Positions 1-32,000 of a DNA stretch of 32,000 nucleotides are shown here, in pieces. The stretch is taken from contig CAZXEQ010000003.1 in assembly GCA_964640155.1 (NCBI GenBank), positions 104,189-136,188 of the forward strand, in the 5' to 3' direction. The DNA comes from an uncultured bacterium (GTDB lineage: Bacteria; Auribacterota; JACPWU01). Positions within the stretch are counted from its first letter, which is position 1, and each line of letters opens with the position of its first letter. The notes beneath the pieces were generated by a model. The model did no database searches. It saw nothing but the letters and a program-made list of their open reading frames with translations, and was not told the DNA's origin. A program made the position numbers and the translations under genes.

Positions 1-1
1 T

Positions 2-1000
2 CTACATCCACTAAGAGCCTTAGGAGTGCTTTCAGATGGGCGTATTGTGGCGGGTGGAACATGGGGGAAAATGACAGTTTATAATCCTAGTGATCCTAAG
101 GATGAAGGAGAAAGCTTAAGCGGTTATGATGGGACGATTCATGATATTCAAGTTCTTCCAGATGATTCCATTGTTGTCGTAGGCGCTGGAGGATATGTTA
201 AAAAGTTTGAACTCAAAGCCGGGTCAACTCCGCAATCTTTGGGTCGATATTATCAGTATGATGGTAGACAAATTATTTATAAGACAAGGCGTTTATCCAA
301 TGGCCATTATGTAGTTGTTGGAGAAGGTGGGGCTATTAAAATTTGTGATCCCAATTATCCAGACAGTGAACCTATTCTGGTCGGCCATTATGGAAAAGAT
401 GTTCACGCTCTTGAAATTTTGCCGGACGATACCATTGTAGTGGGTGGAGATGGAGGAGAAATTTTAGCTTTTGAACCCAAAGAAAATGCAAAACCTCATA
501 AATTTGGAAATTATGGGAATGATATTAACATGATTCGCTATTCACCTGCGGATGGAAAGATTTTGATAGGTGGAAGAAATGGAGTGTTAGCGTTTATTGA
601 AAAAGAGATGGTAGGAGTGATGTGCAGTGAAAAAGATTTCGTAAGCCCTATGGGTAAAAAATATTCTTTAGATCAAGTTTCTACAGATCAAGCCAAAGTG
701 TTCATTCCAATTCCTCATGTCACCGATGAAAATTTCTCAAGTGCAGTCACTCGCTTGCAAGCTGAGATTAAAACAGCAGAAGGGGCTGAAAAGAAGAGAT
801 TAGCTGAGGTTCTCATGCATGTTTTGAGGAAAGGGAAACCTGCCCAAAGAAAAGATGGATCCCCGATAGATACACTCGGGGATGACAAACACTCTGTACC
901 ACTGTCATTCCCGAAGGCTTTTATCGGGAATCCATTAGAAGATAAAAAATGGATTCAGTCCCAACAAAAGAAAGAAGAGCTAGGAGTGGGAGATGTTTTC
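2..1000 (+). repeat. Super-repeat module 1 (partial): 5 visible propeller blades plus linker 1, ending at GDVF
   Basis: Blades follow the pattern [AV]L.VL.DG.[IL]V.GG..G.[IL].[IVF][YWF][DN]P, e.g. VLSDGRIVAGGTWGKMTVYNP and ALEILPDDTIVVGGDGGEILAFEP. Linker 1 contains ...TDENFSSAVTRLQAEI... and ends LGVGDVF (GDVF at 989-1000). Confidence 0.75.
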
Positions 1001-4000
1001 AAGACTGAAGGGGTGTTTGTAGAAAGAGTTTCTATATCAGACCGATCACGCACAATAACAACTCAAGCTGTCTTACCCGATGGACGTATTGCTTATGGTT
1101 TTGCAGATGGGTGGGTTGAATTGTGGGATCCTAAGAAACCCCATTTGGGATTTAAAAGAATAGGACAATATGCTGTAGGAAGAGGCAATCAGGAAATCAC
1201 GGTTTTAAAAGTTGTGGCAGGAAAATTATTAATTGCTGGGAAGGCTGGATATCTTGAAGTGTGGGATCCGGAACAGCCTACTCAAAAACCTTGGTGTTTG
1301 GGAGATTACAAAGAAGAAATTTATGCGATTGAAGAATTAGATGGGGAAATTTTTGTCGGTGGGAAAGGAGCAGTTATTCGATATTGGACTTTGGAAGATT
1401 TAAAAAATAAAAAAGAGATTCAGGGAGAAGTTTTGGGACAGTATGGGCATGAATTTAGCAGTGTTTTTAGTTTTCTTGTTGTGGATGGAAAACTTGTAAT
1501 AGGGGGAGGTGTTCAACTAGAATTTTGGGATTCACAAGAGCCAGAGAAAAAAATTCAAAGTACAGCAATGCATGAAGGAGCCACACACGCTTTGCAATAT
1601 TTAGATGGGAAAATTGTTGCTCTTGATTCAAGTGGGCATATCCGTTATTGGGATAAATCTTCTTTGTATGCTCAAGAATCCCAAGTCCCTTATCCTATTG
1701 GAGAGTATGGTATGAAAGCTGAAGCAATGAAGGTTTTGGATGGGAAGTTGTATGTGGGAGGATATGGAGGAGAACTTAAAGTATGGGATCCAGAGAGCTC
1801 ACGAAAAGGTCTGCACAATATATTTCAGTATCAAAATGATGAAGGAGCAAAACCCGGAACAATGAATTATATTACAACTATTTCATATCTTGAAATAGTA
1901 AACGGTCGTTTGTCTATCATAGGCTCCTCTAACGGTGTTGGTGGGGTTACTCTCTTAGAATTTTCTCCAACCGGTGTGGTGAATAGCAAGAATACTTTTA
2001 GATCTCTAAAATCAGGAGTTGAACATCCCCTGTCAAAAATTTCTTCTGAAGAAGTGACCGTTTTAACCCCAGCTCCTCAAGTGGATCATGAAAATCTATC
2101 TAAAGAGGTTGAATCTCGCCAAATGAAAATGAGAACGCTGCAGGAGCAGGATTTTAAAGGAAGAACAGATTTGGCATTGGAGTTGGCCTATATTGCGAGA
2201 GAACATGGGGATAAGGCAGAGTGGATTGAGATAGAAACAAAGAAGGAAGATTTGAAAGTAGGAGAAATATTTGAAGCAGAAGTTTGTGCGGGGATAGAAA
2301 GACAGTTTTTACATCCATATCCAGGTAAAATACGTGCTCAGGCGCTTCTTCCTAATGGAGAGTTGGTGGTAGGAGGGGAAAGAGGAGAGTTGTGGATTTA
2401 CAACACTGGAGACCTTAATGCAATCCCAAGAAAGTTTAAATTTCGTTATCCGGCAGAAATTCATGCCATTAAAGTTTTAAAAGATGGACGTGTGATTGTG
2501 GCCGGGAAAGCTGTTGATTATATAAGCAAAGTATGGATTTATGATCCTATTCATACCGACGCAAGACCTATTCAAATTAAACATTATTCTGGAGGAGATG
2601 TGTATGCTCTTGAGCTTTTGAATAATAGTTTGGTTGCCATTCAAGAGAAAAATGAAATTAAAATTTATGATCCAGACAAACCAGATCAGGAGGCTAAAAA
2701 GTTTTCTTCTCCTTGTGCAGGTGGTGCTGAGATCATGAGATTGTTGAAAAATGGTTTATTAGCTGTTGGCAAGGGAGCGTCAGGAGGGGATGTTGAAATT
2801 TTTGATCCTGCTCATCTGGAAAAACCTTCTAAAGAGTTTGTTTATCGCTATGGAGATGTTGCTGCCATTGAATCTCTCAATGAGAAAGAATTAGCTGTTG
2901 CAGGATTGACAACGGGAGGATTTGGAAAAATAAAAATTTATAATCTTGAAAATTACGACGCAGAACCCCAAGAATTTTCTTTTCCTTATCCTGGACAAGT
3001 TTATGCTCTTCAAGCATGGGGGGATGATTATTTGGTTGCAGCAGGAAGTTCTGGTGTTGTTCTTCTCTATGATAGATGGGATTTAAAGAAGGATCCTGTT
3101 GAATTAGGACATCTAGATATAGAAGAAAAACAAAAACTCAAAAGAATCATTTTTTCATTACAAGTTTCACCTGAAGGACAACTATCGGTGGCAGGTGGCA
3201 ATGGAATCGTAAAAATTTTTGATTTAAAAAATAGAGGTATTGTCAGAGATCAAAACTCTTTTGTCTCTATAGCTACCGGAAAAGTTCATCCTCTAGACAG
3301 TGTTGTGTCGGACGCTGTAACTGCTCGCTCTATTTTGCCTTCCATTAATCCTGAAAATCTTGCTGATGAAATAAAACGTCGAGAAAATGAGATACGCACT
3401 ACAAATGATGAGAGAGAAAAAACAAGATTGGCCAAAGAAATAGAATTTTTGGTTAAAAAATATGGAAAAGAAATGAAATGGTTTGAAATGGAATCAGAGA
3501 AAGAAAAACTGAGAGAGGGTGATATTTTTAAAACGGAAGTAATGAATAAAACATTTCTTGATCCGGACGGTATTGGTTGTGAGGGTGTTGCCTTGCCTAA
3601 TGGTCAAATAGTGATAATAAAGCTTAGAGAATTAAGATTTTATAATCCTAATCACCCTGAAGCGCCTATAAAGACAATAAAAACAGAAAAAGCAATAAAC
3701 AGGATTGAGCTCTCAGCAAATGGGAATCTTGTTCTTTATGAGGCAGGAGACGTTATTGAAATTTATGATCCCATCCAGTACACCCGCTTAAACTTAATAC
3801 AGTTTCCCGGGAGTGCAGATGTTGATGATTTGCAATATTTGCCTGACGAAAGATTAATAGTTCGTGAGAGAAGAGGGGATATTTTAATTTATGATCTTCA
3901 AAATATTGAAAGCGAACCCTATCATTTGAAAAGAGGATATCCATTTTCTTCCGCCACGCAGGTTTTGCCGAATGGGCAGCTTTTGGTTAGAGAGAATAAA

Positions 4001-7000
4001 AAATTAAGGCTATATCAGTTACCTTCTAGAGAGGTGATGAGAGCGCGCGTCGAAAGCATGTTAGCCTGGCACGCATCCAAATGGAAGACACCCATGCCTG
4101 AATGGGATGACTCACTCACAGAATTAGGTAAGGATGATTCTATGATGGCATGTGTTATTTTACCTAATGGCAATATTGCTATAGGTACATATGAAGGACA
4201 GATCAAAATTTATGATATTCAAAATTTAAAAAAAGGGGATGTGCCTCCTCCACCTACGAGATTTGCTTATTTCAAAGGCAAAATTATAGAAATGGCCTTG
4301 TTGTCTCCTACACGTTTAGTTGTCGCTAGAGAAAATGGTTTATTGGAAATGTATGATTTAACTCGACCTGACTTACCTCCTAAACCTCTAGGGAATTTTG
4401 GCGGTGAAATACTTTCCCTTTCCGTGTTGAAGGATGGGAGGTTGATGGTTACGGGCGAGGGAGGAAAAGTCGAATTTCTGGAATTCAGTATAACCGGGAT
4501 TCTATTGCGAGATAAGACGTTTCGTTCTTTTGCAACAGGGCAGACTTATGATGTGAGCAATATCGTTTCTGACGCTGTGATGACGTTGCATCCAATACCC
4601 TACATAGACCCTGAAAATTGGAAAGAAGAAGTAGAAAAACGCATTCATGAAATGAAATTGGCTCAAAGTGAACATGAAAAGAAAAGATGGGGTTTGGAAG
4701 CAGTGCATATTGTTAGAGAACATGCAGACAAAATGGAATGCGATAAGAAAGATCTTAAGCCCGGTGATGTATTTGAGATGAGAGCCATGATTCAGCAAAA
4801 AAATGATTCAAAAGACACGGTTTTTACCCAAGCGATTCTTCCAGATGGGCGTGTGGTATATGGTGATGAAGGAGAATTAAAAATTTATCATCCAGATGCT
4901 CCTCATGAATTATTCCAATCTATTCCGTTCTCTCAATTTGACTCTGTCCAGGATTTGCAAGTTGTTGAAAACAAACTTTATATGATAGATCGAAATGCGA
5001 ATCCCTATCTTTATCTTTATGATTTTTCTGAATCAGGAAAGGGAGTTCAAAGAGTAAAGCACGAGTTTAATAATGGAAAAATCTATGGTGTTTGGTCTCT
5101 GAATGGAAAGATTTATGTGGCGAATGATAAAGGAGAAATTTATGTTTGTGATTTCTCCGAAGGTCCACTTAAATTTAAACCTTTGGAAAATGGCAAAACA
5201 GAGATGTTTGTAGACTCTATGCAATGGTTGAATGGAAAGCTTTATGTGAGTGGACATACGGAAGATGGATCAATGGTAGCTATCAGTATGGGTTTAACTA
5301 CAACATACAGACATGTGAAAGTATATGATCCTGATCATCCTCAACAAGGATTTCGAGATATTAAAGTTATGGGCAAGAATGATGTTTCTTTTTCAAATTT
5401 ACAAGTTTTAGATGGGAAAATTTATATGGGAGTCTCTGGCAAAGGATTGACAGTCTTTGATCCTCAAAAACCAGATGATGGATTTTTGCTTTTGAATGGA
5501 TGCGAATATCGTCATTCAATCAGACATGTACGCGTTATGAATGGAAAACTTGTAATGGCTGGAGAAAAAGAAATTTTGATTTATGATCATAAAAATCCTT
5601 CTCTGGGACTTCAAAAGTTAGCTGAAATTACAGAGTTTATTTTTAGCTTAGAGGTATATGACAATACAAGAATTGCTGTAGGGTTAGGTAATCAACAGAT
5701 TCTCTTAAAAATAGATGCGATTGGTATGGTGATGGAGGGTGAAAAGTTTGTAGATGTGGAAAGTGGTAGAGAGTATGCATTACAGGATGTTTGTGGGGAA
5801 CGTGTAGCGGTACATTTGTCTATACCTGCGATTACATCTGAAAACTTTGTGGATGAGGTGAAGAGACGGCAAGCGCAGATGGTGACAGAATCGGATGAAA
5901 GAGAAAGAAGGTGTTTGGCGGAGGAGTTGAAGAGGGTTTTAGGGAAAGATTTTAGTGAAAAGGGATGGACTCCAGAAGAGAAAGTAAAAGAGGCTTTGAT
6001 GCCAGGAGATGTGTTTAAAGTAGATGTAATTGCGAAGACATTGATTGAAGGAGATGGAGTAGATATTTGGACGGGTATTGTTTTGAAAGATGGTCGAGTG
6101 GCTGTCGCAAAAGGAGATAAAGTATTTATTCATAACCCACAAAAACCGGAGGCTCACCCCATAGAGATTCCAGCTACTCATTTGGTCAGGGCGATAGAAG
6201 AGTTACCTGATGGTCGGCTTGTTGTTTCAGGGGTGTCAGAAATGGTGACAATACACAATACTCTCACACCAAATCGCTATGTTCAGTTTACGCATCTTTA
6301 TGGGGATGAAGTTAATGCCATTAAACTTTTACCCAATGATCTTTTGGCTGTAGCTGGAAGAAGTGGAAAAATTCTTATCTATGATCTCAAAGATTTAACA
6401 AGAAGGCCTTACGAATTAAAGAAAGATGATAATCGAACCATTTTCGTCTTAGAGGTTTTACCCAATGGAACTCTTTTTGTCGCGGACTACATGGGAAGGG
6501 CAAGTATTTATTCAATTCCAGGCCAAGAAGTTTTTAATCAGCAGTCGATGGAGTCTCAAACTACACCAGATTATTTAATTGCTGAGTTAGAAACTTATGG
6601 GATACCAAAATTGGGAGGTTTAGAGTGCACATCCATTCACTCTTGCGCGCTTTTACCAGATGGAACTCTAGCACTGGGAGGAGATGGTGGGGAGATTTTT
6701 ATTTATGATGTTTCAAAAGTTAGAAAAGGTGAGAGGCCGCCGAAACCTAAAAGACTGATAAATTTTGGTGGCAATATTAGAGCGATGACTTATTTATCTC
6801 CACATCATCTTGTTGTGGCTGGAGCAAGTGGTGCAGTAAAGATTTATAATTTAAACCATCCAGAACTTCCTCCTCGAGAAATATTTAGTTATGGAAATTG
6901 GGTTAAGACATTGAAAGTATTGGAAGATGGTAGGTTATTGATAGCAGGTTTTGGAGGGGAAGCCGTGATTTTAGAATTAAACGTGTTGGGACTAATGACA

Positions 7001-10000
7001 GGGGATAAAACTTTCGAATCTCTTCAGACAGGGGAGAGTTATCGATTGGATGATGTTCAAAGTTCAAAGGTTCAGAGATTAGAGGTGAAGGAAACAGTTT
7101 CTAGAAATGTGGTGTCATCGCGAGTCCCCCGACGTAGTATCGGGGGACGTGGCGATCTCGTAGATGGGATTGCTTCGTCAGCCGATAAATCGGCTTCACT
7201 CGCAATGACGGAGTCAGAGCAAAAAACTAAAATCACAGAAGCTTTAGATGCTCCATTCACTCCAAAATATCCTAGCCTACCTTTTTATTTTGCTTTAGGT
7301 GAGGATGGAATTGTTTATCTCAATTATCAGGGACGATGGTATCCGACGAAGCATAAAGCAGTCACCAGTCGCCAGTCTTCAGTCGTCAGTGAAAACAACA
7401 GTGAGACGATTTATTATGAAACTGTCATTCCGGCGAAGGCCGGAATCCAAACCTCTCTGGATCCCGGATCGCGCTCGCATTTAGCTCGCTTGTCCGGGAT
7501 GACCAAACAAAAAGTTCGACTTCTGCAGCTTTCTGACATTGTGCATCCATTGGAAAGAATGGATTCCCGATTGAAACCTTCGGGAATGACAGGAGGAGAA
7601 CGGACACTTATCCCTCGGGATTTTTTGATGGAGACAGAAGTGTTGAAGGGTGTAGAGGCTTCTGTTTTGAAGGCGTTTCAAAGAGGTTGGGCTGTTGATT
7701 TAGAAGGTGGACCGGGTGGCGGAAAAACAAGTATGGCCCGTGAAGTGGCTCTTCTTCTGGGACTTCCTTCCTATGTTTTTCAAATGCATGGTCAAAGGAC
7801 ATTATCAGATTGGATTGGGGGATATAGCGAAGATGGCAAAGGTCATTTAACTAGGAACAATCTTCCCAATGATGAAGGTCATTTCCGACAAGAATTGCTA
7901 GAGGCCATTACGCATGGGGGTGTTTATGTTGTAGATGAGGGCGCCGTTGGAAAAAAAGGACGTGAACTTTTAAATTGGTTGGCTCCATTGTTAAGAGCTT
8001 TAAGGACTCGTGGTGATGGACGTAAAATTTTTCTTCATGAATTTCCAACTTTGGCGAAAGAATTAGGTATAGAAACCCCCCTGGAAATATCTTTAGATTT
8101 TCATTTGGTGATCACGAATAATAAAGCGGGTGAAACTCAAGCCCGTGAAGTGATGAAAAGTGAGGTAGCAACAGAAGTAGTATATGTTGATGTAGATGAA
8201 GATGATGGGCCTGAAACGTTGCAGAGGTTATTCCTTCATTTTACGCAAGATTTAGGGGTTGATGCAACCATAAAAGAAAATCTTGCAAAGCATTTAAGTG
8301 AATTTCATTGGGCTTTGAAAGAGAGAATTGGAAAAGATTTGGGGGTCGATGATAAAGATAGACATTATCTTTCTAAAAGAGAAATTCGTAGGGCTGCACG
8401 TCTGATGCGTTGGGCTCATTCTCAGAACTCGGAAGCGGATCCCGTTTTTGATTTTTATGTATCTTTAAGAATTGCCTATGAATCCATGTTTACTCATGCT
8501 TGGGAAAAAGATGAGGTTGAGAGAATTTTAAGAGAAAAAATTGAGAATATAGAGTCGGGCAGTTATGAGCGTGTGACCAAGAAATTTGACACTTTAAAGG
8601 AAAAAGCATTTGGTAAAACCGTCAGATCTAAAATTGTGACAGGCCCGGAATTAGAAGAGGCTTTTTTAACAAAAATGAGTATGGAGGCCGGAGAACCGGT
8701 GCTTCTTTTGGGGGAATTAGGGGCACGTGTTTCAGATGTTGTTCGTCGAGTCTCTGAAGAATTAAATGCAGAAGTAAATATTATTGATGCAGATCCTCAA
8801 CAATCTCGTCAGGAAATTCTGGGAGGGCCTTTCCCAGATGTTCGACAAGGAAGTAGTAAAAATATTGCACATATCTTGGGTAAGTTGGTTCAGCATTTGA
8901 TGACCAAAGAACAGATGGAAGCTTTAGAAAGTGCAGGAGAAAAACTACACCCTCAAGTTTTGTGGATTCGAAATATTGATTTATGGAGTGAAGATTTAAG
9001 AACCGCCTTAAATGGATTTTTGGAGGATGGATATATTCGTTTAGAAAAAGGTGACGGTACGATAGAGACTTATTATCGTCCCTCTCATGTTCACATCATT
9101 GCAGACATGGGTTCAGAGTCCATACAAGATTTTTCAAGCGCCTTTTTTAATCGCTGGGTGAAAATAGGAATTTCTAGAGAGAATCCTCCTGAAGACTGGA
9201 TTTATTCCAAGCCAGAGGTTTTGGGTATGCTGAGCAAGAAAGCAGAAAAACAGGCGGAACAGTTGATTGTTGCCGTTAGGGATGCAAAAGTTCTTTTGCC
9301 GATGGAGGGAGGTTTTTATCGTTTTAATCCAGAGCTTAATTTGGAAAATTTTCCTCAAAGTCTCAAAGGCGAAAAAATTTATACTCAATTCTTGAGATCT
9401 TTAAAAACTAAAAATCAACTTTCTGATTTTGAAAAAGTATTGGTGAATCGTTTTGGCATGAGCCTTCGAGAAGCGGAGGACTTGACCCGATTGTATGTTT
9501 CTTTGATGGATATTGATTCAGCTCAAGGGGCGCAGCGCTGGAAGGGAGAAGCCCATTATGGTTTTGGCCCCACTTTGTTCTATGCTTTAGCAGAATCGAT
9601 TCAAATGGCCAAACGTGAAGATTCTAAAATTTTAGCTTTAGAAAGACAATTAAGAGAACAGTATGACGTAAATTTTGAACATGTTTTGATTCATGGACCT
9701 CCTCCGGGTTCTTCAACAGATGCAATCGATCTTTATAAAGCTTATATTTCTGCTTTAAAGAAAATGATGGCAGAAGAAATTTTAAGAATTATTGGTACAA
9801 GATTAAAACCTTTGGATCGTCCTGATTTTGAACAACTTCTTCATTCAACATTAGATTTGGAAGTTCCTCCTGGGCTCAATACTTCTGTTCATACCACGAC
9901 GGGTACACTGGAAGGTCAGGTTACTCGTATCGGCAATGTTGCTCTTCAGGCTAGAGAAGGGGCTAAAGGCCCTCTAGAAGTTTCTAAAGATCATCGTGTT

Positions 10001-13000
10001 AGGTACGGTGGCCAATCTGTAGAAGAGGGCTTGGCTGTTCTGGCTCGTGCTTCACAGCTTGGAAAGGCTGTAGCTTTGGTGGGTGAACCGGGTGTCGTAA
10101 AAACTACTTTAACGGGACATTTTGCAGAAATTACAGGGAGGAAATATTATAAGTTTCAATCTCATAAAAAAAGTCGTGTGGAAAATCTTACATTTGAAGT
10201 AGAGCAGGAAGCAGATGGGACTTTCCATAAGAAAATTCAAGAGCTTTATCAATATCTTCGCGAAGGAAATGTAGTCATTGATATTGATGAAGCGAATGCT
10301 CAACCCGAAATTCTTTGGCTTTTAGGTCCTGTCTTAAGAGGTGAAGAATGGATTTATCCCATTTTTCCAGGAGAGCCTCCTTTTAAAATAGGCAGAGGAG
10401 TACAACTTGTATTTACCTATAATCCAGCTCATTTTTCAGGTCGAAGTGAAATGGATAAGCGCATTTTAGATTTAATGATTGTGGCATGGCTTGAACCTCC
10501 TAAAAAAGAAAATAAACCAGCTATTACTGAAACTTTCTGGGGTGTTTGGGCTGAAAAAGTTGCAAAAGTTGAAGAAGATAAGTTTCCTCAAAGATTTGAA
10601 GTTCATGTACCACCGGTTGAAATGCCGGCTGATTTAGCAAAAGATGTTGGTTATGATCATGCAAGGATTCATGAAACGATTACTTCTTTTGATCAAACTA
10701 CGAATCAAACAGATAAAGTAGACATTTTCTTGAAAGTTTTACCTGAATACTTTTTAGCTTTGGCTAATCGGGATGGAGCTAGATATGATCAAGACATGCT
10801 CCGTATGGCTGCTATTTTAGATGGATTTTTAGCAAGGTCAGGTCAGGAAAGCAGAATCGTTAGAGATCTTGAAGTTCTACAAAAAGAATATCATCGCTCT
10901 TCTCCCGACAAAACTCGATTACGCTACGGCATATTAGAATTTAGAAAACATTTTTTAAAATTTGATCGGCATTTGATTATTTTTATGTTCACTCCCAAAA
11001 ATCGTACAGTTCCATTTTTGCGCATTTATCCCAATAAGATTTTAGATCGAATCACCCTTTCACATAAAGAAGGATGGGAAACCAGTGGAGAAGCTCTGGT
11101 GATTGAAGGACATGGATTGGAGAAAGGAAATAAGATGGGCTATTTTGATGGAGAATATGCTCTCGTCAATACCCCTAAGACAGGAGGCGTAAAGCATATT
11201 CAAACAGAATGGACGGCCCACCATGAATTAGGGCATCGAAATGATCAAGCCCCGCATAAAACAATTCCTAAAAATATTGAAATGAACTCTATGCTCAGTC
11301 CACTTATGCATTCTAGAGAAAAGAAAAATTATATTGAGGAAGAATTGGCTGGTTGGGTGTCGAGTGGACAGAACAATTCTTATTATACTCAAGCATCAAA
11401 AGGAATATTGAATGGGCTTGTACAAAGATGGTGGGAGTTGAATAAGACAACAGGGAGACCTCCTCAAATTGATGATGTATTTGCAGATGCTGATATTAAA
11501 GCAGTATTAGATTTGGTTCTCACGATGGATGAAGCGACATTAGAAAGTTTAGCTCTTTATCTTTACGATCATCCTAGATATCTAGAAAGCGGCCAAAAAG
11601 GGGCTTATAAACAACGCGTGTCTACGGGAACTGCAGAGCAGGGGGGTGGAGAAGAAGAAATTATGGAAGGAGTGGATGGAGAAATTGAAGTCGATGTTGA
11701 AATGGTGGAAGGAGGAGCCACTCCGGAAGTAAATGTATCAAACCCAGAAGGTTCGGATACGGTTCAAGAAACGAGTGGTGAAAATCTAACTCCTGAAATG
11801 GAAGCTCGTCGCCAAAAAGATTTAGAAAAACAACATCGCAAAACTGAAGACCTGAAGAAAAAGTTAGAAGAAGAAACAAAAGCCTCTGGAACGGAATACG
11901 ATCAAATGATCATGGGAGGACAAGGTCAGGCTGAAAGCATTTTTGACAGGATATTACGCGCGTTTCGATCTAAACGTAAAACAATTACCATTCGTTTAAG
12001 ATCCGGTTTAGAAGTAGATCCTATTGCTCATATGCTCAGACTCTATAATCGATTTATCAAACGTGAAGAAGTTTTTGACATGCAAACACATGCTGTTTCT
12101 GTTTTGATGGATTTTAGCGGAAGTTTGGCTCCTTTTAAGAAACAGATAGCCTATGCGGTGCGGGCGATTGGAGATAATTTTTGGAAATTGAAATGGGCAG
12201 CTTCTCGCCATTTTTATTTTGATTTATCGTTTTATACAGGAGCGGATCCCGTTACTATGATGGAAATGGGCAGGCTTTATTCAGAATCAGAATGGAAAGA
12301 TAATTGTGTCAAAATGGGAAGACAAATCGGAGATGGAGACAATAATTTACTCAATGCTCTGAGCAAAAAATTGAAGGATTTCGTAGGGTCAGATGTAAAA
12401 GCGGATGTACGCCGGGCAAAGCTTAAAACTTTGATTTTGTTTACGGACGGTCAAGATACTGCAATTATCGGTGGTGATAAACCCATACCTTCAAGAGAAT
12501 TTCAACAGGAGTTAAATCGGTATCGCGCTTTAGGAATAGAAATTTTTGCGATCGGATTTGGAGCAGGGGCAAAGCCTGTTGAAGCTTTTCATGGAAAAGG
12601 ACAACATTTTATCAAGATCGGTGCCCAGCGTCCTTATGATGTACCGGAAGTCATTGCAAAAATTATGGAAGCAAGATCGCGTGGATTAGGAATGATTCCT
12701 GATGGAGATGTCACTCATTTTTTTGGAATTGATGAGAAGGGTGCTCCTCAACTTACGCCAGAAGAAACACAAGCATCACCACAGTCTTTTTCTTCGTCTT
12801 CGCCAAGCTCTACTGGGGGAGGCTCATTTGCACGCATGCTTCCTCCTGAAGCCAGTGTTGCGCAAATGGTTGTAAGTGGTTCAAAAGTCATAGAATCTTT
12901 GCCAGGTTCAGAACGCTCAGGAGCCACTCGTGTTATCGTTGATGCCATAGCTGAAAAAATGAGAGCTGCTTCGGATTATGCTCATAGTGTTGTAAGGGGA

Positions 13001-13063
13001 CTGCCTTCGACTCAATCTAGAAAAGTATCCTCAAGAGAAGTTGTTTTAGATCAGGCTGCTTAG
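2..13063 (+). CDS. Giant multidomain protein, 5'-partial (>4,350 aa visible): >=6 tandem WD40-like 7-bladed beta-propeller modules, 3 AAA_5 (MoxR/midasin-type) ATPase modules plus one vestigial P-loop, acidic linker, C-terminal VWA/MIDAS domain
   Basis: One frame is open from nt 2 to the TAG at 13061-13063. The track start (GTG at 26) lies inside a propeller blade: nt 2-25 translate LHPLRALG, continuing into VLSDGRIVAGG, which matches the blade consensus. The ORF therefore continues upstream of the window. Motifs read from the translation: Walker A GGPGGGKT (7706-7729), Walker B VYVVDE (7922-7939), Walker A GEPGVVKT (10082-10105), Walker B VVIDIDEA (10271-10294), MIDAS DFSGS (10110+2000 region, exactly 12110-12124). 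Confidence 0.9.
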   Translation, partial: LHPLRALGVLSDGRIVAGGTWGKMTVYNPSDPKDEGESLSGYDGTIHDIQVLPDDSIVVVGAGGYVKKFELKAGSTPQSLGRYYQYDGRQIIYKTRRLSNGHYVVVGEGGAIKICDPNYPDSEPILVGHYGKDVHALEILPDDTIVVGGDGGEILAFEPKENAKPHKFGNYGNDINMIRYSPADGKILIGGRNGVLAFIEKEMVGVMCSEKDFVSPMGKKYSLDQVSTDQAKVFIPIPHVTDENFSSAVTRLQAEIKTAEGAEKKRLAEVLMHVLRKGKPAQRKDGSPIDTLGDDKHSVPLSFPKAFIGNPLEDKKWIQSQQKKEELGVGDVFKTEGVFVERVSISDRSRTITTQAVLPDGRIAYGFADGWVELWDPKKPHLGFKRIGQYAVGRGNQEITVLKVVAGKLLIAGKAGYLEVWDPEQPTQKPWCLGDYKEEIYAIEELDGEIFVGGKGAVIRYWTLEDLKNKKEIQGEVLGQYGHEFSSVFSFLVVDGKLVIGGGVQLEFWDSQEPEKKIQSTAMHEGATHALQYLDGKIVALDSSGHIRYWDKSSLYAQESQVPYPIGEYGMKAEAMKVLDGKLYVGGYGGELKVWDPESSRKGLHNIFQYQNDEGAKPGTMNYITTISYLEIVNGRLSIIGSSNGVGGVTLLEFSPTGVVNSKNTFRSLKSGVEHPLSKISSEEVTVLTPAPQVDHENLSKEVESRQMKMRTLQEQDFKGRTDLALELAYIAREHGDKAEWIEIETKKEDLKVGEIFEAEVCAGIERQFLHPYPGKIRAQALLPNGELVVGGERGELWIYNTGDLNAIPRKFKFRYPAEIHAIKVLKDGRVIVAGKAVDYISKVWIYDPIHTDARPIQIKHYSGGDVYALELLNNSLVAIQEKNEIKIYDPDKPDQEAKKFSSPCAGGAEIMRLLKNGLLAVGKGASGGDVEIFDPAHLEKPSKEFVYRYGDVAAIESLNEKELAVAGLTTGGFGKIKIYNLENYDAEPQEFSFPYPGQVYALQAWGDDYLVAAGSSGVVLLYDRWDLKKDPVELGHLDIEEKQKLKRIIFSLQVSPEGQLSVAGGNGIVKIFDLKNRGIVRDQNSFVSIATGKVHPLDSVVSDAVTARSILPSINPENLADEIKRRENEIRTTNDEREKTRLAKEIEFLVKKYGKEMKWFEMESEKEKLREGDIFKTEVMNKTFLDPDGIGCEGVALPNGQIVIIKLRELRFYNPNHPEAPIKTIKTEKAINRIELSANGNLVLYEAGDVIEIYDPIQYTRLNLIQFPGSADVDDLQYLPDERLIVRERRGDILIYDLQNIESEPYHLKRGYPFSSATQVLPNGQLLVRENKKLRLYQLPSREVMRARVESMLAWHASKWKTPMPEWDDSLTELGKDDSMMACVILPNGNIAIGTYEGQIKIYDIQNLKKGDVPPPPTRFAYFKGKIIEMALLSPTRLVVARENGLLEMYDLTRPDLPPKPLGNFGGEILSLSVLKDGRLMVTGEGGKVEFLEFSITGILLRDKTFRSFATGQTYDVSNIVSDAVMTLHPIPYIDPENWKEEVEKRIHEMKLAQSEHEKKRWGLEAVHIVREHADKMECDKKDLKPGDVFEMRAMIQQKNDSKDTVFTQAILPDGRVVYGDEGELKIYHPDAPHELFQSIPFSQFDSVQDLQVVENKLYMIDRNANPYLYLYDFSESGKGVQRVKHEFNNGKIYGVWSLNGKIYVANDKGEIYVCDFSEGPLKFKPLENGKTEMFVDSMQWLNGKLYVSGHTEDGSMVAISMGLTTTYRHVKVYDPDHPQQGFRDIKVMGKNDVSFSNLQVLDGKIYMGVSGKGLTVFDPQKPDDGFLLLNGCEYRHSIRHVRVMNGKLVMAGEKEILIYDHKNPSLGLQKLAEITEFIFSLEVYDNTRIAVGLGNQQILLKIDAIGMVMEGEKFVDVESGREYALQDVCGERVAVHLSIPAITSENFVDEVKRRQAQMVTESDERERRCLAEELKRVLGKDFSEKGWTPEEKVKEALMPGDVFKVDVIAKTLIEGDGVDIWTGIVLKDGRVAVAKGDKVFIHNPQKPEAHPIEIPATHLVRAIEELPDGRLVVSGVSEMVTIHNTLTPNRYVQFTHLYGDEVNAIKLLPNDLLAVAGRSGKILIYDLKDLTRRPYELKKDDNRTIFVLEVLPNGTLFVADYMGRASIYSIPGQEVFNQQSMESQTTPDYLIAELETYGIPKLGGLECTSIHSCALLPDGTLALGGDGGEIFIYDVSKVRKGERPPKPKRLINFGGNIRAMTYLSPHHLVVAGASGAVKIYNLNHPELPPREIFSYGNWVKTLKVLEDGRLLIAGFGGEAVILELNVLGLMTGDKTFESLQTGESYRLDDVQSSKVQRLEVKETVSRNVVSSRVPRRSIGGRGDLVDGIASSADKSASLAMTESEQKTKITEALDAPFTPKYPSLPFYFALGEDGIVYLNYQGRWYPTKHKAVTSRQSSVVSENNSETIYYETVIPAKAGIQTSLDPGSRSHLARLSGMTKQKVRLLQLSDIVHPLERMDSRLKPSGMTGGERTLIPRDFLMETEVLKGVEASVLKAFQRGWAVDLEGGPGGGKTSMAREVALLLGLPSYVFQMHGQRTLSDWIGGYSEDGKGHLTRNNLPNDEGHFRQELLEAITHGGVYVVDEGAVGKKGRELLNWLAPLLRALRTRGDGRKIFLHEFPTLAKELGIETPLEISLDFHLVITNNKAGETQAREVMKSEVATEVVYVDVDEDDGPETLQRLFLHFTQDLGVDATIKENLAKHLSEFHWALKERIGKDLGVDDKDRHYLSKREIRRAARLMRWAHSQNSEADPVFDFYVSLRIAYESMFTHAWEKDEVERILREKIENIESGSYERVTKKFDTLKEKAFGKTVRSKIVTGPELEEAFLTKMSMEAGEPVLLLGELGARVSDVVRRVSEELNAEVNIIDADPQQSRQEILGGPFPDVRQGSSKNIAHILGKLVQHLMTKEQMEALESAGEKLHPQVLWIRNIDLWSEDLRTALNGFLEDGYIRLEKGDGTIETYYRPSHVHIIADMGSESIQDFSSAFFNRWVKIGISRENPPEDWIYSKPEVLGMLSKKAEKQAEQLIVAVRDAKVLLPMEGGFYRFNPELNLENFPQSLKGEKIYTQFLRSLKTKNQLSDFEKVLVNRFGMSLREAEDLTRLYVSLMDIDSAQGAQRWKGEAHYGFGPTLFYALAESIQMAKREDSKILALERQLREQYDVNFEHVLIHGPPPGSSTDAIDLYKAYISALKKMMAEEILRIIGTRLKPLDRPDFEQLLHSTLDLEVPPGLNTSVHTTTGTLEGQVTRIGNVALQAREGAKGPLEVSKDHRVRYGGQSVEEGLAVLARASQLGKAVALVGEPGVVKTTLTGHFAEITGRKYYKFQSHKKSRVENLTFEVEQEADGTFHKKIQELYQYLREGNVVIDIDEANAQPEILWLLGPVLRGEEWIYPIFPGEPPFKIGRGVQLVFTYNPAHFSGRSEMDKRILDLMIVAWLEPPKKENKPAITETFWGVWAEKVAKVEEDKFPQRFEVHVPPVEMPADLAKDVGYDHARIHETITSFDQTTNQTDKVDIFLKVLPEYFLALANRDGARYDQDMLRMAAILDGFLARSGQESRIVRDLEVLQKEYHRSSPDKTRLRYGILEFRKHFLKFDRHLIIFMFTPKNRTVPFLRIYPNKILDRITLSHKEGWETSGEALVIEGHGLEKGNKMGYFDGEYALVNTPKTGGVKHIQTEWTAHHELGHRNDQAPHKTIPKNIEMNSMLSPLMHSREKKNYIEEELAGWVSSGQNNSYYTQASKGILNGLVQRWWELNKTTGRPPQIDDVFADADIKAVLDLVLTMDEATLESLALYLYDHPRYLESGQKGAYKQRVSTGTAEQGGGEEEIMEGVDGEIEVDVEMVEGGATPEVNVSNPEGSDTVQETSGENLTPEMEARRQKDLEKQHRKTEDLKKKLEEETKASGTEYDQMIMGGQGQAESIFDRILRAFRSKRKTITIRLRSGLEVDPIAHMLRLYNRFIKREEVFDMQTHAVSVLMDFSGSLAPFKKQIAYAVRAIGDNFWKLKWAASRHFYFDLSFYTGADPVTMMEMGRLYSESEWKDNCVKMGRQIGDGDNNLLNALSKKLKDFVGSDVKADVRRAKLKTLILFTDGQDTAIIGGDKPIPSREFQQELNRYRALGIEIFAIGFGAGAKPVEAFHGKGQHFIKIGAQRPYDVPEVIAKIMEARSRGLGMIPDGDVTHFFGIDEKGAPQLTPEETQASPQSFSSSSPSSTGGGSFARMLPPEASVAQMVVSGSKVIESLPGSERSGATRVIVDAIAEKMRAASDYAHSVVRGLPSTQSRKVSSREVVLDQAA
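859..931. repeat. Two 8-bp-stem palindromic hairpin units lying in frame inside linker 1 of the giant ORF
   Basis: ATCCCCGA(859-866)/TCGGGGAT(876-883) and ATTCCCGA(907-914)/TCGGGAAT(924-931), both perfect inverted repeats read directly. They encode ...SPIDTLGDDKHSVPLSFPKAFIGNP..., a ~30-aa stretch with no counterpart in linkers 2-5. Confidence 0.7.
1001..2272 (+). repeat. Super-repeat module 2: 7-bladed WD40-like propeller plus linker 2
   Basis: Seven blades, each ending in W/Y-D-like dipeptides (VELWDP, LEVWDP, IRYWT, LEFWDS, IRYWDK, LKVWDP, TLLEF). Linker: GVVNSKNTFRSLKSG...DHENLSKEVESRQ...LKVGEIF (GEIF at 2261-2272). Confidence 0.75.
2273..3529 (+). repeat. Super-repeat module 3: 7-bladed propeller plus linker 3
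   Basis: Seven blades (LLPNGELVVGGERGELWIYNT ... SPEGQLSVAGGNGIVKIFDL). Linker: GIVRDQNSFVSIATG...NPENLADEIKRRE...LREGDIF (GDIF at 3518-3529). Confidence 0.75.
3530..4774 (+). repeat. Super-repeat module 4: 7-bladed propeller with a ~40-aa insert between blades 4 and 5, plus linker 4
   Basis: Blades LPNGQIVII..FYNP ... LKDGRLMVTGEGGKVEFLEF. Insert: PSREVMRARVESMLAWHASKWKTPMPEWDDSLTELGKDDSMM. Linker: GILLRDKTFRSFATG...DPENWKEEVEKRI...LKPGDVF (GDVF at 4763-4774). Confidence 0.75.
4775..6016 (+). repeat. Super-repeat module 5: 7-bladed propeller plus linker 5
   Basis: Blades with an [DN]GK[IL][YV] signature as in module 2 (LNGKIYVANDKGEIYVCDF, LDGKIYMGVSGKGLTVFDP, MNGKLVMAGEKEILIYDH). Linker: GMVMEGEKFVDVESG...TSENFVDEVKRRQ...LMPGDVF (GDVF at 6005-6016). 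Confidence 0.75.
6017..7110 (+). repeat. Super-repeat module 6: 7-bladed propeller with a blade 4/5 insert as in module 4, and a truncated linker 6
   Basis: Blades LKDGRVAVAKGDKVFIHNP ... LEDGRLLIAGFGGEAVILEL. Its last three blades align with module 4 (KGERPPKPKRLINFGGNIRAMTYLSPHHLVVAG vs KGDVPPPPTRFAYFKGKIIEMALLSPTRLVVAR). Linker 6 starts normally (GLMTGDKTFESLQTG). The helical ...EN...E..R...GD[VI]F half is missing and the hairpin-rich spacer stands in its place. Confidence 0.7.
7125..7587. repeat. Cluster of five palindromic hairpin units (same stem family) lying in frame between the propeller array and AAA-1
   Basis: Perfect stems: TCCCCCGA(7125-7132)/TCGGGGGA(7140-7147); ATTGC..AGCCGAT/ATCGGCT..GCAAT (7169-7206); ATTCCGGC(7427-7434)/GCCGGAAT(7439-7446); ATCCCGGA(7461-7468)/TCCGGGAT(7493-7500); ATTCCCGA(7563-7570)/TCGGGAAT(7580-7587). 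The region is visibly more GC-rich than its surroundings and is open in several frames on both strands (track ORFs 7072-7260-, 7299-7484+, 7425-7607-, 7481-7681-). Confidence 0.7.
7640..8420 (+). other. AAA_5-type ATPase module 1 (intact Walker A/B) of the giant protein
   Basis: GGPGGGKT (7706-7729), hhhhDE VYVVDEG (7922-7939), sensor-1-like VITNN, and a downstream lid helix LSKREIRRAARL. These match the MoxR/CbbQ/midasin AAA_5 pattern. Confidence 0.75.
8695..9175 (+). other. AAA-like module 2 with degenerate nucleotide-binding motifs
   Basis: PVLLLGELGARVS replaces Walker A (no GK[ST]). VLWIRNIDLWSEDL replaces Walker B. A C-terminal SSAFFNRWVKI resembles the AAA_5 '..A...RF..i' end. Probably a non-hydrolysing module. 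Confidence 0.5.
9692..9718 (+). other. Vestigial P-loop-like motif HGPPPGSST (possible remnant of another AAA module)
   Basis: VLIHGPPPGSSTD resembles hhhhGPPGxGKT but lacks the Lys. No Walker B is recognisable downstream. Confidence 0.25.
10028..10503 (+). other. AAA_5-type ATPase module 3 (intact Walker A/B)
   Basis: AVALVGEPGVVKTTL (Walker A 10082-10105), VVIDIDEAN (Walker B 10271-10294), sensor-1-like LVFTYNP, and terminal DKRILDLMIVAWLEPP. Confidence 0.75.
11641..11885 (+). other. Acidic D/E-rich segment followed by a K/E-rich helix, immediately upstream of the VWA domain
   Basis: GGGEEEIMEGVDGEIEVDVEMVEGGATPEVNVSNPEGSDTVQETSGENLTPEMEARRQKDLEKQHRKTEDLKKKLEEETK, read directly from the translation. 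Confidence 0.8.
12085..12680 (+). other. C-terminal von Willebrand factor A (VWA) domain with a MIDAS motif
   Basis: VSVLMDFSGSL (DxSxS at 12110-12124), LILFTDGQDT (~12431-12460) and IFAIGFGAG match the canonical VWA strand/MIDAS pattern. Confidence 0.8.
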
Positions 13064-13180
13064 CTCTCGTATTCTTCTCCAAATAAAATCAAATGCAAAA
13101 AAATGAAGGCCGCGGTAGAATATCTTTTATATTATTTCTAAGCCTCTTCTCTAACCATATATTTAAGAAGGACTTTTTAA

Positions 13181-14566
13181 ATGGCACATCTTTATCACCT
13201 TGCAGTGATTGGCTCAGGACCTGGTGGGACGGCTGCAGCGATTCGTGCGGTTCAGCTGGGCTTTAAGGTTGCACTTATTGAGAAGGATCAATTGGGAGGC
13301 GTGTGTCTCAATCGAGGATGTATTCCCTCTAAAACCCTTTTTCATTCTGCGCGGCTTTATGAAATGATGGGTGAGGCGAATGCCTATGGTCTTCAATGTG
13401 AAAAATTGAGTTATGACTATACAAAGGTTGTGGATCGTACCCGCAAGGTGATAGACCGACTTGGCAAAGGATTAGAATTTTTATTTAAGAAAAATAAAAT
13501 AGATGTGTTTAAAGGTCAGGCGCATATTACAGGCCCTAATAGCATTTTGATTGAACCTGAAAAAAGATTGGAAGTTGATAATATTCTTCTTGCAACGGGA
13601 ACAGCTGTGAAAGAAATTTTAGGCTTTAAAGTTGATGGCAAATTTATTCTTTCCAGTGATGAAGCTCTTACTCAAAATAAAGTTCCTCGCTCTGTTTTTA
13701 TTTTAGGTGGAGGTGTTGTGGGTGTTGAATTTGCCTATTTTTATAGAGCCATGGGGGCCGAAGTAACTATTTTAGAAGCTCAAGCAAGACTTCTTCCTGG
13801 ACTTGAAACCGAACTTGGGATGGAGCTGGAAAGAGTTTTTAAGAAAAAGGGAATTAAGGTTCTAGCGGGATGTCGTGCTGCAAAAGCTCAAATAGAAGGA
13901 ACGGTGGTGCGGATTAGTTATGAAGATAGAGAGCGTGCGCAAAAAGAGATTTTTGCCGATCAAGTATTGGTAGGAGTGGGGCGAAGGGCTCTATCTGAAA
14001 GTTTAGGCCTTGATGCGGTAGGAGTTCAGACACAAGATGGGTACATTCGCGTGAATAAAAGTTATCAGACTTCTGTTCCATCTATTTTTGCAATTGGAGA
14101 TGTTATTGGAGCACCTCTTTTAGCTCATGCAGCTTCAGAAGAGGGTAAGGTTATGGTTGAGATGCTGAAAGGGAAAAGGTTAGAAGGAATTGATCGAACT
14201 CACATTCCTAATTGCGTTTATTCACATCCTGAAGTTGCAAGCGTGGGGCTTTCCGAAGAAGAGGCCAAGGCTCAGGGCTTTATTGTCAAAATTGGAAAAT
14301 TTCCGTTTAGGGCTTCAGGGAGAGCTTTGGCTGAAGGGCATGACGATGGTTTTGTGAAAGTAGTTGTGGATGCCAATTCTGGAAAATTATTGGGTGGACA
14401 TATTCTGGGTGAGGGTGCGACAGAGATGATTGCGGAGTTAACCATGATGCGTACTTTGGGTATTTCTGCAGAAGATATGTCAAAAGTCATTTTTGCTCAT
14501 CCTACATTGTCTGAAGCGGTGTATGAAGCTTTGATGGTGTCGCAAGGTAGAAGTATTAATTTATAA
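13181..14566 (+). CDS. lpdA: Dihydrolipoyl dehydrogenase (E3 component)
   Basis: FAD-binding GSGPGG, redox-active disulfide GGVCLNRGCIPSK, NAD-binding GGGVVGVEFA, C-terminal HAHPTLSE. 461 aa. AAGGA about 8 nt upstream of the ATG. Confidence 0.92.
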   Translation: MAHLYHLAVIGSGPGGTAAAIRAVQLGFKVALIEKDQLGGVCLNRGCIPSKTLFHSARLYEMMGEANAYGLQCEKLSYDYTKVVDRTRKVIDRLGKGLEFLFKKNKIDVFKGQAHITGPNSILIEPEKRLEVDNILLATGTAVKEILGFKVDGKFILSSDEALTQNKVPRSVFILGGGVVGVEFAYFYRAMGAEVTILEAQARLLPGLETELGMELERVFKKKGIKVLAGCRAAKAQIEGTVVRISYEDRERAQKEIFADQVLVGVGRRALSESLGLDAVGVQTQDGYIRVNKSYQTSVPSIFAIGDVIGAPLLAHAASEEGKVMVEMLKGKRLEGIDRTHIPNCVYSHPEVASVGLSEEEAKAQGFIVKIGKFPFRASGRALAEGHDDGFVKVVVDANSGKLLGGHILGEGATEMIAELTMMRTLGISAEDMSKVIFAHPTLSEAVYEALMVSQGRSINL

Positions 14567-14600
14567 TAATTTTGATGTTTGATTTTTGGATTTTCTAGAT

Positions 14601-15467
14601 ATGCCAGAACTTTTAAACATACCCACTCAGCGTCTTCCATCCTGGATTCGTGTTCCCGCTCCAGGAAATAATCCTTTTTTAAAAACAAAATCTATCCTAC
14701 GTCAACATTCGTTAAATACCGTATGCGAAGAAGCTCGATGTCCTAATATTGGTGAATGTTTTGCTCATAGTACGGCCACATTTATGATTTTAGGGGATGT
14801 TTGTACAAGAGCTTGTGGTTTTTGTCATGTGTCAAAAGGTAAACCTGGAATGGTGGATTCAGAAGAACCTCATCGTTTGGCAAAAGCAGTCAAAGATTTG
14901 GGAATGCAACATGTTGTTATAACCTCAGTTGATCGTGATGATTTGTCAGATGGGGGAGCAGGACATTTTTCAGAAGTTATTTCTCAAATTAAAAAATTAA
15001 GTCCTCAAACACGTGTTGAAGTTTTGACTCCAGATTTTCGTGGAAATCGGACTTCAGTAGAAACTGTTGTAACTGCTCCCATACATGTTTTTAATCATAA
15101 TATTGAAACAGTGCCTCGACTTTATTCCAAAGCACGTCGTGGGTCAAAATATGAGCGTTCTTTAGACGTTTTGAAATGGGCAAAAGAAATTAGATTAAAT
15201 ATTTTAACAAAAACTGGAATCATGCTTGGATTGGGAGAAACAAACGAAGAAGTTTTTGAGGTGTGGGAAGATTTAAGAAAGGTAGATTGCGATATTTTAA
15301 CCATGGGTCAATATTTGCGTCCAAGTCTGGATCAACTTCCTGTTGAAAGATTTGTAACCCCAGAAGAATTTCGAATGCTTGGAGAGCAGGCAAGAAAATT
15401 AGGTTTTAAGCATGTGGAATCGGGGCCTTTAGTAAGAAGCTCTTATCATGCATGGAAGCATTCATAA
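14601..15467 (+). CDS. lipA: Lipoyl synthase (radical SAM)
   Basis: CEEARCPNIGEC auxiliary cluster motif and radical-SAM CTRACGFCHV. The track ORF starts at TTG 14586. The ATG at 14601 (MPELLNIP...) is the more likely start. Confidence 0.9.
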   Translation: MPELLNIPTQRLPSWIRVPAPGNNPFLKTKSILRQHSLNTVCEEARCPNIGECFAHSTATFMILGDVCTRACGFCHVSKGKPGMVDSEEPHRLAKAVKDLGMQHVVITSVDRDDLSDGGAGHFSEVISQIKKLSPQTRVEVLTPDFRGNRTSVETVVTAPIHVFNHNIETVPRLYSKARRGSKYERSLDVLKWAKEIRLNILTKTGIMLGLGETNEEVFEVWEDLRKVDCDILTMGQYLRPSLDQLPVERFVTPEEFRMLGEQARKLGFKHVESGPLVRSSYHAWKHS

Positions 15468-15512
15468 AACTTAAATCGCAGATTTTTCAGAGATTACAAC
15501 CCATTCATTATT

Positions 15513-15731
15513 ATGAAAATCTTTGTGAAAGTAAAACTTCGAGCTAAAGAAGCACGGCTTATAAAGATTGATGACACACATTTTGAAATAGCTATTAAAG
15601 AACCTCCCATCGAAGGTAGAGCCAATCAAGCCGTGATTGAGATCATTTCGGATTATCTAAAAATAGCCAAGTCGAGGATTAGTATTATTTCCGGAAATAC
15701 TTCTAGGCAGAAAATACTGGAAATACACTAA
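15513..15731 (+). CDS. DUF167 (YggU/UPF0235) family protein
   Basis: 72 aa with EGRANQAVIEIISDYLKIAKSRISIISGNTSRQKILEI, matching the G.AN..L...L...l.v.ks.i.i..G..sr.K pattern of DUF167. Confidence 0.7.
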   Translation: MKIFVKVKLRAKEARLIKIDDTHFEIAIKEPPIEGRANQAVIEIISDYLKIAKSRISIISGNTSRQKILEIH

Positions 15732-15733
15732 AT

Positions 15734-16885
15734 TTAATACGTCGCCATACCAGGTTCAACTTCTGTAGCCCAAGCGTGAATACCACCTTTGAGACTTTTC
15801 GCTTTTTTAAAGCCCATTTCACGTAAGAATCGCGTGGCATTCAAACTTCGCATGCCATGATGACAATGAGTGATAATCTCATCGGCCGTGTCCAATTCGC
15901 TTAAACGGTTTGGAAGCTCTGAAAGAGGTATCAGAAGAGCCTCATCCAAGTGACAAATCTCATACTCGTGAGGTTCGCGTACATCCACGACAACTATCTT
16001 TTTCTTTTGATCAAGAATTTTCTTGAATTCACCTACAGTTACTTCAAGAGTCATATTTTCTTTTTCAGCTTCTGCTTTTTGACCTCGTCCAATACCACAG
16101 AATTCTTCATAATCAATTAAACCTGTAACCGTAGGATGATCAGAGCAAATAGGGCAGTTAGGATCTTTTCTTAATTTTAGTTCTTTGACTTTCATGTCGA
16201 GGGCATAGAAAATCATAAGCCTTCCAATTAAAGGATTGCCTTCACCTAAAATAAGCTTAATGGTTTCAGTTGCTTGAATACAACCGATCAAACCCGGAAG
16301 AATGCCTAAAACGCCACCTTCAGCGCAGCTTGGAACAAGCCCCGGAGGAGGGGGCTCAGGATAAAGACATCGATAGCAAGGTCCTCGTTTAGCATCAAAA
16401 ACACTCGCTTGGCCTTCAAACCTAAAAATACTTCCATAAACATTAGGTTTGCCTAGGAGCACACAAGCATCATTGACCAAATATCGCGTTGCAAAATTGT
16501 CTGTACCATCGACGATAATGTCATATTGCTCAAAAATCTGAAGAGCGTTTTCAGATGTGAGACGTTCTTTATAAAGTTCAACATTAATGCTTGAATTAAT
16601 TGAAAGAATTCTTTCTTTGGCTGATTCTGCTTTAGATTTATCAATATTGTCTTCACTGTGAATGATTTGGCGTTGAAGATTAGAGAAATCAACAACATCA
16701 AAATCCACAATACCAATTGTTCCAACTCCTGCAGCGGCTAAATAAAGAGCCAAAGGAGAGCCTAAGCCTCCAGCACCAATGCAAAGCACTTTTGCATTAC
16801 AAATTTTTTCTTGGCCCTGAACGCCAACTTCAGGCATGATCAAATGACGGCTATAACGAGCGATTTGATCCTTAGATAAACTCAT
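15734..16885 (-). CDS. moeB: MoeB/ThiF-type adenylyltransferase with a C-terminal rhodanese domain (MoeZ-like adenylyltransferase/sulfurtransferase)
   Basis: RYSRHL...VLCIGAGGLGSPLALYLAAAGVG...NLQRQIIH, CxxC pairs (CYRC, CPIC), and a C-terminal rhodanese active-site loop THCHHGMRS. The ATG at 16885 is preferred over the track's TTG at 16891, because AAGGAG lies 8 nt upstream. Confidence 0.88.
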   Translation of the reverse strand: MSLSKDQIARYSRHLIMPEVGVQGQEKICNAKVLCIGAGGLGSPLALYLAAAGVGTIGIVDFDVVDFSNLQRQIIHSEDNIDKSKAESAKERILSINSSINVELYKERLTSENALQIFEQYDIIVDGTDNFATRYLVNDACVLLGKPNVYGSIFRFEGQASVFDAKRGPCYRCLYPEPPPPGLVPSCAEGGVLGILPGLIGCIQATETIKLILGEGNPLIGRLMIFYALDMKVKELKLRKDPNCPICSDHPTVTGLIDYEEFCGIGRGQKAEAEKENMTLEVTVGEFKKILDQKKKIVVVDVREPHEYEICHLDEALLIPLSELPNRLSELDTADEIITHCHHGMRSLNATRFLREMGFKKAKSLKGGIHAWATEVEPGMATY

Positions 16886-16893
16886 AAACAATA

Positions 16894-16899
16894 CTCCTT
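16894..16899 (-). promoter_or_regulatory. Shine-Dalgarno (AAGGAG) for moeB
   Basis: The reverse complement of CTCCTT at 16894-16899 lies 8 nt upstream of the ATG (16883-16885). Confidence 0.6.
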
Positions 16900-16995
16900 A
16901 AATAGGATAAATTTGGACATTATTTATAAACTTGTTTTGGCTTTTTTGCAAGGAGAATTAAGTCTTGTCCTTTTGAAATGAGGATAGCAATATAC

Positions 16996-17024
16996 TTGAC
17001 ATTATCAGTAAGTGGATTAATTTA
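16996..17024 (+). promoter_or_regulatory. Candidate sigma70-like promoter for the 1007-aa ORF
   Basis: Perfect TTGACA at 16996-17001, then a weak -10 (TAATTT/AATTTA at 17018-17024) after a 16-17 nt spacer. It sits in the 209-nt divergent intergenic region. Confidence 0.3.
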
Positions 17025-17094
17025 GATGGTAATATAACCTATTGGTAACAAACATGTTAAATATATTGGCGTGATTTGTTTTTGAAGGGGTTAA

Positions 17095-20000
17095 ATGAAT
17101 ACTCAGATGAGTTGTTTGTATAAAAAAATTGTATGCCTTTTGGTGTTTCCTCTTGTTTTAACTCAAGCGATGGGCTCTCCTTCTCTGGAGGAAAATTCTC
17201 AAGAAAATTCAACGAGCACAGACTTAAGTGAAATATATTTCCCTTCGAAAATTGGAGTTGTGACTGATTCCTATCAAAGTACAAAAAATCAAACAACTAT
17301 TTTTTATATCAAGGATATTCATTGCAATCTAGAAGGTCAGCTTAATATTTCTAAAATGATTGAAGAGCTTTCAAAAAAACAGAGAATTCAACTTGTCTTG
17401 GTTGAGGGTGCTCAAGGAAAAGTTCAGACCGATCTCTTGGGCTGTTTCCCAGATTCAAAGATTCGGAAAAAGGTGAGTAGAAAATTTTTGGCGAAAGGTT
17501 TTATCAGTGGGTGTGAATACCTTGCAATTTCAAAATTTAATAAAATTCCTATTCACATCTATGGCATTGAAGATGAGCAACTTTATCTTAAGAATTATTA
17601 TTTTTTTAAAGAAGTTTATGAAAAAGCAAGTGATACTAATCAATTTATGAACGTTTCGAAGATATTCATTCAAAGGTTAAAGAGAAAAGTTTTTAATAAA
17701 AAGCTTTTGAAAGTCGATCACGATTGGAAGGAGTATCAAGAAGGGAAATTAGCTTTGGTGAAATTTGTTAAGACTCTTTCTCGAGAAGAATGGAATAACC
17801 GTGCGTCTCCTAATCTTGTAAAACTTTTGAAGATTTTATCTGTTATAAATCAGAAGAATCCTTCTCTCTTGGAAAAAGAACATAGATCTTTTATTCAAAG
17901 ATTAAGTCAAATTCTATCTGCCGATCAGACACAAGTTCTTATCAAGTTAATTCTAAAAAAGAGGTTGAGTAAAATTTCAGATGAAGAATATTTTTCAAGA
18001 TTAAAAAATATTCTTCCATCAAATCACATCACAAGACTTCGTAATCAATTTTCTGTTCTTTTTGGGGTTTTTGATTTGCATCGCTTCTTGAAAGAAAAAA
18101 GTGAGAAGTTGGCTTTAGAGTTAGAGGATGCTGTAGATTTATTGTTTGAGAGGCTCGCAAAAACAGAAGAAGAAAAAAATCTACTTAATCTTTCTTTAAA
18201 ATTAGAAACTTTAGAAAAAGCTTTAACATTAACTCTTTCTAGAAAAGAATTTGAGAAAGAAGGTCAAAATTTTGATCTCGATCAGTTTATTCAACATTTA
18301 GAAAGTCTCTATAAAAAGCAAAGCGATAATTTTTCTGTAAATAAAATTGATTTTTTATGGATGAAAAAAATGAAAGGACTTGTTGAATCTGGGAAGTCTT
18401 TTTATCGACTTGCTTTAAAAAGAGAAGATCAAATGGTTCAAAATGCGCTTCAGAAAATAAAAGAGGAAGGTGTACAAAAGGCTATTTTGATTGCTGGAGG
18501 CTTTCATTCTCAGGGGTTGATGGAAAAATTGAAAAAACGAGGTATTTCTTGTATTGCTATAATGCCAATACTAAAAAAGAGAGATGAGGGGCATTTGTAC
18601 TTAGAACGAATGCTGTCTCAAAACATCAACTTAAAGTTTATTCAAAATTTTTCTATTTCTTCTCTTTCAGTTCTAGATCTTCTTTCAGATACAGCTTCTA
18701 ATGATGATGATCGAACAGAATTTTTAAGAAGTTTTTTTCATTATATGGTTACATTTTATGGAGCAGATTCCTTAGATGATGAAGAAACAGTTATTCATCG
18801 ATGGCGGCAACAGGTTATTGCCCTTCATTCAGAATTATTATTAGACTTTAATCAAGTGGTGGAATCTTTATTGTTTTTAGCAAAGACCATTGCTTTGGGT
18901 CAAAGAGAAATTGTGCATGTTTTAAAAGATTCGTTAGGGAATCAAAAGAAAATGTTGCAAATGAAAGTTATTCTTTCGTTTTTGTATCGAGAGCAACTGT
19001 CTGTCTATGATGAGATAAAGTTAAAGATCGATCATCCTAGCCTTATAGCTTATATGACACAATTAGAGGAAAGTCATTACATCACAAATCGATTTGGAGT
19101 TTGGGAGGTTTCAGATGATACAAGAAATGATAGAGATTCTACAGATGTAAGTGCAACAGCTGATCTTTTAGGTGAAGACAATATTCTCGCAGAGAGTGAT
19201 TCAGGTATGGGAGTGGCGTATCGCATTAACGAAGGTCGTGCTATTTCTGAGCGGGAAAGATTAGAAGAAGTTTTTAGTATTCTTTCTAATTTTTGTAAGG
19301 CAAAACCTCGAATTCCATGGATTCAAATACAAACGGATCATCGAGGGAAATATCTTTATTTTTGTGGTTCTCGAATTCTTAGTATAACGCCAAAAACTTT
19401 TTTGAGGGATGCAGCGGTGTCGTTTTTTATCAGAGATGCCGATCATGTGGAAATAAGAAAAGGAGGCGTAAGCTATATTTTAGGAACTACGGGGACGATG
19501 GATATTTTAGAGGATGATATTTCTACCGTTTCTCATGCAAAGACTTTATTGAGAAGACAAGTACAGCGCTTAAGATTAATTCATGAAGATAAAATACAAA
19601 TTAGAAATTATTGGGAAGCGTTTTGCCGTTATTTTCAGGATAAAGCTTCGGAAGGGAGTCCATATCGACATGCAATTGTAGCTTTTTTTATAGATGAGAT
19701 TTTGAAAAATTTAAGTCGACAGGCTCCGCCTGAAATTCTAGGTTATGCCTTAGTGGTTTTAGATCAGCTGAGAGAAAAAATTTTAGAACTCGTAACTGAG
19801 AAAGAAGAGGAGGGGAATTTTGAAAATCAAGCTTCTTTTCGTTATGTCATTCGTTTTTGTGGATATTCCCTTTTAGGTTATACGCAATATCGTTTTTTTA
19901 TTCCTATGGAGTCTTTAGACCAGACCATTGCTCCAATCACTCAAGTAACTGCGACCTTATTAGAATCTCTTTTGAATGAACCACAAATTGCAAGAACTTC

Positions 20001-20118
20001 GTCTGTAGCAGAAATGGCAGTAGCCGAGTTAGGTAGAGGTAGGGCAAACTTTTTTCAATCTGCTCAAAGAGGGTTGATGGAAAGAAGAAGTAGTTCTATT
20101 CTTGAACAAGCAGCTTAA
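17095..20118 (+). CDS. Large secreted/exported protein of unknown function (1007 aa); the N-terminal half has Tiki/TraB/GumN/ChaN-like GxxH-type motifs
   Basis: N-terminal signal-peptide-like MNTQMSCLYKKIVCLLVFPLVLTQAMG. TIFYIKDIHCN...QLVLVEGAQG (~17300-17430) and KAILIAGGFHSQGLMEKLKKRGISCIAI (~18481-18560) resemble the paired '..H' / 'vvvGa.H..G...L...G' motifs of that superfamily. The C-terminal ~500 aa has no recognisable motif except a tail shared with the giant ORF. Confidence 0.7.
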   Translation: MNTQMSCLYKKIVCLLVFPLVLTQAMGSPSLEENSQENSTSTDLSEIYFPSKIGVVTDSYQSTKNQTTIFYIKDIHCNLEGQLNISKMIEELSKKQRIQLVLVEGAQGKVQTDLLGCFPDSKIRKKVSRKFLAKGFISGCEYLAISKFNKIPIHIYGIEDEQLYLKNYYFFKEVYEKASDTNQFMNVSKIFIQRLKRKVFNKKLLKVDHDWKEYQEGKLALVKFVKTLSREEWNNRASPNLVKLLKILSVINQKNPSLLEKEHRSFIQRLSQILSADQTQVLIKLILKKRLSKISDEEYFSRLKNILPSNHITRLRNQFSVLFGVFDLHRFLKEKSEKLALELEDAVDLLFERLAKTEEEKNLLNLSLKLETLEKALTLTLSRKEFEKEGQNFDLDQFIQHLESLYKKQSDNFSVNKIDFLWMKKMKGLVESGKSFYRLALKREDQMVQNALQKIKEEGVQKAILIAGGFHSQGLMEKLKKRGISCIAIMPILKKRDEGHLYLERMLSQNINLKFIQNFSISSLSVLDLLSDTASNDDDRTEFLRSFFHYMVTFYGADSLDDEETVIHRWRQQVIALHSELLLDFNQVVESLLFLAKTIALGQREIVHVLKDSLGNQKKMLQMKVILSFLYREQLSVYDEIKLKIDHPSLIAYMTQLEESHYITNRFGVWEVSDDTRNDRDSTDVSATADLLGEDNILAESDSGMGVAYRINEGRAISERERLEEVFSILSNFCKAKPRIPWIQIQTDHRGKYLYFCGSRILSITPKTFLRDAAVSFFIRDADHVEIRKGGVSYILGTTGTMDILEDDISTVSHAKTLLRRQVQRLRLIHEDKIQIRNYWEAFCRYFQDKASEGSPYRHAIVAFFIDEILKNLSRQAPPEILGYALVVLDQLREKILELVTEKEEEGNFENQASFRYVIRFCGYSLLGYTQYRFFIPMESLDQTIAPITQVTATLLESLLNEPQIARTSSVAEMAVAELGRGRANFFQSAQRGLMERRSSSILEQAA

Positions 20119-20133
20119 ACTGGGCGTGTTTAG

Positions 20134-21129
20134 ATGGTGGTGGCTATTAAGGATATGTTAAAAATGATTCCTCGACGTCAATTAGGGAAAACAGATTTAC
20201 AAATCTCTGAAATGGGTTTTGGGAGTTGGGCCATTGGGGGGCATAGTTATGGTCCTGTTCAAGACCCAGAATCTCTTCATGCGTTAGAAGTTGCTTTAGA
20301 TGCCGGTATTAATTTTATTGATACAGCAGACATTTATGGTAAAGGGCATAGCGAAGAGCTAATAGGACAAGCCATTCAAAATTTTCCCAGAGAGAAAATT
20401 ATTGTTGCAACGAAGGCAGGATGGGATTTTTCTCATGGATTGATTCGTGCAAATTTTGACCGCAGCTATATTGTGTACGCTTTGGAAGATAGTTTAAGAC
20501 GTTTGAAAACAGATTATGTTGATTTATTTCAGTTGCATAACCCTCCTAAAGAACTAGCTTTGAATCATGAGTTGTTCGATGAATTAAAAAATCTTCAAAA
20601 AACTGGAAAAATCCGTTTCTATGGAGTGTCGGTTCATGGACCTGAAGAAGCATTGTTTTGGATAGAGCATTCAGATATTCAAGCCATTCAGATTGTTTTT
20701 AATTTGTTAGATCAGCGAGCTCGACGAGAGTTTTTCTCTATGGCTCAAAAGAAAGGAATAGGACTTATTATTCGAGAGCCTTTGGCTTGTGGAATTTTGA
20801 CAGGGAAATATGGTATCGATACTATTTTCCCTAAGGATGATCATCGTAGGCGTTGGACAAAAGAAAAAACGATTTTAGATTTAGAGAAAATTGAAAAGAT
20901 TAAGTCAGTGATAGGTGATGCAGAGGTGTTTCTTTCTCAGATTGCTCTGGAATTTGTTTTATCGTTTGACGATGTTTCTGTTGTAATTCCTGGAATGAAG
21001 AACGAATCGCAAGTGCAGAACAATTTAAAAGCAGTTTATGAAAAACATCTTTCAAAGGAAAAAGTTGCTGCCCTTTGTCAACTTTATGATGAGGATGTAG
21101 TTTTTAGCTCAGGGTTTTACAAAAATTAA
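20134..21129 (+). CDS. Aldo/keto reductase family oxidoreductase
   Basis: LGKTDLQISEMGFGSWAIGG...INFIDTADIYGKGHSEELIG...VDLFQLHNP matches AKR signatures. The start is ambiguous (ATG at 20134, 20155 or 20164), and 20164 (MIPRRQLGKT) fits the family N-terminus best. Confidence 0.85.
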   Translation: MVVAIKDMLKMIPRRQLGKTDLQISEMGFGSWAIGGHSYGPVQDPESLHALEVALDAGINFIDTADIYGKGHSEELIGQAIQNFPREKIIVATKAGWDFSHGLIRANFDRSYIVYALEDSLRRLKTDYVDLFQLHNPPKELALNHELFDELKNLQKTGKIRFYGVSVHGPEEALFWIEHSDIQAIQIVFNLLDQRARREFFSMAQKKGIGLIIREPLACGILTGKYGIDTIFPKDDHRRRWTKEKTILDLEKIEKIKSVIGDAEVFLSQIALEFVLSFDDVSVVIPGMKNESQVQNNLKAVYEKHLSKEKVAALCQLYDEDVVFSSGFYKN

Positions 21130-21173
21130 AGATTCCTTTTTCAAGGGAGACTGATAGAATTCAAAAACTAAAT

Positions 21174-21180
21174 GGAGGAG
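21174..21180 (+). promoter_or_regulatory. Shine-Dalgarno (GGAGGAG) for sodC
   Basis: GGAGGAG lies 6 nt upstream of the ATG at 21187. Confidence 0.6.
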
Positions 21181-21186
21181 TAAAAT

Positions 21187-21705
21187 ATGAAAAAGATAGT
21201 ATTTCTATCCATGATTTTAGGTGGTGCTTTATTAAGTTGTGCTGAAGAATCCCAAATCCCAACAAAAGCACAGGCTGTTTTAAATCCGACTGAGGGAAAT
21301 GAGGTACATGGCACAGTGACATTTATGGCAACAGATAAAGGTGTTTTGGTTGCTGTGGATGTAGATGGCTTGACTCCAGGGAAACACGGTTTTCATATTC
21401 ATGAAAAAGGGGATTGCAATTCTCCGGATGGCTCTGCGGCCGGTGGGCATTTCAATCCTCATTCTATGGAACATGGCTCTCCCGAGGATGCCACCCGACA
21501 TGATGGAGATATGGGGAATATCATTGCTGATGTAAAAGGGCATGCTCATCTTGAATATATTGATCCTAAAATAAGTTTAGTAGGAGAGCATACGGTTATT
21601 GGACGCAGTGTGATTGTTCATGCTGGGGAAGATGATTTTAAAACTCAACCTACAGGGAATGCGGGTGCTCGTGTAGCTTGTGGTGTGATTGAAGCGATGG
21701 AATAG
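21187..21705 (+). CDS. sodC: Cu,Zn superoxide dismutase, exported (possible lipoprotein)
   Basis: GFHIHEKGDC, GGHFNP, HDGDMGN, VHAGEDD and GNAGARVACGVI are the classical SodC metal-ligand and disulfide motifs. The N-terminal signal has ...ALLSC (lipobox-like). Confidence 0.92.
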   Translation: MKKIVFLSMILGGALLSCAEESQIPTKAQAVLNPTEGNEVHGTVTFMATDKGVLVAVDVDGLTPGKHGFHIHEKGDCNSPDGSAAGGHFNPHSMEHGSPEDATRHDGDMGNIIADVKGHAHLEYIDPKISLVGEHTVIGRSVIVHAGEDDFKTQPTGNAGARVACGVIEAME

Positions 21706-21712
21706 TTGAAGT

Positions 21713-22414
21713 GTGAATAAGAAAAAAGCTTGTTTGCCCGGTGTTTTCGTTACAGGCACCGATACAGGGATTGGTAAAACTTTAATCACTTGCGCTTTAG
21801 CAAATATTTTTTCAAAAAAATATCGTGTGGGAGTCATGAAGCCGTTTGCTTCAGGCTCCCATTCCGATGTGCAGAATTTGAGAAGAGCAGCTAGGCGTTC
21901 TGATTTAAGCTTGGATGATATTAATCCTGTTTTTTTCAGCCGACCGTTAGCTCCATTTAGCGCAACGCACTTTGATAGAAAGAAGATTGATTTTTCTAGA
22001 ATCTTCAAAGCTTATCAAAAAATTCAAAGTGTTTCTGATTTTGCTTTGGTGGAAGGAATGGGAGGCTTGCACGTTCCTATTACAAAAAGGTATACGGTAG
22101 CTGATTTAGCCCTTCAAATGAAACTTCCTATTCTTATTGTAACGCGTTTAGGATTAGGGACTTTAAACCATACACTTTTAACAGTCAATTATGCGCGTCA
22201 AAAGGGATTATCGATTTTAGGTATTATTATCAATTCAACAAAGAATGAAAAAGATTTATCCACTCAAACCAATGTTCAGGCTTTATCATCTTTACTTCCA
22301 TTTCCTGTTTTAGGACCGATTCCATATTTGAAAGGCTCTTTTTTGAAAAAGCTTAAAGTCCTTTCTTCGGGAGATTATTTTTCGAAACATCGCCTGGAAC
22401 AATTGTTTTCATGA
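21713..22414 (+). CDS. bioD: Dethiobiotin synthase
   Basis: GVFVTGTDTGIGKT P-loop, VEGMGGLHVPI and LGTLNHTLLT. GTG start 7 nt after the sodC stop. Confidence 0.85.
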   Translation: MNKKKACLPGVFVTGTDTGIGKTLITCALANIFSKKYRVGVMKPFASGSHSDVQNLRRAARRSDLSLDDINPVFFSRPLAPFSATHFDRKKIDFSRIFKAYQKIQSVSDFALVEGMGGLHVPITKRYTVADLALQMKLPILIVTRLGLGTLNHTLLTVNYARQKGLSILGIIINSTKNEKDLSTQTNVQALSSLLPFPVLGPIPYLKGSFLKKLKVLSSGDYFSKHRLEQLFS

Positions 22415-23232
22415 ATGCACCTGAAATTTCTCCCTTTATTGCTTATTTATTCAGCTTCTTTTTCTTTATGGGTTTATTTTTGGATTTCACTCTGTTTAGG
22501 AAAAAGAATCAGGAAACAAGTCTAATTCTTCCAGTTCCATGGAAATGGGTTGATTTAGGCTTTTTTCTTGTCGTTTTTTTAGGGTTGGGAGAGGTTTTAA
22601 GTTTTTTTCTAAGATATTTCTTAACAGCTTTAAAAATTTCTAAAGATAATTATGCTTTTTATTTGTGTATTTTTAATATTCTAATTGAGATTTTTGTTGT
22701 TGTTTTTTTGATTTATTGGCTGAAAAAAAGATATTTAACATCGTGGAAAGATTTGGGATTTAATCAAGTGTTTTGTATGAAAGATATTTACTTAGGGATA
22801 CAATACTATATCGCTGTTCTCCCTCCTTTGATTTTGATTGGACTTGTAATAAAGATGTTTTCAGAAATACTTAAAGTTCCTATTGAACCTCAAGTGCCTA
22901 TGAAAATGTTAATGAGGGAACATTCTGATTTTAATTTTATTATGATGGGTATTTTAATTGTTGTGTTTGCTCCAATTTTAGAAGAAATCTTTTTTAGAGG
23001 GTTTGTTTATCCTTTAATTCGAAATTCAGGCAAAGTGAAAAGGGCCGTTTTATTCAGTGCTTTGATTTTTGCTTCACTTCATTTTAGTCTTTGGGCGTTT
23101 TTGCCGATTACATGCATTGGTTGTTTTTTGGCTTTGCTTTATGAGAGAACAGGAAGCCTTTATGCATCGATTACTTTTCATGTTTTAAATAATTTAATGA
23201 CTGTTCTGATTGTTTTCTTTTTATTAAAATAG
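22411..23232 (+). CDS. CPBP family intramembrane glutamic endopeptidase (CAAX protease/Abi-like)
   Basis: Polytopic hydrophobic protein with APILEEIFFRGF (EExxxR), FASLHF and FHVLNN motifs. Its ATG overlaps the bioD TGA (ATGA). Confidence 0.85.
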   Translation: MNAPEISPFIAYLFSFFFFMGLFLDFTLFRKKNQETSLILPVPWKWVDLGFFLVVFLGLGEVLSFFLRYFLTALKISKDNYAFYLCIFNILIEIFVVVFLIYWLKKRYLTSWKDLGFNQVFCMKDIYLGIQYYIAVLPPLILIGLVIKMFSEILKVPIEPQVPMKMLMREHSDFNFIMMGILIVVFAPILEEIFFRGFVYPLIRNSGKVKRAVLFSALIFASLHFSLWAFLPITCIGCFLALLYERTGSLYASITFHVLNNLMTVLIVFFLLK

Positions 23233-23241
23233 GATTTATTT

Positions 23242-24165
23242 ATGGGAGAGTTTGAGTGGATTAAGCATATTGCTAAAAGAGCTAAATTAAAGTCAGGTGT
23301 TTTAGAAGGTATTGGTGATGACACTGCTGTTTTAGATATCTCAGGTTCCTCTAAAGTTTGGCTTTTGACTGTGGACCATGTGGTCGAAGGTATTCATTTT
23401 GAAAAAGGGATAGACGAGCGCTGGATTGGACGAAAAGCATTAGCACGGTCTCTTAGCGATATTGCTGCAATGGGGGGTGTTCCTAAGTTTGTTCTTGTGG
23501 GACTTGGAATTCCTAAAGGCTGTTCGACAAAAGCAATTCATCGTTTTTACGATGGCTTTTTAAAATTAGCAGATCAGTTTAGCTTAAGTCTTGTAGGTGG
23601 AGATATCACGAGCAGTCTTAAAGGTTTTTTTGCTTCTGTTACGGTGATTGGAGAGGCCCAAAAAGGTAAATATGTTTTGAGAAAAGGAGCGAGAAAGGGG
23701 GATTTGCTCTTTGTTACCGGTTCACTGGGTGGATCTAGATTAAAAAAACATTTAAAATTTCAGCCTAGAATTAAAGAAGCTCAGTGGCTTGTAAAATCTA
23801 AAATTCCTAGTGCAATGATTGATATTAGTGATGGACTATTAGGGGATTTAAAACATATATTAGAGAGAAGTAATGTAGGGGCTTGTTTGTGGTCGCATTG
23901 CATTCCTGTTTCATCGGATGCAAAGAAGTTAGCAAACTCAAATTCTTCTGAAGTTTTAAAAAGAGCTTTTTGTGATGGAGAAGATTATGAGCTGCTATTT
24001 ACGTCTAGAAAGAAGGATTTATCTTGGATAAAGACTTTCCAGGAAAAATTCGGACTTTCTGCAACTTGTATTGGACAAATCATTGATCAACCTATAAGGA
24101 TTCAAATCGAAGATGAAAAGGGGAAGAAAAAGAACATTAGTGGCAAGGGGTTTACCCACTTCTGA
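23242..24165 (+). CDS. thiL: Thiamine-monophosphate kinase
   Basis: GEFEWIKHI...GIGDDTAVL...TVDHVVEGIHF...ALARSLSDIAAMGG...DISDGL...GEDYELLFT...GFTHF matches the ThiL pattern. Confidence 0.9.
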   Translation: MGEFEWIKHIAKRAKLKSGVLEGIGDDTAVLDISGSSKVWLLTVDHVVEGIHFEKGIDERWIGRKALARSLSDIAAMGGVPKFVLVGLGIPKGCSTKAIHRFYDGFLKLADQFSLSLVGGDITSSLKGFFASVTVIGEAQKGKYVLRKGARKGDLLFVTGSLGGSRLKKHLKFQPRIKEAQWLVKSKIPSAMIDISDGLLGDLKHILERSNVGACLWSHCIPVSSDAKKLANSNSSEVLKRAFCDGEDYELLFTSRKKDLSWIKTFQEKFGLSATCIGQIIDQPIRIQIEDEKGKKKNISGKGFTHF

Positions 24166-24628
24166 GTCAGAAAACATTTTTATTACGACCAATCCGAGAT
24201 CGACTTATCGCTTAGGTCAAGCTTGTGCATCTCTCTACCCTAAAGGTGTTATTGCGCTTTTTGGAGATTTGGGGGCGGGCAAGACTGTGTTTGTAAAAGG
24301 TTTTGCTCAAGCGATGGGGGTTAAAAATGTTCGCCATGAAGTTGTAAGCCCTAGTTTTACTTTGATTCGTGAATACGAGGGGAGAAAACCCATTTACCAT
24401 ATCGACCTTTATCGCCTGGAATCAGAAGCGGAGCTTACGCAACTTAATTTGAAAGAATATTTGGATAAAGACGGGATTGTGATTATTGAATGGGCTGAGA
24501 AAGCTTTAAATCTTTTGCCACCTGAAAGATTAGAAGTTCATCTTCAAGTGGTCAACAAAAAGAAAAGAAAGTTAGAGTTTAAGGGGACTCCCGTTAATAT
24601 TCGAAAAGGTCTTTGGATTCGAGAATGA
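24113..24628 (+). CDS. tsaE: tRNA t6A37 threonylcarbamoyltransferase complex ATPase subunit TsaE
   Basis: LFGDLGAGKTVFVKGF, VVSPSFTLIREY and HIDLYRL. The start is uncertain. The ATG at 24113 overlaps thiL by 53 nt, and the in-frame GTG at 24140 is an alternative. Confidence 0.85.
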   Translation: MKRGRKRTLVARGLPTSESENIFITTNPRSTYRLGQACASLYPKGVIALFGDLGAGKTVFVKGFAQAMGVKNVRHEVVSPSFTLIREYEGRKPIYHIDLYRLESEAELTQLNLKEYLDKDGIVIIEWAEKALNLLPPERLEVHLQVVNKKKRKLEFKGTPVNIRKGLWIRE

Positions 24629-25281
24629 AGGTTTTGGGTATTGAAACTTCCACACGTGTTGGAACTTTGGCTCTTGTAGAAGGGCAAAAGGTCCTAGCTG
24701 AAGAAGTCATCAGTGAAAATTTGAGACATGCAGGCCATTTCGAACAGTCGCTCAGGAACTTATTTTCAAAGGCTTCTCTTCTTGAAAAAGATTTAGATGC
24801 GATTGCAGTGGGACTAGGGCCTGGTTCTTTTACAGGTATTCGTATTGGTTTGACAATGGCCAAAGCGTTTGCGTTTGCCCTTCATAAGCCTTTATGGGGC
24901 GTTGGGACACTGGATGTATTGGTTCATGCGTCAAACTTCAAGTTTCAAACCCTTTGCCCTGTGATTTCTGGAGAAGCCCAAGAAGTTTATGGCGGTTTGT
25001 TTGAGAAATCGCAAGGAATGATGACAAAAACTTTTCAAGAGTTTAGCCTTCCTGTATCAAATCTAAAAAATATGTTTGAAAAGCCCGTTTTCTTTTTTGG
25101 CCCTGCTTTAGAAAAACATCGGTTAATTTTTGAAAATTTATTTGAGAATCAATATTTAGATTATTTGACTGTTTTCCCAAAAGCATCCTCTGTTGCAATT
25201 TTGGCTCAAGATTCTAAATGGCGTCTCGAGGGGATGGATATTGTTCCTCGTTATGTTAAAGCGCCCTACGCAGGAGTTTGA
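24625..25281 (+). CDS. tsaB: tRNA t6A37 threonylcarbamoyltransferase complex dimerisation subunit TsaB
   Basis: MKVLGIETSTRVGTLAL...AVGLGPGSFTGIRIGLTMAKAFAFAL. The ATG at 24625 overlaps the tsaE TGA (ATGA). The track's upstream TTG at 24613 is less likely. Confidence 0.88.
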   Translation: MKVLGIETSTRVGTLALVEGQKVLAEEVISENLRHAGHFEQSLRNLFSKASLLEKDLDAIAVGLGPGSFTGIRIGLTMAKAFAFALHKPLWGVGTLDVLVHASNFKFQTLCPVISGEAQEVYGGLFEKSQGMMTKTFQEFSLPVSNLKNMFEKPVFFFGPALEKHRLIFENLFENQYLDYLTVFPKASSVAILAQDSKWRLEGMDIVPRYVKAPYAGV

Positions 25282-25287
25282 TGGTGT

Positions 25288-26418
25288 ATGTCGATTAAAT
25301 CTTTAACGAGTACAAGTGAAAAAGTTTGGCTTGAAATAAGTTCTTCTGCATTGGCCCATAATGTAAAGAGGATTCGTTCTATTCTAGGCCCGATGGTTTC
25401 ACTTCTGTCGGTTGTGAAAGCAGATGCTTATGGGTTGGGTTTGGAGAATATTTCAAAAATTCTTTGGCAAGCAGGTGCCAATACTTTTGGCGTTACAGAC
25501 GTCAAAGAAGGTTTGCTGTTAAGAAAAATTCTTCCAGAAGCTTCGATTATCATTTTAGGTCCAAGTTTTTCAGACAATATGGAAGATATTTTAGACTATA
25601 AACTTGTACCTATGATTTCTTCTTTAGATTTATTGAGAAGGTTAAATGAAGTGGCTCGTTCAAGGCAAAAAAAAGCTCAAGTTCATTTGATGATTGATAC
25701 AGGCATGGGCCGTATTGGTCTTTGGTATGAAAAAGGAGAAGATTTTTTCAAAGAACTTTTGAAGCTGGAGGCTATTGAAATTCAGGGGGTTGCTAGTCAT
25801 TTTGCTTCTTCAGATGGGCAGGATTTAGAATTTTCTAAATTACAACTTCAACGATTTCTTGAATTTTTGTTTAAACTAAAAGTAATGGGTTTTGAAATTC
25901 CTATTCAACATATGGCGAATAGCGGTGCTCTGATGAGACTCCCCGAATCATTCTTTAATATGTCTCGAATTGGAATTTTGATGTATGGGGTTTATCCCAG
26001 TCCCTGGACCCCCAGAGACGATTTTAAAGCAGTGTTTACTTGGAAAACACGAGTTGCTTTTATTAAAGAAATAGAAGAAGGGCGAACAGTGAGTTATGGT
26101 TCAACATTTGTTGCAAAAAATAAAACAAAAATTGCAACACTTCCTGTAGGGTATAGTCATGGTTATGATCGTAGACTTTCAAATTGTGGAGAAGTTCTGA
26201 TTGGGGGAAGGCGTTGCCCTGTGGTAGGAAGAGTGACTATGGACCAAATCATGGTTGATTTAGGTTTAGAAAGTTTAGTTAAGGTAGATGATGAGGTTGT
26301 TCTTATTGGTTCTCAGGGACAGGAGAGTATTACTCTAGAAGAGATGGCTCAAAGAATAGATACTGTTCCCTATGAAATCATGTGTGGATTAAAAGTTGAG
26401 AAACTCTATATCGATTAA
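25288..26418 (+). CDS. alr: Alanine racemase
   Basis: PLP-lysine motif SVVKADAYGLG, ASHFASSD, PVGYSHGYDR and GRVTMDQIMVD. 376 aa. Confidence 0.9.
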   Translation: MSIKSLTSTSEKVWLEISSSALAHNVKRIRSILGPMVSLLSVVKADAYGLGLENISKILWQAGANTFGVTDVKEGLLLRKILPEASIIILGPSFSDNMEDILDYKLVPMISSLDLLRRLNEVARSRQKKAQVHLMIDTGMGRIGLWYEKGEDFFKELLKLEAIEIQGVASHFASSDGQDLEFSKLQLQRFLEFLFKLKVMGFEIPIQHMANSGALMRLPESFFNMSRIGILMYGVYPSPWTPRDDFKAVFTWKTRVAFIKEIEEGRTVSYGSTFVAKNKTKIATLPVGYSHGYDRRLSNCGEVLIGGRRCPVVGRVTMDQIMVDLGLESLVKVDDEVVLIGSQGQESITLEEMAQRIDTVPYEIMCGLKVEKLYID

Positions 26419-26434
26419 TTGAAAGGATTTTAAG

Positions 26435-26818
26435 ATGAAAAAAATAATTTATACTCCTAAAGCTCCAAAACCGGTTGGCCCGTATTCTCAAGCTGTTTTA
26501 GCAAATGGGTTTTTATTTCTCGCAGGGCAAATCCCTTTAGATCCTACAACGGGAGAGCTTGTTTCAGGCTCTGTTAAAGATCAGGTAAAGCGCATTATTG
26601 AGAATATAAAAGCCGTTGTTGAAGAAGCAGGCGGAAAATTATCTGACATTGTGAAAGCGACAGTTTTTTTAAAAAATCTTGATCATTTTGCTGATATGAA
26701 TGAGGTTTATTCTCAATATTTTAATGAGATCAAACCTGCTCGTACGACCATTGAAATAAGTCGTTTGCCTAAAGGGGCAGATGTTGAAATAGAAGTGGTT
26801 GCAGCTCTTAAGTCTTAA
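26435..26818 (+). CDS. ridA: RidA family reactive enamine/imine deaminase (YjgF/YER057c/UK114)
   Basis: APKPVGPYSQAV...FLFLAGQIPLDPTTGELV...KATVFLKNL..F..MNEVY..YF...PARTTIEISRLPKGADVEIE. Confidence 0.9.
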   Translation: MKKIIYTPKAPKPVGPYSQAVLANGFLFLAGQIPLDPTTGELVSGSVKDQVKRIIENIKAVVEEAGGKLSDIVKATVFLKNLDHFADMNEVYSQYFNEIKPARTTIEISRLPKGADVEIEVVAALKS

Positions 26819-26912
26819 TGAAAAAAAGTTAACATATTTTCTGAATCTTTTAAAATCTTGACTCAATCGAAGGAGTTATGTTAGCTTTTGCCTTCGATAA
26901 AAGGGGCACTTT

Positions 26913-27284
26913 GTGGAAAAAGCAGGTAATATTGAGTTTAAATGTATTCAGGGTGAATGCGAAGGGCTTGTTCGCTTTTCTATTCTAGATGTGAGCGGCA
27001 AAATTGCGGTTAAATGCCCTAACTGCCAGAATGACTATACTTTTAATAAAGATCTAACTGAAAAAATCAAAAAATTTGTTGAATTGATTTTAGCTGTTCG
27101 ATCTGCTGAAAGTATTCTGGGAAATACACATGTTGCTATCGATGTAGATAGACATTCTGTTCAAGTTCCTTATCGATTGCTTTTAACCCGTTTGAATACA
27201 TTGCTGACGCTTAAAATCGGGTCTCAAGAAATTATTTTTAAATTTCGAGTTGAACCTCTTAAAGGTCACGCCAAAACTTCTTAG
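26913..27284 (+). CDS. Hypothetical protein with an N-terminal zinc-ribbon-like CxxxC...CxxC motif
   Basis: GTG start with AAGGGG 6 nt upstream. The motif reads CIQGEC...(19 aa)...CPNC. No family recognised. Confidence 0.5.
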   Translation: MEKAGNIEFKCIQGECEGLVRFSILDVSGKIAVKCPNCQNDYTFNKDLTEKIKKFVELILAVRSAESILGNTHVAIDVDRHSVQVPYRLLLTRLNTLLTLKIGSQEIIFKFRVEPLKGHAKTS

Positions 27285-27294
27285 GATTCTAACA

Positions 27295-27417
27295 AGTCTG
27301 ATGAAAAAGCCCAATCTGCTTCGTTGCACACTGCGTTTCTTTGTGCGGCGTATAGGAAAACATACGCCTCCGCAGTCACTTGTGTGCGCCTTGCATCTTA
27401 GACTTTTTGATCAGACT
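27295..27417. repeat. 123-nt imperfect palindrome (MITE-like element, structured RNA or long terminator) in the intergenic region
   Basis: The left arm AGTCTGATGAAAAAGCCCAATCTGC...GCACAC (27295-27331) pairs with the right arm GTGTGC...GCATCTTAGACTTTTTGATCAGACT (27382-27417). About 31 of 38 positions are complementary, with one 1-nt indel. The central hairpin is GGCGTAT(27347-27353)/ATACGCC(27362-27368). Confidence 0.55.
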
Positions 27418-27451
27418 ATAACCAATCGGGGTTTTTCAGAAGACTGCAATC

Positions 27452-27853
27452 ATGAATGAAGCGATTCGGATTTTACCCGATCTTCAATTCAGCATTCTTT
27501 GCGATGATGTTCGCCGCGAACATAATGGAAAGTTAATCCTTCTAGGTCTTTTTGAAACCATTGGAGCAAATCAATTTCCTGTTTCTCATCCTACGCTTTT
27601 TGTTGTCAATCGATGGTGCAATGGTGTCGGAGAATTTAAACAAAATACCGTGATCAGACGCCCAGATAATTCTGTTTTGGCAGAGGATACCATTACGGTT
27701 GTAAAATTAGATGATTTGAAAGCAAAACACACGGTCATTGCACGTTTCAATAATCTTCGTTTTGATATTCCGGGTGAGTACGCTATTGAAATTCGTGTAG
27801 ATGGGGATGTTAAAATTCGATACCCTGTCGTTCTTGTGGCAAATGCGAAGTAA
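27452..27853 (+). CDS. Hypothetical protein (133 aa, predicted all-beta)
   Basis: ATG-initiated ORF, no recognisable motifs. Its stop overlaps the next gene's start by 11 nt. Confidence 0.5.
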   Translation: MNEAIRILPDLQFSILCDDVRREHNGKLILLGLFETIGANQFPVSHPTLFVVNRWCNGVGEFKQNTVIRRPDNSVLAEDTITVVKLDDLKAKHTVIARFNNLRFDIPGEYAIEIRVDGDVKIRYPVVLVANAK

Positions 27854-28874
27854 AAAAGGTGTTAGCTATTTTGGCAATCGGTATATCAAACATTTTCAAG
27901 AAGATTTAGCAGAAATTGTTTCTTTCCCTTTTCAATACATCATTCATACCTTCAGTGAAAATGATCTTCTTTATTATCGAAAAACTCTCGAAGATTTTGT
28001 GGAACTCTCAAAAGAATCAGGGTTAGAAGTTTATTTAGATCCTTGGGGAGTAGGGCGTATATTTGGAGGAGAGGCGTTTTCAAAATTTGTTGCGGATTTC
28101 CCTGGTGAATGTCAAATTCTTGCTTCTGGAAAAAGGGTAGCAGCTGCTTGTCCTAATCGTGCATCCTTTCAAGATTTTATGATGAACTGGGTAGAAGTTG
28201 CATGCGATTTGGGCCCGGATGTTATTTTCTGGGATGAACCCCATTATTATGTGGAGGGAGCTTTAGCTTTAAAAAATCCTGAAAGCTATGAAGATTGGGG
28301 ATGTTGTTGTGATGTTTGTCAATTACAGTTTTCTTCTGAATATGGGCATCCCATAGGGAAAACATTAACGTCAGAAGTTGTTGAATTCCGAGAGAAAAAA
28401 CTCATTCTTTTTTTAAAGAGATTATCTGAAAGAGTTCATTCTAAAAAAGTACGCAATGCTGTTTGTTTACTTCCCTCACCTCTTCCAAAGTTTTCTAGAA
28501 TTTTAGGTATTGAAAAATGGGAGTCTCTGGCTTCTTTAAAAGAAATTGATATTTTGAGCACAGATCCTTATTGGTGTTTGATGAATCAGCCAATTCATGA
28601 ATTTGTAGAAATTTTTTCAAAGCATTTGATAGAGCTGGCTCAAAAATTTGGTAAAGAATCAGAAGTATGGATTCAAGGGTTCAAAATACCGGGAGGGAAA
28701 GAAAAAGAAGTTTTTGAAGCAATTCAGCTCGTTGAGTCTTTAAACCCTTCGCGTATGGCCGTGTGGTCGCATCAGGCGACAGGGTGTATGTCTGAATTGG
28801 CTTGTGATGATTCTCAAAAAGTTTGGAGTGAAATTAGAAAAGGTTTTCACGCTTTAGGTGCGAGGCAAAGGTAA
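27843..28874 (+). CDS. Putative glycoside-hydrolase-like TIM-barrel protein with a GH42-like Cys cluster
   Basis: ACPNRASFQDFMMNWVEVACDLGPDVIFWDEPHY, then ~50 aa later WGCCCDVCQLQF (28302-28319). This resembles the GH42 'CPn.p.yr...W..NE' plus CxCxxC zinc-site arrangement. The ATG at 27843 is preferred over the track's 27801. Tentative assignment. Confidence 0.4.
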   Translation: MRSKKGVSYFGNRYIKHFQEDLAEIVSFPFQYIIHTFSENDLLYYRKTLEDFVELSKESGLEVYLDPWGVGRIFGGEAFSKFVADFPGECQILASGKRVAAACPNRASFQDFMMNWVEVACDLGPDVIFWDEPHYYVEGALALKNPESYEDWGCCCDVCQLQFSSEYGHPIGKTLTSEVVEFREKKLILFLKRLSERVHSKKVRNAVCLLPSPLPKFSRILGIEKWESLASLKEIDILSTDPYWCLMNQPIHEFVEIFSKHLIELAQKFGKESEVWIQGFKIPGGKEKEVFEAIQLVESLNPSRMAVWSHQATGCMSELACDDSQKVWSEIRKGFHALGARQR

Positions 28875-29983
28875 TGCGAAATTTATTCAATTTTGAATCT
28901 TATATCCTTCGGAATCGTTGGGCTTTGGAATGGGCTCTGCGTATTTGGGGTGGTAAAAAAATTTTAGCCAATTATTTTCTTTCTAGATCTTTGTCCATGG
29001 GAGTTCCCTTATCTTATACTTTTTCAGTTTTTGAAAAAATAAGATCGTTAGAGGATTGGGTAAGGCTTTGGTATCGATTGGGTGTGAAATGTGAATCCAT
29101 GGCAAAATCAGCTGAAAAGGAAGGATTGTCTTATACAACGACACAGTTTTGGTTGATTGCAAGAGCCGTTTTTCATATGGCTCAATTTCCATTTTATGAA
29201 CCTTCAGAATATAAACAAAGAATTTATTTTAAAAGTGCTGCAGCATATGCAAAGGCAGCTCCTCAACTTGATCCTCCTGCCCGAAAGGTCTTTGTACCCT
29301 TTCAGTCATTTCAACTCCCAGGATATTTTAGAGAGACAAAAGATGATCAAGGAAGATGTGTAGTCATTTTAGGTGGAATTGATGGGGTGAAAGAAGAGAT
29401 TCATTATTATGGAGAGTATTTTGTTAAAAGAGGATTTTCTGTTCTTTATTTTGATGCTCCAGGATTAGGAGAGTCTTGGAGCCAAGTCAAACTTGAGCCA
29501 AATTTTCAGGAACTAGGGGAGTCCATTCATTCTTTTATTCAGAAATCTTGGCCAAATCGATTTTCTAAAATTTCCATCTTAGGAATCAGTTTGGGTGGAA
29601 ATATGGTGATTCATATGGCTGCTAGTAAAGTACAATTTACTTCTTGTGCTGCGATTTCACCTCCTTTTGCGCCGCGGTTGTATTTTAATCAACTCCCTTT
29701 CTTAGTTCAAAAAGCAGCGGGTTATATTGTTGGAGGAGATTCGTTCCTGAATGACTTTATGGAAAGGATTTCTTTGCGCGAGATTATTTCAAAAGTACAT
29801 TGTCCTTTATTGGTTGTTGGGGGAGGCAAAGACAGGATTATTCCTGGTCAAGAAGCGGTTGAAGCTTTTAAAAGAGCTCCCGAACCTAAACGTCTTCTTT
29901 TCTACCCTGATGGAACACACGTTTGTCCTGAGTATAATGTGGAGATGCTTTGGGAAATTGAAAAATGGTTTAAAAAAACATAG
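28874..29983 (+). CDS. Alpha/beta hydrolase (FrsA/DUF1100-like esterase)
   Basis: Nucleophile elbow ILGISLGGNMV (GxSxG), VVGGGKDRIIP (Asp) and YPDGTHVC (His). The start overlaps the upstream stop (TAATG). Confidence 0.75.
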   Translation: MRNLFNFESYILRNRWALEWALRIWGGKKILANYFLSRSLSMGVPLSYTFSVFEKIRSLEDWVRLWYRLGVKCESMAKSAEKEGLSYTTTQFWLIARAVFHMAQFPFYEPSEYKQRIYFKSAAAYAKAAPQLDPPARKVFVPFQSFQLPGYFRETKDDQGRCVVILGGIDGVKEEIHYYGEYFVKRGFSVLYFDAPGLGESWSQVKLEPNFQELGESIHSFIQKSWPNRFSKISILGISLGGNMVIHMAASKVQFTSCAAISPPFAPRLYFNQLPFLVQKAAGYIVGGDSFLNDFMERISLREIISKVHCPLLVVGGGKDRIIPGQEAVEAFKRAPEPKRLLFYPDGTHVCPEYNVEMLWEIEKWFKKT

Positions 29984-29998
29984 ACTATATTCCTTTAT

Positions 29999-31498
29999 AT
30001 GAAAAAAATAATTCCTATTATTCTTTCTATTGATCAAGGGACTTCTAGTTCTCGCGTGATTGCTATCGATGTAAAAGGGCAAATTATTGCACAGGCTTCA
30101 CGTGCTTTTCGCTGTTTTTATCCGCGCCCGGGCTGGGTTGAACAAGATCCGGAAGAAATTTGGCAGACGGTCTATGTCTGTATTCAGGAAATCTTTCAAA
30201 AAATAAAAAACATATCATACGAGATTGTTGGAATTGGTATTACCAATCAGAGGGAGACAACAATCTTGTGGGAGAGATCATCAGGTAAGGCATTGGGAAG
30301 GGCTATTGTATGGCAATGTCGACGAAGTGCGGATATTTGTGAAGGATTGAAAAAAGAGCATGGCGAAAAGTATTTTCATCATCGTACAGGGCTTGTCGTA
30401 GATCCATATTTTTCGGCCACTAAAATTCTCTGGCGTTTCAGATATGAAAAAGGTTTAAAAACCAAAGCAAAAAATGGCGAAATTTTATTTGGAACAGTCG
30501 ATAGTTGGTTGATTTGGAAATTAACGGGAGGTCGTGTTCATGCAACAGACAGAACCAATGCTTCTCGAACTCTTCTTTTAAATCTTAAAACAGGGGAATG
30601 GGATAAAGATTTACTTTCTCTTTTAGATATTCCTCATTGCGTACTTCCAGAAGTGAAAGATTCTATTGATGATTTTGGTAAAACAATCAAATTGGGGAAA
30701 TTACCATCTGGGATTCCTATCTCTGGAGTGGCAGGGGATCAGCAAGCCGCACTTTTTGGTCAAGCTTGTTTTAGACCGGGGATGGTAAAGAATACTTATG
30801 GAACAGGTTGTTTTCTTTTATGGCCTCTAGGAAAAAATCTTGTTTTGTCTCGAAATGGACTACTTACCACATGGGCTTGTTTTGGAAAGAAAGCTATGGG
30901 CTATGCATTGGAAGGAAGCATTTTTATTGCTGGAGCTGCTGTGCAATGGTTACGTGATGATTTAAAAGTTTTATCTCAAGCAAAAGATTCTGAAAAGATA
31001 GCCCTTTCAGTTCAAGATAATCACGGAGTTTATTTTGTTCCTGCCTTTACAGGACTAGGATCCCCTTATTGGAATGCACAGGCTCGTGGAACGATTGTGG
31101 GGTTAACTCGAGGAGTAGGTCGAGAACATTTAATTAGAGCCACCCTTGAAGCTATTGCTTATCAAACAAAAGATGTTGTAGAAGCTATGGAGAAAGAAGC
31201 AGGCCAATCTTTCAGAGAATTAAGGGTGGATGGAGGTACGTCTGCTAATCAATTCCTCATGCAATTCCAAGCAGATATTCTGAATTGTACCGTCAATCGG
31301 CCTTATTTCATTGAAACAACAGCGTTGGGTGCTGGATTTATGGCAGGTTTAGGGGTGGGTCTGTGGAGCGACAACGAAGATATAGAAAACTTAAGAAAAA
31401 CGGAGCATATTTTTAAACCATTCATGAAATCTTCTCAGAGAGAGAAACTTTACAATGGTTGGAAAGAGGCTGTAGGAAAAACATTATATGCTTCCTAA
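29999..31498 (+). CDS. glpK: Glycerol kinase
   Basis: ILSIDQGTSSSRVIAID...GWVEQDPEEIW...GITNQRETTILWE...GDQQAALFGQ...GTGCF...VDGGTSANQFLMQFQADIL. 499 aa. Confidence 0.95.
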   Translation: MKKIIPIILSIDQGTSSSRVIAIDVKGQIIAQASRAFRCFYPRPGWVEQDPEEIWQTVYVCIQEIFQKIKNISYEIVGIGITNQRETTILWERSSGKALGRAIVWQCRRSADICEGLKKEHGEKYFHHRTGLVVDPYFSATKILWRFRYEKGLKTKAKNGEILFGTVDSWLIWKLTGGRVHATDRTNASRTLLLNLKTGEWDKDLLSLLDIPHCVLPEVKDSIDDFGKTIKLGKLPSGIPISGVAGDQQAALFGQACFRPGMVKNTYGTGCFLLWPLGKNLVLSRNGLLTTWACFGKKAMGYALEGSIFIAGAAVQWLRDDLKVLSQAKDSEKIALSVQDNHGVYFVPAFTGLGSPYWNAQARGTIVGLTRGVGREHLIRATLEAIAYQTKDVVEAMEKEAGQSFRELRVDGGTSANQFLMQFQADILNCTVNRPYFIETTALGAGFMAGLGVGLWSDNEDIENLRKTEHIFKPFMKSSQREKLYNGWKEAVGKTLYAS

Positions 31499-32000
31499 AA
31501 AATTAAGATCCTATCCATTTCTTGTTTTCGGTCATCGAGGTTCACCCTTTCGTGCGATTGAAAACACCATCGCGAGTTTTCAAAAAGCATTTGAAGAGGG
31601 TGTTCATGGTGTTGAATTGGATGTTCGTTTAAGTCGAGATGGGAAAGTTTTTGTTTTTCATGATGAAAAGATGAAGCGTTTGGCTCATAGGAAAGGATCT
31701 TTTCGCCAATATTCTTCGAAAGATTTGTCTTCGATTTTAGTTTCATCTTCTGAAAAGAAAATAAATTCGGAACACATTCCATCTTTAGAGAAAGTTCTTT
31801 CACTGCTCTCTAAACATCTTTTTTTCTATGTAGAATTAAAAGTAGAACCTTCTTCTTATTCCCAGCGATATAAGCTTGCTCAAAAGACACTCTTACTGTT
31901 GAAGAAATATCATTTGGCAGAAAAGTCAATTTTAGTTTCCTTTGATTATGATTTAGTTCGATGGATTAAAAAGAAAAATAAAAGTTTTTATACAGGTCTT
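31488..32000 (+). CDS. Glycerophosphodiester phosphodiesterase (GDPD family), 3'-partial at the window edge
   Basis: My own translation from the ATG at 31488: MLPKKLRSYPFLVFGHRGSPFRAIENTIASFQKAFEEGVHGVELDVRLSRDGKVFVFHDEK...IPSLEKVL...YVELK. It carries the HRG..ENT / E.DV..t.DG..vv.HD motifs, shows no stop through nt 32000 (171 codons), and overlaps the glpK end by 11 nt. It is missing from the ORF track because it has no stop codon in the window. Confidence 0.8.
   Translation, partial: MLPKKLRSYPFLVFGHRGSPFRAIENTIASFQKAFEEGVHGVELDVRLSRDGKVFVFHDEKMKRLAHRKGSFRQYSSKDLSSILVSSSEKKINSEHIPSLEKVLSLLSKHLFFYVELKVEPSSYSQRYKLAQKTLLLLKKYHLAEKSILVSFDYDLVRWIKKKNKSFYTGL

Follow-up and report, generated by a model that had tools for sequence, protein, structure and literature searches.

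A giant protein of uncultured bacteria that joins six AAA_5-like modules, a propeller array and a predicted VWA arm in one chain

The open frame at the left edge of the 32,000-nt window, the whole stretch of DNA that was analysed, probably encodes the C-terminal two-thirds of a single-chain remodelling machine of the MoxR/midasin/dynein lineage (helix-2-insert, AAA_5), which possibly also cleaves; we put the probability of this reading at roughly 0.6. The whole chain is ordered N1-N2-N3-(seven 7-bladed propellers)-C1-C2-C3-HExxH domain-acidic tether-VWA. A six-module single-chain layout has so far been described only for eukaryotic midasin and dynein. The first-pass annotation had proposed a single-chain bacterial AAA_5, acidic and MIDAS machine fused to propellers, and this proposal is supported by Pfam matches, predicted models and invariant motifs.

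The frame spans more than 13 kb, stays open for 4,353 codons to a stop at 13061-63 and is cut by the left edge of the window, as had been read. A public protein of 6,910 aa, P0005, is 100% identical to the window frame over its last 4,353 aa; the first 2,557 codons of the 20.7-kb gene lie to the left of the window. The product size taken from the visible frame, ~4,350 aa, was therefore wrong. The true N-terminus, sought upstream, is provided by P0005, whose additional 2,557 aa comprise a Sec-like leader, a conserved N-domain, three AAA_5-like modules and one more propeller. Windows of 30 kb can thus cut giant genes enough to conceal half of a motor.

2..13063, + strand: C-terminal 4,353 codons and stop of the 6,910-aa gene (open frame; identity to P0005)

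The chain holds six AAA_5-like modules that alternate between a degenerate (D) and an active (A) class, D-A-D-(propellers)-A-D-A, with modules 4-6 (C1-C3) in the window. A search of the region 7640-12680 for AAA_5 had been recommended, and Pfam AAA_5 indeed matched the window protein twice, at aa 2567-2710 and at aa 3357-3491, with a total score of 77.8 bits that exceeds the cutoff; it also matched the upstream part of P0005. The third window module, C2, is degenerate and lies near aa 2880-3060. The three degenerate modules were recognised by profile comparison alone, C2 additionally by its predicted model. Using hhalign, the active modules matched one another at 97-99% (N2 with C1 99%, N2 with C3 98%, C1 with C3 97%) and the degenerate ones at 89-98% (N1 with N3 98%, N1 with C2 97%, N3 with C2 89%), compared with below 3% between the two classes.

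The Walker A and B motifs, which had been called intact, are so in C1 (GGPGGGKT and DEG) and plausibly in C3, where Walker B is DEAN and Walker A is the variant GEPGVVKT, an atypical P-loop in which V replaces the G before K. In the alignment C2 has lost both motifs, with GAR for GKT and RNID for DE. Upstream, N2 has S-E rather than D-E in Walker B. Throughout the family, C1 and C3 keep the same Walker A Lys/Thr, Walker B Asp-Glu, sensor-1 Asn and an Arg without exception, and in C1 the invariant columns read G-x-x-G-x-GKT and DE. Such invariance at 25-45% family identity argues for a working ATPase. Together with the profile match, these residues give the protein the signature of AAA+ clade 7 (MoxR/dynein/midasin; AAA_5). 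In the C1 model, two helices that come after beta-2 flank strands at 74-77 and 83-87, and another pair of strands precedes beta-4; at the low pLDDT of these parts (41-56), their order would be compatible with the beta-hairpin insert in helix 2 and the pre-sensor-1 insert.

7601..8635, + strand: AAA module C1, fourth of six, active-type, with helical lid (aa 2534-2878; Walker A at aa 2569); Pfam AAA_5, invariant columns, model, hhalign to N2 and C3 at 97-99%
8636..9190, + strand: AAA module C2, fifth of six, degenerate-type (aa 2879-3063); alignment, hhalign to N1 97% and N3 89%, model with an alpha/beta core, weak similarity to the P-loop region of midasin AAA2
9191..9880, + strand: helical region between C2 and C3, C2 lid and extension (aa 3064-3293); secondary structure of model m7254ff08a417
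9881..10585, + strand: AAA module C3, sixth of six, active-type (aa 3294-3528; Walker A at aa 3361; sensor-1 Asn and downstream Arg invariant); Pfam AAA_5 47 bits, invariant columns, model

The C1-C2-C3 block was modelled with a pTM of 0.77. Its best 50 PDB matches were all dynein motors (E~1e-25, ~1,000 aligned columns each), including the dynein AAA1-3 fragment 7z8h, with TM values of 0.5-0.57. In the prediction, modules 4-6 are thus packed as in one half of a dynein ring.

Ahead of C1 in the window lie 40 WD40-like blades in six groups of 5+7+7+7+7+7, in agreement with the earlier estimate of about 40 blades in six modules. Blades were counted with a blade HMM built from the window protein itself, so that the propeller assignment is profile-based; Pfam WD40 scored 48.8 bits against a cutoff of 27. 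Propeller 1 is cut by the window edge, leaving five complete 7-blade groups. In sequence, these groups are consistent with WD40-type 7-bladed propellers, which have seven repeats of about 40-45 aa per domain. A conserved linker of ~110 aa comes after each blade group, and the segment that leads from the last propeller into the AAA block holds two in-frame palindromic insertions (hairpins), at 7424-7503 and 7560-7590, which were found in no homologue. The propellers had been pictured as a platform ahead of the motor. Since three AAA_5-like modules precede the window in P0005, the array is instead an insertion within the six-module AAA chain: seven propellers, ~3,000 aa, between modules 3 and 4.

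2..637, + strand: propeller 1, five of seven blades (aa 1-212); blade HMM, with P0005 continuing upstream
638..1042, + strand: inter-propeller linker 1 (aa 213-347); linker alignment, with an in-frame palindromic-element insertion at nt 855-935 (inverted repeats)
1043..1996, + strand: propeller 2, seven blades (aa 348-665); blade HMM, Pfam beta-propeller/WD40 matches
1997..2311, + strand: linker 2 (aa 666-770); motifs F-x-S-x-x-[ST]-G ... P-x-[IV]-x-x-E-N ... G-[DE]-[IV]-F
2312..3259, + strand: propeller 3, seven blades (aa 771-1086); blade HMM, best Pfam WD40 stretch at aa 1050-1074
3260..3589, + strand: linker 3 (aa 1087-1196); blade HMM/linker alignment
3590..4519, + strand: propeller 4, seven blades (aa 1197-1506); blade HMM
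4520..4804, + strand: linker 4 (aa 1507-1601); blade HMM/linker alignment
4805..5746, + strand: propeller 5, seven blades (aa 1602-1915); blade HMM
5747..6076, + strand: linker 5 (aa 1916-2025); blade HMM/linker alignment
6077..7012, + strand: propeller 6, seven blades (aa 2026-2337); blade HMM, best Pfam WD40_CDC20-Fz and EML_2 stretches
7013..7600, + strand: last linker and PFYF...LNYQGR...T-x-HK motif entering the AAA block; motif kept in the relatives P0001, P0003 and P0004

After the modules, a midasin-type order with a long linker had been expected. That linker is absent; the stretch between ring and MIDAS (~320 aa from C3 to the acidic stretch) is filled by a region with HExxH...E that the first-pass annotation had missed. 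In its model (pLDDT ~90) a beta-sheet comes first, then the helix with HExxH and then the one with the Glu. The motifs and the order of secondary structure would suit a zincin (gluzincin), a candidate fold suggested by predicted secondary structure. For the window sequence this domain gave no Pfam match at E<=1, and a PDB profile search gave none at E<=10; among relatives there was one borderline Pfam match each to Peptidase_M60 and Peptidase_M78. The D/E-rich stretch is present as described but short, ~60 residues at 30% D/E rather than hundreds. The terminal VWA with DxSxS scored only just above the Pfam VWA cutoff (24.2 bits against 23.8) and was confirmed by Foldseek with the VWA of the AlphaFold model, for which NorD was the best PDB match (1.9e-7), followed by the MIDAS domains of MDN1 (8e-6) and Rea1 (1.9e-5). 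D-x-S-x-S and T-D, as well as HExxH and N-x-E, are invariant across the family. The model of the arm has a mean pLDDT of 76; Foldseek on the whole arm returned mostly VWA matches, and the whole arm aligned with CobT-like proteins over 600-758 columns. As modelled, the tail resembles a CobT/NorD-type VWA partner arm, with an N-domain, a flexible acidic linker and a MIDAS-complete VWA.

10655..11602, + strand: zincin-like HExxH domain (aa 3552-3867), HELGH at aa 3741-3745 (nt 11222-11236), N-I-E ~20 residues downstream; H, E, H, N and E invariant across the family, model
11609..11788, + strand: acidic, predicted-disordered tether (aa 3870-3929); 30% D/E, pLDDT below 50
11792..12727, + strand: helical lead-in and VWA/MIDAS (aa 3931-4242), DFSGS at aa 4037-4041 (nt 12110-12124), T-D at aa 4148-4149; Pfam VWA, invariant motifs, Foldseek
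12728..13060, + strand: Ser/Thr/Pro-rich, low-confidence C-terminal tail (aa 4243-4353); translation, pLDDT below 50 from model residue 715

At the other end of the chain, Sec-like leaders with n-h-c organisation and A-x-A-like sites were called by inspection and a hydropathy scan, not by a trained predictor, in P0005 (LWA/Q), L011 (LWA/Q), L007 (VWA/D) and a stand-alone paralogue of the N-domain (TQA/M). In P0005 and several relatives the leader is a single hydrophobic segment with no second one, so that export is predicted, which is hard to square with an ATP-dependent motor. At least 13 members of the family carry the N-domain at their N-terminal end. Its 1,007-aa paralogue, encoded in the window, had no match in Pfam, NCBIfam or the PDB and is a possible partner of the giant protein. 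The gene neighbours are housekeeping genes (lpdA, lipA, moeB, sodC, bioD, thiL and tsaE), none of the window neighbours has a homologue in any of 14 related loci, and no operon for a metal-centre client (nor, cbb, cob) was found near the gene.

17095..20118, + strand: stand-alone N-domain paralogue, 1,007 aa, with its own Sec-like leader; BLASTP to P0005 aa 79-553, 29% identity over 493 aa, E=6e-45

Orthologues and their taxonomic spread had also been asked for, and the protein is not a one-off. The plan N1-N2-N3-(insert)-C1-C2-C3-(HExxH)-VWA recurs in ~80 sequence clusters, in many of which the six modules are contiguous. Relatives such as P0058 and P0088, of about 3,000 aa, have no propellers. 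All hosts are uncultured and belong to Auribacterota, Elusimicrobiota, Omnitrophota, Planctomycetia and related lineages; members share 25-45% identity, and one Planctomycetia MAG has two paralogues. Position and content of the insert vary, and the C-terminal module is swapped, being HExxH-VWA, VWA alone or transglutaminase-like. P0003 has a transglutaminase-like peptidase domain in place of the HExxH-VWA arm, which fits the published association of MoxR and vWA with a transglutaminase-like peptidase (TGL).

The core profile found midasin as its best PDB match (2e-29), with NorQ at 6e-5, and one 370-residue stretch matched S. pombe Mdn1 at 1.8e-18. Among 1.84 billion representatives, the next tier after the family consisted of eukaryotic midasins, and dyneins were absent from the best 150 sequence matches. 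The suggested kinship with midasin thus holds: midasin is the closest solved relative by sequence and the closest group outside the family. As a whole, the giant protein matches no Pfam, NCBIfam or PADLOC family (NCBIfam gave only sub-threshold GvpN and Lon P-loop matches). Literature searches for a midasin or dynein in bacteria or prokaryotes at large turned up no account of it, a passing mention in the older AAA+ literature being possible. The first impression that the combination belongs to no described family was therefore borne out.

If the protein is a remodelling machine, the six modules would close into one pseudo-hexameric ring across the ~3,000-aa insertion, and three of its positions (2, 4 and 6) would be ATP sites. 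The tethered VWA may dock on this ring and hold an acidic residue of the client on the MIDAS metal, as in NorQ-NorD and midasin. According to the NorQD paper, a VWA finger lies in the ring pore and the NTD-linker-VWA arm is stretched, and midasin is said there to use the same mode; this published mechanism is the obvious template for the giant protein. Movement of the ring driven by ATP would then pull or twist the arm and so remodel the client. Looped out between positions 3 and 4, the propeller array might grip the client or a surface multivalently. Once captured, the client may also be cut by the zincin-like domain, which would make the protein a one-chain version of the MoxR-vWA-peptidase triad.

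There is next to no chance that the long frame is an artefact of assembly or annotation. Repeated modules can mislead assemblers, and P0005 stems from the same 357-kb contig as the window and therefore gives no independent confirmation; however, a frame of 4,353 codons cannot stay open by chance in DNA of 38% GC, and collinear proteins of 3,400-7,600 aa occur in independent MAGs of several phyla. The propellers of the window protein are only 20-33% identical to one another, and DNA repeats at the locus are at most 31 nt long, with none in tandem, so that mis-assembly driven by repeats is unlikely and was rejected. It is also very unlikely that a host-associated bacterium captured a eukaryotic midasin gene and remodelled it, the product still acting in ribosome assembly. 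Midasins being the nearest relatives outside the family would suit such a capture, as would the closest named GlpK of this genome, which is from a Chlamydiota MAG; Chlamydiota are known for eukaryote-like genes. The family is nevertheless deeply diverged and spans several free-living and uncultured phyla, the midasin linker and long D/E region are absent, and the arm is of the CobT/NorD type with an HExxH domain. Moreover, three of the six modules belong to a degenerate class without a clear midasin counterpart and, to our knowledge, bacteria lack the Ytm1/Rsa4 clients, whose UBL domains midasin binds on pre-60S particles.

We consider it improbable that the giant protein is a fused MoxR-vWA 'conflict' (anti-invader) system, in which the propellers would sense, the AAA-VWA part would act as a threshold switch and the HExxH or transglutaminase-like peptidase would be the effector. 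Conflict systems in which the vWA component carries fused propellers and peptidases serve as effectors have been published, a variable insert and a swapped C-terminal module are typical of such systems, and the two paralogues in one Planctomycetia MAG point the same way. Yet set against the MoxR-vWA beta-propeller ternary conflict system (Kaur et al. 2020), we found a single gene, no PADLOC match for either half, housekeeping neighbours of which none is conserved, and no third component; the described systems are homo-hexamers of single-module MoxR, not a six-module chain. An exported surface or effector protein, with propellers and VWA as adhesins and an ATPase ring that is vestigial or works only where ATP is available (e.g. 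inside a host or prey cell), is an unlikely reading as well. It would account for the leaders on P0005, L011, L007 and the stand-alone paralogue and for the giant protein having one hydrophobic segment only, and adhesion often makes use of VWA domains and propellers. Symbionts and predators abound in the host lineages (Omnitrophota, Elusimicrobiota, Chlamydiota-like), whose giant proteins, which carry AAA_5 in the preprint concerned, have been linked to attack on prey. In contrast, Walker A/B, sensor 1 and Arg of three modules have stayed invariant despite the low family identity, no secretion-system signal or cell-wall anchor was seen, and the leader prediction comes from inspection and a hydropathy scan.

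Dynein and midasin are the textbook hexameric AAA+ rings encoded as one polypeptide, and the bacterial giant bears on their origin. The published view traces single-chain AAA rings to single-module MoxR ATPases that became joined early in the evolution of eukaryotes. Tentatively, and against the odds as we see them, the bacterial family might be a prokaryotic sister or ancestor-like relative of the midasin/dynein motor, with the six-module chaining (three repeats of a two-module unit) and the MIDAS arm having arisen in bacteria. If true, chaining would have taken place in lineages of the PVC, Elusimicrobiota or Omnitrophota type, not in early eukaryotes, which would have received a ready-made single-chain ring. 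Midasin clients are WD40 propeller proteins, bound via an acidic residue on a small domain; as a further speculation within this reading, the propellers of the giant protein and their conserved E-N-containing linkers could serve as MIDAS ligands within the same chain. The family gives a prokaryotic point of comparison with which to root the trees of dynein and midasin and to ask how single-chain rings, degenerate sites and tethered VWA 'hands' evolved.

Compared with midasin, the bacterial protein shares six AAA_5 modules in one polypeptide followed by an acidic region and a C-terminal MIDAS/VWA, and midasin modules too alternate in two classes. When the modules were compared with midasin AAA1-6, N1 matched AAA1 best and N3 preferred odd-numbered modules, and N2, C1, C2 and C3 showed no collinear preference. 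Midasin has a structured linker of ~1,700 aa (stem, middle, top) after the ring and an acidic region of ~600 aa, whereas the bacterial protein lacks this linker and has an acidic stretch of only ~60 aa. It further differs in its zincin-like HExxH domain before the MIDAS, its seven-propeller array between modules 3 and 4, its three strongly degenerate modules, and its N-terminal Sec-like leader and extra N-domain. With dynein it shares a mixture of active and degenerate modules, and the model of its C1-C2-C3 block can be superposed on one half of dynein's single-chain ring. Unlike dynein, the bacterial protein has a VWA arm, and no stalk/microtubule-binding domain, buttress or N-terminal mechanical linker was detected in it.

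NorQ-NorD, CbbQ-CbbO and CobS-CobT belong to the same AAA_5 clade; the VWA is closest in predicted structure to that of NorD, and the arm matches CobT-like proteins end to end. These systems use six copies of a one-module ATPase and a separate VWA protein, whereas in the bacterial giant six non-identical modules are fused with the arm, whose N-domain has an invariant HExxH...E. The MoxR-vWA-YebA triad and the MoxR-vWA beta-propeller ternary systems described by the Aravind group are built from the same parts: a MoxR-type ATPase, vWA, peptidase and beta-propeller. They are multi-gene operons with a single-module MoxR, in contrast to the one gene and six modules seen here. With all parts of the MoxR-VWA-peptidase theme in one molecule, the giant protein is an attractive target for cryo-EM and biochemistry.

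The giant open reading frame at 2-13063 (+) shows no stop over 4,353 codons, is closed by a stop codon, and continues past the left edge of the window. Its G+C content (~38-42%) and open-frame length make a chance origin impossible. When 1.84 billion representative proteins were searched exhaustively with a profile, the full-length public protein P0005 (6,910 aa) was recovered. Its final 4,353 residues match the window translation at 100% identity, and it is encoded on a 357-kb NCBI contig that also carries the GlpK of the window. The frame read in the first-pass annotation is therefore the C-terminal part of a longer gene whose N-terminus lies upstream. The 2,557 residues of P0005 preceding the window comprise the following parts:

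P0005 N-terminus: Sec-like leader, the sole hydrophobic segment of the whole protein
P0005 upstream part: conserved N-domain of ~500 aa
P0005 upstream part: AAA_5 block, detected by Pfam
P0005 upstream part: one complete propeller and the first two blades of the propeller cut by the window edge

Since the propellers are mutually only 20-33% identical, no DNA repeat is longer than 31 nt and tandem repeats are absent, repeat-driven mis-assembly is unlikely.

Pfam AAA_5 matches were found at aa 2567-2710 and aa 3357-3491 of the window frame. The AAA_5 modules had been described as having intact Walker A and B motifs. When four homologues were aligned to the C-terminal block, the motifs were present in the first and third modules inside the window, C1 (GxxGxGKT and DE invariant) and C3 (Lys/Thr and DE invariant), but not in C2, where both motifs are gone in every member and yet the degenerate form is conserved. 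The upstream block contains three AAA_5-like units (N1, N2 and N3), of which only the middle one, N2, keeps the P-loop. Profile-profile comparison revealed two classes: the active-type modules N2, C1 and C3 are mutually related with 97-99% probability and the degenerate-type modules N1, N3 and C2 with 89-98%, while all comparisons between the classes fall below 3%. The chain order D-A-D-[propellers]-A-D-A (D, degenerate; A, active) is a strict alternation of the two. Module HMMs mapped onto 152 proteins gave the family plan N1-N2-N3-[insert]-C1-C2-C3-(HExxH)-VWA, with the six modules contiguous in many members (e.g. P0058, P0088, P0050 and P0067); in propeller-less members, Pfam independently found AAA_5 plus an above-cutoff VWA. 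An AlphaFold model of C1-C2-C3 (pLDDT 78, pTM 0.77) had dynein motor domains as its top 50 PDB matches (~1,000-1,050 columns each, E~1e-25, TM 0.5-0.57), and its matches include a dynein AAA1-AAA3 fragment. These matches lead us to predict that the packing of the three modules corresponds to one half of a ring built from a single chain.

A blade HMM made from the sequence itself detected 40 blades in six groups (5+7+7+7+7+7), with a conserved linker of ~110 aa after every group, and Pfam WD40 scored above its cutoff in the window ORF, in agreement with the earlier reading of ~40 WD40-like blades in six modules. The large insert changes position within the family: the propellers separate modules 3 and 4 in the subgroup of the window, in other members the insert separates modules 4 and 5 (P0024, P0026 and P0036 compared), and many family members have no insert. 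The giant ORF also carries small in-frame palindromic elements with nested hairpins (window 855-935, 7424-7503 and 7560-7590), which stand out as insertions when compared with every homologue and with the sister linkers. Their core, GTCATTCCSG ... CSGGAATGAC, is present 8 times in the window, where 2.1 copies are expected, and their translations read 'SFPKAFIGNP', 'VIPAKAGIQ...SGMT' and 'DSRLKPSGMT'; similar peptide signatures, 'PLKLRGV' and 'EIASPTARNDT', are found in P0005 upstream of the window. These elements resemble the in-frame palindromic elements of Rickettsia.

The model of the C-terminal arm (746 residues, mean pLDDT 76) has three parts: a well-predicted domain in which a beta-sheet is followed by an HExxH helix and a helix with a conserved N-x-E, then a disordered acidic tether, and then a VWA domain. 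The HExxH motif, which the first-pass annotation did not mention, occurs once, at aa 3741. The domain around it has no significant sequence relative in Pfam or PDB and is most aptly called zincin-like and unannotated. In ten diverse members, H-E-x-x-H, N and E of this domain and D-x-S-x-S and T-D of the VWA are invariant. The terminal VWA with DxSxS, marginal by Pfam (24.2 bits against a cutoff of 23.8), was corroborated by this invariance and by its best PDB matches, which are NorD and then apicomplexan adhesin VWAs (TRAP, MIC2) and MDN1/Rea1 MIDAS domains. Structure prediction and comparison, proposed earlier as a check, supported both the VWA, through NorD and MDN1/Rea1, and C1-C2-C3, through dynein motors. 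CobT-like proteins from a viral structure library match the whole arm, with alignments of 600-758 columns. The D/E-rich stretch noted previously is present, but there is only one and it spans only ~60 residues. In the Elusimicrobiota MAG homologue P0003 (L005), a C-terminal transglutaminase-like peptidase domain (precomputed PF01841) replaces the HExxH-VWA arm. The repeats of this homologue are canonical WD40.

The profile search of representative proteins gave ~82 clusters at E<=1e-30, nearly all of 3,000-7,600 aa. The family is represented in GTDB MAGs of Auribacterota, Elusimicrobiota, Omnitrophota and Planctomycetia, and in JGI metagenomes. The Planctomycetia MAG CAYSJU01 encodes two paralogous giants (L004 and L007), each >4,300 aa. 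The window neighbours are housekeeping genes (lpdA, lipA, moeB-like, aldo-keto reductase, sodC, bioD, thiL, tsaE, tsaB-like, alr and glpK), and none recurs beside family relatives; GlpK is 63% identical to its best named match, from a Chlamydiota MAG. The DUF6941 protein at 27452-27853 (+) overlaps the start of a 357-aa ORF at 27801-28874 (+) by ~50 nt. The latter has no Pfam match, and a 123-aa ORF at 26913-27284 has no match.

The N-domain (P0005 aa ~60-560) stands at the head of at least 13 family members and has no match in Pfam, NCBIfam or PDB. Its conserved motifs, 'IFLIRDLHC', 'VFIEGA' and 'LIAGGFHTEG', may resemble those of TraB/TIKI/ChaN-type domains. The window encodes a relative of it:

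17095-20118 (+): stand-alone N-domain paralogue, 1,007 aa, unannotated; 29% identity over 493 aa, E=6e-45

This ORF lies in a low-GC stretch (31-34%) and carries a Sec-like leader of its own (…VLTQA|MG); the last ~500 aa of the product are without any match. P0005 (aa 1-45) and several relatives (L002, L007 and L011) likewise start with a Sec-type leader, e.g. …FLLSSIPELNEPLWA|QT, and contain no further hydrophobic segment. The leader predicts that the giant would be exported, which is puzzling for an ATP-dependent protein.

In the NorQ-NorD system, the VWA inserts a finger into the pore of the ring; as ATP drives the subunits to move, the VWA turns and the arm of NTD, linker and VWA is stretched. 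According to the NorQ-NorD paper, midasin uses this mode to dock its MIDAS. By analogy, the six modules may form a single closed ring in which every other position holds a working ATP site, three in all, and on this ring the tethered VWA would dock with its MIDAS holding an acidic residue of a client. ATP hydrolysis would pull or twist the arm, the propeller array could loop out of the ring and give multivalent binding, and cleavage of the client may fall to the zincin-like domain. We put the probability of this class of mechanism at roughly 60%. The Sec-like leaders would suit an exported adhesin or effector, a reading that is hard to reconcile with the conserved ATPase sites and that we consider doubtful. 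A fused conflict or defence system seems similarly improbable, and the giant protein is covered by no PADLOC family. Capture of a eukaryotic midasin by a bacterium is much less probable still, and an artefact can practically be dismissed.

The giant protein is a new bacterial form of the MoxR/midasin-class single-chain AAA+-MIDAS machine. The earlier view that its combination of domains is not a described family held: no Pfam or NCBIfam family covers it, and targeted literature searches yielded no description, of which an earlier passing mention is possible. Across roughly 8 million papers, none uses the terms 'bacterial midasin', 'prokaryotic midasin', 'bacterial dynein' or 'prokaryotic dynein'. 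The literature traces the six-AAA chain back to MoxR and dates its origin to an early stage of eukaryotic evolution. Published work also describes a MoxR-vWA-transglutaminase-like peptidase triad, which the C-terminal domain of P0003 echoes.

The best solved relatives of the core profile are midasins (2e-29), followed by NorQ (6e-5) and McrB (5e-4); with S. pombe Mdn1 it aligns over a single 370-residue stretch (1.8e-18). The tier just below the family in the representative search consists of 4,800-5,500 aa proteins with six modules at midasin spacing, one of which (P0091) scores 2,485 bits against yeast Rea1. In module-wise comparison with midasin AAA1-6, each active-type bacterial module resembles each midasin module. 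N1 has its strongest match in AAA1, N3 favours odd-numbered modules, and N2, C1, C2 and C3 have no preference for the collinear module. Among midasin representatives (P0089-P0150), the modules themselves split into alternating odd and even classes, with hhalign scores of 270-330 among AAA1, 3 and 5, 220-256 among AAA2, 4 and 6, and mostly 150-230 across classes. This pattern suggests that the six midasin modules may derive from a two-module unit triplicated. The midasin-like AAA/acidic/MIDAS tail proposed from the sequence stands as to its closest solved relative by sequence and its MIDAS match, but the giant protein should not be filed as a midasin because it lacks both the long linker and the long D/E region that help to define midasin. 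Both families show the logic of a two-module unit times three.

Follow-up and report, generated by a model that had tools for sequence, protein, structure and literature searches.

An array of seven predicted WD40-type propellers embedded in a giant bacterial AAA+/VWA protein

We have analysed a window of 32,000 nucleotides of DNA from an uncultured bacterium of the Auribacterota (positions 104,189 to 136,188 of contig CAZXEQ010000003.1). In frame 2 of its plus strand, a single reading frame runs uninterrupted from the edge of the window as far as a stop codon at 13061-13063. The product is identical to a full-length protein of 6,910 aa, here called P0006, from residue 2558 of that protein to the stop. 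Positions 2-7135 encode tandem units (n=6) of ~415-425 aa each, and the rest of the frame encodes AAA modules, a HExxH region, an acidic stretch and a C-terminal VWA domain. The genes downstream are housekeeping genes, and the gene for P0006 sits among lpdA, lipA and moeB. No operon partner bearing on its function was found among the downstream genes that were checked.

An earlier note, made from the letters of this DNA, had claimed six super-repeats, each a seven-bladed propeller with a linker. The number is right for the window, but not for the protein: it results from the window start, whose edge cuts the first propeller, and the whole protein has seven. For this first propeller, M1 (2-613; plus strand, as for all coding features below), the window holds the last five of seven blades, and two further blades lie upstream of it at P0006 aa 2485-2548. 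The propellers M2 (1001-1972), M3 (2273-3235), M4 (3530-4495), M5 (4775-5722) and M6 (6017-6988) follow, each with seven blades. Within window aa 1-2420, a blade HMM has found 40 blades, with seven in each of M2, M3, M4 and M6, six in M5, and five in the cut M1. The seventh blade of M5, VQDLQVVENKLYMIDRNANPYLYLYDF, was missed by the HMM and read by eye from the sequence, and another blade of this propeller has an internal insert.

The claimed super-period of ~415-425 aa is borne out by BLASTP, a unit HMM and autocorrelation. Full-length BLASTP of unit against unit gives 22-33% identity with E-values of 1e-9 to 1e-60, and the HMM recovers the units from end to end (M2 scores 485 bits). In ungapped autocorrelation, peaks appear at lags of 42 aa (the blade), 415-427 aa (the unit) and 831 aa (two units), and the last of these is the strongest (z=6, above all shuffles). 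In addition, the linker motif G[DE][VI]F occurs at nt 989, 2261, 3518, 4763 and 6005, exactly as had been noted, and two extra matches lie inside blades at 1343 and 6689. That is, seven are observed while 0.15 are expected from 2,000 shuffles, the highest shuffle count being 3.

The blade count of seven per unit is upheld not only by the blade HMM, but also by the model of M3, the unit chosen for modelling. AlphaFold2 predicts it with a pLDDT of 84.4 and a pTM of 0.79, and its 28 strands form seven groups of four. Foldseek matches this model to seven-bladed WD40 proteins with probability 1.0, and the target-normalised TM scores against G-beta, RACK1 and Doa1 are 0.72-0.78 (rmsd 3.2-4.7 Å). The N-terminal half of the window product scores 60.8 bits against Pfam PF00400 (WD40; cut-off 27), and the named propeller-specific Pfam families all remain below their own cut-offs. 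Searched against the PDB, the unit profile matches Utp12, WDR48 and G-beta at 1e-16 to 1e-18, in the propeller part only, and the Apaf-1 propellers at ~6e-14, with Rsa4/NLE1 far down the list at 2.5e-10. The blades end with [IV][YWF][DN], which is WD-like, and lack a regular GH dipeptide. Overall, each unit is predicted to be a closed seven-bladed WD40-type propeller.

A conserved segment of ~100 aa between the propellers, also described earlier, is recovered by a linker HMM. It is found five times at full length, as L1 (614-1000, window aa 205-333, 116 bits), L2 (1973-2272, aa 658-757, 128 bits, modelled with a pLDDT of 81-92), L3 (3236-3529, aa 1079-1176, 135 bits), L4 (4496-4774, aa 1499-1591, 121 bits) and L5 (5723-6016, aa 1908-2005, 131 bits). 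Its first half is found alone once, at aa 2330-2378 (6989-7135), where a beta tail covering only HMM positions 1-49 ends the array. L1, with 129 aa, comprises a beta tail, a helical hairpin and a GDVF strand, and exceeds the other linkers by ~33 aa. Where it is longer, two hairpin DNA elements of ~30 nt, with the ends GTCATYCC and GGRATGAC, are inserted in frame (nt 856-935). Three more copies of the same element lie in frame at 7422-7592; they translate as VIPAKAGIQ...SGMT and MDSRLKPSGMTGG, and are absent from the orthologue P0001.

The segment had been taken for a dedicated linker domain, whereas we find that it is better read as two appendages. The arrays of P0006, P0007, L003, L005 and L006 open with the part of the linker that matches the HMM from position ~41 onward, and those of P0006, P0001 and L005, where the end was detected, as well as L007 and L004, end with positions 1 to ~50. 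Since the C-terminal half of the linker opens arrays and the N-terminal half closes them, the linker would be the tail of one unit plus the head of the next. The head, a helical hairpin with one or two strands, has G[DE][VI]F at its end, and the tail is a C-terminal beta tail. In the M3 model, the first linker strand, GIVRD, completes blade 7 as its fourth strand, and some linker strands form only beside a propeller, but are absent from the linker copy modelled free. From the predicted secondary structure, heads and tails probably pack onto the propellers. L3 modelled alone (pLDDT 82.5) shows three short strands and a helical hairpin, is not UBL-like in this prediction, and has no match among PDB folds better than E 2.6; no Pfam or PDB relative was found for the linker sequence either. 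Nor do the propellers form free beads on a string, as had been suggested, because they constitute a ~3,100-aa insertion inside the 6,910-aa AAA+/VWA protein.

Among the units, M4 and M6 are the closest pair (32.7% identity, E 1e-60 in BLASTP). In both, blades 4 and 5 are separated by an insert (44 aa in M4, nt 4016-4147; 41 aa in M6, nt 6512-6634), and both have P-rich loops (KGDVPPPPTR, nt 4232-4261; KGERPPKPKR, nt 6725-6754). Together with the lag-831 peak, these features support the M4/M6 type that had been proposed. For the M2/M5 type the evidence is divided, since the grouping has an NJ bootstrap of 89%, but BLASTP prefers M3-M5 (1e-25) over M2-M5 (2e-20). The units most alike stand two apart (i, i+2), here as well as in L005 (units 1 and 3), and this at most suggests that the array grew by duplication of multi-module blocks, as the earlier note had it. 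At the DNA level, neither a direct repeat longer than 32 nt nor a tandem DNA array is present in the array. The array is hence ancient at this level and not an assembly artefact, which agrees with the claim of old, diverged duplications of low DNA identity.

In the whole protein, the array lies between two AAA_5-type blocks, apparently of three modules each, which we call a to c and d to f. The order is degenerate-active-degenerate, array, active-degenerate-active. A junction motif, PFYFALGEDGIVYLNYQGRWYPTKHK (7280-7357), which is conserved in P0001, P0003, P0004 and P0005, leads into the second block. There, module d (7613-8350) carries the Walker A sequence GGPGGGKT and its profile matches Rea1 at E 1.2e-28, module e (8663-9250) is degenerate, with GELGARVS and no P-loop lysine, and module f (10013-10570) has the Walker A sequence GEPGVVKT. 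With the Pfam AAA_5 cut-off of 22 bits, modules b (31), d (26.5) and f (49.7) pass, while e, aligned to positions 1-125 of the 139 in the profile, stays just short of it at 20.4. Pfam does not match modules a and c, which are recognised only by phmmer cross-matches to e-type modules; a, c and e match one another at E<=1e-5. After the second block come the HExxH motif HHELGHRND (11219-11245), which is conserved in P0001 and P0002 and whose region in P0006 has no Pfam match, and then a stretch, read from the translation, that is D/E-rich and afterwards K/E-rich (11642-11887). The C-terminal VWA domain (12086-12730) has the DxSxS motif as DFSGS. It scores 21 bits with Pfam VWA (cut-off 23.8), its D, S, S and TD do not vary among 8 relatives, and its profile has weak PDB matches to integrin I-domains (E 0.0015). 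Read by eye, this domain seems to have lost the conserved MIDAS Thr to a replacement (GDGDNN). The N-terminus of P0006 is hydrophobic and resembles a signal peptide or anchor, a feature that one would not readily expect of a cytoplasmic ATPase. We regard this anatomy of the array and its host protein as highly probable.

When the AAA blocks are compared with the PDB, midasin stands out. Profile A2 matches Rea1 at 1.2e-28 and Mdn1 at 3e-19, and the next matches (Sec18, McrB, NorQ) are at 6e-4 or worse. NorQ, the sole MoxR-type ATPase that scores in the PDB search, is marginal at 6e-3. Profile A5 matches midasin alone (Rea1 1.6e-29, Mdn1 6e-27), which is likewise the sole match of a single-sequence PDB search. 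Judged by these searches, the AAA blocks are specifically midasin-like. Both blocks best match the same region of Rea1 (~1000-1360), so there is no position-by-position collinearity with the midasin ring.

Relatives of P0006 come from Auribacterota, Elusimicrobiota, Planctomycetia and Omnitrophota, that is, from independent assemblies of four phyla. Compared across orthologues, the family has 2 to 7 units per protein, and the relatives other than P0006 have 2 to at least 5. Within a protein, the units are 50-62% identical in the relatives versus 22-33% in P0006; those of L003 (50-58%) are near-identical by comparison. The number of blades per unit also varies, being, by eye, 5 and 6 in P0007 and 3 in P0004. 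We have scanned 1.84 billion representative proteins with the unit profile, and among the 150 matches listed only two extend into its linker part, namely P0006 itself and one Auribacterota protein. Database labels for family members are 'AAA family ATPase', 'MoxR-like ATPase' and 'hypothetical protein'. In the precomputed Pfam lists, P0003 and P0004 have a transglutaminase-like domain, PF01841, which looks, from the sequences, as if it occupies the position corresponding to HExxH here. Our literature search found no description of this architecture, a propeller array within an ATPase. The array grows by tandem duplication of whole units, separately in each lineage, and the old, diverged units of P0006 fit each having gained its own binding surface.

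Considering all these observations, our best explanation combines the above anatomy with a role of the array as a multivalent arm through which a remodelling ATPase binds its partners, and we hold the combination with slightly better than even confidence. The mechanism, taken by itself, is put forward tentatively and at somewhat less than even confidence. The six AAA modules would form one ring, as in midasin, and the array would be a long multivalent arm that uses its diversified propellers to bind a single protein partner or several. Bound partners would be held within reach of the ring and the VWA domain, where the ATPase could pull on or remodel them, and they might then be passed to the HExxH domain (transglutaminase-like in relatives) for cleavage.

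The same parts could also make up a single-chain conflict system for immunity or cell suicide, a reading that we consider rather unlikely. Here the diversified propellers would recognise molecules that derive from invaders, a role also ascribed to the WD40 arrays of Apaf-1, bacterial STAND proteins and MoxR-vWA ternary systems. Binding would switch on AAA/VWA and release the peptidase domain (HExxH or transglutaminase-like) as the effector. Such roles have been predicted for propeller-bearing vWA-MoxR systems (Kaur et al. 2020, PMC7159879). The peptidase-type domain is apparently swapped, being HExxH in P0006, P0001 and P0002 and PF01841 in P0003 and P0004, and swapping between relatives is typical of effector positions; the strong variation of unit number and sequence between lineages and the match of the unit profile to the Apaf-1 propellers point in the same direction. 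The surroundings speak otherwise: the window offers neither neighbouring defence genes nor a mobile-element context around a gene placed among lpdA, lipA and moeB, no Death, TIR, caspase or other known effector or adaptor domain occurs in the window or the protein, and the AAA modules are nearer midasin than NorQ in the PDB profile search.

It seems improbable to us that the array is only a structural spacer or scaffold, i.e., a semi-rigid rod that sets length and geometry with no specific ligand for each propeller, by spacing half-rings or the VWA domain, by building a cage or lattice through propeller-propeller contacts, or by anchoring to a membrane. Head and tail pieces that look integrated into the flanking propellers would stiffen the chain, the hydrophobic signal- or anchor-like N-terminus suits such a use, unit number can range from 2 to 7 with the remaining architecture kept, and a linker tolerates in-frame hairpin DNA elements. 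Near-identical repeats would suffice for a rod, however, as in L003, while P0006 has kept intact seven-bladed propellers at 22-33% identity, which fits functional specialisation better. To our knowledge, WD40 propellers serve as platforms for protein binding in practically every case studied. That the repeat stems from the assembly, is recent or belongs to a decaying pseudogene is favoured only by the general suspicion of long repeats in metagenome assemblies, and we put the probability close to nil. The idea is rejected by the DNA self-comparison, by a frame that stays open for 6,910 codons, and by the same architecture in independent assemblies from four phyla.

Among the closest known systems are MoxR-vWA-peptidase systems, whose predicted role as ATP-dependent remodelling or degradation machines (Zhang & Aravind 2012, PMC3495828) favours the binding-arm reading, and vWA-MoxR ternary systems with beta-propellers and variable effectors, for which conflict roles are predicted (Kaur et al. 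2020, PMC7159879). Like them, P0006 has helix-2-insert-clade AAA+ modules, a vWA domain, a peptidase-type domain and beta-propellers, and the PF01841 of P0003 and P0004 recalls the MoxR-vWA-TGL systems; in P0006 itself PF01841 was not found, and an HExxH motif apparently takes its place. On the other hand, MoxR-vWA systems are multi-gene and use homohexamers of single-AAA MoxR, whereas in P0006 several AAA modules are joined with the VWA in a single chain, and neither a separate MoxR nor a separate vWA gene lies in the 19 kb downstream of its gene. The ternary systems have a propeller of about four blades fused to the vWA protein, in contrast to up to seven complete seven-bladed propellers here.

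Tandem complete WD40 propellers in one chain are also found in Apaf-1, Gemin5, Utp12/Utp13/WDR3/WDR36, EML and Aip1. These have two propellers packed directly together, unlike P0006, in which seven, joined by ~100-aa tail-plus-head segments with a helical hairpin, form part of an ATPase. The array is among the longest of complete WD40 propellers in a single chain known to us. The giant RCC1-propeller proteins of Clostridia likewise have tandem complete propellers and grow by amplification (bioRxiv 10.1101/2023.11.21.568195). With unit numbers of 2 to 7 and identities from 62% down to 22%, the present family offers a series for studying how a propeller array is amplified and then specialised.

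Midasin shares with P0006 several AAA_5-type modules in one polypeptide, apparently six by our count here, followed by an acidic stretch and a C-terminal VWA-type domain with DxSxS. The differences are considerable. P0006 is bacterial, its AAA modules are split 3+3 by the ~3,100-aa propeller array, active and degenerate P-loops alternate, and a HExxH region (transglutaminase-like in relatives) is present. The last AAA module and the acidic stretch are only ~1,000 aa apart, while the helical linker of midasin has ~1,700 aa, and the acidic stretch itself is only ~80 aa. The VWA domain is not specifically midasin-like, its nearest PDB sequences being integrin I-domains. Collinear orthology with midasin is ruled out by the 3+3 split and by the match of both blocks to one Rea1 region. 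The midasin clients Ytm1 and Rsa4 are WD40 propeller proteins. The propeller units of P0006 have no special similarity to Rsa4/NLE1, and the removal of UBL-domain assembly factors from pre-60S by midasin is eukaryote-specific. With its MIDAS domain, midasin pulls WD40-containing assembly factors off pre-60S (PMC8837202). That the family is a bacterial single-chain six-AAA relative of midasin, with WD40 propellers, motor and MIDAS-type domain united in one polypeptide, is doubtful in our opinion. In a more specific form, the acidic linker motif P.P....EN may be an internal ligand of the VWA metal site, and the array may consist of built-in pseudo-substrates that are reeled in. Should the six modules form one ring, single-chain multi-AAA rings of the dynein/midasin type would not be purely eukaryotic, and the partnership of midasin with Ytm1 and Rsa4 could have a fused prokaryotic antecedent. 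The accepted picture derives six-AAA chains from MoxR at an early stage of eukaryote evolution (PMC3495828), and a bacterial family with a six-AAA-like layout makes this statement testable.

The giant gene lies in frame 2 of the + strand; its reading frame is already open where the window begins and runs to a stop at 13061-13063, and the opposite strand has no overlapping ORF of 100 aa or longer. Along its array, the motif G[DE][VI]F is found at nt 989, 2261, 3518, 4763 and 6005, with two extra copies inside blades at 1343 and 6689 (7 matches observed vs 0.15 expected from shuffles). Splitting the array product at these motifs gives six pieces (M1-M6, M1 being cut by the window edge), which we have compared pairwise. 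All of them can be aligned with each other over the full length by BLASTP, with 22-33% identity and E values of 1e-9 to 1e-60, the closest pair being M4 and M6 (32.7%, 1e-60). An HMM of the unit recovers each of M2-M6 end to end (406-519 bits), and ungapped autocorrelation gives a blade period of 42 aa, a unit period of 415-427 aa, blurred by indels, and, for two units, a sharp peak at 831 aa that lies above all shuffles. The super-repeat periodicity and motif positions described in the earlier note are thus borne out. So is its expectation of low nucleotide identity between modules, as no DNA repeat is longer than 32 nt and TRF reports no array. Together with the existence of a full-length protein of 6,910 aa, these DNA-level results rule out an assembly artefact or a pseudogene.

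The individual units are seven-bladed propellers of WD40 type. A blade HMM detects seven blades each in M2, M3, M4 and M6, six in M5, where the seventh can be read by eye, and five in the truncated M1. For structure prediction we have taken the segment from linker 2 through propeller 3 to linker 3 (window aa 658-1176), the input alignment comprising ten units, paralogues and orthologues together. The predicted model (pLDDT 84.4, pTM 0.79) contains 28 strands in seven groups of four and matches WD40 propellers of the PDB in Foldseek at probability 1.0. The best target-normalised TM scores to seven-bladed proteins are 0.72-0.74 for G-beta, 0.78 for RACK1 and 0.78 for Doa1, with rmsd of 3.2-4.7 Å. 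At the sequence level, the N-terminal half reaches 60.8 bits with Pfam WD40 (cut-off 27), and the unit profile finds Utp12, WDR48, G-beta and Apaf-1 in the PDB at 1e-13 to 1e-18, always through its propeller part only. Seven blades per unit of ~415-425 aa and a propeller fold, as previously proposed, are therefore what blade HMM, model and Foldseek all indicate.

We have further run an exhaustive profile search on 1.84 billion representative proteins, which returned 77,748 WD40-type matches. Of the 150 matches that were listed, only two reached the linker part of the profile with their best match: the full-length giant protein P0006 (6,910 aa, 2,765 bits) and P0007, a truncated protein from Auribacterota. 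P0006 is identical to the window product from residue 2558 to the stop. It contains the two M1 blades missing from the window and, upstream of M1, one further, divergent propeller (aa about 2010-2347), which brings the whole protein to seven propellers. The count of six super-repeats is thus correct within the window, but not for the protein. Just before this propeller, at P0006 aa 1830-2010, a half linker and a full linker stand in direct succession without an intervening propeller, possibly the trace of a propeller unit that has been lost. The part of P0006 that precedes the array comprises a signal-like N-terminus, a domain of ~550 aa and three further AAA modules. The hydrophobic, signal-peptide-like start is seen in P0006 (aa 1-40) and P0007 (aa 1-30), while the relatives P0003 and P0005 do not have it; it is odd for a multi-AAA ATPase.

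The window also holds, at 17095-20118 (+), an ORF of 1,007 aa with no Pfam match and a G+C content of ~31% vs ~38% around it. Its residues 60-509 align with P0006 aa 79-553, i.e., the N-terminal domain before the AAA modules (29% identity, E 6e-44). Both proteins start with a signal-like N-terminus and end in [IV]L[ED]QAA; the smaller one is perhaps a partner of the giant protein or a paralogue that has become detached from it.

Between the propellers, a linker HMM finds five full copies in the window and one first half. In the model, its N-terminal part forms three or four short strands and then an extended stretch with the conserved P.P....EN, and its C-terminal part forms two long helices arranged as a hairpin, followed by one or two strands ending in G[DE][VI]F. 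The first linker strand (GIVRD) serves as the fourth strand of blade 7. When the linker is modelled alone, the three short strands and the hairpin are kept (pLDDT 82.5) and the propeller-adjacent strands are lost. Broadening the HMM by one iteration has allowed us to detect the element in distant relatives; there, without exception, the second half of the linker (hairpin and strands) stands at the start of the array, and the first half (beta tail) at its end wherever this end is detected. On these grounds the linker is better understood as a composite, the tail of one propeller unit plus the head of the next, with the packing itself inferred. The recurrence of a conserved linker, claimed earlier, holds in this reading, but a pair of appendages describes it better than a dedicated linker domain. 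The linker has no Pfam match and no sequence relative in the PDB, and its best PDB fold match is at E 2.6. A UBL/beta-grasp domain of the type found as MIDAS ligand in Ytm1 and Rsa4 has been rejected, because the element is predicted to consist of three short strands and a helical hairpin, no PDB fold matches it and NLE1/Rsa4 are not enriched among the matches of the unit profile.

Linker L1, which follows the M1 propeller, is ~33 aa longer because of a pair of hairpin DNA elements. This element of ~30 nt has the ends GTCATYCCNG and CNGGRATGAC and an 8-bp stem, and occurs five times (0.28 expected) at window 856-935, 7422-7505 and 7556-7592, always in frame within the giant ORF. The first pair (856-935) is the one in L1; the remaining copies lie between the junction after the array and AAA module d, where they encode 'VIPAKAGIQ...SGMT' and 'MDSRLKPSGMTGG', peptides that are absent from the orthologue P0001. 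The peptides PLKLRGV... and LESRGDRGV in upstream P0006 also look repeat-derived.

Relatives of the giant protein come from MAGs of Auribacterota, Elusimicrobiota, Omnitrophota and Planctomycetia, and have generic names in the databases. Where no contig end truncates them, they measure 3,400-4,600 aa, and as far as the contig allows, they show the same order of AAA block, propeller units, junction and AAA block. The module number, which the earlier note suggested comparing, varies indeed: two units in L006, three in L005, four in L003, at least five in P0007 and seven here. Within one relative the units are 50-62% identical, and they are far less like the units of other proteins, so the arrays were amplified separately in each lineage. 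Identity between the units here does not exceed 32%, and for several of them the best match is in the Auribacterota protein; the present array is older and more diversified than those of the relatives.

As to how the array has grown, the proposed duplication of multi-module blocks is only suggested by the data. M4 and M6 form the closest pair and group with Auribacterota units at 97% in a bootstrapped NJ tree. The other proposed pair, M2 and M5, is joined at 89% (M1 with M2 and M5 at 95%), but BLASTP does not favour M2-M5 over M3-M5. The pair with the highest similarity is separated by one other unit in this protein (M4/M6) as well as in L005 (units 1 and 3), which hints at a two-unit block duplication or unequal crossing-over. 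Blade number also varies in the family according to reading by eye and blade HMM: units 3 and 4 of P0007 have five and six blades, and a three-blade unit, which cannot close a propeller alone, lies between linkers in P0004 (P0004/L002, from Elusimicrobiota).

On the 3' side of the array follow the conserved junction PFYF...HK, the AAA modules d, e and f, the HHELGH region, an acidic stretch and a VWA domain. Pfam AAA_5 scores are 26.5 bits for d (active), 20.4 for e (degenerate) and 49.7 for f (active), all of AAA_5 type, and 31 bits, above the cut-off, for module b upstream of the array in P0006. Its neighbours a and c have no Pfam match, and phmmer links them to each other and to e-type modules. 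The overall order is degenerate-active-degenerate, array, active-degenerate-active. In the PDB, midasin is the only match of the C-terminal half on its own, and a weak one, and the profile of junction plus module d reaches Rea1 at 1.2e-28 over ~390 positions and Mdn1 at 3e-19, with the next proteins at 6e-4 or worse. Midasin is also the sole match of the profile of the N-terminal AAA block (1.6e-29 and 6e-27). Because one and the same Rea1 region is the best match of either block, the ring positions show no collinear orthology with midasin.

The conserved motif HHELGHRND (window 11219-11245) is an HExxH with a Glu ~19 residues on, i.e., gluzincin-like; neither it nor the surrounding ~1.2 kb has a Pfam match. 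The relatives P0003 and P0004 carry a transglutaminase-like domain (PF01841) instead, apparently at the corresponding place. The VWA domain, which carries DFSGS here, has been verified as the C-terminal domain in eight members of the family. Its profile matches only integrin I-domains in the PDB, and weakly, so that an assignment as specifically the MIDAS domain of midasin is unsupported. In the VWA region at window 12068-12400, GDGDNN stands where several relatives have Thr (GGT or GT) and P0001 and P0002 have GN; on this comparison of residues, the metal site may be altered.

Based on the MoxR-vWA-TGL operon prediction (Zhang & Aravind 2012, PMC3495828) and on what is known of midasin, we propose that the six AAA modules would form a midasin-type ring and the propellers a long multivalent arm for the binding of partner proteins. 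Bound partners would then be pulled on or remodelled by the ring and the VWA domain, and may be cleaved by the HExxH or transglutaminase-like domain. Alternatively, the array could serve as the sensor in a conflict system of the kind that Kaur et al. 2020 (PMC7159879) predict, a role that we find possible but rather unlikely, or a structural spacer, which seems more doubtful still. Downstream of the giant gene lie lpdA, lipA, moeB and other housekeeping genes, and nothing in this neighbourhood decides between binding arm, conflict sensor and spacer. Farther on are a DUF6941 protein gene (27452-27853) and a 357-aa ORF without Pfam match (27801-28874), whose 53-nt overlap is probably due to the choice of start codon in a mechanical ORF list.

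In the literature covered by our search, which is incomplete, there is no account of a bacterial midasin-like or giant AAA/WD40 family with this architecture. Within this literature we have likewise found no description of the head-and-tail segment, of seven such units in succession, or of their insertion into a midasin-like bacterial protein between two AAA blocks of three modules each. WD40 propellers and propellers in tandem, on the other hand, are already known, as are AAA_5 modules and AAA-VWA coupling, and with the proposed binding arm, ring and VWA domain the MoxR-vWA-TGL prediction would here be extended from an operon to a single chain.

Follow-up and report, generated by a model that had tools for sequence, protein, structure and literature searches.

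Midasin (Rea1/Mdn1) has six AAA_5-clade modules per chain, which fall into two alternating sequence classes, and further on a helical linker, an acidic region and a C-terminal VWA domain with a MIDAS site; the P-loop is kept in all six modules (GMPGSGKT, GETGIGKT, GPTSSGKT, GETGCGKT, GSPGVGKT, GPSGSGKT). Dynein is a single-chain ring with large insertions between or within modules; its degenerate modules are AAA5 and AAA6, not every second module. In the MoxR-VWA pairs NorQ-NorD, CbbQ-CbbO and RavA-ViaA, which belong to the same AAA+ clade, homohexamers of a one-module ATPase are functionally coupled to a MIDAS-bearing VWA domain on a separate protein. Alternating heterohexameric AAA+ rings, in which active and inactive units co-operate, are known from Pex1/Pex6 and from BchI/BchD-type complexes, and in BchD too an AAA-like domain is followed by an acidic linker and then VWA; the units of these rings are encoded as separate chains, and they are of different clades or form stacked rings. 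The vWA-MoxR ternary conflict systems described by Kaur, Burroughs, Iyer and Aravind (2020; PMC7159879), which include beta-propeller and FtsH subsystems, have a three-gene core of a single-module MoxR, a vWA protein and a third component, with recognised effector domains.

The window analysed here, a stretch of 32,000 nucleotides, contains the 3' part of a giant gene, whose product P0005 is a bacterial ATPase of the MoxR/midasin clade with six modules in a single chain, midasin-like in layout; its family is bacterial and largely undescribed. P0005 shares with midasin the six AAA_5-clade modules in two alternating sequence classes and the acidic region before a C-terminal VWA/MIDAS domain, but its modules are dead at every second position, a propeller insert of 3,360 aa splits the ring, an HExxH domain precedes an acidic linker of only about 100 aa, and the Thr of the MIDAS site is Asn. 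In contrast to the MoxR-VWA pairs, six diverged modules and the VWA domain are found in one ORF. Components (MoxR, VWA, beta-propeller, peptidase) and planctomycete/PVC occurrence are common to the ternary conflict systems and P0005, although here a single gene is involved, and a six-module fusion is not described in PMC7159879. With dynein P0005 has in common a single chain of modules with large insertions; the likeness otherwise concerns the fold of the AAA arcs only. A coiled-coil stalk or microtubule-binding domain was not identified in P0005, and the pattern of dead modules differs. The portion in the window is probably the C-terminal half-ring (modules 4–6), with an effector tail, of an AAA+ protein of the MoxR/midasin/dynein clade that unites six modules in one chain.

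The gene and its full-length product

The product of the gene, P0005 (6,910 aa), is present in public data, on an NCBI contig of 357 kb, and is 100% identical to the window translation over 4,353 residues; window residue n corresponds to P0005 residue n+2557, window residue 1 being residue 2558. P0005 extends the window protein by 2,557 residues and shows three further AAA+ folds, clustered upstream of the window. The order in the full protein is: N-terminal hydrophobic segment, about 900 aa of helical sequence, modules 1–3, propellers, modules 4–6, HExxH domain, acidic linker and VWA/MIDAS domain. Modules 1–3 are degenerate, active and degenerate, modules 4–6 active, degenerate and active (D-A-D/A-D-A). 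That P0005 carries six modules in one chain, with active and degenerate types alternating, can be stated with high confidence.

Table 1. Features of the giant gene within the window (nucleotide positions of the window).
Feature	Position	Strand	Evidence or remark
C-terminal 4,353 codons and stop of giant gene	2..13063	+	ORF open at window start
Beta-propeller (WD40-like) super-repeats, ~410–450 aa each	2..7261	+	many Pfam WD40 / beta-propeller matches
Conserved motif PFYF..G..G.VYLN..GR....HK	7280..7357	+	kept in P0001, P0003, P0004
In-frame insert, three small REP-like hairpins	7424..7592	+	DNA fold z = -3.0; alignment gap
AAA module 4 of 6 (C1, active type): core, lid, connecting helices	7637..8686	+	
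AAA module 5 of 6 (C2, degenerate type)	8687..9886	+	core 8687–9172
AAA module 6 of 6 (C3, active type)	9887..10558	+	AAA_5 best stretch aa 3357–3491
Conserved undescribed domain with zincin signature	10559..11653	+	invariant motifs in 14 sequences
Acidic, then Lys/Glu-rich linker	11654..11953	+	27% Asp+Glu over 91 residues
VWA domain with MIDAS site	11954..12751	+	weak Pfam VWA (E 1.4e-4), family alignment, profile
Ser/Pro-rich C-terminal tail	12752..13060	+	not conserved

The propeller array, with seven repeats, is an insert between AAA modules 3 and 4. Each super-repeat consists of a propeller and a helical linker with the motif P..EN[FLW]..EV..R; the window covers five repeats completely and one in part, and the linker motif occurs at window aa 237, 692, 1113, 1532 and 1941. 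The PFYF motif (Table 1) stands before the C-terminal AAA cluster across the family. The insert with REP-like hairpins is absent in homologues and lies outside the motor proper.

The original prediction had been a reduced midasin-like motor with 3–4 AAA modules per chain, which would have to dimerise or oligomerise for a hexameric ring or would have another ring geometry. The window itself indeed shows only three AAA folds, but its edge cuts the ORF, and P0005 contains six complete AAA folds; the reading is an artefact, because the window truncates the gene. Among the 47 relatives whose sequence extends far enough upstream, 46 carried both clusters: in 21 of these the modules form a contiguous series (gap of 41–291 aa), in 18 an insert separates modules 3 and 4, and in seven an insert separates modules 4 and 5. 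The sequence HGPPPGSST, which had been taken for the P-loop remnant of a fourth module, forms a loop (model residues 692–700) between the long helices H669–692 and H700–724 and is not conserved in P0002, P0003 and P0004. The regions 8420–8690 and 9180–10020, which the prediction had named as places to look for cryptic AAA folds, contain none in the AlphaFold2 model; they are helical with two small hairpins only. For this gene a reduced motor is refuted.

Sequence classes of the AAA modules

All motifs quoted in the original prediction were found where it had placed them, in a single reading frame of one plus-strand ORF (nt 2–13063). Its assignment to the AAA_5 clade was borne out by a Pfam AAA_5 match in three stretches of the window protein (E 1e-21, 77.8 bits, cut-off 22); the homologues P0001, P0003 and P0004 also match AAA_5. 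The upstream and the window arcs were modelled separately with AlphaFold2. Exactly three alpha/beta AAA+ cores were obtained for the window arc (aa 2540–3519; pLDDT 72.8, pTM 0.69), and three alpha/beta cores for the upstream arc (pLDDT 79, pTM 0.79). In these medium-confidence models, a helix-2 beta-hairpin and a pre-sensor-1 beta-hairpin are present in all six cores; for module 4 the strands are E69–71/E77–79 and E136–140/E153–156 (model numbering). The modelled hairpins, the Pfam AAA_5 score and the association with VWA/MIDAS are traits of the AAA_5/MoxR-midasin-dynein clade. The best structural match of both arcs was the dynein motor (Foldseek E ~1e-20 to 1e-22, TM ~0.5–0.58, ~1,000 columns); for the window arc it was 7z8h (dynein AAA1–3), with E 6e-22 and TM 0.51/0.47. 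A match to dynein at the sequence level was not found, nor were Pfam dynein (DHC) domains, to which the N-terminal linker of dynein belongs, in the window protein and the N-terminal 915 aa of P0005.

Module 4 possesses the Walker A motif GGPGGGKT (7706–7729; K2575), the Walker B motif VYVVDE (7922–7939; E2646), a sensor-1/Arg motif TNNKAGETQAR (8114–8146) and a lid motif LSKREIRRAA (8369–8398); columns G30, G33, G35, K36, T37, D106 and E107 of the homologue alignment are invariant. In module 6 the Walker B motif VIDIDEA (10274–10294; E3430) and the sequence YNPAHFSGR (10418–10444) accompany a variant Walker A, GEPGVVKT (10082–10105; K3367). The Walker motifs of both modules are invariant in four homologues, so their presence and conservation stand as predicted; GEPGVVKT, however, is not fully canonical, the Gly preceding the P-loop Lys being replaced. 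The proposed loss of both motifs in the middle module was corroborated: module 5 has a dead P-loop, GELGARVS (8711–8734), and a dead Walker B, IRNIDLW (8966–8986), and its degenerate pattern G-[AS]-R / N-[IM]-D is invariant in four homologues; its Arg motif FFNRW (9143–9157) is invariant as well. Its core is followed by a long helical extension (9173–9886, including the HGPPPGSST loop at 9692–9718), which is partly absent from P0003 and P0004 (alignment columns 531–613).

Comparison of the modules with hhalign gave an active class (modules 2, 4 and 6; scores 89–120) and a degenerate class (modules 1, 3 and 5; scores 61–96), with cross-class scores of 12–25, which agrees with the alternation postulated within the chain. 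In contiguous family members a Walker A motif is found at modules 2, 4 and 6 only. Module 2 has S-E in place of D-E as Walker B, and the degenerate modules have an invariant Arg in the motif [DN]-R-[VW], which aligns with NRF of midasin. Alternation as the established design of both dynein and midasin, as had been assumed, could not be upheld, since six of six midasin modules keep the P-loop. With hhalign the bacterial active modules resembled one another (89–120) to the same degree as they did any midasin module (54–123). A colinear orthology to midasin AAA1–AAA6 was considered and rejected, since modules 5 and 6 scored worst against their partners M5 and M6 in the hhalign matrix.

Ring assembly and relation to midasin

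The two three-module arcs are likely to close one intramolecular hexameric ring. Each nucleotide site, in modules 2, 4 and 6, would then be completed by the next degenerate module, with module 1 completing the site of module 6. An assembly of arcs between chains, either as rings of a C-terminal pair and of an N-terminal pair or as a domain-swapped dimer, would be permitted by the spacer of 3,360 aa; symmetric pairing of half-rings is feasible in principle, and the separate modelling of the arcs gave no docked model. Pairing of like with like, however, yields A-D-A-A-D-A and D-A-D-D-A-D, against the strict alternation of contiguous relatives, and members with gaps of only 41–118 aa argue for an ancestral intramolecular ring. 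Assembly between chains thus appears rather unlikely.

Midasin was the best PDB sequence match of both clusters (E 1e-27 to 1e-29), and six AAA modules, an acidic region and a MIDAS site make up a similar layout; a midasin gene could therefore have passed from a eukaryote to bacteria and been remodelled there. Yet the HMMER scores per module, 12–24 bits, are no better than those of bacterial NorQ (E 5e-5, 22–25 bits per module), a colinear correspondence of modules is missing, and the midasin helical linker is unmatched: the PDB sequence searches hit only the AAA region of midasin and a low-complexity acidic stretch, and an unrelated HExxH domain fills the position of the linker. The family is moreover broad and deep, extending over several bacterial phyla (PVC/Elusimicrobiota). 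Such a transfer would appear very improbable.

The C-terminal tail and a proposed function

The zincin-like signature of the domain following module 6 comprises HELGH (11222–11236), N-x-E (E3760, 11279–11281) and YYTQASKGILNG (11381–11416); 14 sequences show no variation in columns H73, E74, H77, N90, E92, Y127, Q129, A130, K132, N136 and G137. HExxH followed by N-x-E may correspond to the HExxH and downstream Glu ligand of gluzincin-type metallopeptidases. Searches of Pfam and of PDB sequences gave no match, and no matching peptidase family or solved structure was found. The peptidase activity is putative and is read from the motifs, because no relative whose structure or function is known could be detected for the domain.

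The VWA domain, a terminal or nearly terminal element of the C-terminal end in most of the family, has the MIDAS residues D4037-x-S-x-S4041 (DFSGS, 12110–12124) and D4149 of TDG (12443–12451), and in its profile the MIDAS columns align to those of TRAP, PTMP1 and integrin I domains. The predicted preservation of the site was correct for DxSxS and the Asp of TDG; the Thr position, in contrast, is Asn4114 (12341–12343) in the window protein and its closest relatives, with Thr in most of the wider family. In P0003 the tail is swapped for a transglutaminase-like peptidase domain, in keeping with the MoxR-vWA-peptidase logic put forward in PMC3495828.

This exchange of tails among members, zincin plus VWA versus a transglutaminase-like domain, could perhaps point to a fused vWA-MoxR ternary conflict (immunity) system, in which propellers sense an invader or damage, and a peptidase effector is set free by the ring together with the VWA domain. 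The parts list is the same (beta-propellers, MoxR-type AAA+, VWA, peptidase effectors), and module 6 shares the GxxxTAKS-like P-loop variant of the beta-propeller and FtsH subsystems (PMC7159879). Known conflict systems, however, comprise several genes, with a single AAA+ in each chain, and Pfam revealed no death or effector domain of known type in the window protein, the homologues and the N-terminal 915 aa of P0005. The gene lies amid housekeeping genes (lpd, lipA, moeB-like, bioD, thiL, tsaE), and in the neighbourhoods of 10 family loci there were no conserved partner genes which might hint at a substrate. An immunity function is unlikely, though to be taken more seriously than assembly between chains.

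With midasin, NorQ-NorD, CbbQ-CbbO and RavA-ViaA as models, a combined remodelling and peptidase function of the intramolecular ring may tentatively be suggested. A target protein would be captured through one of its acidic residues by the tethered MIDAS site and be remodelled or pulled on as the ring turns over ATP, chiefly at modules 4 and 6, and the adjacent HExxH domain may cleave it; the propeller array would be a large binding platform. Points against this explanation are the S-E Walker B of module 2, the replaced Gly in the P-loop of module 6, the Asn at the Thr position of the MIDAS site, and the N-terminal hydrophobic segment, judging from which the bulk of P0005 could be extracytoplasmic; the ATPase would not work there.

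It is conceivable, if doubtful, that the PVC/Elusimicrobiota family is a prokaryotic sister or the source of the midasin-dynein lineage. In that case, the combination of six alternating AAA modules, acidic tether and MIDAS in a single chain would be a bacterial invention that reached the ancestor of eukaryotes by inheritance or acquisition, and the midasin-dynein chain would not be an early-eukaryote product of a one-module MoxR.

Six AAA+ modules in one chain

Nucleotides 7640-12680, which the original prediction had read as a reduced midasin-like motor of three to four AAA modules, are contained in a single open reading frame of at least 4,353 codons, for which no start codon is present inside the window. 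The motifs quoted in that prediction were all found, in the same frame and where it had placed them, and its sequence observation was mostly right; the term "reduced" was wrong, since the window cuts the gene, and the actual architecture is of more interest than the one proposed. A profile of the three-module region, consisting of the window sequence and four homologues (alignment A2), yielded 928 matches among 1.84 billion representative proteins, 81 of them with E < 1e-30 and mostly 3,000-7,600 aa long. The top match was P0005 (6,910 aa), the full-length protein, which is identical to the window translation across all 4,353 residues and adds 2,557 residues at the N-terminus. Its extension contains a second conserved cluster (modules 1-3), which is common to nearly all long relatives; modules 4-6 form the C-terminal cluster in the window.

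Positions of features of the giant protein and its surroundings
Feature	Position	Strand	Remarks
Giant ORF	window nt 2-13063	+	stop at nt 13063
Hydrophobic start MRSGSSFWHVFFRKINSWIIIFSFLLSSIPELNEPLWA	P0005 residues 1-40 (off-window)		sequence resembling a signal peptide or membrane anchor
N-terminal stretch	P0005 N-terminal 915 aa		no Pfam family match
N-terminal cluster (modules 1-3)	P0005 residues about 915-1745		off-window
Propeller super-repeats	window 2-7261		period about 410-450 aa
In-frame hairpin inserts	window 7424-7592 and 872-932		REP/MITE-like, small
Modelled C-terminal cluster (modules 4-6)	window aa 2540-3519		AlphaFold2
Segments proposed as cryptic AAA folds	window 8420-8690 and 9180-10020		both helical in the model
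HExxH domain	window nt 10559-11653		about 365 aa
Separate ORF, 1,007 aa	window 17095-20118	+	no Pfam family at E up to 0.001

Pfam assigned AAA_5 to three stretches of the window ORF (E 1e-21), together with a weak VWA match; NCBIfam searches of the C-terminal 1,853 aa gave nothing beyond sub-threshold GvpN and Lon P-loop matches. The AlphaFold2 model of the window cluster (pLDDT 72.8, pTM 0.69) contained exactly three alpha/beta AAA+ cores with helical lids between them, each core possessing the helix-2 hairpin and the pre-sensor-1 hairpin which are typical of the MoxR/dynein clade, and the model of the off-window cluster (11-sequence alignment; pLDDT 79, pTM 0.79) also contained three such cores. 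The sequence HGPPPGSST, regarded earlier as the remnant of a fourth module, is an unconserved loop between two long helices, and the suspected cryptic AAA folds had to be rejected as well (see table); part of the second segment is missing from the relatives P0003 and P0004. In total, then, the chain comprises six AAA folds, of which the window contains three. Truncation at a window edge can make an architecture look "reduced". Using Foldseek, both cluster models were aligned with dynein motor domains across about 1,000 columns, the best match of the window cluster being dynein-1 AAA1-AAA3 (7z8h; E 6e-22, TM 0.51/0.47); because of this superposition, each cluster is predicted to be a three-module arc.

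The strongest argument for considering the six modules as one unit is the architecture of the family. The representatives were scanned with HMMs for both clusters, the HExxH domain and the VWA domain, and architectures were counted in the 47 proteins whose C-terminal cluster is complete and preceded by at least 900 aa. The N-terminal cluster was present in 46 of the 47. The clusters are contiguous in 21 relatives (gap 41-291 aa), while inserts of 518-3,360 aa, the largest in the window protein, occur between modules 3 and 4 in 18, and seven have an insert of about 680-2,200 aa at the junction of modules 4 and 5. Members with contiguous clusters have three Walker A motifs and no more, at the positions of modules 2, 4 and 6. 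Since the clusters are contiguous in some relatives and the inserts are variable in others, the six modules would appear to be one unit and the propeller array a secondary insertion; the probable ring thus accepts giant insertions of kilobase scale at either of two junctions between modules. The subgroup with a large insert at the 4/5 and not the 3/4 junction comprises P0025, P0026, P0028, P0031, P0032, P0034 and P0036. Among the long relatives, P0064 (4,005 aa) alone had no recognisable N-terminal cluster; units resembling modules 4 and 6 recur in its place, which may represent a different module arrangement.

Clustered at 50% identity, the six-module family amounts to no fewer than 81 clusters (profile E < 1e-30). 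Named members belong to Omnitrophota, Elusimicrobiota (including Candidatus Liberimonas magnetica), Planctomycetia, Auribacterota and Chlamydiota MAGs, and carry no annotation beyond "AAA family ATPase", "MoxR-like ATPase" or "hypothetical protein". The closest relative of the giant protein is from a Candidatus Auribacterota MAG (52-55% identity).

Alternation of modules and relation to midasin

Profile-profile comparison of the six cores revealed two classes, an active type (modules 2, 4 and 6; within-class scores 89-120) and a degenerate type (modules 1, 3 and 5; 61-96), with scores of 12-25 between the classes. Along the chain the order is D-A-D, propeller insert, A-D-A (D, degenerate; A, active); the alternation is strict and would be carried on across a closed ring. 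The Walker A Lys and the Walker B Asp-Glu are invariant in modules 4 and 6; in module 2, Walker A is intact and Walker B is Ser-Glu. The P-loop of module 6 is a variant without Gly before the Lys (GEPGVVKT in the window protein, GxTGxAK[ST] in relatives), resembling the GXXXTAKS variant of MoxR proteins from beta-propeller and FtsH ternary systems (PMC7159879). In the degenerate modules an Arg is invariant within a [DN]-R-[VW] or S-R-A motif, which aligns with midasin NRF; active modules are without that Arg and keep an N-[NP]...G/A-R motif, aligned with midasin NP..GGRK. Probably three modules bind nucleotide and the other three are dead, but with a conserved Arg, which they could donate to the adjacent live sites.

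The modules belong to the AAA_5/MoxR clade. Among solved structures, midasin was the best sequence match of the window ORF (E 8e-7), all three modules aligning with midasin AAA modules, and also of both clusters (E 1e-27 to 1e-29). This result adds up from many modest matches: individual modules scored 12-24 bits against midasin, about equal to the 22-25 bits against NorQ. The modules of midasin fall into odd and even classes of their own, and these modules are far more alike among themselves than to the bacterial ones. Colinear orthology with midasin modules was not found in profile-profile comparisons, and nothing in the giant protein matches the midasin linker. Because of the modest scores per module, the missing colinearity and the absence of a linker match, the family was placed within the MoxR-VWA theme as a new, bacterial variant, with a layout parallel to that of midasin, and not as a midasin orthologue. 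Both may share a deep common origin.

Tail, propellers and locus

The domain following module 6 was found in about 30 representative proteins and contains the invariant motifs HExxH, N-x-E and YYxQAxKGIxNG. Searches with Pfam at E up to 10, with Pfam on 14 members and with a profile against PDB gave no meaningful relatives; at the motif level the domain looks like a zincin metallopeptidase. It is followed by a linker of about 100 aa, first acidic and then Lys/Glu-rich, and by the VWA domain; in P0003 a transglutaminase-like peptidase domain replaces the HExxH/VWA tail. The MIDAS site, which had been described as preserved, has kept DxSxS and the TDG Asp, both invariant across 26 family members (the motif being TDA in two), but Asn takes the place of the MIDAS Thr of "GGT" in the window protein and its closest relatives. 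In the VWA family profile, the MIDAS columns align with those of TRAP, PTMP1 and integrin I domains.

The 2,400 residues upstream of the window AAA modules are filled by WD40-like beta-propellers (Pfam). The super-repeats are linked by a recurring helical linker, P..EN[FLW]..EV..R, and then GD[IV]F; this recurrence suggests recent tandem amplification of the propeller-plus-linker unit. The hairpins inserted in frame (stem ATTCC[CG]G / C[CG]GGAAT, flanks GTC...GAC) are translated as VIPAKAGIQ...LSGMT...SGMTGG and LGDDKHSVPLSFPKAFIGNP, the insert at 7424-7592 being missing from all homologues. Comparable translated inserts (SPLKLRGV, IASPTARNDT, PLESRGDRGV) were present in the off-window N-terminus of P0005.

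Housekeeping genes are located downstream (lpd, lipA, a moeB/thiF-like gene, Cu/Zn SOD, bioD, thiL and tsaE); the neighbouring Lpd is closest to that of a Chlamydiae-labelled MAG (65% identity). No conserved neighbour genes were detected among 10 related loci and the window, the only matches being antisense shadow ORFs inside the giant genes.

Possible function and evolutionary meaning

Following the MoxR-vWA-peptidase proposal (PMC3495828), and by analogy with midasin, NorQ-NorD, CbbQ-CbbO and RavA-ViaA, the tethered MIDAS site would bind its target at an acidic residue, and the ring would spend ATP, mainly in modules 4 and 6, on remodelling that target; the HExxH domain might cleave it, and the seven propellers could offer a platform for binding.

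According to PMC3495828 and PMC3791482, one AAA+ domain per protein is usual among prokaryotic AAA+ proteins, and the origin of the six-module dynein/midasin chain from MoxR was placed early in eukaryotic evolution. Full-text literature searches turned up no account of midasin-like proteins with six modules in bacteria; a preprint on giant genes (10.1101/2023.11.21.568195) mentions AAA_5 only as one of the frequent domains in giant proteins of Omnitrophota. In contrast to the accepted view, bacteria of several uncultivated phyla encode proteins of this clade in which six modules probably form a ring within one chain, joined to a MIDAS domain. With this family there is an independent bacterial test case for the evolution and working of concatenated AAA+ rings, and it can be used as an outgroup when midasin and dynein modules are rooted. 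Some of the giant genes of Omnitrophota, Elusimicrobiota, Planctomycetota and their allies that had lacked an explanation also acquire a core to which a function can be attached.

Follow-up and report, generated by a model that had tools for sequence, protein, structure and literature searches.

Host gene and hairpin units

The window analysed here is a 32-kb stretch of DNA, the left part of which belongs to one giant gene:

2 to 13063, + strand: host gene, C-terminal 4,345 codons of a 6,910-aa protein

On the left, the window opens inside this gene, whose 5' part falls outside the 32 kb. The order within the protein is an N-terminal domain, AAA, six beta-propeller arrays, a junction, an AAA_5/MoxR-type motor and VWA. 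The full-length product is P0007 in the protein library, and its best homologue belongs to a MAG of Candidatus Aureabacteria.

The preliminary description of this DNA listed five perfect hairpins at the junction, and all five were recovered:

7124 to 7148: perfect inverted repeat, 9 bp, GTCCCCCGA
7180 to 7195: perfect inverted repeat, 7 bp, AGCCGAT
7427 to 7446: perfect inverted repeat, 8 bp, ATTCCGGC
7461 to 7500: perfect inverted repeat, 8 bp, ATCCCGGA
7563 to 7587: perfect inverted repeat, 8 bp, ATTCCCGA

However, the stems are not all variants of AT[TC]CC[CG]G[AC], as had been stated. Only three of the five fit this formula; the other two, of 9 and 7 bp, form the inner hairpins of an element of another type, referred to here as the TGC type. 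Over the whole 32 kb, 8-bp perfect hairpins with a GC content of at least 50 % are found in only two clusters, the one at the junction and one at 859-931, apart from a single hairpin at 26866.

Seven oriented units, each built as GTC-[AT…stem…AT]-C, are present in the window, five of the canonical TCC type and two of the TGC type, all within the one giant ORF. In every one of them, the palindrome is preceded by GTC and followed by C. When the window was scanned for GG[AT..stem >=6..AT]GAC, 5 matches were found, compared to 0.04 in shuffled sequences. Units can be paired into composites, in which two inverted units are separated by a 9-10-nt spacer (GTCAT…ATCC-spacer-GGAT…ATGAC). This pairing, and the second cluster at 857-933, were overlooked in the preliminary description. 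The units and composites are:

857 to 886, - strand: linker 1 unit, GGATCCCCGATAGATACACTCGGGGATGAC; peptide GSPIDTLGDD
904 to 933, + strand: linker 1 unit, GTCATTCCCGAAGGCTTTTATCGGGAATCC; peptide SFPKAFIGNP
7114 to 7209, unstranded: composite element A (TGC type), 96 nt (32 codons); peptide (V)VSSRVPRRSIGGRGDLVDGIASSADKSASLAMT
7114 to 7157: element A left unit, GTCATCGCGAG…GGCGATC, with the inner 9-bp hairpin at 7124-7148
7158 to 7166: element A spacer, 9 nt
7167 to 7209: element A right unit, GGATTGCTTCG…CTCGCAATGAC, with the inner 7-bp hairpin at 7180-7195
7424 to 7503, unstranded: composite element B (TCC type, NTS-like), 27 codons; peptide VIPAKAGIQTSLDPGSRSHLARLSGMT
7424 to 7448: element B left unit, GTCATTCCGGCGAAGGCCGGAATCC
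between the left and right units: element B spacer, 10 nt
7459 to 7503: element B right unit, GGATCCCGGA-N24-TCCGGGATGAC
7561 to 7590, - strand: solo unit C, 30 nt, GGATTCCCGATTGAAACCTTCGGGAATGAC; peptide (M)DSRLKPSGMT

It is on the minus strand that unit C reads GTCAT…ATCC. Terminal inverted repeats (GTCAT…ATGAC) are present, and in element A the 12-nt terminal arms, 7114-7125 and 7198-7209, are 92 % complementary. Folded as DNA, element A reaches -25.4 kcal/mol (z = -4.7) with its termini paired, and single units reach -6.8 to -14.7 kcal/mol (z = -2.2 to -4.6), with perfect stems of 7-9 bp. Folding of the 7100-7620 region as RNA, a check proposed at the outset, gave z = -3.4. There are no terminator-like T-tracts 3' of the hairpins, promoter-like sites occur at chance level, and a search of Rfam returned no match.

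The 13-kb ORF is uninterrupted across every element, and the peptides quoted earlier (VIPAKAGIQ etc.) are present in its coding frame. The segment is not open in several frames, as had been reported. Only the coding frame is open over 7100-7620, and the other five contain 6-11 stops.

Evidence for insertion

The sequence between and beyond the elements belongs to the host gene proper and includes the following features:

7253 to 7354, + strand: native junction module, PFTPKYPSLPFYFALGEDGIVYLNYQGRWYPTKH, between elements A and B, with GC content at the gene baseline
7529 to 7549, + strand: native motif LSDIVHP, between elements B and C, conserved, in a block with pLDDT 87
7619 to 7636, + strand: native motif DFLMET, start of the motor, conserved

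The elements have a GC content of 0.57 (A), 0.60 (B) and 0.50, whereas the gene as a whole is at 0.395 and the intervening stretches are at 0.39-0.40. The GC anomaly expected at the junction is therefore real, but it is limited to the elements themselves. Twelve homologues include the junction (P0001, P0003, P0004, P0005, P0009, P0010, P0012, P0018, P0021, P0024, L122 and L123). In all 12, the junction module PFxPxYxxxPFYF…TxH…DIxHP…DFLMET is invariant or nearly so and, as the proposed alignment of orthologues revealed, the elements are absent. The cluster had been thought to replace the helical half of linker 6. However, element-free homologues, e.g. P0001, also lack the helix and have the conserved module in its place.

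The lengths of the loops agree with this. Loop 1, which holds element B, is 58 aa long here, compared to 12-31 aa in 11 homologues. Loop 2, which lies between HP and DFLMET and holds unit C, has 23 aa here, compared to 9-13 aa in 11 homologues. Removal of the element peptides (27 aa and 11 aa) leaves 31 aa in loop 1 and 12 aa in loop 2. In linker 1, the units at 857-886 and 904-933 lie in a 33-aa insert that is not found in the paralogous linkers 2-5. In an AF2 model, segments with pLDDT <50 coincide with the elements, unit C corresponding to exactly model residues 153-165, though the low values for the element peptides are partly an artefact, as those alignment columns are filled by the query alone. 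The junction module is modelled as beta strands with pLDDT 59-88. Because the GC content differs, the elements are missing from 12 of 12 homologues and removal of the peptides restores the loop lengths, we regard the elements as insertions. The earlier proposal that they entered in frame, in the manner of the Rickettsia palindromic elements (RPEs), is borne out by an ORF that is open throughout and by their absence from both homologues and paralogous linkers.

Hence, the segment is, with high probability, a mosaic of a native junction module and NTS/SRM-like palindromic repeat units (see below) that have been inserted in frame into loops. Three elements are in variable loops of the junction and a fourth insertion site is in linker 1.

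Close relatives of this junction were not found. A protein homologue search with junction aa 2150-2800 as query gave no match, and a homologue search with the 182-aa element-rich segment gave none among 344 candidates at E values up to 10. Swamping of the word index by element-encoded peptides was considered and rejected, as the 182-aa query drew only these 344 candidates. A metagenome scan with the junction alignment recovered only two distant homologues, L122 and L123 (36 % and 32 % identity). A decayed element inside the longer loop 1 of P0001 was also considered and dropped, as the P0001 DNA shows no remnant of a palindrome. No direct repeats were noticed at the element edges when the flanks were read by eye.

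All of the stems are still perfect, although decay is to be expected in a neutral insertion of great age. Therefore, either the insertions are recent or the hairpins are maintained by something.

The wider repeat family

A contig scan for the exact motif GGATTCCCGA-N4-12-TCGGGAATGAC, of which unit C is an exact match, found >120 loci in many phyla, mostly intergenic, where we estimate that about 2-3 loci would be expected by chance. The suggestion that the hairpins belong to the small palindromic repeats of many bacterial genomes is supported, and the family is widespread and mostly intergenic. Units are depleted in long ORFs, which contain 8 % of units though they make up 54 % of the bases. 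Where units are paired, left-then-right is the commonest arrangement (54, compared to 16 right-then-left), and composites built like element A were found at three loci (L011, L018 and L026). At L061, a locus in an unrelated MAG, a GIY-YIG gene (Pfam E = 1.9e-17) lies between a left unit and a right unit, and this is the only gene found between left and right units among the fetched loci. There is no GIY-YIG gene and no transposase gene within the 32-kb window. L058, L082 and L095 are large homologous proteins that come from different lineages and are 22-38 % identical; in all three, canonical units occur at one shared position of the protein.

Comparison with known repeats

The closest resemblance is to the hairpin repeats associated with Ssn nucleases, namely NTS/dRS3 of Neisseria and the related SRM. 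The Ssn nucleases are small GIY-YIG enzymes that bind and cut NTS/SRM hairpins as single-stranded DNA only, and the ssn genes are themselves flanked by such hairpin units in an NTS-ssnA-NTS layout (PMC11893778, Nat Commun 2025). The GTC upstream of the palindrome and the C directly after it are reported to be critical for cleavage and binding by SsnA (PMC11893778, section 8). Like the units in the window, NTS/dRS3 and SRM are oriented hairpins of 25-45 nt with GTC-AT…AT-C(C) flanks, and the stem core ATTCC(C/G)G is common to both. Nucleotides 7423-7450 of the window agree with the NTS consensus in 24 of its 28 positions, and one swap in the stem is compensatory. NTS/SRM are spread across phyla, as are the window-type units, and the end-units around the small GIY-YIG gene at L061 reproduce the NTS-ssnA-NTS layout. 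NTS/SRM repeats typically have a cognate small GIY-YIG (cd10448) ssn gene and tens to hundreds of copies per genome; the 32 kb here contain 7 units, all in one gene, and no GIY-YIG gene.

However, the correspondence is not complete. The published SRM pattern, HGTCWYN(0-2)YYVSBRHN(0-5)WNVSBRGN(0-2)RNCYNB, has no exact match in the window. If one substitution is allowed and the loop is relaxed to 9 nt, it is matched by four of the five TCC units but by none of the TGC type, which the SRM pattern does not cover at all. The fourth stem pair is S:S in SRM and A:T here, and loops are at most 5 nt in SRM and 9-24 nt here. The text of PMC11893778 was found to contain no mention of in-frame insertion into proteins.

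In being inserted in frame, the elements are like RPEs, which are palindromic repeats in unrelated protein-coding genes, translated as extra peptide segments where the fold can accommodate them. With a size of about 100-150 bp, RPEs come from Rickettsia and form their own families (Ogata et al. 2000 and 2002, summarised in PMC10969869), whereas the window units are 25-45 nt and the composites 80-96 nt, and the ends are different. REP/REPIN/BIME sequences are also short GC-rich palindromes, often in inverted pairs with a short spacer, are mostly intergenic, and are thought to be mobilised as single-stranded hairpins. However, unlike the window units, REPs are seldom inside genes. The typical 5' tetranucleotide of RAYT-associated REPs is GTAG, whereas the window units start with GTCA, and where an associated gene was seen (L061) it encodes a GIY-YIG protein rather than a Y1 transposase. 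MITEs are small, non-autonomous and bounded by terminal inverted repeats, and can sit in ORFs and add peptide, as here. We know of no parent IS with a DDE transposase for the window units, which are far shorter than typical MITEs, and no target-site duplication was noticed on reading the flanks. In-frame fusions have been recorded for Correia, ERIC, BOX and cyanobacterial MITEs (reviewed in PMC10969869).

The repeats described here are not a new kind of system. They are a further case of selfish DNA in a gene, resembling the RPE case, that is tolerated in loops.

Alternative explanations

That the cluster is an artefact of assembly, or a chimera, is hardly credible. The local shift in composition is the sole point in its favour; against it, the 13-kb ORF stays open through all elements, the same element peptides are present in the full-length library product P0007, and a contig from an independent assembly (Logan SRR8893623_62659) is 100 % identical to window positions 5734-26885, junction included. 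A unit as the cause of the break in the Logan contig at ~4091 was considered and rejected, as only a chance-level GGGATGAC is found there. The preliminary description also proposed that the cluster may be a recombination scar from the joining of a propeller-array gene to one of the MoxR-VWA type. This is very improbable and is contradicted by the homologues. P0002, a stand-alone motor+VWA homologue, begins at the Met of (DF)LMET, with an unrelated gene for a histidine kinase before it, so a fusion or fission has occurred in the family near this boundary. However, the junction has its own conserved module, and 12 propeller-bearing, element-free homologues, down to 32-36 % identity (L122/L123), have it too. 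As such distant element-free homologues share the module, the junction predates the insertions. Moreover, linker 1 has another pair of the same units, at a distance of 6 kb from any fusion point.

Domestication of the hairpins appears unlikely, whether as sites of ribosome or RNA polymerase pausing that would assist co-translational folding, or as a selected flexible spacer between propeller and motor. The perfect stems, the RNA fold of the region (z = -3.4), the inter-domain position of both sites in the window and the shared position of canonical units in L058, L082 and L095, despite only 22-38 % identity, are consistent with a function. However, loops of 9-13 and 12-31 aa suffice in the 12 homologues that lack the elements, the same motifs are elsewhere mostly intergenic, and neither T-tract terminators after the hairpins nor an Rfam match were found. 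The peptides, which are simply read through, are modelled as disordered (pLDDT <50), no evidence of selection for a spacer was seen, and survivorship among random insertions predicts the same loop and linker positions. We give a similarly low probability to the possibility that machinery other than Ssn, namely RAYT (IS200/IS605 family) or IS110/Piv-type recombinases, spreads the units or targets them. IS110/Piv-type recombinases use dRS3 as an integration site in Neisseria, the inverted two-unit composite resembles REPIN/BIME, and the termini of element A pair when it folds. Furthermore, a phage recombinase has dRS3 as its target, and an analogy to REP/RAYT has been drawn (PMC11893778). Against this, no transposase gene is present in the window, and the sole gene between left and right units among the fetched loci is a GIY-YIG gene. 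The units also begin with GTCA rather than the GTAG typical of RAYT-associated REPs.

Origin and significance of the insertions

Elsewhere, a GIY-YIG gene is enclosed by the two end-units that the composites also have, and this suggests that Ssn-associated repeats behave as mobile cassettes with gene-less derivatives. If the junction is a mosaic of native and inserted sequence, as we favour, the composites may derive from a unit-nuclease-unit cassette that has lost its gene, or may be copies that the machinery of such cassettes has spread. We infer that the units have been mobile in the host lineage. Copies would land mostly between genes, and in a very long gene purifying selection would leave those that are in frame, free of stops and in surface loops or linkers. 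The surviving copies would now be translated as disordered loop peptides without demonstrated function.

These insertions extend protein-coding palindromes, best known from RPEs, to the far more widespread NTS/SRM-like hairpins and to an uncultivated lineage. For annotation, VIPAKAGIQ, SGMT, LAMT or ARND within a large protein indicates an inserted repeat rather than a domain, and clusters of GC-rich hairpins at domain boundaries should not be taken for fusion scars.

A broader reading, which we put forward only tentatively, is that composites with Ssn-type hairpin ends constitute an active, phylum-spanning class of small mobile DNA, in which GIY-YIG Ssn nucleases would mobilise single-stranded hairpins and peptide segments would repeatedly be added to the loops of giant multi-domain proteins. 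If so, the shared position of the units in L058, L082 and L095, which is in an N-terminal domain family, would imply either targeted insertion or selection for the insert. In considering such a class, the 6,910-aa protein was counted as having at least five such sites.

Hairpin elements and their host gene

The five inverted repeats of the preliminary description were all found again, and fall into three elements, A, B and C, near the boundary between the propeller and motor halves of a very long gene. A further pair of units lies in linker 1, one of the segments between beta-propeller arrays. Units have a polarity, with GTCAT…ATCC designated left and GGAT…ATGAC designated right.

Inverted repeats, units and elements in the window
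Inverted repeat, arms 7124-7132 / 7140-7148, 9 bp, GTCCCCCGA
Inverted repeat, arms 7180-7186 / 7189-7195, 7 bp, AGCCGAT
Inverted repeat, arms 7427-7434 / 7439-7446, 8 bp, ATTCCGGC
Inverted repeat, arms 7461-7468 / 7493-7500, 8 bp, ATCCCGGA
Inverted repeat, arms 7563-7570 / 7580-7587, 8 bp, ATTCCCGA
Element A, composite with TGC-type ends, 7114-7157 (GTCATCGCGAG…GGCGATC), 9-nt spacer, 7167-7209 (GGATTGCTTCG…CTCGCAATGAC)
Element B, composite, left unit 7424-7448, 10-nt spacer, right unit 7459-7503
Element C, solo right unit, 7561-7590
Linker-1 pair, right unit 857-886 and left unit 904-933, 17 nt between

The 9-bp and 7-bp hairpins are the inner stems of element A, the outer 12-nt arms of which are 92 % complementary; all 96 nt fold at -25.4 kcal/mol (z = -4.7) with the termini paired. 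In a scan of the whole window, perfect 8-bp hairpins with at least 50 % GC were found in the junction cluster, at 859-931 of the same gene and once elsewhere, at 26866. Units defined by oriented ends, GG-[AT…stem of at least 6…AT]-GAC, gave five matches in the window (857-886, 904-933, 7424-7448, 7459-7503 and 7561-7590), none of them in the other 19 kb, compared with 0.04 in composition-matched shuffles.

Positions 7114-7590 fall within a single ORF of 4,345 codons (26-13063, + strand), the frame of which is already open at base 2, and the gene therefore extends past the left end of the window. An exhaustive protein search recovered the complete product, P0007 (6,910 aa, residue 2566 corresponding to window codon 1). 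Pfam searches found WD40/beta-propeller signal over window codons 1 to 2,300, AAA_5 (dynein-related/MoxR-type) ATPase domains, and a weak VWA match, below the Pfam cutoff, near the C-terminus. Contrary to the preliminary description, 7100-7620 is not open in several frames: only the coding frame is open, and the other five contain 6-11 stops each. Window 5734-26885 is matched at 100 % identity by an independent Logan assembly, SRR8893623_62659. The remaining window genes are ordinary bacterial housekeeping genes; flanked by these is a 1,007-aa ORF (17095-20118; called as 992 aa in the Logan contig), for which a Pfam search gave no match.

Insertion into native coding sequence

A GC-rich cluster had been described in an AT-rich gene. 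This holds for the elements (GC content: A 0.57, B 0.60, C 0.50, linker-1 pair 0.51), but not for the stretches between them (0.40 at 7210-7423 and 0.39 at 7504-7560), which are at the level of the whole gene (0.395).

A search with the motor half matched P0001, from a Candidatus Aureabacteria MAG (53 % identity), P0002 and P0003-P0005. Homologues P0009, P0010, P0012, P0018, P0021 and P0024 were added by the exhaustive protein search, and loci L122 and L123 by a metagenome scan. P0002 lacks both propellers and junction and was left out, leaving 12 junction-bearing homologues. In all 12, the last propeller is followed by PFxP[RK]Yxxx PFYF…G.V.LN[FY].G….T[RK]H, a variable loop, L.DI.HP, a short loop, DFL[ML]ET and a Walker A motif. 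The window copy of this module (7253-7354, 7529-7549 and 7619-7636) is interleaved with the elements, the peptides of which were found in none of the 12. The orthologue alignment proposed in the preliminary description thus bears out its comparison with Rickettsia palindromic elements (RPEs), as the segments are translated through in frame and are missing from every junction-bearing homologue. Element A lies at an alignment gap in every aligned homologue, and the linker-1 units sit within a 33-aa insertion relative to the paralogous linkers 2-5 of the same protein. Loop lengths were taken from 11 homologues, as P0001 did not match the loop-length pattern.

Loop lengths in the junction module
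Loop 1 (T.H…L.DI.HP), 12-31 aa in 11 homologues, 58 aa in the window, 31 aa without the 27-aa element B peptide
Loop 2 (HP…DFLMET), 9-13 aa in 11 homologues (11 aa in eight), 23 aa in the window, 12 aa without the 11-aa element C peptide

Residues 2359-2838 were modelled with AF2 (5-sequence alignment, mean pLDDT 66.9); in the model, the native module forms beta strands with pLDDT 59-88. Values below 50 were found at model residues 1-50, 91-136 and 153-165, which include elements A (4-37), B (109-135) and C (154-164), respectively; low values there are partly expected because the query alone fills those alignment columns. The elements are lineage-specific, have a foreign composition and occupy variable loops; translation runs through them in frame.

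Two further proposals of the preliminary description were not upheld. Replacement of the helical half of linker 6 by the elements is not supported, as the element-free orthologue P0001 has the same KTF.S..TG… start and runs from it straight into the PFYF module. The idea of a propeller/motor fusion scar is refuted by the presence of a common junction module in distant element-free homologues; the elements do not mark a fusion or fission event of the family. As for pausing or termination at the hairpins, no T-tract terminators were found after them, and the hairpin region matched no Rfam family.

P0002 (L124 3625-9927, 42 % identity) consists of the motor and VWA only, adjoins histidine-kinase genes and begins at the Met of the (DF)LMET motif, equivalent to window 7628. 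The family therefore includes propeller-fused and stand-alone forms, and fusion or fission has occurred. A strong Shine-Dalgarno-like AGGAGGAG, encoding GGE, directly follows unit C (7591-7599). It is probably coincidental, because it lies ~29 nt upstream of this conserved Met, too far for a canonical start.

A widespread repeat family

An exact scan for GGATTCCCGA-N4-12-TCGGGAATGAC over 185,579 species-representative genomes matched at least 120 loci, where ~2-3 would be expected by chance (our own arithmetic, assuming uniform composition). The matches listed include Nitrospirota, candidate-phyla-radiation (CPR) groups, Omnitrophota, Elusimicrobiota, Ignavibacteria, Dehalococcoidia, Campylobacterota, Auribacterota and others. 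Across the 828 kb of these loci, the unit scanner found 251 units, and the commonest close pairing was left, 13-29 nt, right (54, compared with 16 right-then-left). Units were depleted from long ORFs: those of 300 aa or more take up 54 % of the bases and hold 8 % of the units. GTCATYGCGAG occurred 11 times (~0.8 expected), and composites with the TGC-type architecture of element A were seen in loci L011, L018, L026 and others. Judged by sequence and architecture, the window elements belong to a family of hairpin repeats that is widespread and mostly intergenic, in agreement with the preliminary suggestion that such palindromic elements turn up in many bacterial genomes.

In one listed locus, L051 (Nitrospirales OZ251550, 1120001-1128000), six unit copies with near-identical flanks recur at a period of ~206 nt (69-1107); this array is a tandem repeat of a longer sequence containing the hairpin.

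Similarity to NTS/SRM repeats and a GIY-YIG cassette

The Neisseria Transformation Sequence (NTS), CGTCATTCCCGCGMAVGCGGGAATCYRG, includes the classic dRS3 repeat ATTCCC-N8-GGGAAT, and a degenerate Ssn-related motif (SRM) is present across phyla (PMC11893778, Nat Commun 2025). The small GIY-YIG nuclease SsnA (~94 aa) binds the hairpins solely when they are single-stranded and cleaves the DNA a few nucleotides upstream; cleavage depends critically on the three nucleotides 5' of the palindrome and binding on the C after it, and the repeats typically flank ssnA genes in an IS-like layout (PMC11893778). All seven window units have the form GTC-[AT…AT]-C, and 7423-7450 agrees with the NTS consensus at 24 of 28 positions, two of the four mismatches being a compensatory C:G to G:C stem swap. 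A search of the window for the published SRM pattern gave no exact match; four of the five TCC units agree with it once one substitution and loops as long as 9 nt are allowed. We refer to the window units as NTS/SRM-like on this resemblance and do not claim membership.

A mechanistic link between the composites and a GIY-YIG cassette is supplied by L061, from a Dehalococcoidaceae MAG. Its GIY-YIG gene (4339-4700, minus strand; Pfam E = 1.9e-17) is flanked by a left and a right unit, with GTCATTCCCGCGAAAGCGGGAATCC preceding it and GGATTCCCGATCAGGTCGGGAATGAC overlapping its 3' end, and the stop codon is the TGA within GGAATGAC. These flanking ends are the two that bound the gene-less composites. 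The gene has an in-frame TAA after WYVYILAS, and may therefore be a pseudogene or contain an assembly error. A second small GIY-YIG gene (L104 2300-2900, Pfam E = 2e-17) lies amid a different repeat, GTTCGACAGGCTCACCA[TC]GAACGG, a hint that GIY-YIG genes differ in the repeat family with which they pair.

We propose that an Ssn-type enzyme, or one of similar function, encoded at another place in the genome would spread the elements in the form of single-stranded hairpin DNA, and that the composites may be gene-less derivatives of a unit-nuclease-unit cassette. Within a 20.7-kb gene, purifying selection would spare only stop-free, frame-keeping copies in loops or linkers, and such survivorship would explain the position at a domain boundary without invoking function. 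Perfect stems point either to a recent arrival of the elements or to homogenisation among copies.

RPEs and some MITEs are established precedents for palindromic insertions that keep the reading frame (PMC10969869), and a 2025 paper described both the repeat family and its nuclease (PMC11893778). The novelty here is modest, namely that in-frame insertion into proteins extends to an NTS/SRM-like family, that it occurs at no fewer than four sites in one giant protein of an uncultivated lineage, and that the composite structure mirrors the ends of a GIY-YIG cassette.

Other in-frame repeats

Upstream of the window, P0007 (protein sequence only; residues 649-677, 576-582 and 1102-1108) contains a further in-frame TGC-type composite, VIAREADLSADRSNL-VLED-EIASPTARND, and the peptides PPLKLRGV and PPLESRG, which resemble the translation products of another palindromic repeat (CCCCTTAA..TTAAGGGG). 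The host gene therefore has at least five repeat-derived segments.

Canonical perfect-stem units are also found in frame in L058 (4273-4302), L082 (3817-3882) and L095 (2858-2919), from a Ca. Auribacterota MAG, an unclassified MAG and an Omnitrophota MAG. The host ORFs are large and mutually 22-38 % identical, and the units (peptides GSPDVTSGDD, VIPEIFNRESISGSPIKTFGDD and CHSCESRNPESGFPITTFGNDN) occupy the same protein position, immediately before a conserved …SLF..HF.FY.LA.KR[DN]E motif. This suggests recurrent hot-spot insertion or selection, because a neutral ancient insert should decay at such divergence. The N-terminal domain of P0007 is a member of this family, without a unit at that site.

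Follow-up and report, generated by a model that had tools for sequence, protein, structure and literature searches.

The T9SS C-terminal domain of Bacteroidota (Por_Secre_tail) is a folded beta-sandwich of ~80 residues that is removed by PorU and is tied to no N-terminal domain. RTX adhesins, such as LapA, SiiE, and MpIBP, carry an uncleaved type I signal at the extreme C-terminus and a retention module at the N-terminus. MARTX toxins have long glycine-rich end repeats and are exported by type I secretion, with release by a cysteine protease domain. Shorter C-terminal codes include the ssrA-type -LAA-COOH tails, the PDZ-binding motifs, and PTS1 (-SKL-COOH). Here, we describe proteins that share features with each of these systems and differ from each of them.

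The 32,000-nucleotide stretch of DNA that we analyzed (the window) encodes two large proteins ending in Leu-[Asp/Glu]-Gln-Ala-Ala-COOH. Both belong to a family whose members consist of a Sec-type signal peptide, a TIKI/ChaN/Ere-like head of ~445 amino acids (aa), an exchangeable and often giant cargo, and a tail. As with T9SS substrates, there are dozens of large proteins that combine a Sec signal with a common C-terminal module. However, the end tag of this family comprises 5 to 30 conserved residues, the last of which bears the free carboxylate, and it is coupled with the 445-aa head; Pfam and NCBIfam scans of the 1007-aa window protein and of members from other organisms gave no match to Por_Secre_tail-type models. 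PDZ-binding motifs and PTS1 offer another likeness, since they too are C-terminal codes of three to five residues that tolerate conservative swaps and have their carboxylate read. They belong to eukaryotic or general protein-interaction contexts, whereas the tag has a small residue at -2 and an aliphatic residue or Ala at -1. In architecture, the family is like the MARTX toxins, whose conserved end regions bracket exchangeable enzyme domains, and the MARTX effector RRSP even has a TIKI fold with a 2His/2Glu motif (PMC6254334). Here, in contrast, the TIKI-like domain is not cargo but forms the constant head at the N-terminus, and there is no sign of toxicity.

RTX adhesins are likewise giants with two conserved ends around variable repeats or cargo, but this family has universal Sec-type signals, no ABC/MFP operon that we could find, and no RTX repeats. 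These differences bear on whether the tail is an uncleaved type I secretion signal read by an ABC transporter, a membrane-fusion protein, and TolC. The giant size, the extreme C-terminal position, and the order of acidic and then small hydrophobic residues do recall the PrtG/HasA class of signals, in which an acidic residue precedes small hydrophobic ones, and TolC-family genes are plentiful in the genome. However, N-terminal Sec-type signal peptides, which type I substrates lack, occur in all members. None of the four ABC_membrane exporters adjoins any of the six HlyD-family genes, the C39 peptidase domain has no match in the genome, and the last 110 residues of the members contain no RTX-type repeats. 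The earlier note on this DNA had suggested looking for type I genes, and the genome yielded no ABC-MFP operon. We therefore consider a type I signal very improbable.

The two window proteins and their endings

The first protein is a giant of 6,914 aa (full ORF, G000:C3:96507-117251), and its C-terminal 4,353 codons lie in the window (2..13063, + strand; ORF list and whole-genome ORF scan). Its signal peptide and head are encoded ~7.4 kb upstream of the window (head match G000:C3:96756-98159; head HMM E = 1.9e-141). A VWA domain (12101..12568, +; PF00092 match at G000:C3:116289-116756, E = 1.2e-5) ends ~165 residues before the C-terminus, and the last 70 codons (12851..13063, +) translate into a poorly conserved linker followed by the tag. 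In homologues of the VWA end from two other genomes (G011 and G026), the alignment stops ~80-100 residues short of the C-terminus. The giant finishes with ...HSVVRGLPSTQSRKVSSREVVLDQAA, i.e., ...VVLDQAA (translation of window positions 11000-13063). The terminal pentapeptide Leu-Asp-Gln-Ala-Ala-COOH is encoded at 13046..13060 (+), and the stop codon is at 13061-13063.

Translation of the second gene (17095..20118, +) gives a 1007-aa protein with a signal peptide, a head, ~500 aa of cargo, and the tag. The Sec-type signal peptide (17095..17175, +) is MNTQMSCLYKKIVCLLVFPLVLTQAMG, with cleavage before Ser judged by eye; it has a basic n-region, a hydrophobic core of ~12 residues, and A-M-G ahead of the Ser. 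The head spans residues 63-503 (17281..18603, +; profile HMM E = 2.4e-135). A whole-protein scan returned no Pfam family, and the cargo is without recognizable domains. AlphaFold2 gave pLDDT values of 70-94 in the head and below 50 in residues 509-1007. The C-terminus is ...SSVAEMAVAELGRGRANFFQSAQRGLMERRSSSILEQAA, i.e., ...SILEQAA (translation of 17095-20118), with the pentapeptide Leu-Glu-Gln-Ala-Ala-COOH at 20101..20115 (+) and the stop codon at 20116-20118.

Translation thus bears out the earlier observation that both proteins end in L[D/E]QAA. The two had been called otherwise unrelated, which does not hold: since both carry the signal peptide and the ~445-aa head, they are paralogues. Different synonymous codons and different stops are used in the two endings, so the likeness is at the protein level and is not a DNA repeat. 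The best alignment of the tails runs for ~55 residues, is nearly ungapped, and passes through ESL, A.AE, S..RGL, and the terminal motif; its upstream part alone has a shuffle p of 0.002. Three colinear matches had been proposed between the tails. S..RGL and the terminal motif stand, but SVA[QE]M needs a 35-residue gap and is not used in the best alignment.

We also compared the two tails with those of other organisms. On a position-specific score built from other organisms' family tails (the canonical 34-residue module), the giant tail scored -25 and the 1007-aa tail -38 against a mean of +26; upstream of the tag, the giant tail has no likeness to the canonical module. On this score, applied in fixed register, 8/27 tails of this genome lay above the 99th background percentile (Mann-Whitney p = 7e-8), with the two window tails below it. 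An hmmsearch of this genome with a canonical-tail profile, which is very short, returned nothing significant.

The tag and the head in this genome and beyond

How widely is the ending used? Within the window, it is confined to these two ORFs, as had been claimed, but the claim fails across the genome (97% complete). Four ORFs of the 2.44-Mb genome end in QAA (1007, 2451, 6589, and 6914 aa), all on one contig. When a looser pattern was counted ([ILVFM..]-[DE..]-x-[AMST]-A at the ORF end), the tag hydrophobic-[D/E]-x-[A/M/S/T]-Ala-COOH was present on 26/27 head-bearing ORFs versus 7/2016 others (Fisher p = 5e-52). Its frequency depends steeply on length: 14/16 ORFs of at least 3000 aa carry it, as do 7/15 of 1500-3000 aa and ~3/1935 below 800 aa. 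This genome-wide scan, which the earlier note had proposed, found the ending enriched in large, signal-peptide-bearing proteins rather than at background frequency.

In total, the genome encodes ~28 tag-bearing proteins, mostly giant and with a signal peptide. By inspection, all 26 full members have a basic n-region, a hydrophobic core of 10-15 residues, and a small-residue c-region. A rough sum of ORF lengths gives ~110,000 codons for the family, or ~1/8 of the genome. Only two clear tag-bearers are headless (4280 aa and 2870 aa); both have a signal peptide of their own and are encoded directly 3' of a head-plus-tail gene. The head-only proteins, which are ~520-600 aa long, are without the tag.

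The consensus of the 26 tails is I/V/F/L at -5 (23/26), E/D at -4 (18/26), A/M/S/T at -2 (26/26), and A at -1 (26/26), with a variable -3 that includes Q, E, R, and K. Selection on the tag is indicated by its retention in paralogues whose heads are 23-32% identical, while the residues immediately before it show little conservation in most tails. L[D/E]QAA is this genome's form of a family C-terminal end tag. The earlier suggestion of a common recognition signal in the shared terminal peptide is supported and can be generalized: the peptide marks the family as a whole, being kept in paralogues with heads that are ~25-30% identical.

The ending is also kept in orthologues, a comparison that the earlier note had called for. 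A same-genus orthologue of the 1007-aa protein (75-81% identical) ends ...RRSSFISDQAA, and homologues of the giant's VWA end finish ...LFDSMV, ...IVSQGA, and ...SIEEAA. Among nine related genomes that we sampled, 78/90 tails fit the tag pattern. The last residue is Ala in this genus and Met in sister genera; related lineages end in Leu, Val, Ile, or Met with a penultimate Ser (SL, SV, SM). Position -4 is Asp or Glu in 26/116 tails of the wider set and in 3/14 Met-ended tails of G002/G003.

These substitutions argue against a proposal that the tail Asp/Glu is a MIDAS ligand for the giant's own VWA domain, acting in autoinhibition, with the 1007-aa protein binding in trans. In favor of the proposal, many tails of this genome are acidic at -4, and a VWA domain lies close to the end of the giant. 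However, that domain occurs in just 1 of ~28 tag-bearing proteins, the genome's other VWA matches being in non-family genes, and the tail is a family trait far older than the VWA cargo. The acidic residue is not invariant; most wider-family members, and sister genera, have Leu, Val, Gln, or Ser in its place, and the VWA-end homologues of other genomes have different residues around -4. We reject the MIDAS ligand and give it a negligible chance of being correct.

The family extends well beyond this organism. It is present in 17/41 genomes of the phylum, with 2-36 copies where present. In public data, the head profile matched 9,807 clusters at 50% identity (6,854 at E ≤ 1e-30), and the head was always N-terminal. 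Of the 149 top matches, 111 end [A/S/T/M/G][L/V/A/M/I], and the exceptions are mostly short or cut. The tail of the wider family is ~30 residues long (I-I-x-L-L-P-P-I-x-P-hydrophobic, a helix, and [S/A]-[L/V/A]-COOH) and is carried by most long members; the genome studied here has a reduced form of it. The family is very large and uncatalogued, and neither the head nor the tail is described in any paper that our literature search turned up. Word-indexed homologue searches gave few matches. BLAST of the C-terminal cargo of sister-genus members for orthology gave none, which indicates that cargo turns over quickly.

The head consists of an alpha/beta core split by a helical insert of ~250 residues. 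We built a profile HMM (A1) from an alignment of 22 heads of this genome. The invariant columns are H, Q, E, E ... R and G-G-F-H, in the order D-x-H...E-G...E...G-G-F-H, and H15, E43, E80, and H410 are invariant both in the 22 heads and in sister genera. An AlphaFold2 model of the head (pLDDT 87.8) has strands at residues 7-13, 39-42, 93-97, 401-407, and 424-428 alternating with helices; its parallel beta-sheet core flanked by helices is as described for the TIKI superfamily (PMC6254334). Pfam PF04187 (ChaN, Tiki superfamily) matched 4/22 heads weakly (best E = 1.7e-5) and PF01963 matched one (E = 0.02), scores that are reported below Pfam thresholds, with PF04187 not shown to reach its gathering score. 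Foldseek matches were weak (EreC, E = 0.6; Bcr135, E = 1.0; HopBA1, E = 1.1; ChaN, E = 1.4); they are EreC and the TIKI-superfamily structures 5T09, 3B55, and 2G5G named in the same study (PMC6254334). A profile search of the PDB with the head found nothing relevant. The 2His/2Glu motif is the catalytic set of TIKI-family enzymes, some of which are peptidases (PMC6254334).

Altogether, profile and model suggest that the head resembles the TIKI/ChaN/erythromycin-esterase hydrolases, and H15, E43, E80, and H410 would match their 2His/2Glu set in kind. The likeness to the wider TIKI/TraB/PrgY/GumN/ChaN/erythromycin-esterase superfamily lies in the beta core, the matching order of the His and Glu residues, and the weak matches. 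Unlike that superfamily, the head has the ~250-residue insert, is fused N-terminally to giants, and is paired with a C-terminal tag.

Candidate readers of the tag

What might read the tag? A peptide that sits at a fixed distance from the carboxylate, has a small or aliphatic end, and almost never occurs without the head is best read as a recognition peptide. We infer that the tag is recognized through its free C-terminus and acts jointly with the head, most likely by docking into it or being trimmed by it, and we put the probability of this reading at roughly 0.38. The head of the same chain, or that of a sister protein, would bind or trim the tag after export, and this contact would label the distal end of a very long exported protein or keep it in place. 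With its confidently predicted, hydrolase-like fold and its invariant His and Glu residues, the head is a plausible reader. The proposal leaves cis versus trans action, direct contact, and binding versus cleavage as alternatives.

The gene neighborhoods fit a self-contained head/tail pair in that no neighbor gene recurs. In an all-against-all BLAST of 191 neighbors, the commonest neighbor family adjoins 4/27 family genes. Other findings count against the proposal. In an AlphaFold2 prediction of the full 1007-aa protein with 14 aligned paralogues, the tail had a pLDDT of ~30. The reading also leans on the fold assignment of the head, for which Foldseek gave E > 0.2 and the best Pfam match reached 1.7e-5 in 4/22 heads. 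Moreover, linked end modules can arise equally if both serve one external machinery, as in LapA-type adhesins and MARTX toxins. Cargo domains that include AAA+ ATPases, GT4 glycosyltransferases, and SAM methyltransferases have a cytoplasmic look, and the exported location that the proposal assumes is therefore itself uncertain.

Three further lines were tried as evidence for a reader and set aside. In a covariation search, Met-ended tails coincided with Leu in head column 63 and with Ala in column 421; this may be a single event, and column 63 is Arg or Lys in 109/116 wider members irrespective of the tail. Concerted evolution of the terminal residue, as a sign of one shared reader, was dropped as well: Met-type heads form two clades in a quick tree, but a single clade is not rejected (AU p = 0.26), so ordinary descent suffices. 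Finally, a standalone free head as a conserved reader was rejected, since the head-only proteins are not one clade (nine changes on the tree, unclustered).

A more specific version of head-tail recognition, which we think unlikely, is that head and tail form a self-contained end-to-end device. A TIKI-type head, made and exported first, would later capture or trim the last residues of a chain, whether the head's own or that of the giant encoded next door. Closure, maturation, or release would then be reserved for fully synthesized and exported chains, which are 1,000-17,000 residues long. We found no described bacterial precedent for such a completion-check clasp in the literature.

Alternatively, envelope machinery outside the family may read the tail as a sorting or secretion signal. 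Once Sec had exported the protein, a factor in the periplasm or outer membrane would recognize the tail, and perhaps the head too, and would carry the protein across the outer membrane or anchor it there, by the logic of T9SS C-terminal domains or of type II-linked C-terminal sorting tags. Every tag carrier has a Sec-type N-terminus, and the three TolC-like units of one member should bring at least some of that protein to the outer membrane. The genome has three secretin genes, and published surveys report that giants of Omnitrophota have type II/IV secretion genes and pilus genes as neighbors (10.64898/2026.06.07.730766). A patchy distribution with many copies where present, as seen in the phylum, is expected for substrates of a dedicated system, and the two headless carriers imply that the tag can work without a head in cis.

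Several findings stand against such a machinery. No gene recurs next to the 27 family genes. Substrates of known tag-reading systems need no enzyme-like domain of 445 aa, whereas the head is nearly obligatory here, and Pfam and NCBIfam sorting-domain models gave no match on the tail. A CPBP (Rce1-like) protease gene lies 2.3 kb downstream of the 1007-aa gene, and the genome's only two copies flank the region. We rejected it as a dedicated reader, as 35/41 related genomes have homologues of it and three family-positive genomes lack them; like the S41 peptidase discussed below, it does not track the family. We regard a separate sorting machinery as a credible but doubtful explanation. The earlier suggestion of a dedicated secretion system may hold in this general form but is unlikely as type I, given the Sec signals, the lack of ABC-HlyD neighbors, and the lack of C39.

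The tail could also be a degron or a processing site for a periplasmic PDZ protease of the S41 (Tsp/Prc/CtpA) or HtrA type. Such proteases read non-polar C-termini like ssrA -LAA-COOH and would trim or turn over the giants. The tag resembles the ssrA tails recognized by ClpX and by the PDZ domain of Tsp/Prc in its small or aliphatic last residues and its carboxylate, and several tails end in AAA or xAA; the last two residues fit this pattern in all 26 tails, with -3 variable. Endings such as IEAAA, FEAAA, FNAAA, and FAAAA are similar to the non-polar tails that Tsp reportedly prefers, a preference attributed to work by Keiler and Sauer in 1996. Besides other PDZ proteins, the genome has a single PDZ-bearing S41 peptidase of the tail-specific type (G000:C2:211828-213087), and the organism's tmRNA tag ends in LALAA. 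However, the S41 peptidase is present in 40/41 related genomes with or without the family, so its presence is uninformative.

Unlike ssrA, moreover, the tag is genome-encoded on full-length proteins and belongs to one family. The acidic -4 is foreign to ssrA-type tails, and a degron leaves the obligatory coupling to the head unexplained. Relatives end in Leu, Val, Ile, or Met after a penultimate Ser, which makes Ala-Ala a local variant. The Ala-Ala degron suggested in the earlier note thus has the S41-PDZ peptidase and the LALAA tag in its favor and the endings of relatives against it, and we consider it improbable.

Implications for giant proteins

Giant genes of Omnitrophota and neighboring phyla are a current puzzle. 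According to the 2023 paper that described these genes, their N-terminal regions "generally lack identifiable domains"; the paper mentions no shared C-terminus (10.1101/2023.11.21.568195). In the genome studied here, ~28 of the largest proteins are one family, defined by an enzyme-like head and an end tag of at least five residues. Head and tag together provide a simple, searchable signature for thousands of uncharacterized giants, one that unites very diverse cargo, from midasin-like motors and TolC trimers to sugar-nucleotide enzymes. The head domain and the tail peptides are also two small, expressible handles for a first biochemistry of these proteins.

Why would a giant protein carry a conserved module at each end? 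If head and tail recognize each other, they would represent a new way to handle very long polypeptides; should the end-to-end device be correct, giant multi-enzyme proteins would have their own built-in clasp or check for completion. Were the tag read by separate machinery instead, the family would define a new bacterial sorting pathway.

Distribution of the shared ending

The giant protein of the window (6,914 aa; its last 4,353 codons form a forward-strand ORF ending at 13063) and the 1007-aa protein (a 1007-codon ORF at 17095-20118, forward strand) do end alike, as the earlier note had described. Translation of both ORFs gives ...SSREVVLDQAA and ...RRSSSILEQAA, each followed directly by a stop. 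The terminal codons are tta gat cag gct gct tag in the giant versus ctt gaa caa gca gct taa in the 1007-aa gene. Because the synonymous sites and the stop codon differ, the shared element is a peptide and not a DNA repeat. The tails pair nearly without gaps over about 55 residues, with a shuffle p of 0.002 for the portion upstream of the terminal seven residues; the SVA[QE]M match proposed earlier is unused in this best alignment. The same note had called the two proteins otherwise unrelated. This was wrong, since both match the HMM of an N-terminal head domain and are paralogues within one family.

We searched the whole source genome (G000; 2.44 Mb, 14 contigs, 97% complete; the window is contig C3:104189-136188) for stop-to-stop ORFs in six frames. 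Only four ORFs genome-wide end in QAA (1007, 2451, 6589, and 6914 aa), all of them large and on contig C3. These four lie on one strand, and their heads are not a single clade in the tree. Nearly all of the largest ORFs end in a similar way (e.g., IEAAA, VEAMA, IGTAA, VEISA, FDVAA, FEAAA, and VEMMA). When the ending was defined as a hydrophobic residue, a D/E-like residue, any residue, and then [A/M/S]-Ala, it was carried in a non-overlapping ORF set by 14/16 ORFs of at least 3000 aa, 7/15 of 1500-3000 aa, 6/77 of 800-1500 aa, and about 3/1,935 below 800 aa.

The ending is tightly associated with the head. The C-terminal pattern [ILVFMAWYC]-[DEQNSGAM]-x-[AMST]-A occurs in 26 of the 27 complete head-bearing ORFs compared with 7 of the remaining 2,016 ORFs (Fisher p=5e-52), and the sole exception is a 600-aa head-only protein. 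Residue counts across the 26 tails are I7, V6, F6, and L4 at position -5; E12 and D6 at -4; A16, M5, S4, and T1 at -2; and A26 at -1. When the tails are right-aligned, conservation is low outside the last five residues: basic residues are scattered, and a hydrophobic-Pro-Pro element often lies about 20-30 positions before the end.

The seven tagged ORFs without a head include one contig-start fragment and two giants, of 4,280 aa (...FEAAA; C3:343245-356087, forward strand) and 2,870 aa (...VETAA; C5:147619-156231, reverse strand). Both giants have their own signal peptide and lie directly downstream of a head-and-tail gene, with a gap of 69-100 nt; the one on C5 has a homologous C-terminal region in common with this neighbor. 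Other large proteins carry neither head nor tag. The largest ORF in the genome (17,802 aa; C7:15772-69180, forward strand) and a 7,595-aa ORF (C8:69549-92336, forward strand), both outside the window, each have a hydrophobic N-terminal segment and lie directly downstream of head-and-tail genes of 2,588 and 3,669 aa, respectively; their products may be partners of the family. Another class of large proteins (1,361-2,618 aa), unrelated to the first, has a different conserved C-terminal domain ending in ...S.FP...VGF.S.Y..G....DN[LV].[VI].E. The ORF listing places its genes at C2:204301-212157, C2:212197-218271, and C2:421400-425485 (reverse-strand coordinates as printed there) and at C6:2069-8290 and C6:8318-14992 (forward strand).

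The head domain and its wider family

The N-termini of tag-bearing ORFs are similar. By inspection, a short basic stretch is followed by a hydrophobic core of 10-15 residues and a small-residue c-region, resembling a Sec signal peptide. Next comes a strongly conserved module (...hhIQDxHCxxEAQ...VEGAxG...FPDxxxR...TGAE...G.E..LY..N...), then about 250 residues of helices, and then ...FY..A.KRD......LITGGFHT.G.......ISY...TP. An HMM built from 22 heads of this genome (23-32% identity to the first sequence) placed the head at residues ~60-550 in all 27 complete ORFs, with E-values of 1.9e-141 for the giant and 2.4e-135 for the 1007-aa protein; one further head ORF in the genome is interrupted by a contig end. 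Invariant among the 22 heads are H15, Q21, E43, E80, G96, Y103, F375, Y376, R382, G407-H410, and P430.

AlphaFold2, given the 22 paralogues as input, modeled the head with a pLDDT of 87.8 as a five-stranded alpha/beta core split by a long helical insert. Foldseek against the PDB returned nothing significant; its top 18 non-significant matches include EreC (6xcs), Bcr135 (3b55), HopBA1 (5t09), and ChaN (2g5g). Precisely these structures are assigned to the TIKI superfamily in PMC6254334, which describes its catalytic set of 2His/2Glu and demonstrates endopeptidase activity for the member RRSP. The head's invariant H15, E43, E80, and H410 appear to fit this set in kind and order, and the Pfam ChaN/Tiki model matched 4/22 heads (best E=1.7e-5). 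The head is likely, but not proven, to be a TIKI-superfamily member.

The family extends well beyond this genome. Searching 1.84 billion representative proteins with the head profile gave 9,807 clusters at E<=0.001, of which 6,854 remain at a cutoff of E<=1e-30. In every case the head is N-terminal, and the best 150 matches have lengths between ~510 and ~6,900 aa. The ending [A/S/T/M/G][L/V/A/M/I] is present in 111 of the 149 best matches. Among the other 38, short head-only proteins and visibly truncated sequences predominate. Pfam and NCBIfam scans gave no model covering head or tail. Named matches come from Omnitrophota and Elusimicrobiota MAGs, and their cargo includes glycosyltransferases, NTP transferases, enolase, and ankyrin, WD40, and TPR modules. 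One Elusimicrobia member (GCA_016788905.1, JAEURZ010000001.1; 2,524 aa, GT4 cargo, ending ...LVARQA) is flanked by a 3,502-aa giant gene with a CofD domain and by a tgt-yajC-secD-secF cluster; chance may account for its proximity to these Sec accessory genes.

Lineage variation of the tail

The last 30 residues of the best matches have the consensus I-I-x-L-L-P-P-I-x-P-V-D-x-x-E-A-x-E-A-Y-[R/K]-A-[A/R]-R-x-[V/A/I]-L-x-S-L. Position-specific scoring based on 100 family tails of other organisms, excluding the last two residues, set the family tails of this genome apart from background (Mann-Whitney p=7e-8; 8/27 exceed the 99th percentile). With scores of -25 and -38, the two tails of the window rank among the most diverged.

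Of 41 related genomes, 17 have the head family, each with 2-36 matches; searches of the remaining 24 detected none. Within the genus, the 1007-aa protein has an orthologue at 75-81% identity whose tail reads ...RRSSFISDQAA, and the tail of a same-genus paralogue reads ...SIEEAA. For the giant's VWA end, the homologues from two further families of the phylum terminate in ...LFDSMV and ...IVSQGA. Among 103 members with located ends in nine head-positive genomes, the terminal residue is almost only Ala in six lineages. Tails are [S/A][A/L/I/V/M] in G011 and G028 and mostly [S/N/A]-Met in two sister genera of the host family (G002 and G003; loci L084-L103). An apparent G002 exception to the pattern results from a frameshift. 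At locus L040 (G002:C24:86607-88107), a +1 shift ~3,300 codons into a family gene moves it to another frame; either the assembly is wrong there or the gene is broken.

What reads the tag?

The near-obligate coupling of head and tail, together with a search of G000 that found no gene recurring beside family genes, argues that the two ends work together. We propose, with modest confidence and from sequence, that the tag is a recognition peptide with a free C-terminus that would be read by the head. The tail has a pLDDT of ~30 in the AlphaFold2 model of the full-length 1007-aa protein. In the sister genera G002 and G003, the heads of Met-ended members carry Leu63 and Ala421, and Ala-ended members of the same genomes have Arg/Lys63. 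Column 63 lies in the FPDxxxR motif and is Arg/Lys in 109/116 wider members irrespective of tail; a single origin of Met-type heads is compatible with the data (AU p=0.26). The pairing may reflect a specificity switch or common descent. Head-only proteins are not one conserved lineage.

The main rival to recognition by the head is that head and tag both serve a separate envelope machine. A conflict over cellular location bears on every proposed mechanism: a large part of the cargo looks cytoplasmic, including GT4 glycosyltransferase, SAM methyltransferase, and aminotransferase ends of family members, and the N-termini are Sec-like. The clearest hint that some members may reach the outer membrane is a 9,425-aa protein (C1:14606-42883, reverse strand; tail ...WIGTAA) with three TolC/OEP-type matches in one chain.

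The mechanisms suggested earlier fared less well. The tail as a MIDAS ligand was rejected: VWA models match only one family member, the giant (window 12101-12568), and the acidic tail residue is not general. A type I secretion signal is unlikely, given Sec-type N-termini in all members, no adjacent pair among the four ABC_membrane exporters and six HlyD-family genes of the genome, and no C39 domain in it. An Ala-Ala degron is possible, but not favored. The tmRNA tag of this genome ends LALAA and its one S41 peptidase has a PDZ domain, but the Ala-Ala ending is a lineage variant of [S/A][L/V/M/A], and S41 peptidases occur in 40/41 genomes with or without the head family. A neighboring CPBP protease as tag reader was also rejected, as its distribution across the phylum is uncorrelated with the family. 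The genome's only two CPBP/Rce1-like genes (window 22411-23232, forward strand; C3:136459-136737, reverse strand, 271 nt past the window end) both lie ~12 kb or less downstream of the 1007-aa gene, a synteny retained in a same-genus genome (contig C230).

Giant Omnitrophota proteins have been described with N-terminal regions generally lacking identifiable domains; that study mentions C39 and S8 peptidases and does not mention a shared tail (West-Roberts et al., 10.1101/2023.11.21.568195). A 2026 preprint reports signal peptides, TM helices, and nearby secretion or pilus genes, and no head or tail (10.64898/2026.06.07.730766). New here are the negative VWA, type I secretion, CPBP, and S41 tests, the genome-wide head and tag statistics, the position of headless carriers after head-and-tail genes, the lineage-specific last residue (Ala, Met, or Leu/Val), and the finding that the tag is reduced to a pentapeptide. 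The tail module of this lineage is largely decayed to that terminal pentapeptide, which is the part still under selection.
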